64,000 nt of DNA, from contig JAHHIK010000035.1 in the NCBI GenBank assembly GCA_019358935.1, forward strand, positions 1 through 64,000, in the 5' to 3' direction. Made by a program: the position numbers and the translations under genes. Positions 1-64,000 of the stretch are shown here, in pieces. Source of the DNA: Tolypothrix carrinoi HA7290-LM1 (GTDB lineage: Bacteria > Cyanobacteriota > Cyanobacteriia > Cyanobacteriales > Nostocaceae). Positions within the stretch are counted from its first letter, which is position 1; each line of letters opens with the position of its first letter. The notes below the pieces were generated by a model. That model saw only the letters and a list, made by a program, of their open reading frames with translations. It was not told where the DNA came from and did not search any database.

Positions 1-125
1 ACTTACTTTCCAATTATCTAATCGAGCAACTAAAACGTCCGGACATTGTTATGTCTATAGTTTAGTTTTTAGGCGCTCGGCGCGGCGCAGCCGCGCCATT
101 GCTTGTGCCAGTTGCGTAAGTCCTG
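1..125. mobile_element. Right end of an IS/MITE ending in ...GTGCCAGTTGCGTAAGTCCTG, inserted into tnpB; the rest lies outside the window
   Basis: Same terminal motif (TGCGTAAGTCCTG, reverse complement of CAGGACTTACGCA) as the MITEs at 23139, 25916, 30225 and 60793. The TnpB frame starts abruptly at 126, after an in-frame TAA at 117-119. Confidence 0.65.
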
Positions 126-803
126 ACAAAAACTAAAGCATTTACTATCTCCAAAATAGCAAGTGATTGGTATATTTCCTTTTCATATGAAATTGAACAA
201 AAAATCACAGAAAAAAAACATGATTTTGTTGGGGTAGATTTAGGAATTAAAACTCTTGCTACTTTATCCACTGGAGTTGCATTTATTAACCCGAAAGCCT
301 TCAGAAAAGCTCAAAATAAACTTGCACGTCTACAACGTCAACTACAACGTAAAATTCCAGGGAGTAATCGATACAAAAAACAGTCTCTAAGGATAGCTTC
401 ATGCCATAGACGTATTGCTAATATCCGTCGTGATGCGACTCACAAAGCGACTACATTTATATGCAAAAACCACGCAGTAGTAGCTTTGGAAGATTTAAAT
501 ACCTCTGGTATGATGCAAAATCATAAATTAGCTGCTGCTGTGGGTGATGCAAATTTCTCTGAATTCCGTCGCCAAATCGAATACAAAGGAGAACGTTACG
601 GTGCTGAGGTCGTTTTCGTAGATAGATTTTATCCATCTTCAAAAACATGCTCAAACTGCGGTGAAATTCAAGATATTACTTTATCAGAGCGTGTTTATAC
701 ATGTCAGAAATGTAAACACACTTCTTGCCGAGATTTAAATGCATCCAAAAATTTAGAAAGATATGCACGGTTGGCTAAACCCTGCCTGGACGCAGATGGT
801 TAA
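126..803 (+). pseudogene. tnpB: 3' part of RNA-guided nuclease TnpB, interrupted at its 5' side
   Basis: Open frame from 126 reads TKTKAFTISKIASDWYISFSYE...VGVDLGIKTLA...LEDLN...CSNCG...CQKC...RDLNA, closely paralleling 61900-63006. The N-terminal half is absent. Confidence 0.85.
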
Positions 804-868
804 TTGCGCCGACGCAGCCAAATGAAGCGTTAAGTAATGTCTAGGTTTGTCTAGATTTTATGTAGCAG
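804..868 (+). mobile_element. Right end of tnpB element (likely omega-RNA scaffold 3' part)
   Basis: Ends AAGTAATGTCTAGGTTTGTCTAGATTTTATGTAGCAG, almost identical to the end of the second element at 63070. Similarity stops there. Confidence 0.7.
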
Positions 869-1060
869 TAAAAGAAATAATCATAAAAGAACTGCGCTCC
901 TTGAATGTGTAGATTGCATAATGTTGATTTATTTAATCTATTGAAAGAGCGAATTTGTTTAACAACTTATGAGGGGAGAACCTCTGTCTAGGGAATGATT
1001 TGGGTTGGGAGCCAAATGAAGTAATAATAGAATGCTAAATAAAAATCGAGATTGTATTCT

Positions 1061-1507
1061 ATGAAACGGAATTATTTAACGAAAGGGCTTTCGACTGTGG
1101 GACGCTTTCTGGCTACAAGTCTGTTTTGTGTGCTTGCTGTCGCCTTCGTCTGGCAGGGTGCGTTTTTCTCAAACACCGCAGCAATGGCTAATCCGGCTGT
1201 AAACTTAATCGCCGAAGCAGACGCAGGCGATCAAATTAAAGACAAAGTTAATGAAGGTGCTGAAGCAGCCAAAAATTTCGTCCGAGATTCACAAGATAAA
1301 GTTAAGCAAACTGCAAGGAAAAATGCCTCTAAAGTTGACGAAGCAACTGACAATGGTAATTTGATTGAGGGCAAAGCAAAAAGAGATAAGGCTACAATTG
1401 AAAAGAGAGCAAACGAAGATGCAGCAAGGACCCAGAAAGTAATAGACAAGGAAAAGAATGTTGTTGAAGGCGTTGTTGATAAGATCAAGGATGTTTTTGG
1501 CAAATAG
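1061..1507 (+). CDS. Secreted/membrane-anchored hydrophilic protein (LEA/stress-protein-like)
   Basis: N-terminal hydrophobic segment followed by a Lys/Asp/Ala-rich amphipathic region. Confidence 0.7.
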   Translation: MKRNYLTKGLSTVGRFLATSLFCVLAVAFVWQGAFFSNTAAMANPAVNLIAEADAGDQIKDKVNEGAEAAKNFVRDSQDKVKQTARKNASKVDEATDNGNLIEGKAKRDKATIEKRANEDAARTQKVIDKEKNVVEGVVDKIKDVFGK

Positions 1508-1830
1508 AGAATAGATAGGCGCTGTTGATAGTAAGCAGGTACAAGACAACGCGCCTACGTTAAAAATAGGTTATACGTTCAGATTTGGAAAAACTGGACG
1601 TATAAACCGTGAAAAAACCGGGATTATCGCTTCATATACAAGCGCGTATAACCAAAAATCTTCGAGTTGAGTGAAATTATTACGACTGCGATCGCACTAT
1701 TTCAAGCAATCGAACCAGAGCGATCGCAGTATTCGGACTCTCAAGGATTTCGCTATCAAATCTCGATAACGTCAAAGAATCTCAAATGGTTCAATTGTGA
1801 TTATTTGAATTATCCTGATAATTCTACTTT

Positions 1831-2118
1831 TTAATCTTGAGATTCTTCGGAAATTGGTTGTGATTCGCTTTCCGGTTCTATGATGACTTTCGGTTGAGGT
1901 TTAACAGGTTTTGGACCCCGCGCTAGGGCTGGATTAACCGATTGCCTGGATTCATCTTTAAAGGATGCTTTTTTGCCTCTACCCTTTGAGCGGTCATCAC
2001 TTTGTTTTGAGCTTTTGGGATTGGATTGAGGAGTCGGCATAGAATCCGAATTTTCTGACTTGCTGTCATTACCTGAAGAGGGCTGACGTTCCGATTTTTT
2101 GATTGGGCGTTCTACCAT
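1831..2118 (-). CDS. Small hydrophilic hypothetical protein
   Basis: 95-aa ORF with ATG start, MVERPIKKSER...VNPALARGPKP. Confidence 0.6.
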   Translation of the reverse strand: MVERPIKKSERQPSSGNDSKSENSDSMPTPQSNPKSSKQSDDRSKGRGKKASFKDESRQSVNPALARGPKPVKPQPKVIIEPESESQPISEESQD

Positions 2119-2210
2119 TGTTAAATTTTGTTAATTTACTTGTCTAGTATATCGCTTTGGCAATGCGTGAAAGTTGCGATCGTGGATGAATTCTATTTCT
2201 TTATCGGGAA

Positions 2211-3691
2211 GTTTCAATTTCGTTGCCCGGTTTCATTTATTTGAAAGGTTAAGGTCATGTTGCCTACTGACGCTATCCGTGTTTCAATCCCGCAAGCGGG
2301 TTTCATTTTTTTGAAAGATAGCGCACGCCGCATTTTCGCTCACGAGCTATAGTTTCAATCCCGCAAGCGGGTTTCATTTATTTGAAAGTAACTATGCATT
2401 TGCATAAAAGCGATCGCTCTTAATTTGTTTCAATCCCGCAAGCGGGAATCATTTATTTGAAAGTGGTGAAAAATTAGGCGTTAAGTTTGAATATCCCGTT
2501 TCAATCCCGCAAGCGGGAATCATTTATTTGAAAGTTTCTGGTATGTCGTAATCTGGTGATGAATTGGCAGGGTTTCAATCCCGCAAGCGGGAATCATTTA
2601 TTTGAAAGTCAAAAGAGCCGCAAAGCTTGGCGTAAATAATTCCTTGTTTCAATCCCGCAAGCGGGAATCATTTATTTGAAAGACGGGTTCTTCCTTTTCG
2701 ATTGGGGGGCAGACTTAATGTTTCAATCCCGCAAGCGGGAATCATTTATTTGAAAGTGGGACTGGGGACAGCGAGTAAGTTACGCAAGTGTTTCAATCCC
2801 GCAAGCGGGTTTCATTTATTTGAAAGGGCAGATCGACAGTACTATGCTGACGTTGCATGGCGGTTTCAATCCCGCAAGCGGGTTTCATTTATTTGAAAGA
2901 ACTGATGTAGATGATCGAGCCACAGCAGTTAATGTGTTTCAATCCCGCAAGCGGGTTTCATTTATTTGAAAGTCAAGAATAGATTTGCGATTATTTCTGT
3001 TTTCAAGTTTCAATCCCGCAAGCGGGTTTCATTTATTTGAAAGTGGAATGTTTCTTTTTTGATGAAACCGCTTGTACTTGTTTCAATCCCGCAAGCGGGT
3101 TTCATTTATTTGAAAGTGGGACTTTATTCCGACGACTAGATGCTGCGAGAGTTTCAATCCCGCAAGCGGGTTTCATTTATTTGAAAGAATTTCAGGATTA
3201 TTTCAAAGGATTCCTGTTTGCAAGGTTTCAATCCCGCAAGCGGGTTTCATTTATTTGAAAGGTAAGTTCCTGTGCTATACACTATCAGTTTTAGTTTCAA
3301 TCCCGCAAGCGGGTTTCATTTATTTGAAAGTAGGACACGAGAAACATATTCTCGATTTTATAAATGGTTTCAATCCCGCAAGCGGGTTTCATTTATTTGA
3401 AAGTTGACTTAAAAATAGCAAATGAATACCGGAAAAGTTTCAATCCCGCAAGCGGGTTTCATTTATTTGAAAGAGTTCGGAGACTTAGAGAAAATGGGGG
3501 GACAACATAGTTTCAATCCCGCAAGCGGGTTTCATTTATTTGAAAGAAGAAATAGATGAGACAACTTTGACTTACTTTGATCGTTTCAATCCCGCAAGCG
3601 GGTTTCATTTATTTGAAAGTGAAGGCTGAGTTGTTACGCGAACATTCTATAATCGTTTCAATCCCGCAAGCGGGTTTCATTTATTTGAAAG
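2211..3691 (-). CRISPR. Type I-D CRISPR array: 21 repeats of 37 bp (sense CTTTCAAATAAATGAAACCCGCTTGCGGGATTGAAAC), 20 spacers of about 32-38 bp
   Basis: Repeats start (+ strand) at 2211 (degenerate terminal copy), 2281, 2352, 2427, 2498, 2572, 2646, 2720, 2790, 2863, 2936, 3007, 3080, 3151, 3225, 3294, 3367, 3437, 3510, 3583 and 3655. Orientation is taken from the ATTGAAAC 3' end, the degenerate distal repeat and the leader next to cas2. Confidence 0.98.
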
Positions 3692-3904
3692 TCCTGCTAG
3701 CCACGACTCAATTATAGAGCCATTTACACAACCACTTTTGGCATGTCTCTGTAAAAAGTCCATTTCAGCCATCGTGAATCACTCTCCCCAAAGATATCAG
3801 AACTGCTATAAGTATTGATTTTTCAAGGTTCTGAGCAGTTTGGCGCAAAGAGCGGTATTTTTGCCCGTGCTTTGAGCCGCCAAAAAATCTTTCAGCAAGC
3901 AACA
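3692..3904 (-). promoter_or_regulatory. CRISPR leader
   Basis: Non-coding 213 bp between the cas2 stop and the first intact repeat. Confidence 0.75.
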
Positions 3905-4198
3905 TTATAATATGATAGTTTCCTCCTGTCTGGGCTTGTCCGAACCATAAGTAATGGTTTTCTTGACCGCACCAGCATCCAAAACGTAGATGCGTACTGA
4001 ATCTTCAGCCGGTTTAATCAAACTCTCGATTTTGATTTTCAGTTTAGCAAATTGCATGGCATTGAGGAAGCATTCAAATATGCTGTACTGCGTCCACTTG
4101 CCATAACCAGATAGCAGACTGTGCAGCTTTTTTCGGCGTTTATTACCAGCCTTTGTATCAGGGATGTCGTAAATTACTAAGTAAAATAACGTACTCAT
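3905..4198 (-). CDS. cas2: CRISPR-associated endonuclease Cas2
   Basis: YLVIYDIPD...YGKWTQYSIFEC...EDSVRIY. Confidence 0.97.
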   Translation of the reverse strand: MSTLFYLVIYDIPDTKAGNKRRKKLHSLLSGYGKWTQYSIFECFLNAMQFAKLKIKIESLIKPAEDSVRIYVLDAGAVKKTITYGSDKPRQEETIIL

Positions 4199-5172
4199 CG
4201 TAGTGCCAAAGGTTTATAAACAACACCTTCCTGTAAGTGGCGGCTTAACAATCGTGCTTGCAATTCAATTGCACGGCGGTAGTGGCAGCGATAGCCAAAG
4301 GTGGGATGCTTAAACTCATCATTCATTTTGCGTTCCCAGCAATTGAGGAATTTTTTTCGCCCTTTTTCGCACAAGCGAAACGCACCCAAGCTGTCAGCAA
4401 AATCATCTGGCTGCAATTCTTTGTGACTGATAACTGAGAGAATCAGGTTATCGGCAATTAACGGTCGAAATTCCTCCATTAAATCCAATACCATTGCTGG
4501 TTGACCGCGTGTGGTTTCGTGTAGATAGCCGATGTAGGGGTCTAAACCTGCCATGTGTACAGCTGCTGTAACTTGTACTTGCAATAGTCCATAAGCAAAT
4601 CCTAGCAATGCATTCACCGCATCCAAAGGAGGACGGCGATTTCTGCCGTTAAAAGTCCACTGTTCGTTGAGCATTGCTGACCAACAAGCGAAATATTCCC
4701 GTGCGGCTAACCCTTCGACACCCCTAACTTCATCAAGGGTCGTTTGTTCTTTAACCAGCTGTTTGCGAGATTTGAGGGGATTATCTTTTTGATCGTGGCG
4801 GTAGAGAACGGCGTACTGGTTGTGAATTTTACCTGCGACTATGCTTTTAACGAGTTCCAAGCGATGTTGTTCGTCGTAATAAGCTGCATATTGTGCCAGC
4901 CGTAGTTGACCGTTACGCGAGTAGGCAGGAAGCGCGGAGCCTAAATATTTACCAAAGCTTGAAAGGTAATGTACTGGCATCCCCAGTTCTAAAGCATACA
5001 CTAAAGCATCACCTGTAACCTGGGGATTTCCCATTAACACAACTTGTTCCACGGTTTGTGCGGGAACTGAATGTTTCTGCCAAGCACCATCTTCTTGCTT
5101 TAACGCGACTTTAAATGCTTCCGCAGTTTTGCTTAAAACTGCGTCGGGTTGGGTGACATAAAGAACAGACAT
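4195..5172 (-). CDS. cas1: Type I-D Cas1
   Basis: RGVEGLAAREYF, RNRRPPLDAVNALL, GLDPYIGYLH, LDLMEEFRP. Confidence 0.98.
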   Translation of the reverse strand: MSVLYVTQPDAVLSKTAEAFKVALKQEDGAWQKHSVPAQTVEQVVLMGNPQVTGDALVYALELGMPVHYLSSFGKYLGSALPAYSRNGQLRLAQYAAYYDEQHRLELVKSIVAGKIHNQYAVLYRHDQKDNPLKSRKQLVKEQTTLDEVRGVEGLAAREYFACWSAMLNEQWTFNGRNRRPPLDAVNALLGFAYGLLQVQVTAAVHMAGLDPYIGYLHETTRGQPAMVLDLMEEFRPLIADNLILSVISHKELQPDDFADSLGAFRLCEKGRKKFLNCWERKMNDEFKHPTFGYRCHYRRAIELQARLLSRHLQEGVVYKPLALR

Positions 5173-5174
5173 AT

Positions 5175-5759
5175 TTATACCTCAAGGCGTAATTTTTTGA
5201 TTTCTTTTGGCAGGCAAATTTTCTGCAAGCTGCAATCTCGACATTTTTTAGGATGGTCGATAGGTGGTGGCATTGTTTGCGCGATCGCATTACGTGCAGA
5301 TTGAATAGCTTGTTGCGTAGAACGGGAAAATGCGGGTGTAAAATCTACACGCTGGCGACGACGATTGGCATAATAGAAAATTTCGCCATAACTAATCGTG
5401 TTGCGAGTGCGTTCTTCGAGACACAACGCTGCACCGCAAAGCTGAAAGTGGTCGCACAGATGATTCGCCATCCGACCTTTTTTGAATTCTACGGGAATGA
5501 GTTGGTTGTCTTTTTCCTCAACAGCATCGATAATGCCGTAAATGTGCAAGCGATCGCTCCACACCCATTGATGGCGATAAACTACTTTATCACCCTCCGT
5601 ATATTGACCCTCTGTGTCTACATTTCGGTGTAAATGGCGACCAAGAACCAGATGTTCGTTATCAGCATTTTCTCCCAGTTCGTATTCCAAGTAGAAGCGA
5701 CGAGGGCAGTATTCCCAAGCATTTAAATATGCCAAAGGTAGTGAGTATTGTTCGTTCAT
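5175..5759 (-). CDS. cas4: Cas4
   Basis: YCPRRFY, GIIDAVE, PVEFKKG and the C-terminal CxxCSLxxxC Fe-S cluster motif. Confidence 0.96.
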   Translation of the reverse strand: MNEQYSLPLAYLNAWEYCPRRFYLEYELGENADNEHLVLGRHLHRNVDTEGQYTEGDKVVYRHQWVWSDRLHIYGIIDAVEEKDNQLIPVEFKKGRMANHLCDHFQLCGAALCLEERTRNTISYGEIFYYANRRRQRVDFTPAFSRSTQQAIQSARNAIAQTMPPPIDHPKKCRDCSLQKICLPKEIKKLRLEV

Positions 5760-6631
5760 TTGCGTTTGTGCGATCGCTTTAAATTGATCTCATTTCTCAA
5801 GGCTTCTTTATGAGTGCCTTTTACTTGTTGCATTAATTGCGTTTGTCCCATACCCATTGAAGTTTTGCGTCCAACTCCCGAAAAAAAGGCAAAATTGGCA
5901 AGGATAGTTGCAATTCGAGCCACATCTACCTCACCGAAGCGATAGCGCACCCAACCCTGTGCGCCAATTTCTGCACCTCCTTCCATTTTCAGGGCGTAGG
6001 TTTTCAAGTCGTATGCTGATACCAATGCATTCCATTCCTGGAGTGGAAGTTGATATTCAGATGGTGCGAAGGCATTCCAGCGTCGGTGCAGCGAGTTAAA
6101 TACTAACTCTGGCAGCGGAAACGTTTGAACGCTTTGATTTTGTTTGAAACTAGTGGGGGAAAGAAAATGCAATTCGATATCGGTCAAAATTTGCGGGGGA
6201 TGTGACAGCAACCCGTAATCTGCTGAAAGAGCGAGTCGATGCGTACCCGGTAGCGCGTACATATTGCGTAGCACGAAGGGGAAATTTGCTAATACAAGAG
6301 ATTGCTTTTCCGATTGTTCAAACCCGCGTAATAGCGGTTCGATTAAGCGACCATCTAATATCCCAATGCGAAAGTAAAAAAAGTCCCCTACTTGCGTACC
6401 CGACGGACGACGATTTCCCAATAAACCGGAAATACTCAAGGGTGAATTTTGGCTGGAATGAACTATGGACGCAGCTTCAGGATTTCCCAACGCTAGCCAT
6501 TGTAAAACTAAAGCGTGAAGCGATCGCGATAAAGTTGGTGGTATATCTCCAACATCAGCAGCGGCAAGTCCGACAACGATTGAGTGTAATGTTGGGGAGT
6601 TATGCAGTTGCTGCAACATTTCCGGCTCCAT
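5756..6631 (-). CDS. cas6: Cas6 endoribonuclease (start may be 6619)
   Basis: FLSPTSF and the C-terminal G-loop FSGVGRKTSMGMG. Confidence 0.95.
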   Translation of the reverse strand: MEPEMLQQLHNSPTLHSIVVGLAAADVGDIPPTLSRSLHALVLQWLALGNPEAASIVHSSQNSPLSISGLLGNRRPSGTQVGDFFYFRIGILDGRLIEPLLRGFEQSEKQSLVLANFPFVLRNMYALPGTHRLALSADYGLLSHPPQILTDIELHFLSPTSFKQNQSVQTFPLPELVFNSLHRRWNAFAPSEYQLPLQEWNALVSAYDLKTYALKMEGGAEIGAQGWVRYRFGEVDVARIATILANFAFFSGVGRKTSMGMGQTQLMQQVKGTHKEALRNEINLKRSHKRK

Positions 6632-7376
6632 AGAATGTCCCTAATGGTAAACAAATCTGTTCGGGTAATTGGGGTAATTGCGATTTGAACTCTTTCCAAT
6701 CTTCTCCTTTTACTTCGCAATATTCACCACGCAATTGAGCTTGGCTAACTAAACTCACTGGGGGCATAACAATGCGGTTGTACAATAGCATTTGGGTATC
6801 GTTTGGTAAATCCAGTGGGTTTAATGGATGTAAACATACATATTCCCCCGATTTAAATTCCAATACTGAATCGGGAATTTTGACTACCTCAACATGGATT
6901 TTAGCAGCCCATTTTCCCAGCCGTATCCAACGCGGAAAGTTGATAGTTTCTGGTGCAACAATATATGTGCGATATGAGCTGCCAACTGCTAATTCTTTAG
7001 CACGACCGTAGTTAATAGGATAATTTTTATCTGCTCCTTTCTCGCCGAATTGTTTAGATTTACCGTAATACCCAACTTGAGCCGCTTTGAAAGTATTAAT
7101 TTGATAAGACCAAGTAATGGGCTGTGCCGGAAACACATAAATTCCGGCTTGATTTAAGTGCAATAAATTTTGTTCGGCTTTGCCATCCAAATAAGTTGGT
7201 TTTTGTGCCAATTCTCCTTGGAGACGGTAAGGTTGGGGAATATATTTGATTCCGAATAATGCAAAACTCAGCGCCCAATTGTGCAAATTTTTTTCGGTTT
7301 CATAGAGGATTCCCATCTCCCGCGTGGCAAAAAATACATTGTCATGCAGCGTCAGAATGCAATGATAAAGTGTCAT
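6600..7376 (-). CDS. cas5d: Type I-D Cas5/Csc1
   Basis: LHDNVFFATREMG...LHNWALSFAL...FPRWIRLGKW; position in the operon. Confidence 0.93.
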   Translation of the reverse strand: MTLYHCILTLHDNVFFATREMGILYETEKNLHNWALSFALFGIKYIPQPYRLQGELAQKPTYLDGKAEQNLLHLNQAGIYVFPAQPITWSYQINTFKAAQVGYYGKSKQFGEKGADKNYPINYGRAKELAVGSSYRTYIVAPETINFPRWIRLGKWAAKIHVEVVKIPDSVLEFKSGEYVCLHPLNPLDLPNDTQMLLYNRIVMPPVSLVSQAQLRGEYCEVKGEDWKEFKSQLPQLPEQICLPLGTFYGAGNVAATA

Positions 7377-7384
7377 AGAAAATC

Positions 7385-7545
7385 ATACCATTTTAGATTT
7401 TGAATTTTGGATTTTAGATTCTCTCGTTCCCATTTGCATCTGAATAACTTTTAAACTCTGCGTTCCTCCGCGCTTTACTCTGCGCTTCTCTGCGTTAAAA
7501 AAGATAATTCAAATGCAAACAAATTAGATATAAGAACGAGACAAT
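7385..7545. repeat. Stack of small dispersed repeats between cas7d and cas5d: TTTTAGA-type heptamers and an element with TTTGCATCTGAAT/ATTCAAATGCAAA ends enclosing CTCTGCG repeats
   Basis: Imperfect inverted ends at about 7433 and 7519. The internal CTCTGCG tract recurs at about 37015-37050 (reverse orientation) and 52667-52710. Confidence 0.55.
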
Positions 7546-7553
7546 CAATACCT

Positions 7554-8549
7554 CTAATCTTTCTTACCTTTTTTCTTCAGCGCACCAAAAGATTCTGCAT
7601 AAGCTTTGGTTTGCGCGTATAGTGCGGTCATATTTTCAAATAATTGCGCTTCGTCTTGGTACAGCGTACTTACTTCATCAAGTAAGTCATCTAACTGCGA
7701 ACCAAAAACTAATTTGGTTTTGCGTACTGGTTCATCATTAAGTAAAGTATTTGTCACAACTTGTACCTGATGTAATATATCACCAATTGGAGCATTTACA
7801 TCGCCTTTTAATGCATCATAGAGAGTCTGAGTATAATGCAAATTACTGAAAATTTCGCCATCACAGAAGGCAATCCCCGCAATGTAATTCTTCATTGTTC
7901 CCGTGCGTGATTCTTGAGCGCCGTATCGTTTGGTGCGTAACAAATTTCCCAACACATAAATAAAACCTTCATAGGTAGTATCTCGTAAGGTTTCAATAGT
8001 AGGAAATGTCACTTCGGGTAAAACGTGGTCTAATTCATTGATGCTATGTCGCATTTCTCCACCTTCTTTGTTCATGGTTCCGGCTTCCGAAAGAGCATTA
8101 AAAGTAAAGCTTCGATGAGATTGTTCGTAAGCACTCAATGAAAATGCAGAATCTGAGTAAACTTTAGAACGTTCTGAACCGCCATCACCAATTGCAAAGC
8201 CGTAGATAATACAATCTGGACATTTTTTACACTGTTTATTCTCCATATTGTATTCGCAGTATTTATCTTTATTTGATTCATCAGCAGTGGTAAGATTTAA
8301 ACCACGGAGTAATTCGCGTCCAGCAAGCCTTTCGGGAGTGGTTTGCTTGCGTTTGAACATTACCAAACGACTGATTTTTTCTTTATTTTTTACTCCAGCT
8401 TGAGTGCGTGCGGTGTTAAGAATGCCATCTGTTTGCAAAACTGGAAATGATTGGCTGTGACGCAGCATAATAAAGTGGATATACTTGCCTGTTGCCAAGC
8501 GAGGAAATGCAGATTGAAATTGTGGTTTTAAGCTTTCTAAAAGTTTCAT
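7554..8549 (-). CDS. cas7d: Type I-D Cas7/Csc2
   Basis: FKRKQTTPERLAGR, CKKCPDCIIYGFA, RYGAQESRTG. Confidence 0.95.
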   Translation of the reverse strand: MKLLESLKPQFQSAFPRLATGKYIHFIMLRHSQSFPVLQTDGILNTARTQAGVKNKEKISRLVMFKRKQTTPERLAGRELLRGLNLTTADESNKDKYCEYNMENKQCKKCPDCIIYGFAIGDGGSERSKVYSDSAFSLSAYEQSHRSFTFNALSEAGTMNKEGGEMRHSINELDHVLPEVTFPTIETLRDTTYEGFIYVLGNLLRTKRYGAQESRTGTMKNYIAGIAFCDGEIFSNLHYTQTLYDALKGDVNAPIGDILHQVQVVTNTLLNDEPVRKTKLVFGSQLDDLLDEVSTLYQDEAQLFENMTALYAQTKAYAESFGALKKKGKKD

Positions 8550-8989
8550 GATTCTTCTCCTTGTAATTTAGATTTAGATGAATTTTCTTGCAGTGCTAAC
8601 CAACGATAAGCAAATTCAGCGCCGGATTTGATGCGATTGCGATTTTCTTGAAGTAACGCGCGATCGCCTTTATAAAGTCCAATAAACAATTCCTTGACGC
8701 AGGTAGTTATAAAAGCATGAATTGCAGTCAATTCTCGTGCTTCTCTTGTGGCAAGATCTACCGATTTATCCATTATCAATGGACGTTTATAGACTTCTTG
8801 ACGTTGTATGGCATCTTTGATTTGTCCGGCAGCTTGTAAAATCAAATCTTCCTCATCAACTTGTTGCGGCACAGTCAGAATTACTTCCAAAGCTTTAGAT
8901 ATTGGTAGTAATATTGTGTAACTTGATTCGCCCAATTTAGCTTGGTAAAATGTCCGATATTCTCGTACTAACTTTTCCATCAGTTTCAT
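8546..8989 (-). CDS. cas11d: Cas11d small subunit, internally translated in frame within cas10d (147 aa; alternative TTG at 8992)
   Basis: Internal AGGAGG at 9005-9000 precedes in-frame TTG-ATG. Internal translation of Cas11d is established for type I-D. Confidence 0.8.
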   Translation of the reverse strand: MKLMEKLVREYRTFYQAKLGESSYTILLPISKALEVILTVPQQVDEEDLILQAAGQIKDAIQRQEVYKRPLIMDKSVDLATREARELTAIHAFITTCVKELFIGLYKGDRALLQENRNRIKSGAEFAYRWLALQENSSKSKLQGEES

Positions 8990-11491
8990 CAAATATATTC
9001 CTCCTACTTGGAATGATTCATTTTCTTCTTTTACCCAGACTTGGGCATATTGCCAATAACGTTGTACTTCTTCATTACTAGGACGTTCCTTTTTATTACT
9101 ACGCAATCCTTCATTAGCTAAAGCAAAAATATTCAGCACATTGGTGCTAACTTCTCTCACGGTTTTAATTAAATCTCGCCACTTTGCATCAGGTGGTGAA
9201 CTGCGGGTGTCTAAATGCAAGCTGTAAGCTATTAAAAGCCTCTGTATTGCACTTGAAAAGTCTTGAATTCGCAAGGAAGTTGATAAACCCAATAAATTCC
9301 AAAATCCAGCCGGACCATCCAGAATTACTGATTCTTTAAAGTCGCGATCGCTGTTATAAAGCGGTACAGAACTGCTAGTAGCTATTACTTTTACTCCTAG
9401 CAACATCGGAAGCGTCAAAGCTATAAAAGCAGGTTGTACCCAAGCATCTGTAAGGGTTTTACCGCGTGTTGTTGTGTAACTCATCGCCATAAATGGCAAC
9501 TCTTCTGTAGCATATTTATGCTTATCTTGTTCAAAACGACCCGATTCTGGTTCATCTGGTAGCCAACTAACAGATTGCAATCCCCTGTAATTCATACCTG
9601 CTTCCAGCCACTTTTTACGCACATCCCAAAGATTTACCTGCTTCATATCGTTGACTAATAATTTGATAGCAGCAGCAGTTTGAGGTGAATAAACATAAGC
9701 GGGAAAAATATACAAAAATATAGGTTGCTGTTCTTCAAGTTTGCCTGCTGGGACTGACCAAAATGCTTGACGCAATAACATTTCTAAAGCCCAGATTTTA
9801 GAAATTCCGCGTTTAATCTGCCGACCCCCAAGGGCATTTTTATTACTGTATTGCTGGGGTTTAAATAATACAACAGAGTCCATTTGGTCTTCTGATGCAA
9901 ATTCCCCAGAACTGAGAGAACAAATTGGTTGTTTCGCAGCTTTAGTTTTAGCATCACTATATGCTGCAAATTCATCTGCAAATGCCGGTTGTTCTGTTTT
10001 CCATCCTTTGACTTCTAAATAGTGAGTTAGATAACTATAAAATATTTCCCGAATGGGGCTATGATGTTCGGGAAGTAAGTTGTTATCGCTAGCCCAAGTT
10101 GCTAAATCTTCTGCCCATTGATTGAGCTTTTCTGTAACATCTTCAGGTTTGAAAGTGGGATTATTGGCTACATAATAAGCTGCGGCTTGATACCAACCAT
10201 AATTTACTCCCCCTGATTGTACTTGTGTTTCTTCCGGTGATATTTTGTCTTGGATTTCTAAAGTATTTAGCATCCAAGTGATATATTCTGGAGAGTTACC
10301 AAAAAATTCTTTTTGAGTCAAAAAGATGAATTCAGCAATGCGATCAGCACGAATATCTGCACCTTGCTTGAGAAATTCTTTTTCTGATTCACTCAAAGAT
10401 AACTTTTCTAAACGTTTCGGTGTTGCTGGGTCTTTGATATTATTAACACGAGCCGCAATGACATTCGCAAGTTGGGGAATCAATTCAGCAGCCGAAAATA
10501 ATTCTAAGGTTTGAGGAGCAACTTTTAAACCCTTTCCATCTCGTTTGAAACCGATTTCTCCACCCAACATTCTACTACCTAAAACACCGCTTACCTGCTT
10601 CCAAATAAACTCTTGCAGTTTTAATCTGTCGGGTGTTTCACTATCATTAGGTGCAAGATAAACTACACCTTGAGCAAAAAATAAAAGCGGTTCCCATCCT
10701 AAATTTTTGGCAAAATTTACTGTGGCGTTGTGGATACCGTTAGTCAGGATGCCTAAAGTATCCCGCAGACGATGGTATACTAATTTTCTGTCAATACGCA
10801 AATAACTCAGGTGTTCGCGCAGGCGATCGCCTCCTGATTTTGTATCAATTTCTCCAGGGTCTTTCAAGTGAACTGCAATATCCCCAAAGCCGAGAAGATG
10901 GCGTAGAGGTGACTTGAGACGACGAGAATCGCTGATTTTAAATTTTTCTCCCCAGTAGAGATTTGTTCCGCATTTAAATTGGGTATTTTGTGCCAGAAAA
11001 GCAATATCTGAAAGATATTCTCGCCATTCTGACCAAAATAAATCAAAATCAAGTTTTTCTCCTAATTCTTGGCAAACTTCCAAAATTGCTGGAACATCCG
11101 AAGGATGAGGCGGTTTTTTAACTTGGCTGCGACAATGTTTGTCATAATCATGCAAGGTAATTCCCAAGCATAAAAGGCGCTTTTCGATATCTGATAAAGA
11201 TAAATCTTTACTTAAATAAGGAATTAAATTCCAAGATGTCAGCAAAGCATTTAACACATGTACCATTAAACTTTGGTCGGGATCTTGCGACCATTTATGA
11301 GCATTTTCTCTGGCGTATTTATCGCCAATTTTAGATAATATTTGATAATGTGCATCCTCGGAACCTCCTAAGGCTGTAGCAAGAGAAAATTCTCTTTCCA
11401 ATGCTGGCAGTACAGTCTGAATATATGAAAGTAGAATCGGGTCTGTATCTGCTGGTAAAGTTTCAATCAGCAGGGTTTGTAATAGAGTCAT
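8546..11491 (-). CDS. cas10d: Cas10d/Csc3 with N-terminal HD nuclease
   Basis: DQSLMVHVLN...GITLHDYDK HD motif; 981 aa; position in the operon. Confidence 0.96.
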   Translation of the reverse strand: MTLLQTLLIETLPADTDPILLSYIQTVLPALEREFSLATALGGSEDAHYQILSKIGDKYARENAHKWSQDPDQSLMVHVLNALLTSWNLIPYLSKDLSLSDIEKRLLCLGITLHDYDKHCRSQVKKPPHPSDVPAILEVCQELGEKLDFDLFWSEWREYLSDIAFLAQNTQFKCGTNLYWGEKFKISDSRRLKSPLRHLLGFGDIAVHLKDPGEIDTKSGGDRLREHLSYLRIDRKLVYHRLRDTLGILTNGIHNATVNFAKNLGWEPLLFFAQGVVYLAPNDSETPDRLKLQEFIWKQVSGVLGSRMLGGEIGFKRDGKGLKVAPQTLELFSAAELIPQLANVIAARVNNIKDPATPKRLEKLSLSESEKEFLKQGADIRADRIAEFIFLTQKEFFGNSPEYITWMLNTLEIQDKISPEETQVQSGGVNYGWYQAAAYYVANNPTFKPEDVTEKLNQWAEDLATWASDNNLLPEHHSPIREIFYSYLTHYLEVKGWKTEQPAFADEFAAYSDAKTKAAKQPICSLSSGEFASEDQMDSVVLFKPQQYSNKNALGGRQIKRGISKIWALEMLLRQAFWSVPAGKLEEQQPIFLYIFPAYVYSPQTAAAIKLLVNDMKQVNLWDVRKKWLEAGMNYRGLQSVSWLPDEPESGRFEQDKHKYATEELPFMAMSYTTTRGKTLTDAWVQPAFIALTLPMLLGVKVIATSSSVPLYNSDRDFKESVILDGPAGFWNLLGLSTSLRIQDFSSAIQRLLIAYSLHLDTRSSPPDAKWRDLIKTVREVSTNVLNIFALANEGLRSNKKERPSNEEVQRYWQYAQVWVKEENESFQVGGIYLMKLMEKLVREYRTFYQAKLGESSYTILLPISKALEVILTVPQQVDEEDLILQAAGQIKDAIQRQEVYKRPLIMDKSVDLATREARELTAIHAFITTCVKELFIGLYKGDRALLQENRNRIKSGAEFAYRWLALQENSSKSKLQGEES

Positions 11492-11501
11492 GATAATTTA
11501 C

Positions 11502-13631
11502 CTAAAATATTGATGATTCAAATCGAGTTTGGAAAAACTTTTTTAATCGCCATTTCAGAGCTTCTAGTAGCAACGCATCTTGATTAAAAGCACAAGCGTA
11601 AGCTTGTTCCCCACCATCAGTCAAACGATACAAACCAAATAACGGATTGAGTTTGAGAATTTTACTAACTTCCCAGTGGCTATTTAGTGGCTTTTTAATG
11701 ACAGGAACCAAAAAAGCAAGTAATTTATTTTGTTTCAAACAAGCGATAACATCAGATTGAGGATGTCCGATTATACTCAGCTTGTCTACTAAATAAAGTT
11801 GACAAAAATGCAATTCGCTACTCTTGCGGCTGCAATGCAAGCTAATATCTTCTCGTTTGTCTAGCCAACTTTGAACCCGCAGATAAACTTTGATATAATC
11901 CTCTGGAAATTCTTCTTCTCCATGACCAGATTTAGATGCTGCTTGCAGATATGTTTCTCGGTCTGTGACTTCTACCATTGCATAAGGTAAAAATCTCAAC
12001 AGGTCATAAGTGTAAAATCTATTATTGTCCCAAACCGCAGCTTGTAAAGTCGAACCACCTCGAAACCGCAAAAGTTCTTGTTGCGTTGCTTTTTCGACAT
12101 CAGTTTTTTGCTTTTTACACCAATAACCACGTACTGATTCGATGCTTTGGGAATAGACGCGCTGCAAATCTTCAGTCATGCGATCGCGTACAATTTGACT
12201 TACCTTGGCGTTTTCCTGACTCATCCGCGTCAGCATCCCCTGTGCTTGCAATGCACCCCAACGCTTGCGATATTCATCGAATTCTTTGGGTGGGTCAAAT
12301 GCATAAGCGATGACATCTGTCAACTCGCTTCGTTCCACACTTTGACCGAGACTGAGTTTTTCTTGCAGTTTTGCCATTACCCAAGGTGTGCGATCGCCAA
12401 CCAAAATAAAAGCTGTGTATGCAGAAAAGTCAGGATGTCTTCCCAAACGACCCAAACGTTGCACCATAGTTGCCGAGTCGCTACTCTCAAAAATCAACAG
12501 GTGAATTTTAAAGTCAACCCCAACATCCACCGCAGATGTTCCCACAATCAAAACTGGTTGCTTGGCATCTTTAAGTTTAGCTTGGATTTCTAACCTTTCG
12601 TGACGGTCAATGCGTCCGCTAATTTCTCTAACAATAACTTCTGGGAGTAATTCCTGAAGTTTCCGAGTTATCAAACCCGCTTTGGCAACAGAATTGATAA
12701 TAATCAAACCTCTACCTTTCGACTCTGCATTCAATATTTTTTGAATATCAGAAGCCTTTTGGGTCAACCACGATAACGTATCTGTCTCTTTTAATTCCAC
12801 AAACTCTAATTCAACACGTTGGAGAATTTGCCGATAGCCAGGAGTATCTTCACTCGCATAAACTCCCTCAATTTCTGCAATCTTAAACCCAGTTTGCCGC
12901 AGTTGGTCAATGAAACCTGATTTGGGAGTCGCGGAAGTAAACAAAAATCGTCTGGGACGTGACTGATTTTCTTGGGAACGACGGATCAGCGTCATGCTAT
13001 TTAAAACCGCTGCTTCTTGATGCGGTCCGAAAATCGGAAACTCATCAAACACCCACAAATCTGGAAATTCTGCCAGCATTAAAGGTAGCAAGTCACCACC
13101 ATAAGCTGAATCTCGATACTGGAAGTGAGTAATGTAATGAAAAATATCAGGATTGGTCAGCAAAAACGGTTTATGTTCGATAGCTAGTAATAATTCATGA
13201 AACTTATTACTTTTTTCTGCTTGTTTGACTCGACGACTTAGTTCTGCACCAAATAAGCGGTCAACTCGTTGAGAAGCATCCAAACCAAACAAATCATGAT
13301 AGCGTTTTTGCTGTTCGGTCTGGTCTTCCACCAACTCGATGGTAGGATATAACCCCATTATGCGAAAATTAGGATCGAGCAATCCCGGTAACGAAGCACC
13401 TAGAGATTTTCCATCACCAGTTGCAGACTTATTAAAAATAATGTCTGCTTCCCCTTGGATAACGGCAGCACAAGTTTTTGCTTGGTGAGACGAGAGTGGG
13501 CAGGTGCAACCCGGAGGGGGTTTAAGATTGGATGCTTGTTGGTATACTTGACAAGTATATGTGCATCCCAGCGGACAATTGCCCACTCCCAGATTTAGTT
13601 GGGAGTAGAGAGGGTGTAAAAAAAGCTTCAT
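11502..13631 (-). CDS. cas3: Type I-D helicase Cas3'
   Basis: SATGDGKS (Walker A), DEFP (motif II variant), TSAT, VDVGVDF, QRLGRLGRH; no HD domain. Confidence 0.95.
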   Translation of the reverse strand: MKLFLHPLYSQLNLGVGNCPLGCTYTCQVYQQASNLKPPPGCTCPLSSHQAKTCAAVIQGEADIIFNKSATGDGKSLGASLPGLLDPNFRIMGLYPTIELVEDQTEQQKRYHDLFGLDASQRVDRLFGAELSRRVKQAEKSNKFHELLLAIEHKPFLLTNPDIFHYITHFQYRDSAYGGDLLPLMLAEFPDLWVFDEFPIFGPHQEAAVLNSMTLIRRSQENQSRPRRFLFTSATPKSGFIDQLRQTGFKIAEIEGVYASEDTPGYRQILQRVELEFVELKETDTLSWLTQKASDIQKILNAESKGRGLIIINSVAKAGLITRKLQELLPEVIVREISGRIDRHERLEIQAKLKDAKQPVLIVGTSAVDVGVDFKIHLLIFESSDSATMVQRLGRLGRHPDFSAYTAFILVGDRTPWVMAKLQEKLSLGQSVERSELTDVIAYAFDPPKEFDEYRKRWGALQAQGMLTRMSQENAKVSQIVRDRMTEDLQRVYSQSIESVRGYWCKKQKTDVEKATQQELLRFRGGSTLQAAVWDNNRFYTYDLLRFLPYAMVEVTDRETYLQAASKSGHGEEEFPEDYIKVYLRVQSWLDKREDISLHCSRKSSELHFCQLYLVDKLSIIGHPQSDVIACLKQNKLLAFLVPVIKKPLNSHWEVSKILKLNPLFGLYRLTDGGEQAYACAFNQDALLLEALKWRLKKFFQTRFESSIF

Positions 13632-13693
13632 TTCATTAACCCTGTGTTAGCTGAACACAGTTTATTACCCATTAGGGGAAAGTCGTAGTCAAA

Positions 13694-13736
13694 ATTTGAT
13701 ATCAATCTTTATCTATTGAAGCTTTTGATATCAAAT
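13694..13736. promoter_or_regulatory. Inverted repeat ATTTGATATCAA-N19-TTGATATCAAAT upstream of cas3', candidate regulator operator
   Basis: Perfect 12-bp arms, each containing the palindrome TTGATATCAA, 63-105 bp before the cas3' ATG. Confidence 0.5.
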
Positions 13737-13942
13737 AGAGAAAATTACTAAATGCAAACTTTGCCAGCAATTTAAATTCAATTACTGGCGTATTGTACTA
13801 CTTCTACAAAGTGAAGATAGCGAAAACACTACTTGTTGTTGGTTTCTACGTTACTACAATGTCGTAATCGTAGATAGAATACCCACACCCGAATCACCAG
13901 TATTTTCCGCAAGCTTCCTTTTGAAGGAGCTACAATTTAGCT

Positions 13943-14137
13943 TTAGTGCAACAAAGGAGGATTCAAATCCTTTTTCTGTGCATATATTCTGCAAGCCGTT
14001 ACAGAAACCTGCTTCCAAGCGGATAATCGGATTCGGTTAGTGTTTCCTGTCGCCGTTGATTGTTCAAGCAACAAATCGTAACTTTGCTCAATATTGAGAT
14101 GCAAAGATTCTGAAACTGTAGTAAAATTATGGTTCAT
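13943..14137 (-). CDS. Small hypothetical protein (64 aa, MNHNFTTVSESLHL...), candidate Cascade-repressed gene
   Basis: AAGGA about 10 nt before the ATG. Hairpin AGCTCCTT-CAA-AAGGAAGCT just after the stop (13912-13931). Lies downstream of the promoter targeted by the solitary repeat unit. Confidence 0.5.
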   Translation of the reverse strand: MNHNFTTVSESLHLNIEQSYDLLLEQSTATGNTNRIRLSAWKQVSVTACRIYAQKKDLNPPLLH

Positions 14138-14313
14138 TTGAGATTCAGTCCTTTTGGATAAATGACTAATTTGAGGCAAAAAGTATTGTTACTTGCCTCT
14201 AAGAATAAGAACTTTAAGTAACCTCCGTTGGAATGCCACTTCCTGCGGGGTTTTTGCTTAGGTTTTTACTCTTAATTAATTTTTACCACCTGCACGCCCA
14301 TTAAGTCAAGATA

Positions 14314-14337
14314 CTATTTGATTATATGTACAGTTAC
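14314..14337 (-). promoter_or_regulatory. Promoter -10 (TATAAT, 14326-14321) overlapped by a protospacer-like site with GTA PAM
   Basis: Minus strand reads GTA-ACTGTACATATAATCAAATAG, matching 14443-14463 at 17/21 positions. Confidence 0.7.
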
Positions 14338-14405
14338 CAAAAAAACTCTAATCCGGCTTCTGCCGACTTACTTAATGGTATTATTTTGGTAGGAAAGGCG
14401 GTTTT

Positions 14406-14482
14406 GTTTAATGTAATGAGTTCCTGCAAGCGGGATTGAAACACTGTCCATTTTATCAACTAGCCTTTCCCAAAGATTAAAC
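14406..14482 (+). ncRNA. crRNA-like RNA: solitary degenerate repeat (14406-14442), about 22-nt spacer, possible collapsed second repeat CTTTCCCAAAGATTAAAC (14465-14482)
   Basis: GTTTAATGTAATGAGTTCCTGCAAGCGGGATTGAAAC is 37 bp. Its last 13 nt are identical to the array repeat and the hairpin CCTG-CAAG-CGGG is preserved. Confidence 0.8.
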
Positions 14483-14528
14483 CATTAGAAGTTCCCTCGG
14501 ACAGCAAGAGATACTTGCACCGCGAACT

Positions 14529-15494
14529 ATGTCCTCGAACCAAAACAAAGATTACAACCAAATCGCCTTTGCCCTAGAAATCCTCAAACAGCTAGCAGAG
14601 AAGCCACGGAAGCGAGAAGAATTAGTTGACTTGCTATCTCCATTTATGGAAGCACACGGCAAGTCATCAGACGACATGGACATCAAGCAAAAACTCACCC
14701 GCACAATTCGCAAGCTGAGAGACTGCGGTATAGAAATTAAAAGTGCGCCTCACCATCCTTACGAACTGGTAGAGTCAAATTTCCCCGTTATTCTCTCAAC
14801 CGAACAGCGACAGGCATTAGCACTAGCAGCTTATTTCTTTGCGGGGATGGGCTTTTCTTTCCAAGCAAGCCAAATTTTGCGGATTGGTAATCTCAAAGAA
14901 TCTGACATTCCAGAATTTGTCAAAGTTAATTTTAGCCCTCCTGTTGATTACAGCGAGAACAAACTTGATGTTATTGTTCGCCACCTTCAGGAAAGATTTC
15001 AACAACAACGTCGTTATACTATTACCTACCAAAGCAACAAAGGAGGACAGCGTATTTGGGATATTGACCGCTCAGAATTGCGTTTTCATAACGGTGTTCT
15101 TTACCTTTTTGCATTTATTCCCGATTGGAAGTCGTGGCGATTTCCAACTTTCCCCAACATCGACCAAAATCATATATTTAGAGTAGATAGAATAGTTAAT
15201 GTTGGTCCTGCTTCTGATGTACATTGGCTATCTTGCGAGTTCCCCAAGTTGGAAATTCACTACCGCATGAGTGGTGACTTAGCAAACTACCAACCCCGTC
15301 GCGAGGGAGAACAAGTAATTCATCGAGATGCGGAAGGTAAATTTGTTGATATTGCTACACTAGAAGATTATTGGTTTTGGTTTCGACAGCGAATGTTGCA
15401 ATATGGGGCAAATGTTCAAATTTTAGCCCCAGACTTTTTAGCAAAAGAAATTAAACAGGAGCATGAAAAGGCATATGAAAAATATTGCTCATAG
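14529..15494 (+). CDS. WYL-domain transcriptional regulator associated with type I-D
   Basis: N-terminal wHTH-like region (LTRTIRKLRDCG), LYLFAF...FRVDRI WYL core and LQYGANVQILAP WCX tail; divergent from cas3'. Confidence 0.92.
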   Translation: MSSNQNKDYNQIAFALEILKQLAEKPRKREELVDLLSPFMEAHGKSSDDMDIKQKLTRTIRKLRDCGIEIKSAPHHPYELVESNFPVILSTEQRQALALAAYFFAGMGFSFQASQILRIGNLKESDIPEFVKVNFSPPVDYSENKLDVIVRHLQERFQQQRRYTITYQSNKGGQRIWDIDRSELRFHNGVLYLFAFIPDWKSWRFPTFPNIDQNHIFRVDRIVNVGPASDVHWLSCEFPKLEIHYRMSGDLANYQPRREGEQVIHRDAEGKFVDIATLEDYWFWFRQRMLQYGANVQILAPDFLAKEIKQEHEKAYEKYCS

Positions 15495-15697
15495 TCAAGT
15501 TGATTTGTAATGCCAGCATAGCTGCCTTTTGGCATTAGAGGGCTAATAGTTCTATAAAATATAGGCAAATATTACCATTACTTATAGTTCTATTGCTGAA
15601 AGGACGCGGCTATCTTTCTGACTGGCATTTGTTCAATAATACTAGAATATGAGAAAGATTGATGAAAATCTCATGCAGTAGAGAAAATATATTACCC

Positions 15698-16366
15698 ATG
15701 AATTCCAAAAATCTTCCCAAATCAGCTTTTTTTCAAACTACTAGTTACTTGATACTCAGTATCTTGACTGTAACGAATACATTACAATTCGCCAAAGCAG
15801 AAGTACGCAATTTAAATATTACCAAACAACATACACAAATACAACTACTAGCGCAGTTCTCAGACAACCAAGACCAAGAGCGATCGCAACTTCGGCAAAC
15901 AGCAAACACTTTATTGAACCAAGGTGATTTGACTGGTGCGGAAGAAACTTTACGTAAGTTAATTAAAAAATTTCCCTCAGATAGTTTCGGATATTACCAG
16001 TTAGGGAATGTTCTATTTCGTCAGGGCAAAAAAGAAGATGCAATCAAACAATATCAGAAAGCGACTGAGAAAAATTCTAAATATGCTCTTGCATATAATG
16101 CAATGGGTCAAGTTTATGCAAGTCAACAGCAATGGTCATCAGCAATTGCAGAGTATCAGAAAGCACTAACTATCAATCCTAATTATGGTGATGCGTTGAG
16201 GAATATGGCTATAGCTCTTTGGAAACAAGGCAATCACTTTGAAGCGATCGCATATGCAGAAAAAGCATTAAATATTTTTAAAGCACAAAATAGACCTGAG
16301 AAAGCAGGACAAATTGAGCAGATTTTACGGCAAATGAAAACTGGTGACGATCCGACGATTTCGTAA
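15698..16366 (+). CDS. Secreted tetratricopeptide-repeat protein (start may be 15662)
   Basis: Signal-like N-terminus; TPR motifs GYYQLGNVL, AYNAMGQVY, ALRNMAIAL. Confidence 0.88.
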   Translation: MNSKNLPKSAFFQTTSYLILSILTVTNTLQFAKAEVRNLNITKQHTQIQLLAQFSDNQDQERSQLRQTANTLLNQGDLTGAEETLRKLIKKFPSDSFGYYQLGNVLFRQGKKEDAIKQYQKATEKNSKYALAYNAMGQVYASQQQWSSAIAEYQKALTINPNYGDALRNMAIALWKQGNHFEAIAYAEKALNIFKAQNRPEKAGQIEQILRQMKTGDDPTIS

Positions 16367-16638
16367 AGTGGGAGAGGCAACAAAGAAAAAATTACATCCT
16401 AATCTTATACCAGGGACATTCCGTTCGCCTTGGTCTCCCACAAAACAAGGAATAAGAGTTTCAGAAAGTTATTGCCTAAGTCCTGCAATCTACAGAAATC
16501 ATCATCCTAGAAATGAAAGTCAAAATTTCCCAGCCAAGGGGTATATCTTCTGGCTGGGAAATTTTGACATTTAACTCTCTTTAGTCATCTAATTTCTAGA
16601 TGCATTCACTTATTTAACTAGCCTTAATCATCTGATAT

Positions 16639-16977
16639 TTATTGGATTTCCATTGACCACGGTATCCCCTTATCTGGTGAAAAAAGATGAATTTTGGAGT
16701 TATTAGAAAACAACTTAAACTTTTTGACAAATTCGGGGATAGCGTTTGTGATATGACAGTAACTTTCAACGTCATAGCAGATCATAATTAACATCAAAGG
16801 GCTAGTATTTATCTGAAAATACCAGTGACAACTTGATAGTAAAACTCGCATAATCGGAGTACAGGCTTCGTAAAAGCGTCTGTTTATAGCTTCTTCAAGC
16901 TGCCTGTACATTAACTCAGTAAGTAACGTTGCCTTAGTCGTAGGCAAATCATCTGGATGAAGGTTAGATATATTCAT
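16639..16977 (-). CDS. Hypothetical protein
   Basis: 112-aa ORF with ATG start, co-oriented with the upstream genes. Confidence 0.7.
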
Positions 16978-16989
16978 AACGAGTAATTG

Positions 16990-17146
16990 TGAGTTGATAG
17001 TTGTTAGGTGTTAGTTCATAGTTGTTGGGTGTTAGTTGGAGCGTTGATAGTTGTTGGTTGTTGGTTGATAGTTGCTAACCACTAACCAATAACCACTAAC
17101 CACTAACAACGCTCCCACTATCCACTATCAACTAACCAATAACTAA
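16990..17146. repeat. STRR-type heptamer tracts (GTTGATA/GTTGTTG, then CCACTAA) forming a long imperfect palindrome
   Basis: Visible tandem 7-mers in opposite orientations. Confidence 0.8.
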
Positions 17147-17157
17147 TCTTAATCTTT

Positions 17158-18165
17158 TCATACATAATTTTGCACCTCTTGGTTATAACGTGTCAAACTG
17201 TCTAGGTTTTTTTGCAGATTTAACGAGCATGGATTGAGTGCAAGAGTACCTAAATGAAGTTCATCTTGAAATCGTTTGATTTTGTCACGACAGGTAGTAA
17301 CATCACCAATAATCGAGTTTTCACTTCAATAGTCTTCATCAAAACAGCTTTTGGAACCATTAATTGGCTGGAGATGTTGACTGTTATTATCACAACTTTC
17401 CACTCTCGCTCTGAAAGCTTTCATTCTCTGGCTAAAGTTACGCAGAAAAGGTAATGCCTCACTTACTGCTTCATCGTATGTAGGAGCGACAAAAAAGAAG
17501 CGTGCTAGCATCAGTTGGTCAAAACCATTAGAATTAATCGCACGATATTTCGCAACATTGTTCTTGAGCGTATCCATACTAAATGGTACTCCCCCCATCA
17601 AGCCAAAAGAATTGAGAGCAGCAAAGGCGATCGCCTCATCATCACTAGTTGCTAAATATACTGGGATGTGTTTCTGCAAAGGCTTTGGATAAACTGTTAC
17701 GCTCGCGCATTCATAATATTTCCCGCTAAACGACACATCAGTGTCATACAGCAATTTATGAATCAACGTCATCGCTTCTAACGTCTTAGGACGTGATTCA
17801 CTTGTAGGAGTGTTAAAGTGCTTATTTTGGTCAGGAAATGGTCCACCCTTGGCAATTCCAAACAAAAGTCGTCCGTTGCACAGATTATCTAATGTGGCAA
17901 TGCTTTCTGCAATAGCGATCGGGTTGTGAAATGCCAGCAATACTGCTGCTGATCCTAATCTAATTGTGGAAGTCACACCCGCTAAATGTGCCATCAATAC
18001 CAAAATAGATGGACTCACACTAAAATCGTTAAAATGATGCTCTGTTACCCAAGCTGACTCAAATCCTAAGCTTTCTGCACGTCTGACTAATGCTACTTGC
18101 TCAAAAATTGCACGACGAGCATCGTGATGATGATTTTCGTAGTTGCAAAAAATTCCAGTTTTCAT
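17158..18165 (-). pseudogene. LLM-class (luciferase-like) flavin monooxygenase with in-frame TGA at 17326-17328
   Basis: AESLGFESAWVTEHHF, TIRLGSAAVLL. After DEDY-TGA the same frame continues SENSIIGDVTTCRDKIKRF...QNYV to a stop at 17158. Confidence 0.85.
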
Positions 18166-18521
18166 AGTAGGTGTTCCTGTTCTTGTGTCAACATCCAGTG
18201 CAGTTCTAACCACAAGCGGGGATGAGCATCCTTTAACTTTGATTGGGGATCTCGCAACAACCGACTAGCATTAATGCAAACAACTTCAGCTAGTCCCAGA
18301 TGTTGTGCTACATCTTTGAGTACATCTTTTTGCTCTTTGAGAATAGCAATCATGCTATCAGGACAGTAAATTCCGATGTATGGTAGAGAGCGATCGCAGT
18401 GTTTTCTCAAAGAAGATTGGATAACTTTTATATAGCAGTGGCGTAAGCATTCACCCAATTGTGGAAAAGAGTGATTAAGAACTATTGTGAATTGTTGCAC
18501 TAGGTCTTCTTCGGTAATCAT
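18162..18521 (-). CDS. Hypothetical protein
   Basis: 119 aa, GAGG before the ATG; stop overlaps the LLM start (ATGA). Confidence 0.75.
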   Translation of the reverse strand: MITEEDLVQQFTIVLNHSFPQLGECLRHCYIKVIQSSLRKHCDRSLPYIGIYCPDSMIAILKEQKDVLKDVAQHLGLAEVVCINASRLLRDPQSKLKDAHPRLWLELHWMLTQEQEHLL

Positions 18522-18818
18522 TTCAACCTCTATTATGTGTGACTGGGGATTAGGGACGCTTGGACGCTTGGATTAGGAATAAATGAAAAGTATAAATTCC
18601 TAAATTTAGAAGTGGCTATTTACCAATACCTAATGTTGCACCTCGCGCTTTGGGTAAATTGTACAAAAACGTCGGCAAATAAACTTTTTATTAATGTCAG
18701 TTTTTGTAGATTCAAAAACTATGAAATGCTGTATTAACTCTCTTATACGCCGTTTGTCAAAAACACCTTGAATTAACACTTCTAGCTCAGTTGCGCCCGA
18801 GTCGGGAAAGTCTTCGCC

Positions 18819-18932
18819 CTCCGGGTTCGGCAGTTTGCTTATGCCGGGGAACCCGTCCACCCTTACGGGTTCGCCACTCCCTACAACGGGGGGAACCCCC
18901 GCAACGGGGTGGCTCACCGCAACTGCCTCACC
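18819..18932 (-). repeat. Two nested 57-bp palindromic dispersed repeats (inner one 18862-18918)
   Basis: Both begin GGTGAG and end GAACCCGNAG on the minus strand; the total of 114 bp keeps the frame. Confidence 0.75.
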
Positions 18933-19030
18933 ATCAATTGTGCGCCAGGGTAAAAACTCTTGCCAATCCGATGTTAATGTACCGATTCGCGCTCGATTTC
19001 CGCAATTAATGACTAGGAATGTATTGTATT

Positions 19031-19228
19031 GAAGAAAGGCAGAGGGCAGGAGGCAGCTATGCTGAAGGAGCAGTCGGATGGGGATTCAAACCCCAACCGA
19101 TTGAATCCACCGTGTAGACGGTGGGGTTTTATACCCAGTTGGCTCCAGCCAGAAGGCTGAATCAAAGACATAATTTATACCTTCTGCCCTCTGCCCTCTG
19201 CCTTCTGCCTTCCGCCGAAGGCGGATAA
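19031..19228. mobile_element. About 200-bp MITE-like insert with AGGCAGA heptamer inverted ends
   Basis: AGGCAGAGGGCAG at the left and CTGCCCTCTGCCTTC repeats at the right; interrupts the hsdR-like frame. Boundaries are approximate. Confidence 0.65.
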
Positions 19229-19994
19229 AATAGCTTTTGTATCTGTTGAATGTAGGTTTGAATTCGTTCATAACCTGCTTTAAACGTGGCTTGTTCATCA
19301 CTTGGATGAATCGATATAATCACTGCTAAAGGTAAGCCATTGATAAAAACAACCACATCAGGACAATGAGCATGACTACCCTCAACAACAGTAAAAGGAT
19401 GAATAACTAGCCAATCATTATTCAGTAGATTATCCGAATCAATTAGCCACACTTTGTCATGAACTATTTGTTCATTCAAGAGGTATTCAACTTCAATACC
19501 ATCAGTTAAGAATTGATGAAAACGTCGGTTATTTTCCAGTAGGTTGGAATCTGTGGTAGTAATTTGATTGATAGCGGTGGCGATCGCTTCATCTGGTAAA
19601 GTCGGATTAATCCTTTTTAAAGCGCTATATACGCGATCGCGCAAAATCACTTCACTATAACTACTGCGCCCTATGCGATACTTAAGAGAGGCAATGTCTG
19701 ACTCTAACAGAACTGTGTAGCCAATGACCTCGAACCAGGTGAGCAAAGATGGTGCTGCAACTGATTGTCCCAAGTCAAAGCGACGGCGAAGCTTAAGAGT
19801 GATACTACTCGTCACAGTTGCTCTTTTTGGCTGTGCTGGATTCATATCTAGTAGAAGACGTAATTTTCAGTCAATGCAGAAGCGATCGCGCTCTGGCTTG
19901 CTAGCATTGGTTGGTATATTTCCAAAGCGTATACGGCTTGCCATAACTATCAAAGCTGAAATTACTCCACAAAATTGTATCCGTTGATGCATAT

Positions 19995-20011
19995 TACCAA
20001 ATAGGTTGGTA
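19995..20011. promoter_or_regulatory. Perfect TACCAA-N5-TTGGTA palindrome (best copy of the island-wide motif)
   Basis: TTACCAAATAGGTTGGTAA, 150 bp upstream of the hsdR-like gene. Confidence 0.6.
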
Positions 20012-20067
20012 AAATTATTAAATGATTGAGGATTGGGAGTGTTGCGGAAGATTTGCGAATGAAGGAG

Positions 20068-20331
20068 TCAGGAAACAGCATTTCCTTTTCCTGGCTTTTG
20101 ATTTCTGTTTCTCTCCAACAAATAAGCGAGTTGAACGTAACTTCTTTGTATGAGCAGCAAAACTATTGCAATCAGTAGTTTGATTAGTACAGGTGCAAAA
20201 ATCAGACTTAAACTTAGGAAGAACAAAGCAATCAATACAGCTATCGGCTGCTCTATTTTATCCGCGATAGTTGTACTGATATAAACATAAATTATCGCGC
20301 TCACCAAAGCAATTAATGAGAATACAAACAT
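20068..20331 (-). CDS. Small membrane protein
   Basis: 87 aa with 2-3 hydrophobic segments. Confidence 0.6.
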   Translation of the reverse strand: MFVFSLIALVSAIIYVYISTTIADKIEQPIAVLIALFFLSLSLIFAPVLIKLLIAIVLLLIQRSYVQLAYLLERNRNQKPGKGNAVS

Positions 20332-20447
20332 GACAATTACTGTTATAATTTTGGTTTTAATTAGAAGTTATAAGTAGTAAAAAGAGTCTCGACAAAAACT
20401 CATAATTCCGCACCTCCCGTACAGACGTTCCGGCGGAACGTCTCTAC

Positions 20448-21134
20448 CTAACTCCTAACTATTGTACCATTTGCCGTAATGGCTGTTGATGAATCTTCTA
20501 TGTGACCATTTAATGAGCCAGAAAGGTCAGGTACAACAACGGGAATAAGTCCAAAGTTGGTAACAATCTCTTTGATTTCCTGTATATCCCCTGGCGTGAA
20601 AGCAGAACTTGCCAAAATCGTGATTTGTCTGGGACAAGCATCTAAATCATCACTTTTTTGGGGAATCTCCTTAACTATACTTTCGACAGCAGCAGCAAAG
20701 CCATCTTGCAATGCACCTTTAAAATCAGGTGTAGAGACAACCACAATCGGTAGATAATCTAATTCTGGGTGACGGTAGCGAATTTCCTTGACAAAACGCC
20801 CCATATCATCTCCTCTGGTTTCCATCAATCCAGTCGTGCATAAACCGATAATTTCTGGCTTGCACTTCTGCACCAAAGTGAGGATTGCTTCTTCAACATT
20901 CTCCTCCCCACCTAGAACCGTCGCAACTTCTGTCATCGCTGTTGTGGAAAGGGGAATACTGCAACGGAAATGCCGCGCTAATACAACTTTAGCTAAGGCA
21001 GTACAGCCTTGGGAACCGTGTAATAAAGGCATTATTCCCTTCAATCCTAAAAAAGCTAAAGCTGCACCCAAAGTTTGGCTTTGCTTGAGGGGATTAACTG
21101 CAACTGACGTGCTGGTAACGCTAAGAATTGCCAT
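20448..21134 (-). pseudogene. nifN: NifN, N-terminal half only (228 aa)
   Basis: VNPLKQSQTLGAALAFLG, LHGSQGC, PLSTTAMTE. Stops after TANGT, beside a REP-like hairpin at 20419-20447. Confidence 0.85.
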
Positions 21135-21136
21135 TT

Positions 21137-22486
21137 TTATACCTCTGCATTCCAAGGAGCGGGCTGACGTACTTCTGACCATACAGGATTGTAAAAAGCT
21201 GCATACAGTTCTTTTGCTACCTCTAATATGCCCAGATAGCCTGCATAGGGATGGTTGCGTTCGATGTTAATGTTGAGGAAAGGAATCTTAGCTGTTAGCG
21301 CAGTGTCTTGAAAGCGATCGCCTGCAATCAACATATCAGCTTGATTTTCATTAATTATTTGTAGCATTTCTTCAGGACTATCTTGTTGGATGATGCTGTC
21401 CTCACCCAGCAAACTTTTGATTCTAGCTGTTTCTGACTCAGTACTGTTGAGAGTACTAGTAGCAATAACTTTCATCCCCAACTTCTGAGCCGCAAAGATA
21501 ATCAACCAACTCTTAAAACTTCCGGTATAAAGGACAACGCGCTTACCTTGTAATTGGCTACGATAAACAGCAAGTTTCTCATCTAATGCGGCAGTTTCTT
21601 CAGCAATTAGCTTTTCTGTACGTTCTTGTAAATCTGCATCACCCAATTTCGCGGCAATATTTCGCAGACATTGATTGATTTGCTCTACACCATAGATAGA
21701 CTCTTCAATGTAGGGAATACCATAGCGTTTCTGCATCCAAGATGCCATACTGGTTAATGCTTTAGCCCAAAGCACTACGTTGAGCTTGGCACGATGAGCG
21801 TAACAAATTTCCTTATAGCGAGCATCGCCGGTAATTTTTGCCAAAACTCGGATACCTAATTTCTCCAAAAGCGGTAAAACGTTCCACATTGCACCCGCGA
21901 TGTTATATTCACCAATCAAATTGATGTCTAATGGTGTAGTAAAATCAGGTTCAGCCGTGCCGATAACGTGTTCTAGTAAAGCTTCACCAGCAACGCGGTT
22001 GCCCATACTTTGACTACCAATAAATCCTGGGCAATGTACGGGGATAGCAGGTATTCCTGTTTGCTCGGTGGCATCTTTGCAGCAGGCTTCAATGTCATCA
22101 CCAATCATGGCAGTGATACAGGTAGAGTAGACAAATACCGCAGCAGGTTTGTAGCGTCTTTGCAATTCTATAATGCCTTTGTAGAGCTTTTTGGCTCCAC
22201 CAAAGATGATATCGCTTTCTTCTATTTCACTGGTAAAGCGAATCTTGTACAATGTTGAACCACTTGTAAGACTGCCATAACTTCCCCACATACTTGCAGC
22301 ACAGCCACTCGGTCCGTGGACTACATGAGCAGCATCCACTATTGGTAGGAGGGTAATCATTGCGCTATCAAAAGCACAACCACCTTGAGCGGTTCCAGGT
22401 TGGGGTAGTGTAGACTTTTTCTTTTGCGGATTATCTTTGCATCCGGGGGTAAGAGAATCGTTGATTTGTCCTGAGGTTGGTTTCAT
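21137..22486 (-). CDS. nifE: Divergent NifE (FeMo-cofactor scaffold alpha subunit)
   Basis: QGGCAFD, HVVHGPSGC, FVYSTC, INLIGEYNIAG, LYTGSFKSW, HPYAGYLG. Confidence 0.9.
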   Translation of the reverse strand: MKPTSGQINDSLTPGCKDNPQKKKSTLPQPGTAQGGCAFDSAMITLLPIVDAAHVVHGPSGCAASMWGSYGSLTSGSTLYKIRFTSEIEESDIIFGGAKKLYKGIIELQRRYKPAAVFVYSTCITAMIGDDIEACCKDATEQTGIPAIPVHCPGFIGSQSMGNRVAGEALLEHVIGTAEPDFTTPLDINLIGEYNIAGAMWNVLPLLEKLGIRVLAKITGDARYKEICYAHRAKLNVVLWAKALTSMASWMQKRYGIPYIEESIYGVEQINQCLRNIAAKLGDADLQERTEKLIAEETAALDEKLAVYRSQLQGKRVVLYTGSFKSWLIIFAAQKLGMKVIATSTLNSTESETARIKSLLGEDSIIQQDSPEEMLQIINENQADMLIAGDRFQDTALTAKIPFLNINIERNHPYAGYLGILEVAKELYAAFYNPVWSEVRQPAPWNAEV

Positions 22487-22549
22487 GGGGATTAAAGTCT
22501 AGGGATTAGGAACTGGGAAAAGAGAGATTTTTATGTGTGGGTTATCCAT

Positions 22550-22744
22550 CTCAATACGGTTCGGTTAACCCTAGAAAATCCCCCCAACCCACGCCACTTT
22601 GCTCAAGTCGGGAAACCCTTCCTGTGCAAGTGGCTCCCCTTTTTAAGGGGGGCTATGTCTCTTAAAACCCCCTTTTTTAGGGGGTCGCCGCAGGCGGGGG
22701 GATCAGCAGCTAGGGAGAAAAAGTCTTATCCAAACCGTATTGAG
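22550..22744. mobile_element. 195-bp MITE
   Basis: TIRs CTCAATACGGTTCGGTTAA / TTATCCAAACCGTATTGAG; 8-bp direct repeat TTATCCAT at 22542 and 22745. Confidence 0.8.
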
Positions 22745-22898
22745 TTATCCATAAGAACGCAACGTATGTAATAAAAGGGAATGAGAAATTCTACCTCCCA
22801 TTCCCAAACAATCAACCAAAAATTAGGAGAACACAAAAAACTAAACTATTAGTTTTGCCGCGAGAACATTGACAGATTAATGAATCGCGCGGGAATAT

Positions 22899-22913
22899 CT
22901 ATGCATACTTCAT
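22899..22913 (-). other. Mini-ORF ATG-AAG-TAT-GCA-TAG (MKYA) with strong SD GGAGGTG in the nifH-nifE spacer
   Basis: Minus strand reads CTGGAGGTGTAAGAATGAAGTATGCATAG. Confidence 0.4.
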
Positions 22914-23138
22914 TCTTACACCTCCAGGTCGTTTCTACGATTCGCGAGAAGGTGGGTTTTTTAGCCCACCTGGTTGCTTAGGGGAGACCGCAAAAAAAAG
23001 ATACCAGCCGTGTTCTTAATTGCTCGTTGTGTGTCGTGGATCTGGATATGACGGACCGGATCTTTTTTCGATCTCATGTGCCTTACCCGTCTGAAGCAAC
23101 TTCTATTACTTCTTAAATAGAAGCAAAAGCTTTACTTG

Positions 23139-23227
23139 CAGGACTTACGCAAAAAATTGCCGAAAGCCTTATTTTCACGTAGCGGCAATTCATGAATTGC
23201 TGCACTGTCCGTTTTGCGTAAGTCATG
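23139..23227. mobile_element. CAGGACTTACGCA-ended MITE carrying a GTAG REP-like hairpin
   Basis: TIRs, 5-bp direct repeat ACTTG on both sides, internal GCAATTCATGAATTGC palindrome. Confidence 0.8.
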
Positions 23228-23238
23228 ACTTGTTTTAG

Positions 23239-24210
<972 letters not shown>

Positions 24211-24369
24211 TTATTCCTGCAATTTGTTTGGTGGGTCTTTTTGCATTTGTGCGATAGTCAAAAGCTATCGCTTGTAGAACATCGCACTCAAGGGAGGCGA
24301 TCGCTCTACAGCAAAAACTGTCGAAAGCCAATACATATTCTTGCTTTGAGTAAATTTTTGATTGTTAAT

Positions 24370-24495
24370 TGATAGTTGATAGTTGATAGTTGATAGTTGA
24401 TAGTTGATAGTTGCTAACCACTACCCACTAACCACTATCCACTAACCACTACCCACTACCCACTAACCACTAACCACTAACCCCTAACTCCTAAC
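24370..24495. repeat. STRR tracts (TGATAGT)n then (CCACTAA/C)n
   Basis: Perfect tandem 7-mers. Confidence 0.9.
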
Positions 24496-24497
24496 TT

Positions 24498-25628
24498 TTA
24501 TATCGTCGCTACAACATCCCCGGTTTTACTCGTGTCATAACCACCGAGAACTTCTAATTGAGAGTGAATCAAGCGATTTCCTAAAGTACCGAGTAACTGC
24601 TTTACTGGTGCTTCTTCTAAATATTCCTTGAGAATCACTAAATCGTATCTTGAGGAATGCAGAGGTACAAATCCCAGCCCAAAGGAAGCAGCTATAGATG
24701 CCGTACTGATGCCTGCGTTGGCAATACCTGATACTACGGCTTCGGCAACTTCTTGATGACTTTTAACGATATGGTCAAATCCTTTAACAGCGTGGAATGG
24801 TAGTTTTTCTTCTTGCAGTTTATGTTCCAAAAGCAAACGAGTACCAGCACCGAGTTCGCGGTTGACAATCATTGCTTTGGTGTCTACCAAGTCCGTTACT
24901 GTTTTAATTCCCATCGGATTACCAGACTCGACTAAGATTCCTTCTTCCCAAACACCAAGAGTAATTAAAACAGCTGCTCTTTCGGCTAGTAGTTCACGAA
25001 CAAAAGGAGTATTATGCTCTCCAGTTTCCGGATCGTATAGATGCATTCCGGCAATGTGAGCTTCACCTTTGCATAAACTATGCAATGCAGCCATGCTGTT
25101 GGCAAAGTTATGCTGAACTCGCAGTTGAGGATACCAGCGTTCCGTAGCTTGCGCCCATAATGAGAGTACAGGCGCACAGCCGACAATCACAACCGTGTTA
25201 TGGAGTTTGTCTATATCATCAAGAAGCCTAACCCGGACTGTGTTTGCATTTGAGAGGCTATTAATCTTACCATCAGCCGGAATCATCTCCAAGCGAAAAG
25301 CATCTTTCCCAACAAGAGGATATGCTATCCATTGCCCCCCAATCCGCGCTAGACTGACTGGCTGTTGTTGACTGCAAGAGATAGATTTGGCAAGAACTGC
25401 TTCAATTTCAAGTAGATCCTCCTCGAACCAGAATAGATCCGCGACTTGACAGCCAAGTACTTTGGCTAAACGAAGTGCGATCGCAACTGAAGGAGCATAC
25501 TGTCCTGACTCTACACCACTAATTGTCTGACGGGTAACTTTAGCTAGGTTAGCCAACTCTTGCTGACTCATACCTAAGCGAGTTCTCATTGACTTCAAGT
25601 TGTTACGGAGTTCACTATCCTGCTTCAT
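24498..25628 (-). CDS. XRE-HTH plus molybdate-binding PBP domain regulator (VnfR-like architecture)
   Basis: MSQQELANLAKVTRQTISGVESG HTH; GEAHIAGMHL and VNRELGAGTRLLL PBP motifs. Confidence 0.9.
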   Translation of the reverse strand: MKQDSELRNNLKSMRTRLGMSQQELANLAKVTRQTISGVESGQYAPSVAIALRLAKVLGCQVADLFWFEEDLLEIEAVLAKSISCSQQQPVSLARIGGQWIAYPLVGKDAFRLEMIPADGKINSLSNANTVRVRLLDDIDKLHNTVVIVGCAPVLSLWAQATERWYPQLRVQHNFANSMAALHSLCKGEAHIAGMHLYDPETGEHNTPFVRELLAERAAVLITLGVWEEGILVESGNPMGIKTVTDLVDTKAMIVNRELGAGTRLLLEHKLQEEKLPFHAVKGFDHIVKSHQEVAEAVVSGIANAGISTASIAASFGLGFVPLHSSRYDLVILKEYLEEAPVKQLLGTLGNRLIHSQLEVLGGYDTSKTGDVVATI

Positions 25629-25915
25629 TGGCTTCTCTATCTCTTGCGTTACAAAAAGCCGATCGCGGATTTACCTAATATAAGACATAGCAATATTCGA
25701 GGATAGTATATTTTACTTTGCCTCAAGATTACGACTGCTTTCGCCCTTTCGATTCCCTATATAAAAAGAATATCATACATTTTGCCAATTTGCTTGCGTC
25801 CTGACAAAAATTTTTGCGCTCTGACAAATTATATTATCTGCTGGTAATTAATACTCAAAGGCTTTTTAAATGGTCATACTCTGTTTTTATATGCCACGCT
25901 TTATTTACTATATTT

Positions 25916-26010
25916 CAGGACTTACGTAAAATTGTCTCAAAAGCCTGATTTTTCGTAGCGGTAATTCATGAATTACCGCTACGGGAGCATATTTTGTTGC
26001 GTAAGTCCTA
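25916..26010. mobile_element. CAGGACTTACG-ended MITE with REP-like hairpin
   Basis: 5-bp direct repeat TATTT; internal CGTAGCGGTAATTCATGAATTACCGCTACG. Confidence 0.82.
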
Positions 26011-26197
26011 TATTTATAGTCCGACTTCGACCTCTGAGCAGCAAAGTATCTAAAAACAGTTTATTTGGTATCGGAAGAATTAAAAAATTATTATTTTCTT
26101 GTCAGGGGAAATATATTTTCAGTAAAATAACTGAAGAAAACTATTTTTACTCGTGCTATATTTAACTGTGCTGAAATCAATAAAAGAAAATCAGGGT

Positions 26198-26407
26198 ATG
26201 AAAGTTAGCGCTCGTAATGCTATCAAAGGTACAGTTAAAACAGTTGTGCCTGGAGCAGTCAATACAGAAATAACCTTAGAAATTGCGCCAGGAATAGAAG
26301 TGACTGCAATAATCACAAAAATCTCAGCGGAAGAACTGAAAATTTCTGAGGGAAAGATGGCATACGCGGTAATTAAATCATCTGATGTGTTACTTGCTGT
26401 AGATTAA
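26198..26407 (+). CDS. mop: Molybdenum-pterin-binding (TOBE/Mop) protein
   Basis: MKVSARNAIKGTV...AVIKSSDV, 69 aa. Confidence 0.93.
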   Translation: MKVSARNAIKGTVKTVVPGAVNTEITLEIAPGIEVTAIITKISAEELKISEGKMAYAVIKSSDVLLAVD

Positions 26408-26426
26408 AAGATTAAGTGTCTAGAAA

Positions 26427-26464
26427 AATAAGCGGCTTGCTTATCGGGAGCAAGCCGCTTATTT
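26427..26464. terminator. Bidirectional hairpin terminator between mop and the porin gene
   Basis: AATAAGCGGCTTGCT-loop-AGCAAGCCGCTTATT. Confidence 0.7.
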
Positions 26465-26585
26465 GTGTTTAAATTCGGAATATAACAATCAATAAAAACC
26501 CTCCCCAGTAACGAGGAAGGCTTATTGGTGTGAATGATAAAATTGAGCCTACTATGAAGGAGTGCAAATATAAAGGAAGAATTAT

Positions 26586-28490
26586 CTAAAACCTGAATGT
26601 AGAGCGGATAATTCCCTCATATATAGTGTCATTGTTGCTATTGTGTTCTGGGTTAAAGATGACTATTAATCCTGGCGTAATTGAGAGATTGCTATTAACT
26701 TGATAGCGATACAGTGCTTCCAAATGATAGGAAGTATCGCTGTCTGTACGACGGTCAACTATTCGATTTGTAGCTGTAGGGGTGAAGGTACTCGGACCAT
26801 AGTCATTACTTGTTACTTTGGGCGGTTGACCAAAAATAATACCAGCCAAGTTGCCTTTTTTACCCAAATCGGGGAAACCAAGAGTTACAGCCCAGTTCCA
26901 AATATCGGCTTTGTCACCTCTGTTAACATTATTTCTTGCAGGGTTATTACCTGAAGCTATTTCCGCAGTTGCTTGAGTATATCCAACCCAACCAGAAAGG
27001 ACGAATTTAGGGTTAAAGCGATAGCTAGTTTGTAAACCGTAATGATTGGCAGAGGTGGCAATATTGTTACCAAAGGGAGTAGCTGCAAAAGCACTACCTT
27101 CAGAACCAGAAACGTTTACATCACCAGTTACAACACCATTGACAACACCGCTGAAGTAAGAGTGCGCGTAAGTTAAAGCGATGGTCGCATCTTTGTTTGG
27201 TTGGATAGCTAATTGCGTTAAAGCTCCATAACTACCATCAAATAAACCTCTATTAATACCGGGTTCATTACCATTGCGAGCCAAATAACCCGCAGACAAG
27301 GTAAATGTGTCGTTCAATTTGAGTACCGCACTTACCCCAGAACCTAGACCAACAGCAAGACCTGTGTTGCTTGCTCGGTAGATGGGTGAAAATCGACCAA
27401 AGCGGGAGAGTGCGCCTGTTGGTGCGGCGGCAAACAAGGGATTAAGAGTGTTAAAGTTATCGAAGAACGACCCACCAATAGCATCAACGGTGACACTGAG
27501 CCGATCGCCGACTGGAAAGTTGTAGAATATTTTCCCTATATCTATTGTATTTTCCTGCCGAACTGTGGTGTCATAACTCAAGCGAGTCATGTTTGTGCCA
27601 GTAACTGGCGAGTTAAAAGGAATGGTGTTATTTGCTTTGAGAAGAATTCGCAAGCGATCTTTGCCGAAGAAGCTGGAATCGAAGATTAAACGAACGCGAT
27701 CGCTAAAAACTGCATTATCTTGCAACTTGGAACCCGATGGACCATAAGCACTCGCTCTGGCTGTATTCCTCTGTGCTGCGGTGATACTAGGATTATTAAT
27801 TTCATTCAACTGGTCGGAGTTGAGCGCTCTGTCTCCACCAAACACACTCCCAACACTAAAAATTGCATCTCCAGTCAAGTTGGTAGTCGCGGAAAATTGC
27901 TGACTTTCCACAACTGCTATACGCGCTTCTAAAGGGTCTATCCGTCCTCGCAGTTCCGTTAACCCATCAGCATACTCTTGTTGCAGTCTTTGCAGAGTTC
28001 CCAAATCTTCTTTAGTAACCAGGTCAGCCGTACTTGTGGCAATCAGTTCTTGAACCCGATTCAAACAAGCATTCAAACCAGCAGCGAACTCATAGCGAGT
28101 CATTGCCCGATTGCCTCTAAAAGTACCGTTTGGGTAGCCGGCAATGCAACTATAGCGTTCAACCAATGATTGTAAAGCTTGGAATGCCCAATCTGTTGGT
28201 TGCACATCCGAAAGTTGCGAGACTGAAGTCACCTGATCCATTATGTATGGATCTTGATTGCTTTCGTCATTGATTTGCCGATTCTCTGCCGATGAAATAT
28301 CCTTAACAGGTACTATTGGTGTTTCCGAAACAAAATTATTTTCTGTCTGCAACTGAGTGAGTTGAGTATTCAATTCCACATCGGTAGTAGCTTCTCGCAC
28401 TGTATTTGCTGATGCTGTTTGTGCTGTGACAACACTAGCAAATAACAGTATTGGAGCTATCCACAAAGATAACGCAAGAAAACTAGACAT
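26586..28490 (-). CDS. SLH-domain/OprB-type cyanobacterial outer-membrane porin
   Basis: QVTSVSQLSDVQPTDWAFQALQSLVERY SLH motif; C-terminal RSTFRF. Confidence 0.93.
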   Translation of the reverse strand: MSSFLALSLWIAPILLFASVVTAQTASANTVREATTDVELNTQLTQLQTENNFVSETPIVPVKDISSAENRQINDESNQDPYIMDQVTSVSQLSDVQPTDWAFQALQSLVERYSCIAGYPNGTFRGNRAMTRYEFAAGLNACLNRVQELIATSTADLVTKEDLGTLQRLQQEYADGLTELRGRIDPLEARIAVVESQQFSATTNLTGDAIFSVGSVFGGDRALNSDQLNEINNPSITAAQRNTARASAYGPSGSKLQDNAVFSDRVRLIFDSSFFGKDRLRILLKANNTIPFNSPVTGTNMTRLSYDTTVRQENTIDIGKIFYNFPVGDRLSVTVDAIGGSFFDNFNTLNPLFAAAPTGALSRFGRFSPIYRASNTGLAVGLGSGVSAVLKLNDTFTLSAGYLARNGNEPGINRGLFDGSYGALTQLAIQPNKDATIALTYAHSYFSGVVNGVVTGDVNVSGSEGSAFAATPFGNNIATSANHYGLQTSYRFNPKFVLSGWVGYTQATAEIASGNNPARNNVNRGDKADIWNWAVTLGFPDLGKKGNLAGIIFGQPPKVTSNDYGPSTFTPTATNRIVDRRTDSDTSYHLEALYRYQVNSNLSITPGLIVIFNPEHNSNNDTIYEGIIRSTFRF

Positions 28491-28530
28491 TTACCTCACA
28501 CCTCTATACCAATTTAATTGATACTGTAAA

Positions 28531-28558
28531 ATCATACTACCAATTAAGTCGGTGTCAA
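28531..28558 (-). promoter_or_regulatory. Candidate porin promoter TTGACA-N16-TATGAT
   Basis: Direct read on the minus strand, about 40 bp upstream of the ATG; contains a TACCAA-N5-TCGGTG motif copy. Confidence 0.5.
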
Positions 28559-29385
28559 GTAGCAAATAGAAGCGCATCTCCCAATCACAAATCAATTCTT
28601 TTTAATTAATCTGCTTGAGGGTTTGGGGTAATACCAAGTTCTTTCTTGGCACGTTTTAACTATTTCGGTGAGAATCTTAAGTTCCCTGTACGCTTCTTTT
28701 GAAAGTTTGCCACCTGGAAAGTAGGTTAGAAATGTATCCCACCCGACAAAGTGAAAACTCTTGTAAATTTGCATTAAAAACGAGATATTCTGGCTTGAAT
28801 TGTCCGTGATAAGAACTACGAGGATAAAGAAAATCCGTATCTATTAGCGATAAAATCAGATTCTTGCCGCATAATTAGTTGTAATCACTCTGCTTTACTA
28901 AGATGATGAAATTTTTCAACTAAGCAATTTATGCTCTTGTAAAAAATCTACGTGCCTTGCTTTAAAAGTTGCTTAGACTGAGCAATTTCACAGCAGTAAC
29001 CGACAAGCAAAGAGTAATAAGGTTCCACCAGTAATTACGTAACGTACTAGACATACACAGAAAAATTATATAGAATACTTCAACGGTAAACAATGTTGGT
29101 AAATAGTTTATACCAGTATTTTTGGTACTAAACCGTATCAAGGGTTACATATTTTCCATGCCGAAGTCAATAACTAAAGAAAACTGGTTAATATTACTAG
29201 CTTTAATATTTAACTAAAACGAATATGGTCAATCAGAAGTTTGCGCTCCTCTGATGTTTGAAATCAAGCCATCCTTGTTCTTTTCCGGGCATAATTTTAC
29301 CAATTTATGCGGTAAGTTATGATTATGTTGGTATTATTACTACCAAGGAGTAATTTTATGAAAAAATCTCACGATCGGGTTGACG

Positions 29386-30177
29386 ATGAACAGAAGACGA
29401 TTTTTTACCGCCCTTAGTGTAGCAGTTGCCAGCCTGTTGCTCACAATTGGCTTGCCGCTGCTGAGTGACTCTACAGTGGTAGCATCTAACGGTAACTTAC
29501 TTGTTTCTGCTGCCGCTAGCTTAAAAGAGACGATGGAAGAAATTAAGACTGTTTACCAACAAAGTAAACCAGGAACCAACATCAACTATAATTTTGGGGC
29601 TTCTGGTGCTTTATTACAACAGATTCAGCAAGGTGCGCCGGCTGATATTTTTATTTCTGCCGGGAAAAAGCAGGTGGATACATTAGAACAAGCAGGACAG
29701 TTGGTTCCGGGTACTCGTGCGGTGTTGGCAAAGAACCGTTTAGTTTTGGTTGTGCCAAAGAATGTTGCCGGTGTTACCAGTTTTTATAACCTGACGGGAG
29801 ATAATATCAAAAAAATAGCGATCGGCGAACCTAGAAGCGTACCCGCAGGACAATACGGTGAGCAAGTCCTGAAGAAATTGGGCATTTTTGAGAAAGTAAA
29901 AGGCAAATTCGTCTATGCCAATAACGTGCGTCAAGTTCTAGCAGCAGTGGAAAGTGGTAATGCTGATGCGGGTCTGGTTTATAGAACTGATGCCAAAATC
30001 TCCGACAAGGTGAAAATTGTTGTTGCTGCTGATGAAAAATATCATTCGCCAATTGCCTATCCGATGGGAGTCCTGAAAAGCAGTAAAAACGTTGCTGCTG
30101 CTAAGGATTTTGTCCAGTTCTTGAGCAGTGAGCAAGCTAAGGGTGTACTCACTAAATACGGCTTTCTTTTGCCTTAA
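29386..30177 (+). CDS. modA: Molybdate ABC transporter substrate-binding protein (copy 1)
   Basis: SAAASLK, NFGASGAL, GAPADIFISA, SVPAGQY; NRRRFF signal. Confidence 0.95.
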   Translation: MNRRRFFTALSVAVASLLLTIGLPLLSDSTVVASNGNLLVSAAASLKETMEEIKTVYQQSKPGTNINYNFGASGALLQQIQQGAPADIFISAGKKQVDTLEQAGQLVPGTRAVLAKNRLVLVVPKNVAGVTSFYNLTGDNIKKIAIGEPRSVPAGQYGEQVLKKLGIFEKVKGKFVYANNVRQVLAAVESGNADAGLVYRTDAKISDKVKIVVAADEKYHSPIAYPMGVLKSSKNVAAAKDFVQFLSSEQAKGVLTKYGFLLP

Positions 30178-30224
30178 TGCAATAATACGCGCGTTGCATT
30201 CTTAAGACACATTGTCAACAGTTA

Positions 30225-30318
30225 TAAAACTTACGCAAAACATATCGTTTGTAGCGGTAGTTCATGAATTACCGCTACAAGCGAATACAGTGTCCAACCG
30301 CATTTTGTGTAAGTCCTG
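30225..30318. mobile_element. Degenerate CAGGACTTACGCA-family MITE with REP-like hairpin
   Basis: TAAAACTTACGCA...TGTGTAAGTCCTG; direct repeat AGTTA. Confidence 0.7.
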
Positions 30319-30322
30319 AGTT

Positions 30323-30546
30323 AACGTGAGTTCGACGAATAAAATATGACCCCTCTCCAAACCTCTCCCCGACCTCTCCCTAACCCTCCCCTACAAGGGG
30401 AGGGAAGAGGAGCAGCTTTTATTACTGGAGAGGCTTTGAAACCCTATTTTTCGTTCAAACTAGGCGCTTTATTTCCCCCTCTCCATGTAGGAGAGGGGTG
30501 CTTTTTGCTTTGCAAAAAGCGGGGAGAGGTTCGTCGAATTCACCTT
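30323..30546. mobile_element. 224-bp MITE inserted at the end of the previous one
   Basis: TIRs AACGTGAGTTCGACGAA / TTCGTCGAATTCACCTT; direct repeat GAGTT at 30318 and 30547. Confidence 0.75.
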
Positions 30547-30663
30547 GAGTTAAAAGGCATTCTCATTTCTACATATTTTCTCTAATCACAATTTTTATTG
30601 CCAAATTAGTAGGTAAACTAGTTGGTAGTCTTGATAAAACAACAAGATTTTTAGAAGCTGCTA

Positions 30664-31488
30664 ATGAGCAAGATACGAATTTTTTCTTTTATCAGTTGGA
30701 TGTTTCTATCGTTGCTGTTGGTCGTCGGTTGTAATTCTACAACGACGCTTAACCCACCCGCGACTAAAAGTGCAGCTCCTGAGTCGGCAACTTTAACTAT
30801 ATCAGCAGCCGCTAGCTTAAAAGATGCGATGCAGCAAATTAAGCAAAGCTATACCAAGGAAAAGCCAAATGTGAAGCTGACATACAATTTTGGTTCTTCT
30901 GGTGCGCTGCAACAACAAATTGAACAGGGTGCAGGAGTTGATGTATTCATCTCTGCTGCAACCAAACAAATGGACGCTTTAGAGAAAAAAGGTCTTTTGT
31001 TAGAGGGAACCCGCAAAGATTTGTTGAAAAATCAGGTGGTGTTGGTTGTTCCGCAAAAATCTACACAAGTAACTGACTTCAAAGACTTGACAAAACCAAG
31101 TGTGAAAAAAATTGCTTTGGGTGAACCTAAAAGTGTTCCTGCTGGAGAATATGCTCAACAAGTTCTAACTGCACTGAAAATTTTAGATGCAGTTAAACCG
31201 AAAGCTGTATACGCAAAGGATGTTCGTCAAGCACTCAATTATGTTGAGTCAGGTAACGCTGATGCTGGTATCGTTTACCTCTCAGACGCTAAAAGTTCTC
31301 CCAAAGTAAAAATTGTCAAGACAGCACCTGAAAATACCCATAAAAGTGTTGTTTATCCAGTTGCTGTTCTGAAAAGCAGCAAAAATGCTGATGCTGCCAA
31401 GGATTTTATACAATTCGTCTCTAACAATCAAGCCAAAACTACATTTGAAAATCAAGGATTTACGTTGGCTACAGGTTCAGAGAAATAG
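30664..31488 (+). CDS. modA: Molybdate ABC transporter substrate-binding lipoprotein (copy 2)
   Basis: Lipobox VVGC; SAAASLK, NFGSSGAL, SVPAGEY. Confidence 0.95.
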   Translation: MSKIRIFSFISWMFLSLLLVVGCNSTTTLNPPATKSAAPESATLTISAAASLKDAMQQIKQSYTKEKPNVKLTYNFGSSGALQQQIEQGAGVDVFISAATKQMDALEKKGLLLEGTRKDLLKNQVVLVVPQKSTQVTDFKDLTKPSVKKIALGEPKSVPAGEYAQQVLTALKILDAVKPKAVYAKDVRQALNYVESGNADAGIVYLSDAKSSPKVKIVKTAPENTHKSVVYPVAVLKSSKNADAAKDFIQFVSNNQAKTTFENQGFTLATGSEK

Positions 31489-31518
31489 ATGTAAGTAATT
31501 AAACCCATAAAGTGAATT

Positions 31519-33393
31519 ATGCCCCTCGATTTAACCCCTTTGTGGATATCCCTGAAAACCTCTTTACTTGCCACAATTATTACGTTTTTTGTCGGTATTG
31601 CCGCTGCCTATTGGATGTTGGGATACCGAGGTAAAGGTAAATCGCTGATTGAGGGAATCTTCGTTTCTCCGCTGATTTTGCCTCCTACAGTCGTTGGCTT
31701 TTTATTGCTGATGTTTTTTGGCAAATATGGTCCTGCTGGGCAATTTATGGAGAAATTTAACTTTAGCATCGTTTTTAATTGGTATGGTGCGGCGATCGCT
31801 GCCACTGTTGTTTCCTTCCCCTTGATGTATAGAACGTCACTGGGAGCTTTTGAACAAATTGACCAAAACCTCCTATTAGTAGCCAAAACCCTTGGTGCTT
31901 CCCAATGGACGATATTTTGGCGTATCATGTTACCTTTATCAATTCCGGGAGTTTTAGCCGGAACAATCCTGGCTTTTGCTCGTGCTTTGGGTGAATTTGG
32001 AGCCACCTTGATGTTAGCTGGCAATATTCCCGGACAAACTCAGACTATGCCACTGGCAATTTATTTTGCTGTGGAAGCGGGAGATAATAACGAAGCTTGG
32101 CTTTGGTCATTGGTAATTATGGCTACTTCTCTATCTGGGATTATTGCGGTGAATATTTGGCAGGAGGCAAGGGGGAAGAGGGGGAGAGGGGGGGACAAGG
32201 GGACAAGGGGACAAGGAAGACAAGGGGGACAAGGAAGACAAGGGGGTAATTCTTCCCCCATTTCCTACTTTGGTACAGACACAGGTTATCGCGTCTCTAC
32301 TCCCCATTCCACAGATTCTGGACTTTTTGTAGATATTGAGAAAAAGCTTGCTGGTTTTGAGTTGAAGGTATCTTTCAGTGCTGACAAGGAACCTTTGGGA
32401 TTGTTGGGGGGTTCTGGGGCTGGTAAGAGTATGATTTTACGCTGTCTTGCGGGGGTAGAAACACCGAGTTGTGGGCGGATTGTTTTGAATGGAAGGGTGT
32501 TATTTGATGCGGAACGAAAAATTAATTTACCTGCACGCGATCGCCGTATTGGTTTTTTAGTGCAAAATTACGCTCTTTTCCCACACATGACGGTAGCACA
32601 AAACATCGCCTTTGGTTTGCCGAAGGGATTATCTTCTACAGCAGTGAAGCAGCAAGTAGAGGCTCAACTGATAGATGTACAATTGCAAGGATTGGGCGAT
32701 CGCTTTCCACAGCAACTTTCCGGTGGTCAACAGCAACGAGTCGCATTAGCCAGAGCTTTAGCTTCTAGACCGGAAGCTTTACTTTTAGACGAACCGTTTT
32801 CAGCATTAGATACTCACTTGCGGAGTCAACTAGAACAGCAAATGATTGCTACCCTAGCTGATTACCAAGGAGTTACTTTATTTGTGACTCACAATTTGGA
32901 AGAAGCTTACCGAATTTGTCCAAATCTGCTAGTTATGGATCGAGGACAAGCAGTTCATTATGGCTCAAAATACGAAATTTTTGAGCATCCTGCCACAGTT
33001 AGCGTTGCTCAACTAACAGGATGCAAGAACTTCTCCGAAGCTAGCGCTCTTACACCCGAACTAATTGAGGCTGTTGATTGGGGTTGCAGGCTGCGAGTAA
33101 TTGAACCAATTCCAGACGAGCTATCCTCTGTAGGTATTCGCGCCCATCATATCACCTTTAAGGGCGACTCATCACAAGAAAATACATTTCCTTGCTGGTT
33201 GGTAAGAACTGTCGAAACACCGCACCGAATGACGTTGTTTTTGAAGCTGCATTCGTCTTCTACAAATAATCAAGATTATCATTTACAAGCCGAAGTATTC
33301 AAAGAGAAATGGACGACGCTCAAAGACCAACCTTTCCCTTGGTATGTTCATTTAGACTCGATGCGACTTATTCTCATGTCCGGGGAAAGGTAG
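31519..33393 (+). CDS. modBC: Fused molybdate permease/ATPase ModBC
   Basis: PLILPPTVVGF, FARALGEFGAT; GGSGAGKS, LSGGQQQR, LLLDEPF. Repeat-derived linker at about 32170-32310. Confidence 0.95.
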   Translation: MPLDLTPLWISLKTSLLATIITFFVGIAAAYWMLGYRGKGKSLIEGIFVSPLILPPTVVGFLLLMFFGKYGPAGQFMEKFNFSIVFNWYGAAIAATVVSFPLMYRTSLGAFEQIDQNLLLVAKTLGASQWTIFWRIMLPLSIPGVLAGTILAFARALGEFGATLMLAGNIPGQTQTMPLAIYFAVEAGDNNEAWLWSLVIMATSLSGIIAVNIWQEARGKRGRGGDKGTRGQGRQGGQGRQGGNSSPISYFGTDTGYRVSTPHSTDSGLFVDIEKKLAGFELKVSFSADKEPLGLLGGSGAGKSMILRCLAGVETPSCGRIVLNGRVLFDAERKINLPARDRRIGFLVQNYALFPHMTVAQNIAFGLPKGLSSTAVKQQVEAQLIDVQLQGLGDRFPQQLSGGQQQRVALARALASRPEALLLDEPFSALDTHLRSQLEQQMIATLADYQGVTLFVTHNLEEAYRICPNLLVMDRGQAVHYGSKYEIFEHPATVSVAQLTGCKNFSEASALTPELIEAVDWGCRLRVIEPIPDELSSVGIRAHHITFKGDSSQENTFPCWLVRTVETPHRMTLFLKLHSSSTNNQDYHLQAEVFKEKWTTLKDQPFPWYVHLDSMRLILMSGER

Positions 33394-33546
33394 GGGAAGA
33401 GGAGGGGGAGCAGGGGAGCAGGGGAGCAGGGGAGCAAGGGGAACTTCGTTTTTCCCAAACGTCAAGAGCAATAAGTATCGAAATTTACAGAATAAATAAT
33501 ATTAATCATTTAAATCTTTTATTACCTACAATTTTGGTAATAAGAA

Positions 33547-33845
33547 TGCTCGAAACTGCAATACCCATCCAGGCAAAATCTACCCTAAGTCCGATGCCGG
33601 ACAAAAATGGACAGCCTTCTCATCCAAAGACGCAAGCGCGAACATCCGATCCGGTCGTGGGTTCTTTTGGATCTAGTAAACGAACGCTTGTGCTGTCTAC
33701 TTTTTGCGAAACCCCTACACTTGTAAAACAGCACTTTTTTGAACGTGGTGAACTTATTCCACTAGAACCGAGCGTTTTCTATAGAATAGAATGGGGAATA
33801 GTTTGTGCCTCAACCTGGGACGAAGATGGAAAATCTACGACCTAA
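33547..33845 (+). pseudogene. Truncated Crp/Fnr-family (CysR-like) regulator fragment
   Basis: FERGELIPLEPSVFYRIEWGIVCASTWDEDG resembles the start of a cNMP-binding domain, then stops. Confidence 0.55.
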
Positions 33846-34036
33846 AGTTGGCAATTAAATACGTAGGATGAATTGATTTTTTCCAATATTGTTGGTATAG
33901 TTGTGTGTATCCGAAAAAGCACGTATGTATCAGGGTTCATACACAAACATAATTCAGTAGTGTTGATAGTTCATGCATTAAAAAGGCTTGTAGAAAATTT
34001 ACTGACTAATAACGAGCTTACATCTACCCAAAAGAT

Positions 34037-34972
34037 ATGAAAAAGCATGTTTTTGCTATATCCCTGGTTACTTGTGTCTGTAGTGTCATGCTTCCCAATC
34101 AAGCTTTTGCCGCTGTTTTGTACAATGCTGGCAGTTTGGGCAATGCTCTTAAGGAAGTCAGTAGTAATTTCCAAAAGACAACTGGAATTCCTGTTACACA
34201 AGTATCTGGTCCTTCTGGTTTAATTCGAGAGCGTATAGAGAAAGAACTCAGCGAAGGATCGTCAGCTGATGTTTTTGCTAGCGCAGATATCGGCAACCCC
34301 CAGCAATTATATGATAAAGGCTTGAGTGAACCTGTGGTCAACTTTATTGACAACCGTTTGGTTGCAATTGTCAAACCGGGGTTATCAGTAACTTCAGACA
34401 ATTTACTAGATTATTTGCTCAACCCCAGTGTTAAGTTGGGAACTTCAACACCGATAAAAGATCCTTCTGGAGACTATGCTCAAGAGATATTCCGCAAAGC
34501 TGACAATATTAAACCAGGTAACTATGACATTCTCAATAACAAAGCTTTGCAATTGGTAGGTGGTAATCCTAACGCTCCCACAGTTCCTGATGGAAAAAAT
34601 AGCTTAGTTTATTTTCTCAAAGAAACAGGACAAGCAGACATCTTTTTAGCTTACTACACCAGCGGTCTTGCTGCTTCTTCGATTGCCTCAGATTTGCAAA
34701 TTGTGGAATTGCCAGATAACTTAGCAGTCAGAGCTAAGTATGGTTTGACAGTCCTCAAAAATGCTAGCCCGGAGGGTGATAAGTTGGCAAAATATATTCT
34801 GTCACCATCAGGACAAAAGGTTTTATTAAAGTATGGGTTTACGAGTGCAGAAACTACTTCTGTTCCTGAATCTCAAGGAGTGGGAGGGGTTATCTTAGCT
34901 GTGAGTGTTGCCTTTGCCTTGCAGAAAAAATTAGTAGCTTCTAAAAAGCAGCAAGTCAAAGTTAACATCTAA
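34037..34972 (+). CDS. ModA-like oxyanion-binding protein with PEP-CTERM-like tail
   Basis: AGSL, SGPSGLIRERIE, ADVFASAD, STPIKDPSGDYA; C-terminal TSVPES, hydrophobic helix, then a Lys-rich end. Confidence 0.85.
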   Translation: MKKHVFAISLVTCVCSVMLPNQAFAAVLYNAGSLGNALKEVSSNFQKTTGIPVTQVSGPSGLIRERIEKELSEGSSADVFASADIGNPQQLYDKGLSEPVVNFIDNRLVAIVKPGLSVTSDNLLDYLLNPSVKLGTSTPIKDPSGDYAQEIFRKADNIKPGNYDILNNKALQLVGGNPNAPTVPDGKNSLVYFLKETGQADIFLAYYTSGLAASSIASDLQIVELPDNLAVRAKYGLTVLKNASPEGDKLAKYILSPSGQKVLLKYGFTSAETTSVPESQGVGGVILAVSVAFALQKKLVASKKQQVKVNI

Positions 34973-35065
34973 TTTCACGCCAAAACATAGCTTAATTAAA
35001 TTTAGTTTTTCGGCTCTAGATTTGGTGTTCTGTTGGACATGTTCTTCAAGGAAAATAAATTATCT

Positions 35066-35872
35066 ATGAATCAGCTAAATCTTCAAAATACCTTTGATAA
35101 TTTGATAGTCAAGATTGGTGTAACCTTAATAGCAGGAATTTCATCTAGTCTGCTACTTTCGAGTCCAATTTATGCTGGCACACTCAACAAAAATTTAATT
35201 GTCAATGGTGATGCGGAACAAGGACGAGGAGATCCAATAGGTAATGCAGTTGGAGCTAATATACCTGCTATTCCTGGCTGGACTCCAACTGGTAGTTTCA
35301 GCGTGCTGCAATATGGAGCTAAAGGTTTCGATTTTACCACCCCTTCTGGTCAACCCGTAAGCGTTGGTGGACTTCCTGATGCTACTTCTCCAGGACCGAT
35401 AAATCGCGATAAAAATCTCTTTTATGGTGGGGGTGATAGAGGTTCTTCGAGTGCTTCGCAATTAATCAATGTAGCTGATATTGCGTATATTATTGATAAG
35501 GGTAAAGGTGCATTTAACTTGAGTGGTTGGTTGGGTGGATATACAACAGATTTAGATAGCGCACAATTAGATATTAGTTTCCTCGGTCAGGATAATAAGT
35601 CTTTAGGTAAAGCTAGTATTATTTCTTATACTCCAGAGCAGAGAAATAATCAGACAGGCTTGTTTTTTCAGTCTAATAAAGGGGTTGTACCTGTGGGTAC
35701 AAAGTCAATCAATGTGGTGCTAAATGCAAATTATGTAAGAGGACGGGTAAATGATGCTTATGCAGATAATCTCTCGTTGGTAGTTACGAAAGTTCCCGAA
35801 CCATCATCTGGTTTCTTTCTAATTGGGACATGTAGTGTGATGGTTTGGGGACTGCGTAGAAAGCGCTCTTAA
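35066..35872 (+). CDS. PEP-CTERM sorting domain protein
   Basis: NLIVNGDAE N-terminus; KVPEPSS...LRRKRS C-terminus. Start may be 35039. Confidence 0.88.
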   Translation: MNQLNLQNTFDNLIVKIGVTLIAGISSSLLLSSPIYAGTLNKNLIVNGDAEQGRGDPIGNAVGANIPAIPGWTPTGSFSVLQYGAKGFDFTTPSGQPVSVGGLPDATSPGPINRDKNLFYGGGDRGSSSASQLINVADIAYIIDKGKGAFNLSGWLGGYTTDLDSAQLDISFLGQDNKSLGKASIISYTPEQRNNQTGLFFQSNKGVVPVGTKSINVVLNANYVRGRVNDAYADNLSLVVTKVPEPSSGFFLIGTCSVMVWGLRRKRS

Positions 35873-36080
35873 TTGCGGTTATGTGTTTATCAAGTTAAGG
35901 TTTTTCGGTTGGGCAAACGCTGCTTTATGTACTCGATCCGAGATTGGCGATCGCTCCGGCTATAAGACCGAGAATAATCCAAGCAATAACGATCATTTTC
36001 TAGTCCATCAAGAATCTTGCTATTACTTTATCAATTAGTTATGAACTTATTCTTCTATCGTAAGAGATAACTAATAAATG

Positions 36081-36644
36081 TTAAGAAAACTCAAGTGTTT
36101 TTATCTGTTGTAGATACTCTCGTGGTACATTATCTACTAACCAAACATTATTATCAGAACAGTAAAACTCGTAACCTGCCTGATACATTGCCCTAGTATT
36201 CACAGCAAAAACTATCGGTTTACCGTGCCTTGCACCAACAGCTGTCGCGGTAACAATATCTGCTGAAAGATGGACATGATGGCGCGACATTTTACAAAGT
36301 CCGGTTTGCAAAATTGATTCAACGGCTTTGTGTCCCGTACCGTGATAAAGTACATCAGGAGGAACAACAGCTTCTAGCTGCAAATCGACTTCTACACTAT
36401 GTCCTTGGTTAGCGCGAATGAGAGTGCCTGTAGAGTCAAAGGAAAAGCGTTGTTTGTCGTTATATTCTACGACTAAATCCAACTCGTCGCGGCTGATAGG
36501 AAACTGATATTTTTTGCAAGCTGCTAATAGTTTATTGACAGCAACCCAACCACCAGGAGAAAGGGTAATGCCAATTCTTTCTGGTTGATGTCGTAGATGT
36601 TTGCTGAGATATTTGCTGATTTTTACCAGACGATAATTGTCCAT
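36081..36644 (-). CDS. kptA: RNA 2'-phosphotransferase (Tpt1/KptA)
   Basis: LRHQPE, DKQRF, IRANQGHS, LYHGT, RHHVHLS. Confidence 0.95.
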   Translation of the reverse strand: MDNYRLVKISKYLSKHLRHQPERIGITLSPGGWVAVNKLLAACKKYQFPISRDELDLVVEYNDKQRFSFDSTGTLIRANQGHSVEVDLQLEAVVPPDVLYHGTGHKAVESILQTGLCKMSRHHVHLSADIVTATAVGARHGKPIVFAVNTRAMYQAGYEFYCSDNNVWLVDNVPREYLQQIKTLEFS

Positions 36645-36663
36645 ATTGGGGTGAGAACTGCGC

Positions 36664-36957
36664 CTAAACGTCTACCACAGTACTGTATACATGACCATCG
36701 TTAGAAACAATGGCTTGAGAAAATTGCGGATTGTGTAAATCTTTAAAGCCTGGAGTTTCTCTCATCGCTTTCAAATCGGCTTCGCTTTCCCAGTTAGCGA
36801 TCGCAGTGACTCTTGTCTTATCATCGCTTACAAGTAACTTGGCAGAAATGAATCCTGGCTGATGTTTCACAACATCCATGTAGACTTTTTGGATATTGAG
36901 GAAAGCATCTTCTTGCTTTTCTGGTAAAACGGTGAAAACATTCACAAAAGTAATCAT
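36664..36957 (-). CDS. Antibiotic biosynthesis monooxygenase (ABM) family protein
   Basis: FVNVFTV, QPGFISA, ANWES. Confidence 0.85.
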   Translation of the reverse strand: MITFVNVFTVLPEKQEDAFLNIQKVYMDVVKHQPGFISAKLLVSDDKTRVTAIANWESEADLKAMRETPGFKDLHNPQFSQAIVSNDGHVYSTVVDV

Positions 36958-37058
36958 GATTTTATCTAAAAAAGTCTTTATATTAAGTATAGCTATGCGT
37001 CAAAGCTTTTTTCAACGCAGAGTAACACAGAGTCAGCGCTGAGGTACGCAGAGTTTTT

Positions 37059-37197
37059 GGCATTGCTAAATTGACATATGAACTCTTGTTTCTACCTTTG
37101 CGACGGACACATTCTTCAAGTCGGCGGAGCCGCCCACAGAAGTGTCCTCGTCTTTGCGACTTTGCGTGAGCAATTCATATCCTGATTCAGCAACGTC
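37059..37197. mobile_element. 139-bp MITE (GG-starting ends, 8-bp TSD, ISL3-like signature)
   Basis: GGCATTGCTAAATTGACATATGAA / TTCATATCCTGATTCAGCAACGTC; GAGTTTTT at 37051 and 37198. Confidence 0.75.
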
Positions 37198-37243
37198 GAG
37201 TTTTTCATTATATTTATATAGTTTTGGGATATCCACGACCTGA

Positions 37244-38218
37244 TTATAATTCAGCTGAAAACAGTTTACCAATTTGCGCTAAATCGACATTTCCACCGCT
37301 GATGATGACACCAATTTTTGCCTCTGGTGCTGTCACCACATTTTCAAGTAAAGCTGCTGCTGCTAGCACTCCGGTGGGTTCAACGACAATTTTCAAACGT
37401 GACCACAAAAAGAACATGGTGCGAAGAATTGCTTCTTCCGATACTGTCACCATATCATCAACATAATGCAGTACTAGCGGGAAAGTTATTTTACCCAAGC
37501 TGGGAGTACGCGCACCGTCAGCAATGGTATTAGGATTGTTTACAGTATGTAAGATTTTGCTATGAAATGAGCGTGTAGCATCGTCGGCAAGTTGTGGTTC
37601 TACACCAATTACTTGACAATTTGGTAAAAGTGCTTTGGTGGCGATCGCACAACCGGAAAGTAATCCTCCACCCCCACAACAAACTAATAGCAAGTTCAAT
37701 TCACCAGCTTCTTCAATTAGTTCTAAAGCTGTTGTACCTTGTCCGGCAATTATATCAGGATGGTCGTAAGGAGGAATGAGTGTTAAACCTCTTTCTTTTA
37801 CTATAGTTTGGGCTAATTCTTCTCTGTTTGTTTGCTGTCGATTATATAAAATTACCTCCGCATTATAACCGCGTGTAGCAGTTTTTTTGACGGCGGGTGC
37901 ATCATCAGGCATTACAATTGTGGTGGGAATATTTAGTAATTCTCCCGCTAAGGCGATTCCTTGAGCATGATTCCCGGATGAAAATGTCAAAACACCTTTT
38001 TGTTTTTGAGTTTCCGATAGTTGCGACAGCGCATTATATGCACCTCTAAATTTAAAAGAGCCAGTGCGTTGAAAATTTTCGCATTTAAAAAATACTTGGC
38101 TATTGATGCGTTGATTAACAGTTCTGGAAGTGATAACTGGGGTATGATGGGCAATTCCATCAAGACGTTTGGCAGCTGCTTGTACGTCAGTTATAGTGAT
38201 AGAATTATGCTGAGACAT
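37244..38218 (-). CDS. PLP-dependent threonine dehydratase / hydroxyaspartate ammonia-lyase family
   Basis: KCENFQRTGSFKFRGA, SSGNHAQG, CGGGGLLSG, SGGNVD. Confidence 0.92.
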   Translation of the reverse strand: MSQHNSITITDVQAAAKRLDGIAHHTPVITSRTVNQRINSQVFFKCENFQRTGSFKFRGAYNALSQLSETQKQKGVLTFSSGNHAQGIALAGELLNIPTTIVMPDDAPAVKKTATRGYNAEVILYNRQQTNREELAQTIVKERGLTLIPPYDHPDIIAGQGTTALELIEEAGELNLLLVCCGGGGLLSGCAIATKALLPNCQVIGVEPQLADDATRSFHSKILHTVNNPNTIADGARTPSLGKITFPLVLHYVDDMVTVSEEAILRTMFFLWSRLKIVVEPTGVLAAAALLENVVTAPEAKIGVIISGGNVDLAQIGKLFSAEL

Positions 38219-39065
38219 CAATGACATTGTTTTCTACAAAAGAGTAATCATACCAATCATTTACAGGTTGATAACCAATGCTTTGGTAGATGTGATTGGA
38301 TATAGGATTTGCCAAGTTAGTAAACAAAAAGCAGTATTTATATCCCTTATCTAATAGTGTCTGACTCAACCTTGCTACACAAGCACTGGCGTAACCCTTA
38401 TTGCGATATTCTGGAGGTGTGTACACCATATTTATCTCGACACCGTTTGGCGTTATTCCCCCACAACAAGCGATAGAGACAGGAACTTTATCTTGCCAAA
38501 TGAAAGCAGTACTTTGCTGCAAAGTGCGTTCAATCCAGCGTTTTGGATCTGACTCAACACTACCACTTGTTTCTACCGAAAAGGCTTCATCCCAGCGCAA
38601 AAGAAGTTCTCTGTCTGTTTCTGTCGCTATCCGTAAATTACCTTGTGCTGAGGAAATTGGCTGCACTTTTTCCAGTTGAAAGGTACGCAGCTTCTTGATT
38701 AATTGGTAAGATTGACCCGTAAGCGATCGCCAAGTTTCCGCAAAAGCTTTTGCTTCATTCATGGGGGCAGTAACCCCCGGTAATGATTGAGTGAGGTGTA
38801 AATCTTGAGCGATCGCCTCCACCGCTGCAAAATCCTGTATCTTGGATAAAAGTAACTTGCGAGGTGGTGTTCTCATCGCAACTGCAACAATATTTCCGTC
38901 TGTTTCTACAGTTGCTAAATAAGGCTTTTCCCCATAGCGTTTTGGGTTGTAAATTAAAACGTTGCTAATTCCCAGCAGCAGGAAATGAAGTGCTTCCTGA
39001 CTCAGCAAGTAGTCTTTCACCCGTTCATAAAATTGACTTGCGTCTTCATACCGATGAAGTTTCAT
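38205..39065 (-). CDS. GNAT family N-acetyltransferase
   Basis: VYTPPEYRNKGYAS...NPISNHIYQSIGY. Confidence 0.9.
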   Translation of the reverse strand: MKLHRYEDASQFYERVKDYLLSQEALHFLLLGISNVLIYNPKRYGEKPYLATVETDGNIVAVAMRTPPRKLLLSKIQDFAAVEAIAQDLHLTQSLPGVTAPMNEAKAFAETWRSLTGQSYQLIKKLRTFQLEKVQPISSAQGNLRIATETDRELLLRWDEAFSVETSGSVESDPKRWIERTLQQSTAFIWQDKVPVSIACCGGITPNGVEINMVYTPPEYRNKGYASACVARLSQTLLDKGYKYCFLFTNLANPISNHIYQSIGYQPVNDWYDYSFVENNVIDVSA

Positions 39066-39092
39066 TTTACTTTGCGCCTATAAGTGAATAAA

Positions 39093-39962
39093 TCATTCCC
39101 CAAAGAAAGAACAATCATACAAATCTCCTACCGATTGATAACCGATCGCCTGATAAATACGGTTAGAAGTCGGGTTTGCCAAGTCGGTGAATAAAAAGCA
39201 GTATTTGTGTCCGCGAGATAGTAAAATCTGGCTCAAAGCTGCTACACAAGAACTAGCGTAACCCTTGCCACGGTATTCCGGCGGTGTGTACACTAGACTA
39301 ATTGCCGCACCGTTGGGCGTTATCCCAACATGACAAGCCATTGAGACGGGGGTTTCATCCTGCCAAAGGTAAGCTGTACCTCGCTGTAAATGGCGATCGA
39401 CAGTGCGTTCTGTATTTGTCGCAGCAATACCCAAAGCTTCCAACACAAAGGCTTCAAACCAATCGATCAGCAATTCGCGATCGCGCTCAGTCGCTTGACG
39501 TAATTCACCCGTTGCTTGAGAAATCTTCTCAACCTGTTTCAATTGAAAAGCACGCAGCGCCATTTTTATTTCGTAGGATTGACTGGTAAGCGATCGCCAA
39601 GTTTCTGCAAAAGCTTTTGCCTCAGCATTAGGACCATTGACTTGCGCTAATGAATTTTCTGTGAGGTGTAAATTTTGAGCTAAGACGCGGAGCGACTTGT
39701 CGTCAGACATCGCCTCTATTGCCCCAAAATCCTGTATCTTGGACAATAGCAAGTTCCGGGATGGTGTTCTCATTGCTACTGCAACGATATCTCCCTCAGC
39801 TTCCACGGTTGCTAAAAGTGGCTTTTCCTCGAAGGCTTCGGGATTGTGAATCAAGCTGTGGCAAAGTACAAGCAGCCGGTTATGAAGTGCTTCATCTCTG
39901 AGCAAGTAATCTTTTACCCGGTCATAAAATTGATTTGCATCCTGATATCGATAGACTTTCAT
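39093..39962 (-). CDS. GNAT family N-acetyltransferase (tandem paralog)
   Basis: VYTPPEYRGKGYAS...NPTSNRIYQAIGY; aligns end to end with 38205-39065. Confidence 0.9.
   Translation of the reverse strand: MKVYRYQDANQFYDRVKDYLLRDEALHNRLLVLCHSLIHNPEAFEEKPLLATVEAEGDIVAVAMRTPSRNLLLSKIQDFGAIEAMSDDKSLRVLAQNLHLTENSLAQVNGPNAEAKAFAETWRSLTSQSYEIKMALRAFQLKQVEKISQATGELRQATERDRELLIDWFEAFVLEALGIAATNTERTVDRHLQRGTAYLWQDETPVSMACHVGITPNGAAISLVYTPPEYRGKGYASSCVAALSQILLSRGHKYCFLFTDLANPTSNRIYQAIGYQSVGDLYDCSFFGE
39682..39708 (+). repeat. 27-bp element inserted in a HIP1 site
   Basis: The paralog has an intact GCGATCGC at 38808-38815 at the equivalent position. Confidence 0.8.
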
Positions 39963-39963
39963 T

Positions 39964-41190
39964 TCAATTACCCAAATTTTCTTTGCCAGTAGTACTACTC
40001 ATTTGTTCTCGCAAAATAGCAACTTGAGAAATCATAATTTTCTCCATCGCTCCAGCTTCCATTGTTGTCATCCAGCGAATCATAGATGAGAGAAATAGTT
40101 CTTTCAAGTACGCGAAAGAAAAGTTATCTGTCATTGCAACTATCTGATTTAAAACATCTTCAGATAGACGCATTGCAGTTTGCAGGCGATTGTTCCAAAA
40201 TTCTATGTAAGCTTGTCGTACTGTGATATCTGGCAGTTCAAAATGATACTTGCGGTCAAAACGACTGGGGCGATCGCGAATTGCTGAATCTAATTTTTCT
40301 GGATGATTGGTTGTCGCAAGAGTGACAATTCCCTCATTATACGCAAAACCGTCAAGTTCATTCAAAAAGAAAGAGCGATTTTCATCAGTTAATAAAGAAT
40401 CAATATCTTCTAAAACCAAAATACAAGGAGCAGATTGTCGTGCTTGTTTGAAGACTTTACGGATGTTTTCGCTATCAGTATCATACTCTGATTTAAAGCT
40501 TTTAATATACAAGCAAGGCTGCTGCATTTTATTAATTAATGCTTTTACTGTGTGCGTCTTGCCATTTCCTGGGGAACCGATAAACAAAATTCCTCGCTTC
40601 CAAGGTACATTATAAGCTGCGTAAGTTTCGCGACATGCAAAGAAGTTTGTCAAGTCGTCTTGAATGTCTTGTTTGAGAGTCCCATGCAAAATCAGATTCT
40701 CAAAAGTTGCATTTTTAATTGCTTGAAATAGTTCCGGATTTTTTGCCCAGTAACCATCTTCAAATACTAAAACTTCGTCGCGAATTTCTGAGTTCCAATC
40801 ACAAACAGCAGTAAAAAAGCTTTCGGCAATCTCTTTGCTATCAGCTAAAATCCAGTAATAGCGAATTTTACAAAAACCTTCCTGCCAACTCATTAATAGT
40901 ATATCGAGTTTGTGTCCTTGCCATATCACCTCGAAGTTAGCATTTTCGGTATAATTGTCAATTTTATTTTCCATTCCATCCCAGCTTGTGAGAATCTGGT
41001 TGTGGATGGATGTTTGCTGGTGAAGAAAGCAAAAGTTTGCTTTTGCATACTTCTCTAAATTAAATGTAGAATCGCTACCTTCTACCAGTGCTTTTTCGGG
41101 ATAAAGTGCGGCTAAGTGTTGACTGACATGATAAGCGATCGCATTATTAGGAAGGCTAAGTGCTTCTGTAATCAATTGTTGGATTTTCAC
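39964..41190 (-). CDS. AAA+ ATPase
   Basis: GSPGNGKT, LVLEDID, TTNHPEKLD, RPSRFD; GTG start. Confidence 0.92.
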   Translation of the reverse strand: MKIQQLITEALSLPNNAIAYHVSQHLAALYPEKALVEGSDSTFNLEKYAKANFCFLHQQTSIHNQILTSWDGMENKIDNYTENANFEVIWQGHKLDILLMSWQEGFCKIRYYWILADSKEIAESFFTAVCDWNSEIRDEVLVFEDGYWAKNPELFQAIKNATFENLILHGTLKQDIQDDLTNFFACRETYAAYNVPWKRGILFIGSPGNGKTHTVKALINKMQQPCLYIKSFKSEYDTDSENIRKVFKQARQSAPCILVLEDIDSLLTDENRSFFLNELDGFAYNEGIVTLATTNHPEKLDSAIRDRPSRFDRKYHFELPDITVRQAYIEFWNNRLQTAMRLSEDVLNQIVAMTDNFSFAYLKELFLSSMIRWMTTMEAGAMEKIMISQVAILREQMSSTTGKENLGN

Positions 41191-41303
41191 GTTTATTTAT
41201 TCCCCTGGTTGTGGCATGATAATCAATACGCTTGGGAATTATCTACAAGACATCTAGGACGAATTCCTGATATTAATATTATTTAAGGCTTTGTTTGTAA
41301 GGC

Positions 41304-42506
41304 TTAAACAAATTTTTGCTCAAACTTATACATTAAATCTATTCTTCCTTTACGTAACATTGCGGGGTCTAATCTTTCAGTTGTGTTGCAAGTCATCAAA
41401 ATGACCAAACGCTGTTGCATTTGAATACCAGACTCGTCAATTACACTTTGGTATAATGTGCCATCCAACAAACTGAGAATGTGTTCCGTTTTATTATTGT
41501 ATTGCGCTACTTCGCTGGCACGGTCTTGTGCTAAGTTATCAGCTTCGTTGATAATAATACAAATTCTTTCTAAATATGTGGGTGGGACAAAGTTAGCGAT
41601 CGCATCGTGATCTAAAATAAAAATCACATATCCTAAAGGCACAAGAATTTCTTTGGCTACAGCTTGCGTCCATGCGGTTTTACCTGTACCCGGTTCACCA
41701 TGTACTAAAACTGCTAACTGCTTTTGATTGAGAACCGCTTGCTGTACTGAATCTGTAAAACTTTGGATATCTTCTGGAAAAGTCCGAATCGGAAATTGAC
41801 TGTGAACCTTACCCACACGACTTTGATATCCACTCAGCATCATTGCCAAATCATAAGTTGCTTTGTTAATTAATGGCGTTAATTTTCTTGCCATTAAAGT
41901 ATACTGTCGTCGTCCGCGATCGTAAGGATTAATTTCCAGCCAAACGTCATACTTAGACCAGTAAGCATAAACTGTATTTATCACATCTAAGCGTTCCCAG
42001 TTAGAAAATCGTTCCACCGGAAAATAAAAATCTCGTTCTAAATAATATTGAGTAATAATATCTGGACGACCTAATAATTCTAAAACTCTTAATACAGTAA
42101 TTTCTTGAAGTCTATTAAGAACGTAATCAATGGGGATACTGTTGCGGCTCACAAATTGAACGATGGGCGTTTCTGTACTTAAAATATCTTTATAGCGATG
42201 ATCTGGTGAGTTAGGTTCAGGTGTGATGTAATTCCAAAGTTTTTCTATTTCGTAGCGCGTATTATCAGAAACTACATTTAATATATTAGCCCACCAAGCA
42301 TAATTAGTCCGTCCCAAATTATCAGCAATATTACTTGCTAAATTCAAACTTTTTTGAGTTAATTCCCCTGCGTCGGTATGCAACAAATGCCACAAAAAGC
42401 CCCAGTCAAACTCTCGGTTAAATGGTCGCCAACCGCTAGCAAGTAAGCTTTGACGATTGTTATTCGTTGGAGTGCCTTCATTGTGTCTAAAATAATCAAA
42501 ATCCAT
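41304..42506 (-). CDS. AAA+ ATPase with non-canonical Walker B (IIINEAD)
   Basis: GEPGTGKT, LDPAMLRKGRID. Confidence 0.88.
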   Translation of the reverse strand: MDFDYFRHNEGTPTNNNRQSLLASGWRPFNREFDWGFLWHLLHTDAGELTQKSLNLASNIADNLGRTNYAWWANILNVVSDNTRYEIEKLWNYITPEPNSPDHRYKDILSTETPIVQFVSRNSIPIDYVLNRLQEITVLRVLELLGRPDIITQYYLERDFYFPVERFSNWERLDVINTVYAYWSKYDVWLEINPYDRGRRQYTLMARKLTPLINKATYDLAMMLSGYQSRVGKVHSQFPIRTFPEDIQSFTDSVQQAVLNQKQLAVLVHGEPGTGKTAWTQAVAKEILVPLGYVIFILDHDAIANFVPPTYLERICIIINEADNLAQDRASEVAQYNNKTEHILSLLDGTLYQSVIDESGIQMQQRLVILMTCNTTERLDPAMLRKGRIDLMYKFEQKFV

Positions 42507-42931
42507 ATTTTCAGTTGTGCGGCAGTGGTTGAGTTGTTCTGTTGTAATGCAGGAGATGGGAAAAAAGTTTTCTTGTACTATAAACTACAATAAGTGCAAG
42601 TTGCCACTTTCATTATCCATCACAGAAGAAAAAACTCCGCAGGGGAGTTTGTACACAAATGATGAACAAGGATAAGCAGTTCAACCTAATTAAACATAAA
42701 ATTCAGGTAGGGTGCGTAAGTCCTAAGTACGGCACCCTACTTCTAAGCTTACCTTGCAGGTTTTGGGTGCTGACTCGCTTTTCTATGTAAGATGCGCGGC
42801 TATTAGGACACGCAAGCAGTTCAATTTTAAGTGATTTTTCTTGATTTGTAGTTACAACAGCACAGGTATATCGCCAAGTTATAGTTTATCACTTTCTAAT
42901 TATAGTAATTATTCAAGCGATATTAACTTGG

Positions 42932-43144
42932 TATAGCAATCCCAAATAAGAGAGTAAAAATTTCTCTCTTTTCTTTCCTCTGTGTCCTCTCTCTTGAAAA
43001 GGTCTGATGCCTTCGGCAACCCCTTCGGGGAACGGAGGAAACCTCCGCTCAGACTTTTCGCTGCTTTCTCTGCGGTAGCCTACGGCAACGCCAAGGGCGA
43101 ACGTTAATTCAAGTCTTTTTCGCAAATCAAATAGGACTGCTATA
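42932..43144. mobile_element. IS630-like MITE (TATAGCAATCC...GGACTGCTATA) with internal small repeats
   Basis: Imperfect TIRs bounded by TA. Confidence 0.65.
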
Positions 43145-43151
43145 TTTATTA

Positions 43152-44144
43152 TTAATGTAGTTCAGTTCCATCTTGACGAAGTAGATAGCGATCGCTGATT
43201 AATTTCAGCACTACTCTACCTATTTCCGGATGCGTTCTCTCAACTATTGGTTGCACAACAACACCTTCCATCATACAAATTGGACTTGTGACACTATCAG
43301 CATTATTGAACTGAGACACCGCCTGCCAACTGTAAGCACCAATATAAAGTAAAGGCACTCGCGGTAAATTAAATTCTTCACAAAAATCTACCAACTCACT
43401 GTAATTTAGGAATTTTCCATCACGACGTACAGCAAATAAAGCAATTTTAATTTTGCCATTGTTCAAGCCGTATTTAATATCTTGTACGCCGTATATTTCC
43501 CCAAAAACTTGAGTATTTAATGGTAGTTTATGCAAAGCTTCATTTTCGTTGTATGCTCTGATGTAAACTAGAGTTTTATTCGCTTCGCTATTTTTCCAAA
43601 AGTAATTGTGACTGCCAACTTTTATTATGCCATCAACATCAACTAAGACGGTGAAGTTAGTTCCGTGCAGCTTCTCTGTGACTACTACTTCTTCACCTTC
43701 AATTAACACATCTTTGTAACGCTTTAAATTCTCTGGATTGGGGAATTTATAGTGTCCAATATGGCTTTCCATTTCTCCACTCATTCCGCGAGGAATTGGG
43801 TATTCGTATTTAGTTACACCAAAATACTCGGTATAATCATCTCCGACGTTGACTTGTTCGTTATCACCTACAGGAATCAGCAAACCTTCAGAAAAAATTC
43901 CTCGCAATTTAGCTGCACGCAGTTTTTTAGAGTAGTAGTTGCGAATGCCAAATTCATCGACAAACGAAGATGGAATTACGCTATCAATCGGAAAGTAAAA
44001 TGCTAAATCTCCAATCTTTAAGTTACCTTTGGCGGTGATAACTTGATACGCCATATTTTCAACCATAGCAATATCTAGCCTATCAGCATTGGGGTGAGGA
44101 TTAACGCTGCTTATTTTGACTACTTCAACTTTAAATATGCTCAT
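43152..44144 (-). CDS. ATP-dependent RNA ligase, Rnl2/DRB0094-like
   Basis: N-terminal HPNADRLD and LRGIFSEGL module; nucleotidyltransferase motifs TEKLHGTN, FGEIYG, EGVVV, LKLIS. Confidence 0.9.
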   Translation of the reverse strand: MSIFKVEVVKISSVNPHPNADRLDIAMVENMAYQVITAKGNLKIGDLAFYFPIDSVIPSSFVDEFGIRNYYSKKLRAAKLRGIFSEGLLIPVGDNEQVNVGDDYTEYFGVTKYEYPIPRGMSGEMESHIGHYKFPNPENLKRYKDVLIEGEEVVVTEKLHGTNFTVLVDVDGIIKVGSHNYFWKNSEANKTLVYIRAYNENEALHKLPLNTQVFGEIYGVQDIKYGLNNGKIKIALFAVRRDGKFLNYSELVDFCEEFNLPRVPLLYIGAYSWQAVSQFNNADSVTSPICMMEGVVVQPIVERTHPEIGRVVLKLISDRYLLRQDGTELH

Positions 44145-44204
44145 GGTTCACCTCATGGTTGAAAGCAGAGTGAGAAAATCCCACCCTACTAAATCATCGC
44201 AGTA

Positions 44205-44807
44205 CTACTTTTCAATTTTTTCGCCTAGCAGAAAGCGAACAAAGCGACAAACTTGGATATTTTCACCAAACTTAGATATAGATTGTTTCACCAGTTCTTC
44301 TACCGTGATATTTTGGTCACGAATGTAAGGCTGATTCATCAAAGACATTTCTTTGAGACGTTTTTCAATCCGTCCTTGAATAATTTTGGCTTTGATATTT
44401 TCTGGTTTATTAGCCAAGTCATCCCGTCCTAATTCGATTTTTTTTTCTTTATCGACAACTTCAACGGGAATATCTGTTATGTTCACGTATTCAATATTTG
44501 GACAAGCCGCAATTTGCATGGCGATGTTTTTTGCCAAGATTTGAAATTCCGGACTGCGACTAACAAAATCAGTTTCGCAATTCACTTCTACCAGCACACC
44601 GACTTTACCACCAGTGTGAATGTAGCTTTCAATCAGTCCTTCTGCTGCAATGCGATTTGTGATAGTAGATACCATACTTTTTTGCCGCAACCAGGCGATC
44701 GCTTGATTCATATCACCATTACATTCTGTCAGCGCTTTTTTACAACTCATCATCCCCGCGCCAGTTTTTTCCCGCAGTTCTTTGACAAGTTTTGCAGATA
44801 TTTCCAT
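44205..44807 (-). CDS. tsf: Elongation factor Ts paralog (short form)
   Basis: [35 protein letters not shown]; no rpsB upstream. Confidence 0.92.
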
Positions 44808-45051
44808 GATTTTGCCTTGTATTTAAAGACGCAAGTAGAATAAGTCATAATTTATAAAAATAGTATTTACGTATATCATATCTGCCACTATTACGACAGC
44901 ATTTTTAGAAAGAAACATCCACCAAGCACAAGGATAAAGGTTTTCTTTACCCAGTTTTTCGGAAATTTCCTTATATCTGCGATCGCTAACCAGAAAGAGT
45001 GGCTTTTGTCTAACTTAGAAATATATGATGCTTTTGTTTATCGCTATCTTT

Positions 45052-45080
45052 ATACTACATTAATACTACAAATGTGTCAA
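45052..45080 (-). promoter_or_regulatory. Sigma70 promoter TTGACA-N17-TAGTAT overlapped by the direct repeat TGTAGTAT x2
   Basis: Minus strand reads TTGACACATTTGTAGTATTAATGTAGTATAAAG. Confidence 0.7.
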
Positions 45081-45462
45081 GGGGGTGGATGGTAATTTTT
45101 ACTCTTGTGCGATCGCCCAAAGAAGAAATAAGGACTGAAGTCCTGACTACAAAGTAGGTTAATTTTCTTTGATAAAAATGTAAGAAAGTGGTATAATGTA
45201 AAATTATAATTAAATTTATTAACGTTTTCTCACTTGAGTGCTATCATCCTTTACATTTATCTCATATAATCAAGAAGTGTTTGATCGCTTTGTCAGTTTG
45301 ATATATTCTTTCCTCGTGCATGTGTTGAGTGAGCAAAGATTATCAACTTTGAAGGTCGAAACAAGAGCCAGTCTGGAATGAGCGCTTTAGAACCGCTCTG
45401 TTGGATGCCTCCGCTGTTATCTGTTATAACTACGATGTTCAATATCATCTTCTGGAGAAGAT

Positions 45463-45915
45463 ATGGATTTGGCACGTTCTTTCATTAGTGAAGAAAAGAA
45501 GCCCAACTATCCGCAGCCTTTGGTTTTGGCGGTGGAAGACAACGATGATAATTTAATGCTGATTACCTATACCCTGGAGTCACTTGGTTGTAAACTCATT
45601 TGTCAAACAGACAGTTCTTCAACGCTACTTGTAGCCAAAGAGTATCAACCAGATTTGATACTGATGGATATTTTGTTACCTGGTCTGAGTGGTATCGATG
45701 TAGTACGTTATCTGAAAAAAGAACCGCTAACTTGTCAAATTCCGGTGATAGCAGTTACAGCTTTAGCAAGCCCGGAGGAACGAGAACGCATCCTCATGGC
45801 AGGCTTTGATGATTATATCAGCAAGCCTTACATGATTGAAGACCTAGAAGCGCTGATTTGCAAAGTCTTGGGTAAAAAGCTAAATCCGGAATTTTGTTTT
45901 GACCTACAGCAATAG
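45463..45915 (+). CDS. Single-domain response regulator
   Basis: VEDNDDN, PDLILMD, YISKP. Confidence 0.92.
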   Translation: MDLARSFISEEKKPNYPQPLVLAVEDNDDNLMLITYTLESLGCKLICQTDSSSTLLVAKEYQPDLILMDILLPGLSGIDVVRYLKKEPLTCQIPVIAVTALASPEERERILMAGFDDYISKPYMIEDLEALICKVLGKKLNPEFCFDLQQ

Positions 45916-45916
45916 T

Positions 45917-46354
45917 TTATTCAGCAGATGTCTCACTATCGCTTTTATCTGTTGTCTTTTTTTTAGTCTTGGAAGTTAAAGGGGAATTGCGAATATTTGG
46001 GGTATCCGTGAGTAAAGCTATAATTCCTGTGCGTCCTGTCTCTAGTGTGGCATCGCTAAGTAGTTCAACTACCTCGACATTTAATATATCTTCAATTAGC
46101 GTTTTGAGTTGAGGTTGAATTGCTTCATCTAAATCAGCTCGTACTTGTTCTGCAAGTTCAATTCGACCGGTTTGTGCTAGCAACTGCTCTGGTTGAGTGA
46201 TGGAATTTTCCAGGATGATGGTAAGATTGCTATCGGATAATTGACAGGTAACTTTACTCGGCTGATGTCCTAGTTGGTCACGGTACAAAGCTTGGATACG
46301 CTGCGCGAGTGTTCTTTGAATTTGTCCACGGGTTGGGGTTGATGTTGTCGTCAT
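45917..46354 (-). CDS. DUF2294-like protein
   Basis: QALYRDQLGHQPSKV...TQPEQLL...TGRTGII. Confidence 0.8.
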   Translation of the reverse strand: MTTTSTPTRGQIQRTLAQRIQALYRDQLGHQPSKVTCQLSDSNLTIILENSITQPEQLLAQTGRIELAEQVRADLDEAIQPQLKTLIEDILNVEVVELLSDATLETGRTGIIALLTDTPNIRNSPLTSKTKKKTTDKSDSETSAE

Positions 46355-46614
46355 GTGTTGTTTTACTGTAGATTTAGACAACTACCGTTAAGCCAAAAAG
46401 TATTGCGATCTACTTTTATTAATTATTGATTACTTTCTGAGTTATCAGCAGTAGTGGACTCTTACGATGTAATTAAATTGAGAACTTCAGTTGCAACTGT
46501 GGTTATTATAGTAATAGCCACTGCCAAAAGTCAGCGTCCAAATGTAGTATTTCTCACTCGTTTTTTATCCGTCTCCTGGTTTATTCGATTGGTAATTTTA
46601 GATATAGCTAATGG

Positions 46615-47748
46615 CTAATTGCTCAATTGACTTTGCTTTGGTAAGCGCACACTAAATACACTACCCTTACCTACTTCAGAGAAAAGCTCAATCGTTCCTC
46701 CATGTGCTTCGACAATCAGACGGGATAAATGCAGTCCCAAACCGCTACCGGCGCGTTTATTTCTACCTTGTCGAAAGCGCTCGAAAATTGTTGCTTGGTC
46801 TTCGGCAGCTATCCCATAACCAGTATCTTCTATCTCAATTGTTACCAAATTTTTACCGTTATTCTGTGCGGATTCAAAAATGCGAGTTTCTATCCCTCCT
46901 GTATCTGTAAACTTGATAGCGTTACCGATTAAGTTGCTGAAAACGCGCCGCAATTCCAAGCGATCGCCTGTAACTATACCAGCATTTTCACTTAGTTTTT
47001 CCAAACCGCTAGTATCTATTTTTAAAGTTAAGCCTTTATCGTTAGCAATAGGATTTAATTCTTCAACTACTTCAGTTAGCATTTCTGGTAAATTGCAAAT
47101 TTCCGAATTCAAGGTCTTTTTACCAGCCTCAATCCGATAAACTTCTAGCAGATTGTTCACCATCTGCGTCAAGTTATGGTTGCTGCGAATCATCACAGCG
47201 ATCGCTTGTTTCATTTCTGGGGAAATCTTGCAGAAAATCTCTTGCTGAAATAAATTCAACATTCGATCCGATGCTACTAACGGAGTTCGCAAATCATGCG
47301 TCATCCGCGAAACAAAGTCTTCTCGCTGACGTGCCATTTTTTGTTGTTCGTCAAGACTGTGTTTCAAACGTAGAAGCGATCGCACTCTTGCCAGTAGCTC
47401 ATCTGTATCAAATGGTTTTCTAATAAAATCATCCGCTCCCGCATCCAAACCTTCAACAACGCTAGATTCAGTAAAAGCTGTAATTAGCAGAATCGGAATG
47501 TAAGGCAATTCAGTGTTACTACGTATCCGCCGTGTCACTTCATAACCATCTATTCCCGGCATCATCACATCGAGCAAAATCAAATCTGGTGGTGATTCTG
47601 TAATTTGCTGCAAAGCAGTTATCCCATCTGCGACTAAATCCATCTCAAATCCTTCACTTTCTAAAATCGTCTGAACGAGGATGAGATTATCTGGAGTATC
47701 ATCAACAGCGAGAATACGATCAATTTTTGAAGTTTCAACAACAGACAT
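46615..47748 (-). CDS. Hybrid response regulator/histidine kinase
   Basis: REC domain, THDLRTPL, HATPase. Confidence 0.93.
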   Translation of the reverse strand: MSVVETSKIDRILAVDDTPDNLILVQTILESEGFEMDLVADGITALQQITESPPDLILLDVMMPGIDGYEVTRRIRSNTELPYIPILLITAFTESSVVEGLDAGADDFIRKPFDTDELLARVRSLLRLKHSLDEQQKMARQREDFVSRMTHDLRTPLVASDRMLNLFQQEIFCKISPEMKQAIAVMIRSNHNLTQMVNNLLEVYRIEAGKKTLNSEICNLPEMLTEVVEELNPIANDKGLTLKIDTSGLEKLSENAGIVTGDRLELRRVFSNLIGNAIKFTDTGGIETRIFESAQNNGKNLVTIEIEDTGYGIAAEDQATIFERFRQGRNKRAGSGLGLHLSRLIVEAHGGTIELFSEVGKGSVFSVRLPKQSQLSN

Positions 47749-47774
47749 GATTTACCGGCTTTTTTAAAGGAATT

Positions 47775-49091
47775 TTAGAGTTTTTGGTCTCGGTATCTCA
47801 GCGAAGTTTCGTTTTGCGGAGGATACTGGTAATTTTGGTTATTTTGATTATTTAATCTCGGTTCTGTGGGATTTTCGTCTTTGTTCAATAATGATATTTG
47901 ACGTGGTATTTCAATACGAAACATTGAACCATGACCCAACTTACTTTCAATAATAATTTTGCCGTCCATAATTTGCACCAGCGAATCTATAATTGCCAAA
48001 CCCAGACCTGTGCCGGGATATTTGCGGGTGGTGGATTGATCGACTTGCCGGAATGCTTCAAAAATATGATTTAAATCTTCGGCAGCGATACCAATACCTG
48101 TATCGCGAATGGCGATCGCTATTTGATTTTGTCCTATTTCTTTAATATCGATCCAAATATTGCCAGATTCTGTAAATTTAATCGCGTTTGAAAGCAAATT
48201 CGTGATAATTTGTCGCACGCGCAAACAGTCATTAAACACCATCGGGTTTTGCAACTGATTTTGAACCAGCACCGTCAGTTTTTTGGCTTCTGCTAGAGAA
48301 CGCATTTCTGCAACTGTGGCATTAACTATCTTTGATAAATCAAAGATTCCTGGTTTTAACTGTATCCCTCCGGCTTCTAAATGGGAAAAATCGAGAACTT
48401 CGTTCAGCAGCACCAGTAAATTTTTGCCATTATTTAAGATTCGCTGCACCATATCTTTTTGCTTAAGCGTAATTTCCCCACCTTTGGGACGCAGCAATAA
48501 TTGCGAAAACCCGATGATGGCATTCAGGGGTGTCCGCAATTCATGAGATATTGTGGCTAAAAACTGAGTTTTCAGACGCGATGCTTCTAATAACTTTAGG
48601 TTTTGTAACTGAATTTGTTGGCGTTGTTTTTCTAGTTCATAGTTTTTCCGAATCAGTTCCTCGTTAGTTTCGCGGATCTGTCTGTCTGCCAAGGCTACCT
48701 GCATTTCTGCGCGATAAACCCGGATGGCATTTCGCAGAACTTGCGCCAACGTTTCCGGGGATACTCTACACTTAGATAGATAATCTGTAGCACCAGCTTT
48801 CATCAGTTCCACAGCGATTTGCTCATCTCCTTGAGCTGTGAGAACTACTAAGGGAACTTTGATTTTTGCTCTTCGTATTCTTTGGATCAGCGTTAAGCCA
48901 TCTTGGTCTGGTAGACGATAGTCGAGGAAAACACAGTCATAGCTATTATCGTTTAAAGCAGCGATCGCACTTTCACAGTCTTCTGCTTCCGACAGTTGCA
49001 TCCGCACACCTGCTTTTGTCAAAGCCCGACGCACAGCCATGCGATCCACTATGTCATCGTCTACTAGCAAAATTGAGAGCGTTTCTTCCAT
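47775..49091 (-). CDS. Hybrid response regulator/histidine kinase
   Basis: REC domain, SHELRTPL, GTGLGL. Confidence 0.93.
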   Translation of the reverse strand: MEETLSILLVDDDIVDRMAVRRALTKAGVRMQLSEAEDCESAIAALNDNSYDCVFLDYRLPDQDGLTLIQRIRRAKIKVPLVVLTAQGDEQIAVELMKAGATDYLSKCRVSPETLAQVLRNAIRVYRAEMQVALADRQIRETNEELIRKNYELEKQRQQIQLQNLKLLEASRLKTQFLATISHELRTPLNAIIGFSQLLLRPKGGEITLKQKDMVQRILNNGKNLLVLLNEVLDFSHLEAGGIQLKPGIFDLSKIVNATVAEMRSLAEAKKLTVLVQNQLQNPMVFNDCLRVRQIITNLLSNAIKFTESGNIWIDIKEIGQNQIAIAIRDTGIGIAAEDLNHIFEAFRQVDQSTTRKYPGTGLGLAIIDSLVQIMDGKIIIESKLGHGSMFRIEIPRQISLLNKDENPTEPRLNNQNNQNYQYPPQNETSLRYRDQKL

Positions 49092-49244
49092 CGGCTTGAG
49101 TTATCGCTTTCAAATAAAGGTTCATGTATAACATTTCTATTTTCAAATCCATCACGGGAATTTTCTCTTTTATATTTTAAATTTTTACATTGGCAGAAAC
49201 TGATAACTGTTAACTTTTAACCAATTTCAAATTCAAAATCTACC

Positions 49245-49676
49245 TTATGGCATTTCACATAATGTCCAATAATTATTGAGTGTTGCCATTAATTCGACAA
49301 AATTACCAAACGTTACAGGTTTAAGTATATACCCAGCTACATTTAAATTGTATGCTTCCACTCTATCTTGATCCTGGTTGGAAGTTGTCATCACAACCAC
49401 AGGGGTAGGTTTCAATTGAGGGTCAGAGCGTAATTCAACTAAAAATTCAATTCCGCCCATTTTCGGCATATTCAAATCCAATAAAATTAAGCGTCGCGCA
49501 GCGGGGACTTGCGGTGGTTCACCGTTACTGCTTCGTAGCATCGAGAGCGCTTCTATTCCATTTGTCGCCACGTAAACTGGGTTAGTGATATTAATTTTTT
49601 TGAATGCCCGCTGCACATTCATTACATCAACTTCGTCATCCTCCACTAGTAGTATATTAATCACGTTTTCTGGCAT
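49245..49676 (-). CDS. Rcp1-like response regulator
   Basis: LLVEDD, LLDLNMPK, YILKP. Confidence 0.92.
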   Translation of the reverse strand: MPENVINILLVEDDEVDVMNVQRAFKKINITNPVYVATNGIEALSMLRSSNGEPPQVPAARRLILLDLNMPKMGGIEFLVELRSDPQLKPTPVVVMTTSNQDQDRVEAYNLNVAGYILKPVTFGNFVELMATLNNYWTLCEMP

Positions 49677-50053
49677 TTCCTTGGATATAAATTAGCAAGG
49701 TCAGAAATTATACTTTAGTATATTTACCATAAATCGCCTTGGAGGATATAGTTAATTATTCGCTGTTTACTGCAAACAATACAACTATTAGCAATTCTTT
49801 GACTGAGAATGATTATCTACTACGATCCCCATTGGAGATAGCGTATCATAAAATACGGCATCATCAAACTCAACCCCATTGTAAATGAACGAGCGATCGC
49901 CTGTCCTCAGCCATTGGTGAGAGTTAGATTTAAACTTTTGTTGCTCGAAATTTTCAGCAGTTTTCCTCAAAAATTTACGAATAAGTTTTCAAAACTCCAA
50001 ACTTCTAACTTTTGTACAGACGTTCCGCGCTTTACGTCTCTACCTAACTTTTT

Positions 50054-51607
50054 CTACTTCTGCCAGGTAAAACAAAAAGTGCTTCCGGCATTTATTTGCG
50101 ACTTTAAAGTAATCGTACCTCCTTGCGTTTCCACAATTTTTTTGACGATCGCCAAACCAATCCCGGTACTTTCTTTTTGATCGCGGGATTGCAGAGTTTG
50201 GAAGATAGCAAAAATCTTTTCGTGATATTCTGGGGCAATACCAGCACCATCATCAGCTACAGCAAATTCGTAATACGATGAGCGTTCTTCAACAGAAATT
50301 TTAACGTGACCATCGATTCGCGGATGATACTTGATTGCGTTGCCAATTAAGTTAGAAAATACTTGTTGTAAGGGTAATCGTTTCGTCCTGAAAGTGGGCA
50401 TCCCTTCAGCAACTTCGATGTTGAAAGTTAGCGGTGGTGCAAGCAAATCAATCACTTCCTTTATCAATTCACCAACATTTACTTCATAAGATTCTGTTTG
50501 GACGCGCCCAATGCGAGAATATTCTAATAAACCGTTGATCAGTCCTTCCATTCTTTGCACCCTTCCGCGCAACAGATGCATTTGATGGCGATTTTCTTCT
50601 CTGAGTTGATCTGCCAAGTCTTCTTCAATCCATTCTGATAGACTAGCGATCGCTCGTAAAGGTGCCTTCAAATCATGAGACGCTACATAAGCAAATTGGT
50701 CAAGTTCTTGATTTTGCTTTTGTAAAAGTGCGGTTGTTTGCGCCAAAATAGTTGTCAAACTAGTTAATTCTTCAGCTCGTTGTTTGAGAGCTAATTCTGA
50801 TTGTTTGCGTTCGCTAATATCTGTTACCGTGCCAAAATAACCAACTACCGTGCCATCATCTTTAGTTTCCGCTACTGCTTGCGACAACACCCAACTTGTT
50901 TTCCCGTCTGCATGGATGAAGCGAAATTCACACTCAAAGGGCAAAGCATCTTGACTTGTTTGTTGTAGTTCCGAATCTATCCGCTCTAAGTCTTCTTTTG
51001 GAATTGTACATCGCCAGCCTTTGCCTAAAGCATTTTCTGATGTAATTCCGCTAATTTCACACCAGCACTCGTTGACATAAAGATAATTTCCTGATAAATC
51101 TGTACGGTAGATGCCGACAGGGGAAATTTTGGCGAAAGTTTCCCAACGACGCTCGCTTGTTAAGAGTGCTTGATTTTTTTTAGCGACACTTTGCTTTAGT
51201 TCTGCGTTGGCTTCGCTAATATCTCTACCTTCTGAGATTAACAAAATTACTTGCCCAGTTTCGTTTTTTATTGGCTTAATCGAAAAGTCGATGGTTATGA
51301 TGTTATCGCCTGCACCGAGTATATCAACTTCGTAGCGGACAAATTCTCCTGTTGCTGCGAGTGCGATCGCTTCTCGTAATTGTCTTTGAGTTTGGGGAGA
51401 AATCGTCCACCAACGCACTTCCCAAAAAAAACGCCCAATCGCTTCAGCGCTGGTGAGTCCGGCAAACTGTAACACCGTCTGATTGACTTCAACGACAGTG
51501 CCATCCGGTTTGATTAATCCGATAAATTGAGAAGTCTGGTCAAAAATGGTACGAAAGCAGACTTTATTTGCTTGTATATCTGCTTCCACCGACTCTGATT
51601 TGTTCAT
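50054..51607 (-). CDS. PAS-PAS histidine kinase
   Basis: Two PAS/PAC domains, FAYVASHDLKAPL, TGIGL. Confidence 0.93.
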   Translation of the reverse strand: MNKSESVEADIQANKVCFRTIFDQTSQFIGLIKPDGTVVEVNQTVLQFAGLTSAEAIGRFFWEVRWWTISPQTQRQLREAIALAATGEFVRYEVDILGAGDNIITIDFSIKPIKNETGQVILLISEGRDISEANAELKQSVAKKNQALLTSERRWETFAKISPVGIYRTDLSGNYLYVNECWCEISGITSENALGKGWRCTIPKEDLERIDSELQQTSQDALPFECEFRFIHADGKTSWVLSQAVAETKDDGTVVGYFGTVTDISERKQSELALKQRAEELTSLTTILAQTTALLQKQNQELDQFAYVASHDLKAPLRAIASLSEWIEEDLADQLREENRHQMHLLRGRVQRMEGLINGLLEYSRIGRVQTESYEVNVGELIKEVIDLLAPPLTFNIEVAEGMPTFRTKRLPLQQVFSNLIGNAIKYHPRIDGHVKISVEERSSYYEFAVADDGAGIAPEYHEKIFAIFQTLQSRDQKESTGIGLAIVKKIVETQGGTITLKSQINAGSTFCFTWQK

Positions 51608-51929
51608 TTTGCTGAAAAATCATACTTTTTTATCTTTTTTTGAAGATGAATGCTATTTTTCTTTAATACTATTAATTACTGGTTTATAAGTCATGATGAA
51701 GCTGTAGAAGTTTAAGTTCGTCTTAATCTTTCACAATTATTCGTCAAATAGCTATATATCCCAGGCTAGATTTTTGCTTTTATGCAAGAATAAAAAGAAA
51801 AACCAATTATTTCTATCGGTGGATGTATGTTGGTCAAAAAATCATCTATCTTAAGTTTTGAACTTAAGATAAATTGATCGCAAAAGGTCGTAATTTAATA
51901 TATATAATCAGGAGAAAGTGGGTATAGCT

Positions 51930-52652
51930 ATGAGCGAAATTAGAATAGTTCTCATTGAAGACCATGATTTAACAAGAATGGGACTACGGGCGGCATTACA
52001 GTCTCATAGCGGACTTGAAGTGATTGGTGAAGCGCCAAATGCTACCCAAGGACTGAAACTTTTGCAAACCACTAAGCCGGATGTGGCAGTTGTGGATATT
52101 GGTTTGCCGGATATGGATGGAATTGAACTCACCAAAAAGTTTAGAAGTTTCCAAGAAGAGACAGCAGACCAAGGAACGAAGATCCTCATTTTGACGATGG
52201 AACATTCAGAGGATGCAGTGCTGGCTGCTTTTGCGGCAGGTGCAGACTCATATTACATGAAGGATACCAGCATTGATAGATTAATGGAAGCGATCCAAGC
52301 GACTCACGAAGGTAACTCGTGGATCGATCCAGCGATCGCCAACGTCGTATTGCGGCAAATGCGTCAAGGTCTGCCAGAAGATAACCCACAGGCAAGTCAG
52401 CCAAAGACCGTCAAAATTGAAGCGCTAGAGACTGAATACGAGCAAGTTTTAGAAACCTACCCCCTAACTCAACGAGAATTAGAAATTCTAGAGTTGATTG
52501 TTGCAGGTTGTAGCAACGGGCAGATTGCCGAAAAACTTTATATCACAGTCGGGACAGTCAAAACCCACGTTCGCAACATCTTAAACAAACTCTGCGCCGA
52601 TGACCGTACTCAAGCGGCAGTTCGCGCCTTGCGTTCTGGGTTAGTAGCATAG
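51930..52652 (+). CDS. NarL/LuxR-family response regulator
   Basis: REC domain plus LTQRELEIL...TVKTHVRNI. Confidence 0.94.
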   Translation: MSEIRIVLIEDHDLTRMGLRAALQSHSGLEVIGEAPNATQGLKLLQTTKPDVAVVDIGLPDMDGIELTKKFRSFQEETADQGTKILILTMEHSEDAVLAAFAAGADSYYMKDTSIDRLMEAIQATHEGNSWIDPAIANVVLRQMRQGLPEDNPQASQPKTVKIEALETEYEQVLETYPLTQRELEILELIVAGCSNGQIAEKLYITVGTVKTHVRNILNKLCADDRTQAAVRALRSGLVA

Positions 52653-52720
52653 CATAAATTCCCAAACTCTGCGTCCCTCCGCGCTTACTTTGCGTCCCTT
52701 TGCGTTAAAAAAAACGCTCG

Positions 52721-54079
52721 CTACCCGAACTTATCCAGCAAGCATTCGGCAATACGTCGTGCTGCCCCAGGTTTACCCATGCGTCGCAAGCCATTGTCAG
52801 CGATCGCCTGAAGTTTATCTGGATCGTTAAAAAGCGATCGCACGACTTGACCAACTTGCGCCGCTTGCTCTACTAAAATCAAAGATGAACCCAAGTGGCG
52901 GCTTTGTGCTTCGGCAAATACAGGGTTATATTGGGGACCATTTCCCGGAATGGCGATCGCAGGTTTTCCCAAGCCGATAAATTGTTCTGTGGCTGTCCCT
53001 GCCATTGCGATCGCCAAATCTCCTAAATGCAAGCAGTCGTTATAAGCTTGTTGAGTCAAAATAATATATGCATTTTTTGATTTAAAAGTCAAGGCATTGG
53101 TATCAGAAATTTGCACCGGAGATTCAGAGTGAAGATGCCAGCCTTGAGATAGTAGAGATTGAGATAAAATGTTCAAGTCTAAGCTGGACGCGATCGCACC
53201 TAAAAACACCATACTTCCAGCGCGTGAAAGGTAATCGCGTTTTGGGATTTCCATCACTGAAGAAACAGCAACCATAATTTGTTCCCAATTCGCATAAGCT
53301 TCTGGTGGACGAGAACCAGGTAAAAGAGTCACAATCAATGGACGAATTATTTCTTGTTGTTCAGCATCACCACGATACAATCGTCCTTGAGGAAAGCTGG
53401 GTTCAAGTCCATCCATCATCGGATTCCCCAAATCAAAAGCCGGAATAGACCACTTTTTTAAGATTTCCGTGGTTAGCGAATCTCTGGGAAATATCGCTTT
53501 GCAGTGGGGACGACTCATCAACCAACGTTCCCAAGGATGATAAACTGAACCGGAAAAACTTTCCCAACGTGCAGCTTTTGATTTGCGTTGCAGTAACCCG
53601 ACTTCATCCCGCACATAATATTCTGACTTTGCCGTACCGATAAAAGCATAGTCAGCACCGCTTCCCCAAGCAAACAACAGCGGTACAATATCCCCCACAG
53701 CTAAAATAGCGCTTTTATTACCTGATTTCTTTTGCAAATTTACCCAAGTACGTACAGCTTTAATTTGACTGCGGGTAAGTTGCACTAAACCACCGCGTAC
53801 ATCTCGGACTAATTGCCGTCCATCCATGTAAATAAAGCCACCAGAAGGCATGGTACGTACTGAACCAATCAGGGGAATATTTAACTGTTGATAAGCATGT
53901 CCTTCACCCACTATAGGCAAAGCGAAGATATCAGGAGGATTGGATAGTTGCTGGAGTTCTTGTAAAATGCGGATAGCAATTACATCCTCTCCATGACCAT
54001 TACTTAAAACAAGTAAACGCAAGGCAGAAGTTGTAGCTGTCGAATTTAAAGCTAGGGATAACCTAGGTAGATCGCTCAT
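52721..54079 (-). CDS. Lipid-A-disaccharide synthase-related protein
   Basis: SNGHGED, LGNPMMD, LLPGSR, MAGTATEQ. Confidence 0.88.
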   Translation of the reverse strand: MSDLPRLSLALNSTATTSALRLLVLSNGHGEDVIAIRILQELQQLSNPPDIFALPIVGEGHAYQQLNIPLIGSVRTMPSGGFIYMDGRQLVRDVRGGLVQLTRSQIKAVRTWVNLQKKSGNKSAILAVGDIVPLLFAWGSGADYAFIGTAKSEYYVRDEVGLLQRKSKAARWESFSGSVYHPWERWLMSRPHCKAIFPRDSLTTEILKKWSIPAFDLGNPMMDGLEPSFPQGRLYRGDAEQQEIIRPLIVTLLPGSRPPEAYANWEQIMVAVSSVMEIPKRDYLSRAGSMVFLGAIASSLDLNILSQSLLSQGWHLHSESPVQISDTNALTFKSKNAYIILTQQAYNDCLHLGDLAIAMAGTATEQFIGLGKPAIAIPGNGPQYNPVFAEAQSRHLGSSLILVEQAAQVGQVVRSLFNDPDKLQAIADNGLRRMGKPGAARRIAECLLDKFG

Positions 54080-54235
54080 AAGAGAAACAAAAACTCATAA
54101 TTAACTGTCTTTTTGGGCAAGAGGGGTGAATGGGAGTATCAATCATCGGCGTGGAAGCTGGAAGTTAGTATTATTCCCATTGCCAAACCTCAGTACAAAA
54201 ATACAAACTAACTCCCAGGTAATCAGGCTAAAAAC

Positions 54236-56665
54236 ATGCAAGTTTCTTCTGCCGCAATTTTGACTTTAGCTACCTTAGTGACTAGCAACGCTACTGAAGC
54301 AATAGCTGCACCTTCTATAACTCCCACTCAGCCGGAAAAAGCCGGCTTAGTAGTGCCGGTGACACAAGAAAATACACCTGCACCGATAAAGGCGTACACG
54401 CAAAGCGGGTTGTCGCAAGACATCGCATCCCCAGAAACGATAGTCGTCCAACAATTTTCCCAAACTCCGGCTAATAATAATTCAACTGTAGTCGTAACAC
54501 AAGAGGTTGGGATAGGAGACAAGGGGACAGGGGGACGAGGGGGACGAGGGGGACGAGGAGGACGAGGAGGACGAGGAGGACGAGGAGGACAAGGGGGACA
54601 AGGAGGACAAGGAGGACAAGGAGGACAAGGCGGAGGAGGCGGAGGAGGAGGACAAGGCGGAGGAGGAGGAGGAGGACAAGGCGGAGGAGGCGGAGGAGGA
54701 CAAGGCGGAGGAGGCGGAGGAGGACAAGGCGGAGGAGGAGGAGGAGGACAAGGCGGAGGAGGCGGAGGAGGACAAGGCGGAGGAGGAGGAGGAGGAAGAC
54801 AAGGGGGACAAGGCGGACAAGGAAAAATTTCTCCCCCTGCTTCCCCTGCTCCCCCTGCTCCCCCTGCTCCCTTGTCTCCCCCCTCCCCCACTCCCCCCCT
54901 CCCCTCCTCCTCCACTCCCCCAGCTAACGAAAAGGATTTAGTCGTTACCGCTACCGATGTGCAGGTAGTGGGTGCTACTCCAGAATTGCAGCAAATAATT
55001 AACAGCGTCATTAAAACCCAAGCTGGGGGAGAAACCAGTCAAAACCAGATACAAAGAGATGTAGCGGCAATTTTGGATACGGGTTTATTTACTGATGTCC
55101 GTGTAAATACCACTATTAATCCGGTAGGATTGAGTGTGGTGTATCAAGTGCAACCATTGATAGTGCGATCGCTTCAACTTTCTGGGGCGAAAACGCTTAC
55201 CTATCAAGTAGTTTTGCCACTCTTTCAACCGCAAATTGGCAAAGCCATCAGTCCGGAAGCTTTGAAACAAACAGTAGAACAAATTAACAAATGGTACGCC
55301 GATAAAGGTTATAATCTGGCAAGGGTTATCTCTATTAAACCGAGCAGCGAAGGAATTTTGAGCTTAAATGTAGCTGAAGGTTTAGTGAGTAATATCAAGT
55401 TTCGTTTTGTCAACGATGAAGGCAATACAGTTGATAGCAAAGGTAAGTTAGTTACAGGACGCACCAAAGAAGATTTCTTGCGGCAACAGCTAAAGTTAAA
55501 ACCCGGTCAAATTTTCCAAAACAATCTAGTCAAGCAAGACTTGCAGCAGTTATATAAACTGGGATTATTTGAAAATGTCAATGTCGCCTTAGAAGGTGAT
55601 GCGACAGGCGTTGATGTAGTTTACCAACTAAAAGAACTTGGCGCACGCGGTATCAACCTCGGTGGTAATTACAATGCAGACCAAGGAATTGTCGGCACAT
55701 TAAACTATCAAGACCGAAATATCGGCGGTATTAACGATACTTTGAGCGCAAATGTGGAAGTCGGTGCGCGTGACTTTCAGTTTGATGGTAGGTATAGCAG
55801 TCCTTATCGAATAACTAACCCCGATCGCTTTGGTTACAGCATCAACGCTTTTCGCAAGCGCGGACTTTCCGAGGTTTTTGATGGCGATGTCAAGCTAGCT
55901 AACGCTGACAGACCGCGAGAAGGTAAAATAGGTGGTAGTGTAAGCTTGCAGCGACCGATTGACGGTTGGGATACTTCATTAGGATTTAATTATGCTCGTG
56001 TTAGCATACGCGATCGCGATGGCACAATTACCCCAAAAGATGAAAAGGGTAATCCACTAACTTTTAGCGGTACTGGTATCGACGATTTAGCTACTGTATC
56101 CTTCACCGCCATCAAAGACCAACGAGATAACCCCTTTAATCCTACCAAAGGTTCGATTCTCAGCCTCAGCACAGAACAATCAGTTCCGATTGGTCTAGGC
56201 AACATTTCGATGAATCGCCTGCGGGCAAATTATAGTCAGTTTCTCCCAGTTAAATTATACAACAGTAAGAACCCACAAGTATTAGCTTTGAATCTCCAAG
56301 GCGGCACCGTACTTGGAGATTTGCCGCCTTATGATGCCTTTAACTTGGGAGGTCCAAATTCCGTGCGCGGTTACGATGCTGGAGACGTTGGCAGCGGTCG
56401 CACTTACGTATTAGCTTCCGCAGAATATCGCTTCCCGGTTTTCCCAATCTTGGGGGGTGTGCTGTTTGCTGACTTTGGCTCAGATTTAGGTTCTGGTGAT
56501 ACAGTATTAGGAAATCCGGCAGGTGCGCGTAACAAACCAGGTAGTGGTTTTGGTTATGGTGCTGGTGTGCGTTTTGACTCACCTTTGGGCTTAATTCGCG
56601 CAGATTATGGTCTTAATGACTTGGGCGAAAGTCGATTGCACTTTGGCATAGGTCAGCGTTTTTAA
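54236..56665 (+). CDS. Omp85/BamA-TamA family outer-membrane protein with Gly/Pro low-complexity insert
   Basis: POTRA domains, [10 protein letters not shown]-terminal FGIGQRF. Confidence 0.92.
54510..54920. repeat. In-frame tandem repeats: 9-mers GGACG/AAGGA, 24-mers encoding GQGGGGGG, then CCCCTGCT-type units
   Basis: Directly visible in the sequence. Confidence 0.9.
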
Positions 56666-56670
56666 GGGAA

Positions 56671-56840
56671 TTGGGCATCGGGCAATGGGCATCGGGCAAT
56701 GGGCATCGGGCATTGGGCATTGGGCATTGGGCATTGGGCATCGGGCATTGGGCATTGATAATAATTCTTTCCCCCTTGTCCCCCTTGTCCCCCTCTCCCC
56801 CTGCCCCCTTGTCCCCCTCCCCCACTCCCCTTCTCCCCCA
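56671..56840. repeat. STRR tracts (TTGGGCA)n and (CCCCTTGT)n
   Basis: Directly visible tandem 7/8-mers. Confidence 0.9.
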
Positions 56841-56954
56841 GTTAAGAGTCCCCTACTGTATTATTAACAAAGACAAAACTGTGGCGATGTGGTTTTTGCT
56901 TTTACCACTCAAGGACTCACTACTAAGCTGCTCATTCAAAACTTAGGATTTTCT

Positions 56955-58601
56955 ATGTTAGCAGGTACAACTTTGCAGGGGGGAAAATATACCCTCAATC
57001 AAGAAATCGGGCGTGGGGGCTTTGGCATTACGTACAAAGCTACGCATCATTACTTACGTCAAGAGGTAGTGATTAAAACGCTCAATGAGAAACTGCGACA
57101 ACATCCTGATTTTACTAAGTTCGAGCGGCAATTCCAAGATGAGGCAAGGCGATTAGCTACTTGTATTCACCCGAACATTGTCCGGGTGAGCGACTTTTTT
57201 GTTGAAGCGGGTCTGCCTTACATGGTAATGGAGTACATTCGCGGTGAAACGTTAGGCGAGGCATTTGTTTTGCCAGGGATACCTTTACCAGAACCGATGG
57301 CAATTCATTATATCCGGCAGATTGGGGCAGCATTGGAGGTGGTACACAATAACGGTTTGCTGCACCGCGATGTGAAACCTGATAATATTATTCTCCGCCA
57401 AGGAACGGCTGAAGTAGTGCTGATTGATTTTGGCATTGCGCGAGAATTTAACGGTGGTGTGAGGCAAACTCATACAGGTATGGTTTCTGAGGGTTATTCG
57501 CCGATTGAACAGTATATGACGCAAGCAGAGCGCAGCCCAGCCACCGATGTTTATGGTTTGGCTGCAACTTTGTATGCATTGTTGACAGCACAAGTTCCTA
57601 TGCCTGCATTATTGCGCGATCGCGAAAAAATGCATTCCCCCCGCGAACTGCAACCACATTTGAGTGCTGCTGTCAATCAAGCAATTATGCGTGGTATGGC
57701 GGTAGAATCTCGCTTTCGTCCCGCAACAGTCGCAGAATGGTTAAAGTTGCTACCCGCAAATGGGGTAAGTGCTGCAAAATTGACACCAACTCACACGATT
57801 GCAACTGTCGATTTATCTACTCACCAGTACCCATCACCTCCAGAAGTTGCCGCAAATAATACCACTGCACCATCAACAACCGGGAATTTGACAAAAATAG
57901 CGAAAAAAATTCGCTCAAGCAAAGTTTTGATTGGTAGTGGAATCGCACTCACAGCCGCGACAATCGCTTTTGCTATCACTAGCTTACTTCCCAAATCTCA
58001 GCCACCGCAGCCAACCGCAAAGCCAGTTCTTCAACAGCCTACTACTAATGGTACTTCTGCGGAAGTCCGTCCGGTGCAGATTTCACCGTCCCCGCAGGTA
58101 AAAGAAACTACCACCCCAAAACAGACTACTAATACTACCTCTACTACCTCGTCCTCGTCGCGAGATGATGCACCCACTTACACACCAAGACGACGCACTA
58201 AGCGCATTCGTCCTGTTGCTAATGAGGACGAAACACCAAAACGGACTTATAGACAAAGAGAAGAATCGACATCAAACGACTCACCACAACCGCAACGTCG
58301 GCGTCGATACTACAACAAGCAAACTTCACCTACACCTGATGCGGCGCCCTCACCATCTCTGGTTGAGAAATTACGAGCGGTGCGCTCAACTCGTAACGCT
58401 TCCCCCGCAAGCAAATCATCCTCTGATAGCGCTTCTCCTGCACGTCAATCTCCTAGAGAGTCCAGTTCTGTAGTCATACCCCAAGTACAATCACCGAAAG
58501 AACCAAACGGTATCGTTGTACCAACACAGGAAGTAAAGCAAAATTCATCTGCTGACAGCCAATCTCAGAAGAATGATAAGCCAGCGGATGAGGGAAATTA
58601 A
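56955..58601 (+). CDS. Membrane Ser/Thr protein kinase
   Basis: [18 protein letters not shown], transmembrane segment, low-complexity tail. Confidence 0.93.
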
Positions 58602-58651
58602 AAATATGACATTATTGTTGCGTTCTTCGGTTCATCTGAAAATGCAGATTG

Positions 58652-58729
58652 GTAGGGTGTGTTATGCCGTAGGCTAACGCACCGTTGATAATTCAGGTGC
58701 GTTATGCGTTCCGCGATAACACACCCTAC
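58652..58729. repeat. REP-like doublet GTAGGGTGTGTTA...TAACACACCCTAC
   Basis: Perfect 13-bp outer arms between convergent genes. Confidence 0.7.
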
Positions 58730-58754
58730 TGGACTTGCTAATTTAACATTTAAA

Positions 58755-59855
58755 TTAGGCTATTTTCTTCTTTCTGGAAAGAAGAGAATTCCAAAATTGA
58801 CCTTGCAAGAGTGATGAAGACTTCTTGGCGTTGCTTTCTTGGAGAACTTGCTGATAAACTGCTTCGTAGCCGTTCACCATCTGGGTAACGCTGAAGTTTT
58901 GCTCTACGTATTCTCGGCAGGTTTGACGATTCAGTTCTAAGGTAGCGGGAATCATTGCTGCCATTTCTTCATAGCTTTGGCAGACATAACCTGTCTTACC
59001 GTGGGCAATCACTTCTGGGACAGAACCCATGTTCATCCCAATGACTGGTGTACCTGTTGCCATTGATTCAATCATTACCAAGCCAAAGGGTTCACTCCAG
59101 GTAATGGGGAAGAGAGTGATGCTTGCGTTGCCTAATAGTTCAGATTTCTGGTCGTGGTTAACTTCGCCTAAAAATTGTATCTGCTCACCGTCGATGTGAG
59201 GAGCGATTTCTTTCTCAAAAAACTCTGTGTCTACTACGTCTACTTTTCCTGCCATTTTTAAGCACCAACCACTCTGCTTGGCGATCGCGATCGCATGTTG
59301 CGGTCCTTTCTCTGGCGAAAACCGTCCCAAAAATACCAGATATGGCGGATCTTGCGGTTGCGCTACAAAGGTGAATTCTTCCGGGTTAATGCCGTTATAA
59401 ACTGTGCTGGCGTAATTCAGTTGCAATTGACGCTGCGCGTTACTTATGCTGATGAATGGTTGCGATTGATGATACGAAAATACTTTGCTGTTATCAGGCG
59501 TAAATCTGCCATGCAAAGTATGTACTGTGGGTGTTGACACCAAATTTGCAAAAGGTAATGCCCAAATCCCTACATGAGAATGGATTATATCGAATTCCGC
59601 TGCTTTTTGGTAGACTTGGCTCATTTCCAGCACTTCATACATCACATGCTCTTTAATGTCTGAATCTAAGCGCAATGCACGCGGATGAACAGCTTCTAAC
59701 TTAGCCAAAGTTTGAGAATCGCCAGAAGCGAACAATGTCACATCATGACCTCGACGCACTAGTTCATCAGTCAAGCGACTCGCTACCAGTTCAATTCCTC
59801 CGTAAGTTGGGGGCGGAACTCGTTCCCACAATGGGGCTACTTGAGCTATTTTCAT
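58755..59855 (-). CDS. Glycosyltransferase family 4
   Basis: VPPPTYGGIE, GRFSPEKG, EPFGLVMIESMA. Confidence 0.93.
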   Translation of the reverse strand: MKIAQVAPLWERVPPPTYGGIELVASRLTDELVRRGHDVTLFASGDSQTLAKLEAVHPRALRLDSDIKEHVMYEVLEMSQVYQKAAEFDIIHSHVGIWALPFANLVSTPTVHTLHGRFTPDNSKVFSYHQSQPFISISNAQRQLQLNYASTVYNGINPEEFTFVAQPQDPPYLVFLGRFSPEKGPQHAIAIAKQSGWCLKMAGKVDVVDTEFFEKEIAPHIDGEQIQFLGEVNHDQKSELLGNASITLFPITWSEPFGLVMIESMATGTPVIGMNMGSVPEVIAHGKTGYVCQSYEEMAAMIPATLELNRQTCREYVEQNFSVTQMVNGYEAVYQQVLQESNAKKSSSLLQGQFWNSLLSRKKKIA

Positions 59856-60792
59856 AAAATTGTTTAGGTTCAGGTAAATTGGTCGTTGTCAAAGGGTTGA
59901 AATACTTTAGTTCAGAGTTTTTGCCTCCTTTTCTGAAGTTGAAATTAACCGTTTCGGGCGTGCAAACACCGCAACCTCGGCTAACTTTACCCTTTAAGCC
60001 TCACCTCCAAATTTACTTTAGCCACAATTATATTATGGCTGTCGTTTTTAATCTAACTTTGACTTTTGAATTATTACATCTATCTTTAGGATTATATTAG
60101 AAAATATTTGATATAAATACTTATTATGACTTTGCCTCAACGATAAATAACATTAAACATATCAGGGATCAATTGACTCGCCAAAATATTTCAATAAGCT
60201 GTGATGCGATCGCTTAATTCAAGACTTTCAGTTGATTCAATGTACTGCACCGTCAGCATTGAAAAGACTTATAGTTTGCATTGATTTATTAATCTCCCAA
60301 GAAATAATTTTCCGGATAAATAAGTGGAAGTAATTATAAATTAATTTCCAAAGCAAAAAAATCTATGTATAGCAATCTTTTTGAGTCGTGAAAAAAGCTT
60401 TTGAAGAACGTAGACACGTTGCCGACTTGCACTTATCCTATTGCCTCAGCCAAATACTAAGTCTTGTGAACGGATTATCTTATAAATTTTATTTATATAT
60501 ATTATTAGTTATTCCTATATATTTTTCGTTTTATTTAGAGACTGTAAAGGATACCCTAAAAATATATGTCAATATTTGATGACATTTGTGAAGTCGCTAA
60601 ATTTGGGAAATTTGCACGCTATAAATGTGCGTGCATTTTGTAATAGTAAAAACGCTAATTTGTGGGGTGGATATACAAATGAAATAGTAGGTTAAAAGCC
60701 TAGGTTGTAGATTCAGCTTGTTTACAAATTTGAGGTATTTCTTTATTCATTGAAGTTCTAATTGGTTTTTTTGTTCAAGAGTGAATTTGAAA

Positions 60793-60888
60793 TAGGAATG
60801 AGCCGAAACAATAAAGTCTTGTAGGGGCAATTCATGAATTGTCCCCTACGTAAATTCAAGCTTTGACGAAGGAAGTGCGTAAGTCCTA
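60793..60888. mobile_element. Degenerate CAGGACTTACGCA-family MITE with REP-like hairpin
   Basis: Right end TGCGTAAGTCCTA, eroded left end, direct repeat TGAAA, internal GTAGGGGCAATTCATGAATTGTCCCCTAC. Confidence 0.65.
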
Positions 60889-60966
60889 TGAAAATTAGCT
60901 AGGGCAGCATTGTGCAGGCAAATTTTCTAACTTTGTGCCTGTTTTTTATGGTTGTTATGGAGAATT

Positions 60967-61572
60967 ATGAAAGGCAACTTACCCAAAGGGCGAATTAATT
61001 ACGCTTATCTATCCAGATTTAATTACAAAAACTTTCAGTTGAAATGTAAGAATTACTGGTTCAAGATAGGTGGCAGGTGGCGTTCATGCCCTTTAACATG
61101 TCCTATAGATAGACCTCATCACAAACATGTATTTTGGAGTTGGTTTGGTAGTTTCCTAGCAATAGCGGCAACAGCTTACCTAAGCGTGAAAACCAATTCT
61201 CCTTTGCTTATGGCTCCCTTTGGTGCTACTAGCGTATTAATTTTCGGCGTACCTGAGAGTCCTTTGGCTCAACCGCGTAATGTGATTGGCGGTAATCTTG
61301 TAGCAGCTTTAGTCAGCTTGACTATTCTACATCTTTTCGGTTCGTCACCTTGGGCAATGGGAATGGCAGTTGCCACAGCCATTGCGATGATGCAGTTTAC
61401 TGGAACTGTGCATCCACCTTCGGGAGCAGTTGCATTAGTCGTAATGATGACAAAGGCTCCCTGGCAATTTTTGCTAACACCTGCCCTGGAAGGTTCTATT
61501 ATTTTGGTACTCTGCGCTGTGGTTTTCAATAATCTGGCAGAAGAGAGAACTTATCCCAAGCACTGGCTGTAA
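60967..61572 (+). CDS. HPP family membrane protein
   Basis: APFGATSVL, SPLAQPRNVIGG, HPPSGA. Start is uncertain. Confidence 0.9.
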   Translation: MKGNLPKGRINYAYLSRFNYKNFQLKCKNYWFKIGGRWRSCPLTCPIDRPHHKHVFWSWFGSFLAIAATAYLSVKTNSPLLMAPFGATSVLIFGVPESPLAQPRNVIGGNLVAALVSLTILHLFGSSPWAMGMAVATAIAMMQFTGTVHPPSGAVALVVMMTKAPWQFLLTPALEGSIILVLCAVVFNNLAEERTYPKHWL

Positions 61573-61585
61573 GAATTTTGCTGGT

Positions 61586-61614
61586 TGCGCTTTATTGCCC
61601 TGCAATAAAGCGCA
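61586..61614 (+). terminator. Hairpin after the HPP gene
   Basis: TGCGCTTTATTGC-CCT-GCAATAAAGCGCA. Confidence 0.55.
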
Positions 61615-61675
61615 CGCTACAAAGGACAGGCGCTTTAGCCACTGGCTCACAAAGAAAGTGCCGACTTACTTAAAA

Positions 61676-63070
61676 CTGCTATATGTATGATGAATGTATC
61701 TTGAACTGAGTTTGTTGCTACATTGAGGTAGAGTTATGTCCTAATAGACTATTTCCCCGACAAAACCTGACATTTCTTGACAAACCGCACCAAAAAACCG
61801 TTCATTTATTTTAAGAAAATTTACATCAACCGACTAGACTTACCTCGACAAGTTATGTGATGATTTGAAACGTGGTTGCTAAATCATCAAAGTAAATTTG
61901 TGTTGCTGACCTCTATTAAAACCAAGCTAAAATTGACATCAGCACAAAAAATTATGATGTCAAAACACGTTGGAATATCCCGATTTACATACAACTGGGG
62001 ACTGGCAACATGGCAAGCTTTATATCGGTCAGGATATCAACCAAATCATTTGATTTTAAAGAAATTTTTTAATAATGAAGTTAAACCAGTTTTGACATGG
62101 ATTAAAGAAAAAGGTATTTGTCAAAAAATCACAGAATTTGCTTTTGAGAATTTAGGGAAAGCCTTTAAAAACTTCTTTGAAAAACGTGCAGACTATCCCA
62201 AGTTTAAACGAAAAGGGAGAAATGACAGTTTTACAATTAATGCAGGCGGAAAACCAATAAATTTGGGTGGTAAACGAATAAAATTACCTACCATTGGATG
62301 GGTTTATACTTATGAATCTTTACCTCGCACAACAACCACAAAGCTCACTATATCTCAAACAGCAGGAGATTGGTACATTTCTTGTTCTTATGAAATAGCA
62401 GCCCAAATCACCAAAAAAGAATATGATTATGTCGGGGTTGATTTAGGGATAAAAACTTTAGCAACCTTATCAACAGGAGTGATTTTTGTCAACCCAAAAG
62501 CTTTCCAAAAAGCGGAAAAAGGGTTAACGAGATTACAGCGTCAACTTTCGAGAAAAGTTAAAGGTAGTAATCGTTATAAAAAACAAAAATTAAGAATATC
62601 TAAGGGGCATCGACGTATTGCTAATATACGTAAAGATGCCACCCACAAAGCAACTACATTTATCTGCAAAAACCACGCAGTAATTGCTTTGGAAGATTTG
62701 AATACTTCGGGGATGTTGAAAAATCATAAGTTAGCTGGTGCTGTCAGTGATGCCAATTTTTATGAATTTCGTAGACAGGTTGAATATAAAGTAATTAGAT
62801 ATGGTGGAACTGTCGTAAAAGTTGATAGATTTTATCCATCTAGTAAAACTTGTTCAAATTGTGGAGAAATTCGAGAAATTAGTCTCAGAGAGCGGGTTTA
62901 TGTGTGTCAGAAATGTCAGCACACTGCCGACCGAGATTTAAATGCATCTCAAAATCTGGAAAATTATGCACGGTTGGCTAAACCGTGTCTGGACGTTAAG
63001 GGATAACCGCTCCCATGCTCCCATTGAAACGTCAAGTAATGTCTAGTTTTGTCTAGATTTTATGTAGCAG
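61676..63070 (+). mobile_element. Non-autonomous tnpB-only element (IS607-like ends); left boundary uncertain (61676 or about 61716)
   Basis: Right end shared with the first element; left region has CTGCTATAT/TTGCTACAT and TAGAC/TGAC repeats; no tnpA ORF. Confidence 0.6.
61900..63006 (+). CDS. tnpB: RNA-guided nuclease TnpB, apparently intact (GTG start; TTG at 61876 is an alternative)
   Basis: RuvC D-E-D residues in GVDLG, LEDLN and DRDLNA; zinc finger CSNC/CQKC. Confidence 0.93.
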   Translation: MLLTSIKTKLKLTSAQKIMMSKHVGISRFTYNWGLATWQALYRSGYQPNHLILKKFFNNEVKPVLTWIKEKGICQKITEFAFENLGKAFKNFFEKRADYPKFKRKGRNDSFTINAGGKPINLGGKRIKLPTIGWVYTYESLPRTTTTKLTISQTAGDWYISCSYEIAAQITKKEYDYVGVDLGIKTLATLSTGVIFVNPKAFQKAEKGLTRLQRQLSRKVKGSNRYKKQKLRISKGHRRIANIRKDATHKATTFICKNHAVIALEDLNTSGMLKNHKLAGAVSDANFYEFRRQVEYKVIRYGGTVVKVDRFYPSSKTCSNCGEIREISLRERVYVCQKCQHTADRDLNASQNLENYARLAKPCLDVKG

Positions 63071-63122
63071 TTAACTTAGTCTGCAACATCTACCTAATTG
63101 GCGCTTTTGCCACAACGTTTTG

Positions 63123-64000
63123 ATGATTGGATTTTTAGAAAAATTTCGCACCGCGTTGGCTAAAAATAGGCGTGACTCGAAGTTGGAAGAAACAAGTGGA
63201 GATTCGCTAACTCCTCTGTTTTCTGTTCGTGATACTGCGCCTAATAAAGGCTGGCTGCAAACTATACTGATTGCTAGTGTGGGAGTGACTGTCTTCATTG
63301 CCGGAATTCGCGATTTGAGATGGTTGCAGCCTTGGGAGTTAAGAGTTTACGATCAAATGTTACGATCGCGTCCTCAAAAAGCAAGCGTAGACGCGGAGCG
63401 GCTTGTCGTGAGACATCGCCGTATTTTGTTAGTTACAATTACTGAAGCAGACATTAAACGCCAAAAATGGCCTTTGTCTGATGCGACAATTAATCAACTT
63501 TTAGACAAACTAGAGTCTTATCAACCACGGGTTATCGGCTTAAATATTTACCGCGATTTGCCTGTTGAACCCGGTTATAAACAGTTAGCAAATCGTCTTT
63601 CACGCCAAAATAATATTATCGCTGTCTGCGGATTCAGCAGTTTGGAAAATCCGGAAATTCCACCACCGCCGAGTGTCTTTGAAAAGAGAATAGGCTTTAA
63701 CGATTTGATATCTGACGAAAATGATAACATTGTTCGTCGCAGTTTGTTGTTTGCCCACTCAGACGACAAAAAATGTCAAACTACTGTATCGTTTGCTGCC
63801 TTACTTGCTATTAATTATTTACAAAAAGAAGGTATTGAAACAAGTTTCACCAAGCAAGAAATTAAAATAGGTAAAACTTTATTCCCAATTTTAAAATCTA
63901 ATTCTGGTAGCTATGAACATCTGGATGCAGCAGGCTACCAAATAATGCTAAATTATCGCCATCTTGATCGCCTTGCTGATAAAGTAACTCTTACAGAAGT
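63123..64000 (+). CDS. CHASE2-domain sensor protein, runs off the window
   Basis: LQPWELRVYDQMLRSRP...ILLVTITEADI...WPLSD...PRVIGLNIYRDLP...IVRRSLL; frame open to the end of the window. Confidence 0.9.
   Translation, partial: MIGFLEKFRTALAKNRRDSKLEETSGDSLTPLFSVRDTAPNKGWLQTILIASVGVTVFIAGIRDLRWLQPWELRVYDQMLRSRPQKASVDAERLVVRHRRILLVTITEADIKRQKWPLSDATINQLLDKLESYQPRVIGLNIYRDLPVEPGYKQLANRLSRQNNIIAVCGFSSLENPEIPPPPSVFEKRIGFNDLISDENDNIVRRSLLFAHSDDKKCQTTVSFAALLAINYLQKEGIETSFTKQEIKIGKTLFPILKSNSGSYEHLDAAGYQIMLNYRHLDRLADKVTLTE

Follow-up and report, generated by a model that had tools for sequence, protein, structure and literature searches.

The closest described counterpart of the locus analysed here is CrePA, from type I-F systems of Acinetobacter, where CreP, a 103-aa KilAC-domain protein derived from a phage regulatory protein, was shown to be toxic (bioRxiv 10.1101/2024.01.05.574328). 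A review (PMC12737573) terms CreP a KilA-N protein, where the primary preprint says KilAC. For type I-D, Shmakov et al. (bioRxiv 10.1101/2023.03.03.530964) describe mini-arrays whose predicted crRNA-like RNAs target promoters of cargo genes that lie ahead of the cas operon; this cargo is enriched in toxin-antitoxin genes and regulators, and empty relatives are common. CreR, also reported for type I-D, uses a degenerate mini-CRISPR guide that targets a cas-locus promoter and is defined by the lack of a toxin gene (bioRxiv 10.1101/2023.03.10.532045). CRISIS is further related work.

We analysed a 64,000-nt stretch of cyanobacterial DNA (the window), parts of which are also covered by contigs from two other DNA sequencing runs; no RNA run was listed as containing it. 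It carries a complete type I-D locus (Cas10d, Csc2, Csc1, Cas6, Cas4, Cas1 and Cas2), with a gap of 898 nt between the divergent cas3' (minus strand) and WYL (plus strand) genes. The features discussed below are as follows.

2281-3691: CRISPR array of 20 repeats, downstream of cas2 in locus order, with spacers of 32-38 nt
11502-13631, minus strand: cas3' (type I-D), followed by cas10d, cas7d, cas5d, cas6, cas4, cas1 and cas2
13685-13736, strand not assigned: palindromic putative WYL operator before cas3'
13763-13789, minus strand: conserved 10-bp hairpin (5 of 5 loci), possible 3' end or processing site
13931-13912, minus strand: weak closing hairpin
13912-13942, minus strand: degenerate in-frame trace of the wing found in the long form (I-V-A-P-S-K), which overlaps the closing hairpin
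13943-14137, minus strand: ORF of 64 aa, a short representative of a family linked to CRISPR, predicted to fold as a long beta-hairpin
14147-14167, minus strand: weak stem over the Shine-Dalgarno (SD) sequence AAAGGA (14154-14149), of which all six loci keep AAGG
14173-14199, minus strand: leader hairpin 2 (GAGGCA/TGCCTC; GAGGCAA/TTGCCTC in the window)
14222-14250, minus strand: leader hairpin 1, inner GGAA/TTCC stem and 6-7-nt loop, on a basal stem at about 14272-14202
14272-14301, minus strand: 9-codon ORF MGVQVVKIN, a chance ORF inside the promoter
14280-14309, minus strand: likely small-gene promoter, -35 box TTGACT (14309-14304) and TG-N-TAAAAA (TGG-TAAAAA, 14288-14280)
14314-14337, minus strand: GTA PAM (14337-14335) and protospacer (14334-14314)
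14376-14384, plus strand: putative extended -10 box (TGG-TATTAT) of a guide/WYL transcript
14406-14442, plus strand: solitary degenerate type I-D repeat, orientation opposite to the array
14443-14464, plus strand: 22-nt guide, then CTTTC, the remnant of a second repeat
14529-15494, plus strand: WYL/WCX regulator, downstream of the guide and on the same strand

Related loci (L and P numbers below), those with organism names coming from Nostoc, Aulosira and Scytonema, were gathered by their likeness to the window, and counts among them are not frequencies. The counts exclude likely chance matches (L002, L049-L051, L057, P0028, P0032 and P0033) and repeats of counted loci (L044-L048, L052, L056, L124, L128 and L130). 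Elsewhere, the genome (G000) has two additional dnaN genes on contigs C173 and C9 (L091 and L092), each adjoining a dnaX-like gene, the main copy being on C71. Short tandem repeats of 7-9 nt, typical of filamentous cyanobacteria, occur in the window at 54469-54850, 32156-32246, 16963-17143, 24352-24502 and 56652-56846.

A guide and its target in the WYL-cas3' gap

The solitary repeat ends in ATTGAAAC, which would form the 5' handle if the transcript were processed to a crRNA-like RNA; the array repeat has the same 3' 13 nt. The repeat's first 12 nt have one minus-strand match in the window, as against 20 array copies on the plus strand. In L004 and L043 an identical spacer of 22 nt is followed by a complete second repeat. 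Since the guide of the window lies upstream of the WYL gene on the same strand and lacks an intact second repeat (14376-14529, plus strand; likewise in L006, L007 and L037), the 5' end of the WYL mRNA may be the source from which a crRNA-like RNA is processed. A motif resembling TGG-TATTAT is found at the equivalent place in the aligned short-family loci. A consensus promoter scan of the window missed both predicted promoters, this -10 box included.

Of 21 guide positions, 17 match the protospacer; positions 6, 10, 12 and 18 are mismatched. GTN is the type I-D PAM, and sixth bases are flipped and tolerated according to the text of PMC10212523. In the 7.96-Mb genome, 14334-14314 is the best GT-N-flanked site for the guide; one further site equals its match score, but has the flank TAG. 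Five nucleotides separate the end of the protospacer from the -35 box downstream of it. In L005, guide and target have changed jointly (AGTCT in both), and a second target is present in L004, L006 and L007.

The arrangement recurs across the family. Twenty of 23 intact-gene loci (the fragments L055, L138 and L139 being excluded from this test) have a solitary repeat, and in 19 of the 20 the locus's own guide matches the upstream site at 12-15 of 15 positions, with a GT-N PAM (0 of 200 shuffles in each case); the remaining repeat-bearing locus has a weak match to its own guide (9 of 200 shuffles). About seven unrelated guide sequences occur among the family loci. In the three intact loci that have no guide (L040, L126 and L129), a palindrome like that before cas3', as read by eye, stands in front of the promoter; these palindromes are putative WYL operators, and we infer WYL binding from the account of Sll7009 in PMC12737573. 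Neither a guide-target pair nor an operator was seen in L055, L138 and L139, which hold gene fragments only. The intact gene is found only where a repressor site is seen, a pattern that rests on three versus three loci, some of them kin. In L008 and L009 the repeat, target, promoter and ORF have been lost together, and a scar of the spacer 3' end is kept. This comparison of loci strongly supports the claim of the initial annotation that a crRNA-like guide and Cascade silence a promoter here, and we consider that they very probably repress that of the small gene.

The transcript had also been suggested simply to read on into cas3'. That suggestion stands insofar as no terminator-like site was found on the minus strand. 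However, cas3' has its own conserved upstream region of 100-130 nt, the sole filler of the gap in module-free loci (101-131 nt), so read-through does not explain the ORF. A broader alternative has the gene encode a non-toxic accessory under CreR-type autoregulation: the guided promoter would drive the small gene and read on into cas3' (or cas8), the long form of the protein (described below) being a DNA-binding helper or regulator and the short form an altered partner for a Cas protein or a host protein. In loci with a Cas8a-like gene, only about 100-130 nt separate the long-form gene from cas8 behind it, so the guide there may serve to regulate cas genes. The accessory alternative fits less well with gaps of 101-131 nt, in which the upstream region of cas3' itself suffices, or with L006 and L007, which have insertions of 240-430 nt between the ORF and cas3'. 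The gene is also missing from most I-D loci: of 24 complete WYL-cas3' gaps, 8 have a family gene and 16 do not, and among the latter 14 are short, none with a real repeat, and 2 contain ordinary arrays (lone guides in these two being outside the count). Given in addition a short form without a detectable helix-turn-helix (HTH), we regard the accessory reading as somewhat unlikely. It and the toxin reading can both hold if the transcript continues into cas3'.

The Cas8a-like subunit occurs with a DevR-type Cas7 and Cas1d in L053, L058, L131-L137 and L124 (Nostoc plasmid NZ_CP151101.1, 190373-190648), the long-form gene being the first cistron before cas8; the regulatory guides of these loci imply a GTN PAM, as in I-D. 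Other genes were seen in or near the loci: a DUF6887/DUF6888 pair in the WYL-cas3' gap of L004, L005, L035 and L042 (checked against Pfam in L042, with similar DNA in the others), Uma2 genes in L040 and L124, and, between cas3 and the solitary repeat of L054 (937-1242), an MntA-like nucleotidyltransferase below the cut-off. The cas3' of the window is 87% identical to that of L021 and 74-77% identical to those of loci sharing the module.

Promoter and structured leader of the small gene

All of the elements named in the initial annotation (TATAAT, the 9-codon ORF, the hairpins, a buried GGAGGT, the AGTC/GACT pair and the 64-aa ORF) were found at the places given for them, although comparison changes the meaning of several. 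The pattern TTGACT/TTGCTT-N17-18-TG-N-TAAA is kept in all six short-family loci, and boxes of the type TTGAC-N17-TAAA lie at the same place in L042 and L056; the predicted -10 box, TAAAAA, has a non-canonical last base. The TATAAT (14326-14321) taken earlier as the -10 box is present, yet it is kept in none of four other aligned loci (three TTTAAT, one TATTAT). Similarly, the 9-codon ORF has its ATG in none of five other loci, and because it lies between the conserved -35 and -10 boxes, it would be absent from the transcript.

The 135-nt leader folds with a z score of -4.0 (0 of 200 shuffles as stable), and z ranges from -2.2 to -5.2 in all 12 loci folded, one of these being the short L054 leader without the two hairpins. 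A counterpart of hairpin 1 was anchored in 19 of 22 family loci; its outer pairs vary (C-G, G-C or T-A) and one inner pair is G-U in 9 of the 19, three anchor pairs being circular in this comparison. The arms of hairpin 2 are identical in the long-form locus L042. No double compensatory changes were found among the six short-family leaders. The leader may act in stability, attenuation or protein binding. Hairpins 1 and 2 share sequence in L053 and L131-L133 (CTGAA, then CTTCCAC or similar), as if they were duplicated units, and recall the repeat RNAs upstream of type III toxin genes.

A stem of AGTC (14167-14164) and GACT (14150-14147) over the ribosome-binding site had been described. It is present, and some short SD stem is predicted in five of the six short-family loci, but its sequence is not conserved. 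Likewise, the buried GGAGGT (14226-14221) does lack a start codon behind it; however, GGAGG is the 3' arm of hairpin 1 and differs in sequence in most long-family loci. The SD is not predicted to pair over a long range with the CU-rich stretches near the stop in the manner of type I toxins. The hairpin at 13763-13789 has a G-U pair in the window where the other loci have G-C, and no U run follows it. Rfam gave two matches in the stretch, both far below the gathering score.

These data bear on the possibility that the toxic agent is an RNA of CreT type, either the leader or an mRNA that stalls ribosomes at a near-terminal Pro-Pro. In its favour are strong structure in the leaders of all 12 loci folded and a leader older than the short protein; Pro60-Pro61 is present in 13 of 17 short proteins, and an RNA toxin with Pro-Pro-stop has been described (bioRxiv 2026.06.02.729485). 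Against this, the ORF has 64 codons and its prolines stand 3-5 codons ahead of the stop, most long-family loci lack GGAGG, and codons 5-35 are constrained at the protein level. With no conserved combination of SD, start codon and mini-ORF, this branch of the earlier proposal is weak, and we hold it to be very improbable.

A short protein related to a longer CRISPR-adjacent family

The 64-aa ORF had been labelled an orphan, a label that no longer applies since 16 homologues of 61-67 aa were found (12 and 4). A search with a five-sequence profile recovered 13 proteins of 64-66 aa, that of the window included, and an exhaustive search added 4 short proteins of 61-67 aa with 44-52% identity. A single-protein search of 401 genomes of the order gave only the window and one weak match, the close relatives lying outside that sample. 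A full short-form copy is present in 6 of 389 genomes of the host's taxonomic family; all six short-family loci have the homologue in a cas3'-WYL gap, behind a solitary repeat with a matched target. No relative was found in viral contigs, and metagenome contigs gave one partial match of 22 residues. Pfam, NCBIfam and PADLOC gave no match for the ORF of the window and no known toxin family matched; the ESM Atlas returned unnamed clusters only.

The ORF is under coding constraint. It is intact in the six loci with DNA, all of which keep the SD and ATG, and across them no gap events fall in its 192 columns, versus 19 in the 344 flank columns (14 in 204 and 5 in 140). The p-distance is 0.15 in the ORF and 0.27-0.28 in the flanks, and neutral simulation gives a probability of 0.019 for the lack of stops and of 0.012 for the third-position excess. 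Pairwise dN/dS is 0-0.68 for codons 5-35 and 0.29-1.43 for codons 36-64, with 0.09-0.23 for the cas3' control; by this measure the constraint is modest and confined to codons 5-35, codons 36-64 evolving almost neutrally. Synonymous divergence is 0.33-0.43 in the small ORF versus 1.5-2.0 in cas3', values from which cas3' and the small-gene module seem to have different histories. Because the former value is so far below the latter, recent shared ancestry or module exchange, or constraint at the RNA level, explains part of the conservation of the ORF. We nevertheless consider its translation into protein probable, with good confidence.

The 64-aa ORF is, by sequence comparison, a truncated relative of a CRISPR-adjacent family of 88-102 aa. 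ORFs of 88-95 aa lie at the equivalent position in L037, L040 and L042, and alignment of the long form (31 rows) with the short form is gap-free from Met1 (probability 91.8%, E 7e-7); the broadest alignment lowers the probability to 47.6% (0 of 60 shuffles). Where the long form has its near-invariant Leu67, the short form has its stop codon. The codons after this stop are the best-scoring of 273 offsets in five of the six loci and the second best in one, the loci being kin and counting as one event. The long form occurs in 15 of 389 genomes of the family and 6 of 401 of the order, and, one dropped chance match aside, every long-form locus adjoins cas3', WYL or a Cas8a-like gene. In a tree built from 64 columns all 17 short proteins group together (100/100), with a stem branch of 1.73 and short inner branches, the root being unplaced.

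The short ORF could then be a vestige, a leftover of the long gene held open by recent ancestry or by a need for leader translation, with only the guide-promoter circuit mattering. The stop at Leu67 with a decayed remnant behind it, the loss of the helix-core residues and of Tyr62/Gly65, and a near-neutral second half are what such decay would leave. Yet six of six loci are without indels or stops, frame and length are kept down to 44% identity (the distant members having been selected as ORFs), the distant members swap hydrophobic for hydrophobic residues, and the long stem branch is followed by short ones. A vestige is in our judgement quite improbable.

The long family is probably a winged helix of Xis/MerR type, with LTTxEV in helix 1, ISxxxVR in helix 2 and a wing; its profile and structure matches to Xis/HTH_17 are weak and below all family cut-offs, and its members gave no match better than E 0.01 in Pfam or PHROG. 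For either form no solved-structure match was found, Foldseek giving none at E <= 0.001 in PDB or BFVD. A reading as HU was rejected (the HU-like rows of the ESM Atlas are below the bar, and one HU sequence gave 0.1% in hhalign), as was a RelE-like reading on grounds of topology, which the VIA rows do not support. In 26 of 31 long proteins, Qxx[LF]N[LFV] stands at residues 10-16 or so of a low-confidence N-terminal tail, its Gln being missing in the short form. This tail motif resembles the hexamer form of the sliding-clamp-binding motif. It likewise resembles the form QL[SD]LF, as given in the text of PMC9690074.

In the short form no HTH was detected (hhalign 0.9%), the wing is cut by the stop and the model is all-beta. 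It is probably an amphipathic beta-hairpin, a fold different from that of the long form. The predicted long hairpin rests on one of five models (pLDDT 84.5, the others 59-69; pTM 0.44), and residue alternation is significant in strand 1 (P 0.038), with P 0.24 in strand 2. In a beta-barrel pore-forming toxin such a hairpin would oligomerise into a barrel. A homo-tetramer prediction of the 64-aa protein scored 0.01 and is uninformative either way.

Proposed mechanism and comparison with known systems

The earlier proposal had offered an RNA or a peptide as toxin, and for the 64-aa ORF its protein branch is plausible. Cas6 would cut a crRNA-like RNA out of the solitary repeat, and I-D Cascade with this short, partly matching guide would bind at the GTA-flanked site immediately ahead of the -35 box, blocking transcription without cutting. 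Were Cascade lost, outcompeted or inhibited by an anti-CRISPR, the promoter would fire, and the structured leader with its weakly occluded SD would yield the 64-aa protein, which would arrest growth and so remove cells with failed CRISPR. We give an even chance to such a CrePA-like module with a Cascade-repressed small-protein toxin. By descent the gene would be an 88-102-aa Xis/MerR-like winged-helix gene from which a stop codon removed the wing, the rest of the protein being reshaped, probably to give an amphipathic beta-hairpin; that the toxin acts by self-assembly or by beta-strand addition to a host protein is a guess. The full account, a cyanobacterial CRISPR-guarded toxin family in which one stop codon led from a guide- or WYL-repressed excisionase-like gene to a refolded all-beta hairpin toxin, this alpha/beta-to-beta switch taking place under Cascade repression behind an older promoter and two-hairpin leader, is a tentative one that we judge unlikely as a whole.

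What emerges is a specific candidate family with a long and a short form, for which guides and targets are defined and promoters predicted, and one gene under two interchangeable repressors, a guide or WYL (the binding of the latter being putative). If the fold switch is true, it would be a rare traceable origin of a new small protein from a DNA-binding domain. The circuit is of a known kind; we found no description of the protein family or its leader in the text of the literature searched, and the same search gave no tested Cascade-repressed toxin from cyanobacteria or type I-D. Two supplementary files of the preprint of Shmakov et al. gave no matches and its text, where accessible, names no such small-protein family, although the present loci may be among those in its Figure 6 or supplements.

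Relative to Xis, BldC and HTH_17 proteins, the helices of the long form are set apart by about six additional residues, its wing is longer and it carries an N-terminal tail; the short form is unmatched. CreR, defined as above, differs from the window, which has a conserved ORF between the target and cas3' and a target about 700 nt from cas3'. With the CreTA RNA toxins (of Haloarcula, and the proline-codon CreT of P. aeruginosa) the locus shares Cascade-guide repression and a structured transcript; those toxins need an SD, a mini-ORF and a hairpin, whereas the window has a 64-codon ORF under protein-level constraint, a 9-codon ORF that is not conserved and lies inside the promoter, and a GGAGGT without a start codon. 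Two hallmarks of CrePA- and CreTA-type modules are present in the sequence: a degenerate repeat and spacer inside the cas locus, and a partial guide match with the subtype's PAM at the predicted cargo promoter. The likeness to CrePA, as its preprint text describes it (bioRxiv 2024.01.05.574328), extends to a mini-CRISPR guide with a partial, PAM-flanked match, a distance of 120-200 nt between this target and the small ORF that follows it in a gap between cas genes, the restriction of homologues to cas loci, and a cargo derived from a regulatory or DNA-binding protein. Pfam, NCBIfam and PADLOC found no KilAC domain in the ORF of the window. In contrast to CrePA, the present family belongs to I-D and Cas8a-like cyanobacterial loci, is Xis/MerR-like in its long form or a predicted beta-hairpin in its short form, has a two-hairpin leader, and is a putative toxin family.

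Follow-up and report, generated by a model that had tools for sequence, protein, structure and literature searches.

A solitary repeat with a short guide in a cyanobacterial type I-D CRISPR locus as a candidate CrePA-like guard cassette

What a single, degenerate CRISPR repeat with a short spacer is doing between cas3' and a regulator gene is the question raised by a locus of Tolypothrix carrinoi HA7290-LM1. The stretch of DNA analysed (64,000 nt, the window in what follows) carries on its minus strand a complete type I-D cas locus, which ends in a CRISPR array. A sequence-only reading had proposed that Cas6 processes an RNA from this repeat and that Cascade uses it to silence the adjacent divergent promoter, forming either a CRISPR-guarding toxin-antitoxin or an autorepression circuit. 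We explain it best as a CrePA-like cassette lodged in the type I-D locus, in the gap that separates cas3' from the WYL regulator gene.

Setting of the cassette

The cas3' gene (11502..13631, minus strand) is the first of the type I-D operon and is followed in order, on the same strand, by cas10d, cas7, cas5, cas6, cas4 and cas1, and then by a cas2-sized gene assigned as cas2 by its position. TIGR03158, TIGR03174 and TIGR03159 score above cut-off, and Pfam Csc2, Cas6, Cas4 and Cas1 are matched. The array (2208-3691, minus strand) has 21 repeat copies and 20 spacers, its repeats being of two variants arranged in blocks. Two more short arrays, with other repeats and CRISPR-like spacing, occur in the same genome on contigs C153 (about 12036-12352) and C119 (about 8430-8885). 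Motif II of Cas3' (window position 13037) reads DEFP, not DEFH; as DEFP occurs in 11 of 39 cas3' motif matches among the fetched loci, some genomes being counted twice, it is a recurring helicase-motif variant. Elsewhere in the window (20448-24204 and 24498-33393) lie genes that we take, from their translations, to be nifH-like, nifE-/nifN-like and molybdate regulator and transport genes.

The WYL/WCX-domain regulator gene (14529..15494, plus strand) gives weak Pfam WYL and WCX matches just under cut-off. Its nearest named relatives are cyanobacterial, and its position, divergent from the cas genes, is that of Synechocystis Sll7009 (PMC10212523). The guide cassette sits in the 897-bp gap between cas3' and this gene. 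Two palindromes upstream of cas3 (13685..13735), GTAGTCA-N5-TGATATC and TTTGATATCAAA, share the gap and are probably the operator of the WYL regulator at the cas3 promoter; the first is kept, as judged by eye, in all 15 intergenic regions compared and is present in 4 of 4 loci without the cassette. Elsewhere the gap upstream of cas3 holds guide-less insertions, presumably a PIN toxin-antitoxin-like two-gene pair (L110, genome G028), a Uma2-like nuclease (L139, G159) and a transposase (L098, G051).

The solitary repeat and the precursor of the guide RNA

The solitary repeat (14406..14442, plus strand) is the lone, degenerate element that the sequence-only reading had described: 37 nt long, on the strand opposite to the array and 10,715 bp from it, with 26/37 and 24/37 identities to the two array repeat variants. 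It retains a Cas6-type hairpin of 5 bp, in the same register as in the array repeat, and the ATTGAAAC end, so that both the hairpin and the 8-nt 5' handle behind it (14435-14442, plus strand) are kept as had been claimed; in type I-D crRNA an 8-nt handle likewise follows the stem (PMC10212523). The hairpin loop is the complement of the array form (CAAG vs CTTG). The guide, a mini-spacer of 21 nt, comes next (14443..14463, plus strand). Behind it a collapsed repeat-like element had been reported, which is indeed repeat-like but is better described as the remnant 5' half, the first 19 nt, of a second repeat (14465..14483, plus strand, 14/19 identity ungapped, without hairpin) than as an internally collapsed one. 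In two related genomes, G060 and G227, a full second repeat stands at this place.

A putative extended -10 promoter of the precursor, TGn-TATTAT, lies at 14376..14384 (plus strand) and would give a start at about 14390-14392; among 8 loci examined, 7 have TGn-TAnnnT at the matching place, some 20 nt ahead of the repeat, and the eighth has TATTCT. By folding, a 5' leader arm (14392..14403, plus strand) pairs with the guide end and the sequence behind the guide (3' arm, 14458..14470, plus strand, i.e. guide positions 16-21 plus 7 nt), in the window through GGAAAGGC with GCCTTTCC, which joins the predicted first transcribed bases to the end of the guide. The arms vary in sequence between clades while the pairing is kept, being GTGGGG with CCCCAC in loci L005 and L010, and AAGAGTTAG with its complement in L116 and L120. 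A leader-trailer duplex is found in all 13 loci with a solitary repeat, and in 11 of them at most 17 of 300 shuffles equal it; the remaining two (44/300 and 71/300) are G060 and G227, which keep the full second repeat. The pairing fits a stem that would substitute for the lost second repeat. It should be noted that this evidence consists of duplexes assessed locus by locus; automatic alignment across 8 loci did not recover the stem because its arms are not alignable. A stem of 5' leader and 3' trailer is absent from the portions of the related-system literature available to us, in which the one-repeat crlRNA of type I-C ends in a 3' hairpin (bioRxiv 2024.12.27.630466).

The target and its PAM

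The guide matches minus-strand positions 14334-14314 (the target or protospacer, 14314..14334) with mismatches at positions 6, 10, 12 and 18, just as first reported, and GTA in front of the target (14335..14337, minus strand) and TATAAT within it (target positions 9-14) are both present. Guide positions 12 and 18 are, like position 6, free to mismatch. Position 6 is unpaired in type I systems generally (PMC10212523), the freedom at positions 12 and 18 is stated for I-F1 (bioRxiv 2023.03.03.530964), and GTN is the type I-D PAM (PMC9123187, PMC10212523).

Of all GTN-flanked sites in the 7.96-Mb genome, this target alone has no more than one mismatch if positions 6, 12 and 18 are set aside. Eight sites have no more than four mismatches in total, and the one other that is GTN-flanked, on contig C25, has three, two of them at positions 2 and 7. 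Neither 1000 shuffles of the region nor 1000 of the spacer gave an equal match in the 300 bp upstream, where the 20 array spacers reach at best 6-9 mismatches outside positions 6, 12 and 18, against one for the guide.

Guide and target in related loci

Close orthologues were obtained by a DNA search of 389 genomes of the family. The whole cassette has a patchy distribution, being found in 5 of the 388 other genomes (G060, G227, G048, G123 and G101), always between cas3' and the WYL gene, and where cas3 adjoins WYL the guide and the cargo are absent together. G060 mismatches its target at positions 6, 12 and 18 only, and two tandem targets occur in G060 and G101. Covariation of spacer and target in orthologous loci, by which the sequence-only reading had suggested checking its claim, does occur: G123 shows joint changes of guide and target at positions 2 and 4, and G227 at position 21. 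There are also mismatches in the seed, at positions 3 and 4 in G227 and at 4 in G048, beside the one at position 10 in the window. Short arrays with full second repeats follow the guide in G060 and G227. The guides of G060 (L051, about 8100-8270) and G123 (L054) are followed by canonical repeats with normal-length spacers, and their mini-array looks as if it had recombined with a true array.

More distant loci came from three sources: 10 loci among relatives of the WYL gene, which yielded L005 and L010; 49 regions upstream of I-D cas3' from the 63 of 301 genomes with a match, several cut by contig ends, which yielded the guides of L116, L120, L127 and L136; and one plasmid, which yielded L144. 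An exact repeat pattern was found in no metagenome stretch. For the 13 solitary-repeat loci we searched for the best 17-nt match within 300 bp, on both strands and with no PAM rule. The best nearby match is GTN-flanked in 12 of the 13 loci, and in 11 of 13 it is equalled by none of 500 shuffles; the others are L136 (24/500, with what by eye seems to be a 1-nt indel) and L127 (235/500), where the target and the front of the cargo are lost. As its target is missing, L127 was left out of the mismatch count, and L063, whose guide is that of L010, was counted once with it. Over the 12 loci thus counted there are 12 mismatches at position 6, 9 at position 12 and 5 at position 10, with none at 1, 2, 5, 8 or 9; the match score ignores positions 6 and 12, so mismatches there were not selected by the scoring. 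Six of these 12 loci are close kin, and they amount to about six or seven guide types. Guides with different seeds retain their own targets in L005, L010, L116, L120, L136 and L144.

Three loci, L005 (5749-5802), L010 (about 5200-5255) and L116, carry two outward-facing targets with the PAMs in the middle, one toward the cargo and the other toward the promoter region of the guide itself, which suggests that through the second the guide and the WYL gene may be under negative feedback. In L005 the targets are palindromes.

Taken together, GTN in 12 of 13 loci, a fixed mismatch at position 6 and the covariation of guide with target give good support to a Cascade-guided repressor RNA. This pattern is what a Cascade guide would predict, and it would not be expected of an operator bound by a protein, of a hairpin or of an array in decay. 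That the element has no guide function, being a decayed mini-array, a Racr-like RNA decoy for Cas6 or Cascade, or a protein-bound inverted repeat, is very improbable, since the GTN PAM, the freedom at positions 6 and 12 and the joint change are not predicted by it, although it would account for the short arrays and full second repeats behind the guide in G060 and G227 and for the palindromic targets of L005.

The targeted promoter

The TATAAT inside the target had been taken as the -10 element of the silenced promoter. This assignment is not supported: among six close orthologues the hexamer is TATAAT in two, TATTAT in one and TTTAAT in three, and no -35 is seen in front of it. What recurs, in 10 of 12 loci, is a promoter-like pair downstream of the target, a TTGACW-like hexamer separated by 16-18 nt from a -10 of the TA(A/T) type, a permissive pattern counted without shuffle control; a strict promoter scanner found neither candidate. 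The -35 is TTGACA in L010, L120 and L136, and L144 has TTGAAA-17-TACAAT with the -35 inside the target. In the window the probable cargo promoter (14280..14309, minus strand) would consist of TTGACT (14309-14304), 18 nt and a weak, TG-extended TAAAAA (14285-14280), with a start at about 14273, where a long hairpin of the transcript begins. This element is fairly likely to be the targeted promoter of the cargo. The target ends 4 nt before the likely -35, and across loci the distance ranges from overlapping to about 20 bp clear; a target adjoining the -35 is also known for the V-A CreR (bioRxiv 2023.03.10.532045).

The cargo proteins

The ORF behind this promoter (13943..14137, minus strand) encodes 64 aa, a candidate toxin or defence protein, and is preceded, 16 nt before its start, by AAGGA as ribosome site. 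All 6 orthologous loci keep this frame open, whereas the other five frames have stops in all six. Pairing of the ribosome site is predicted above 0.85 in 4 of 6 orthologues, through local partners that vary among them; of 191 control genes, called crudely, 15% reach this mark. The value in the window, 0.77, is below it. Each of the 12 target-bearing loci has a small ORF behind its target, that of L120 being shortened at its 5' end.

The 64-aa protein has 13 homologues, itself included. Another 4, more remote, are small proteins; of the 8 matches in the search for remote homologues, three long and repetitive ones were dropped as chance. The family is absent from the viral contigs, phages, plasmids and 400 other order-sample genomes searched, and a metagenome search gave one match, covering 22 residues. 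No Pfam, PHROG or NCBIfam family is matched at E below 0.1, and a PDB sequence search gave no significant match. AlphaFold2 models the protein as one long two-stranded hairpin (pLDDT 83.7, pTM 0.42, 17 sequences), whose strands alternate polar and non-polar residues by inspection. Neither this model nor that of the second family (see below) reached E<=0.001 or Z>=5 in fold searches. Highest-ranked for the 64-aa model were long hairpins of proteins that form oligomeric barrels, such as pore stems, phage tail collars and flagellar rings, at best with Z 3.9, rmsd 5.7 and 56 aligned residues, a result that any long hairpin would yield. In the ESM Atlas the top scores, 0.90 and 0.86, belong to unnamed clusters. 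A four-copy complex prediction scored 0.01 against a mark of 0.42 and bears neither way. As the protein has neither a family nor a significant fold match, the case for its toxicity rests on context.

Other loci carry other cargo. A second family of 88-99 aa, in L005, L010, L136 and L144, possibly has its N-terminal part in common with the 64-aa family (profile probability 92.6, from shallow profiles), its model being an alpha/beta fold unlike the 64-aa hairpin. It was not found in viral contigs, and one weak match in 401 genomes of the phylum was dismissed. A third family of 84-91 aa, in L116 and L120, is unrelated to the others; a homology to both, suspected by eye, was rejected with profile probabilities of 0.3 and 0.5.

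L144 (NZ_CP151101.1, 5586-14909) shows a relative of the second family, with its own guide, on a Nostoc plasmid beside a different Cascade subtype. Its cassette lies between cas3 and a 605-aa cas8-sized gene ahead of a DevR-type cas7, with cas1d, and its PAM is GTA. A DevR-type (I-A/I-B-like) Cascade is here paired with cas1d; the cas8-sized gene and the one in the cas5 position match no Pfam or NCBIfam family.

Proposed circuit and alternative explanations

In the circuit proposed, transcription from the extended -10 promoter would start at about 14390 and give a short RNA. The 5' leader of this RNA would fold back on the guide end through the conserved pairing described above, and Cas6, as in known I-D processing, would cut below the repeat hairpin to leave the 8-nt handle and a guide of 15-21 nt. 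Cascade would then read the GTA PAM and bind 14334-14314, in a duplex too short for cutting by Cas10d/Cas3', and from there would cover the UP region and probably the -35 box, 4 nt away, of the leftward promoter. The 64-aa protein would be kept off while Cascade sits beside the promoter. If Cascade were lost or blocked by an anti-CRISPR, the protein might be made and the cell be arrested or die, leaving either a host addicted to its own CRISPR system or an aborted infection; for both this release and its outcome we see a chance at or just above even. Transcription, Cas6 cutting, binding without cleavage and repression, taken together, we hold highly probable from the comparison of loci. Toxicity of the 64-aa protein is evenly poised, and the full chain of a CRISPR-guard cassette, toxic protein included, is favoured by a narrow lean. 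Of the circuit first proposed, the PAM-flanked guide to the divergent promoter region survives, backed by 12 other loci, and TATAAT as the -10 of the promoter is not supported; its toxin-antitoxin half is plausible and pure cas autorepression is the weaker half.

The same guide mechanism could instead hold a conditionally useful accessory or anti-phage protein, freed upon anti-CRISPR attack in the CRISIS pattern, an alternative that is unlikely. The guide evidence applies to it equally, the cargo ORFs are swapped among at least two unrelated families, and a type I-C crlRNA controls defence systems (bioRxiv 2024.12.27.630466). In genome G166, moreover, the Cascade genes are intact and so is a second-family ORF behind a TTGACT-17-TAAACT promoter, and no guide was found beside the ORF or in trans (the array pattern is empty, though another repeat could escape it); this guide-less cargo is the main fact against a lethal toxin. 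Against an anti-phage role, the protein matches no defence family in Pfam, PHROGs or NCBIfam and with 64 aa is small for a stand-alone enzyme, and the boundary between such a role and a conditional toxin is thin.

It is improbable that the unit is a CreR-type autorepression, with the targeted promoter mainly feeding the cas operon by read-through and the ORF as passenger. The promoter is directed toward cas3, no intrinsic terminator was found from the ORF to cas3 on that strand, and the CreA of H. hispanica acts as a repressor at its toxin promoter as well as at that of cas8 (bioRxiv 2023.03.10.532045). However, cas3' has conserved upstream elements of its own, among them a palindrome that 4 of 4 loci without the cassette also have, and the targeted promoter therefore seems to serve the cargo specifically; moreover, an ORF follows the target in every one of the 12 target-bearing loci. 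The two units are also divided by a conserved inverted repeat (13763..13789), which lies between the cargo and the cas3 promoter, has no U-tract, recurs by eye in 6 of 6 close orthologues and is possibly the 3' end of the cargo mRNA; G048 has about 400 bp extra there.

Still less probable is that the repressed product is a structured, CreT-like toxic RNA, the ORF being incidental or a translation scaffold. The cargo mRNA would have a structured 5' leader (14173..14273, minus strand) with a long hairpin (14273-14201) and a second one (14199-14173); these leader hairpins are conserved, folding z-scores range from -0.4 to -2.5, and two-hairpin leaders look similar by eye in L005 and L010. A 15-nt inverted repeat lies within the ORF (14118-14104 with 14010-13996). 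Concerning rates, the cargo dN/dS is 0.26-1.18 with a median of 0.55 (15 pairs) and that of cas3 is 0.09-0.21 (10 pairs), a weak constraint by comparison which would let the RNA matter more than the protein, and the ORF dS is below that of cas3 in 9 of 10 shared pairs. The ORF of the window genome is 78-83% identical to the other five, closer than cas3 (72-74%) or WYL (71-73%), which points to a recent move of the cassette or else to constraint on its RNA; later transfer of the cassette accounts for the low dS equally well. The consensus fold of the leader from 6 orthologues has 28 pairs, with two-sided compensatory change in none, and Rfam gave one match only, at chance level, on 13500-14700. 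Nor is there a conserved rare-codon mini-ORF, codons 2-5 varying in 6 of 6, whereas the frame is open with a ribosome site and its variable columns number 18, 18 and 28 by codon position.

The guard cassette with a toxic 64-aa protein thus remains the preferred reading. A wider version of it, which we regard as doubtful, would make it a cyanobacterial guard-cassette family mobile between type I-D and GTN-PAM I-A/I-B-like Cascade, with the leader-trailer stem replacing the second repeat and setting the guide length below the cleavage threshold, and with the predicted amphipathic beta-hairpin of the 64-aa toxin oligomerising into a membrane pore or fibre.

Comparison with known systems

CRISPR-like regulatory RNAs are an established class for I-B, I-C, I-E, I-F and V-A. 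The unit in the window shows two features of that class, namely an ectopic degenerate repeat with a Cas6 hairpin and 8-nt handle, and a partial spacer match beside the cognate PAM with position 6 free. Racr are solitary repeats on mobile elements that act as decoys, without a cognate host target. Here the repeat lies within the host's intact I-D locus and a PAM-flanked target is present.

The closest likeness is to CrePA of the Acinetobacter baylyi type I-F system (bioRxiv 2024.01.05.574328), where a CRISPR-like RNA and Cascade likewise repress the promoter of a small protein inside the cas locus and release upon Cascade loss is the proposed logic, as it is here. As in CrePA, what stands behind the targeted promoter is a gene for a protein, here the 64-aa ORF, and it lies inside the cas locus. 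CrePA differs in being I-F, against type I-D in cyanobacteria, and here the cassette lies upstream of cas3' beside a WYL regulator; its toxin CreP is a KilA-C domain protein, whereas the 64-aa cargo is not KilA-C, has no family and is a candidate toxin. The available text of the CrePA preprint does not mention I-D. The cassette of L144, between cas3 and the cas8-sized gene, is in the classic CreTA/CrePA position.

CreTA, a type VIII toxin-antitoxin (PMC8501985), shares with the unit a degenerate first repeat with an 8-nt handle, a decayed second repeat, and seed pairing that covers positions 1-5 and 7-11 and leaves position 6 free. However, CreT is a tRNA-sequestering RNA with a mini-ORF that has consecutive rare codons after its start, and here the ORF has 64 codons in the window, 64-66 among orthologues, with codons 2-5 variable in all six; a GGAGG in the leader has, by inspection, no start codon after it. 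CreR (bioRxiv 2023.03.10.532045) likewise has a degenerate mini-CRISPR and a target adjoining a -35 element, and I-D examples are predicted there (Fig. S7). It targets the promoter of the effector operon and is often toxin-less; here about 600 bp separate the target from the cas3-proximal elements downstream, and a separate promoter and ORF intervene.

That type I-D mini-arrays control cargo genes is a prediction of 2023 (Shmakov et al., bioRxiv 2023.03.03.530964). Their I-D mini-arrays lie, as here, opposite cas3, with a PAM-flanked partial target in the promoter of variable cargo, and in the clade of their Fig. 6B the cargo is upstream of the cas genes and sister loci are empty, as found here. 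The cargo listed comprises TA genes, regulators and others; the main text does not mention cyanobacteria, Nostoc or WYL. In the literature searched, whose coverage of subscription papers is poor, we found neither an experimentally studied I-D case nor an account of this cargo.

The novel features are the cargo family, whose place is taken by other small ORFs in related loci, and the leader-trailer stem. The latter may explain the defined 3' end and the non-cutting state of a one-repeat guide, and could be useful for I-D CRISPR interference tools. At least two undescribed small-protein families under putative CRISPR control are candidate toxins or anti-phage effectors, and could be used to reveal type I-D anti-CRISPRs in a live cyanobacterial screen. 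The unit is a ready test case for type I-D Cascade-guided repression, so far only predicted in the searched literature, for which its natural variants are a source of compensatory guide/target pairs. As proposed it works like CrePA, yet without the toxin domain of CrePA, the mini-ORF of CreTA or the effector promoter target of CreR, and if the toxin-guard reading is true, type I-D would have in it the first guard of the protein-toxin kind in that literature.
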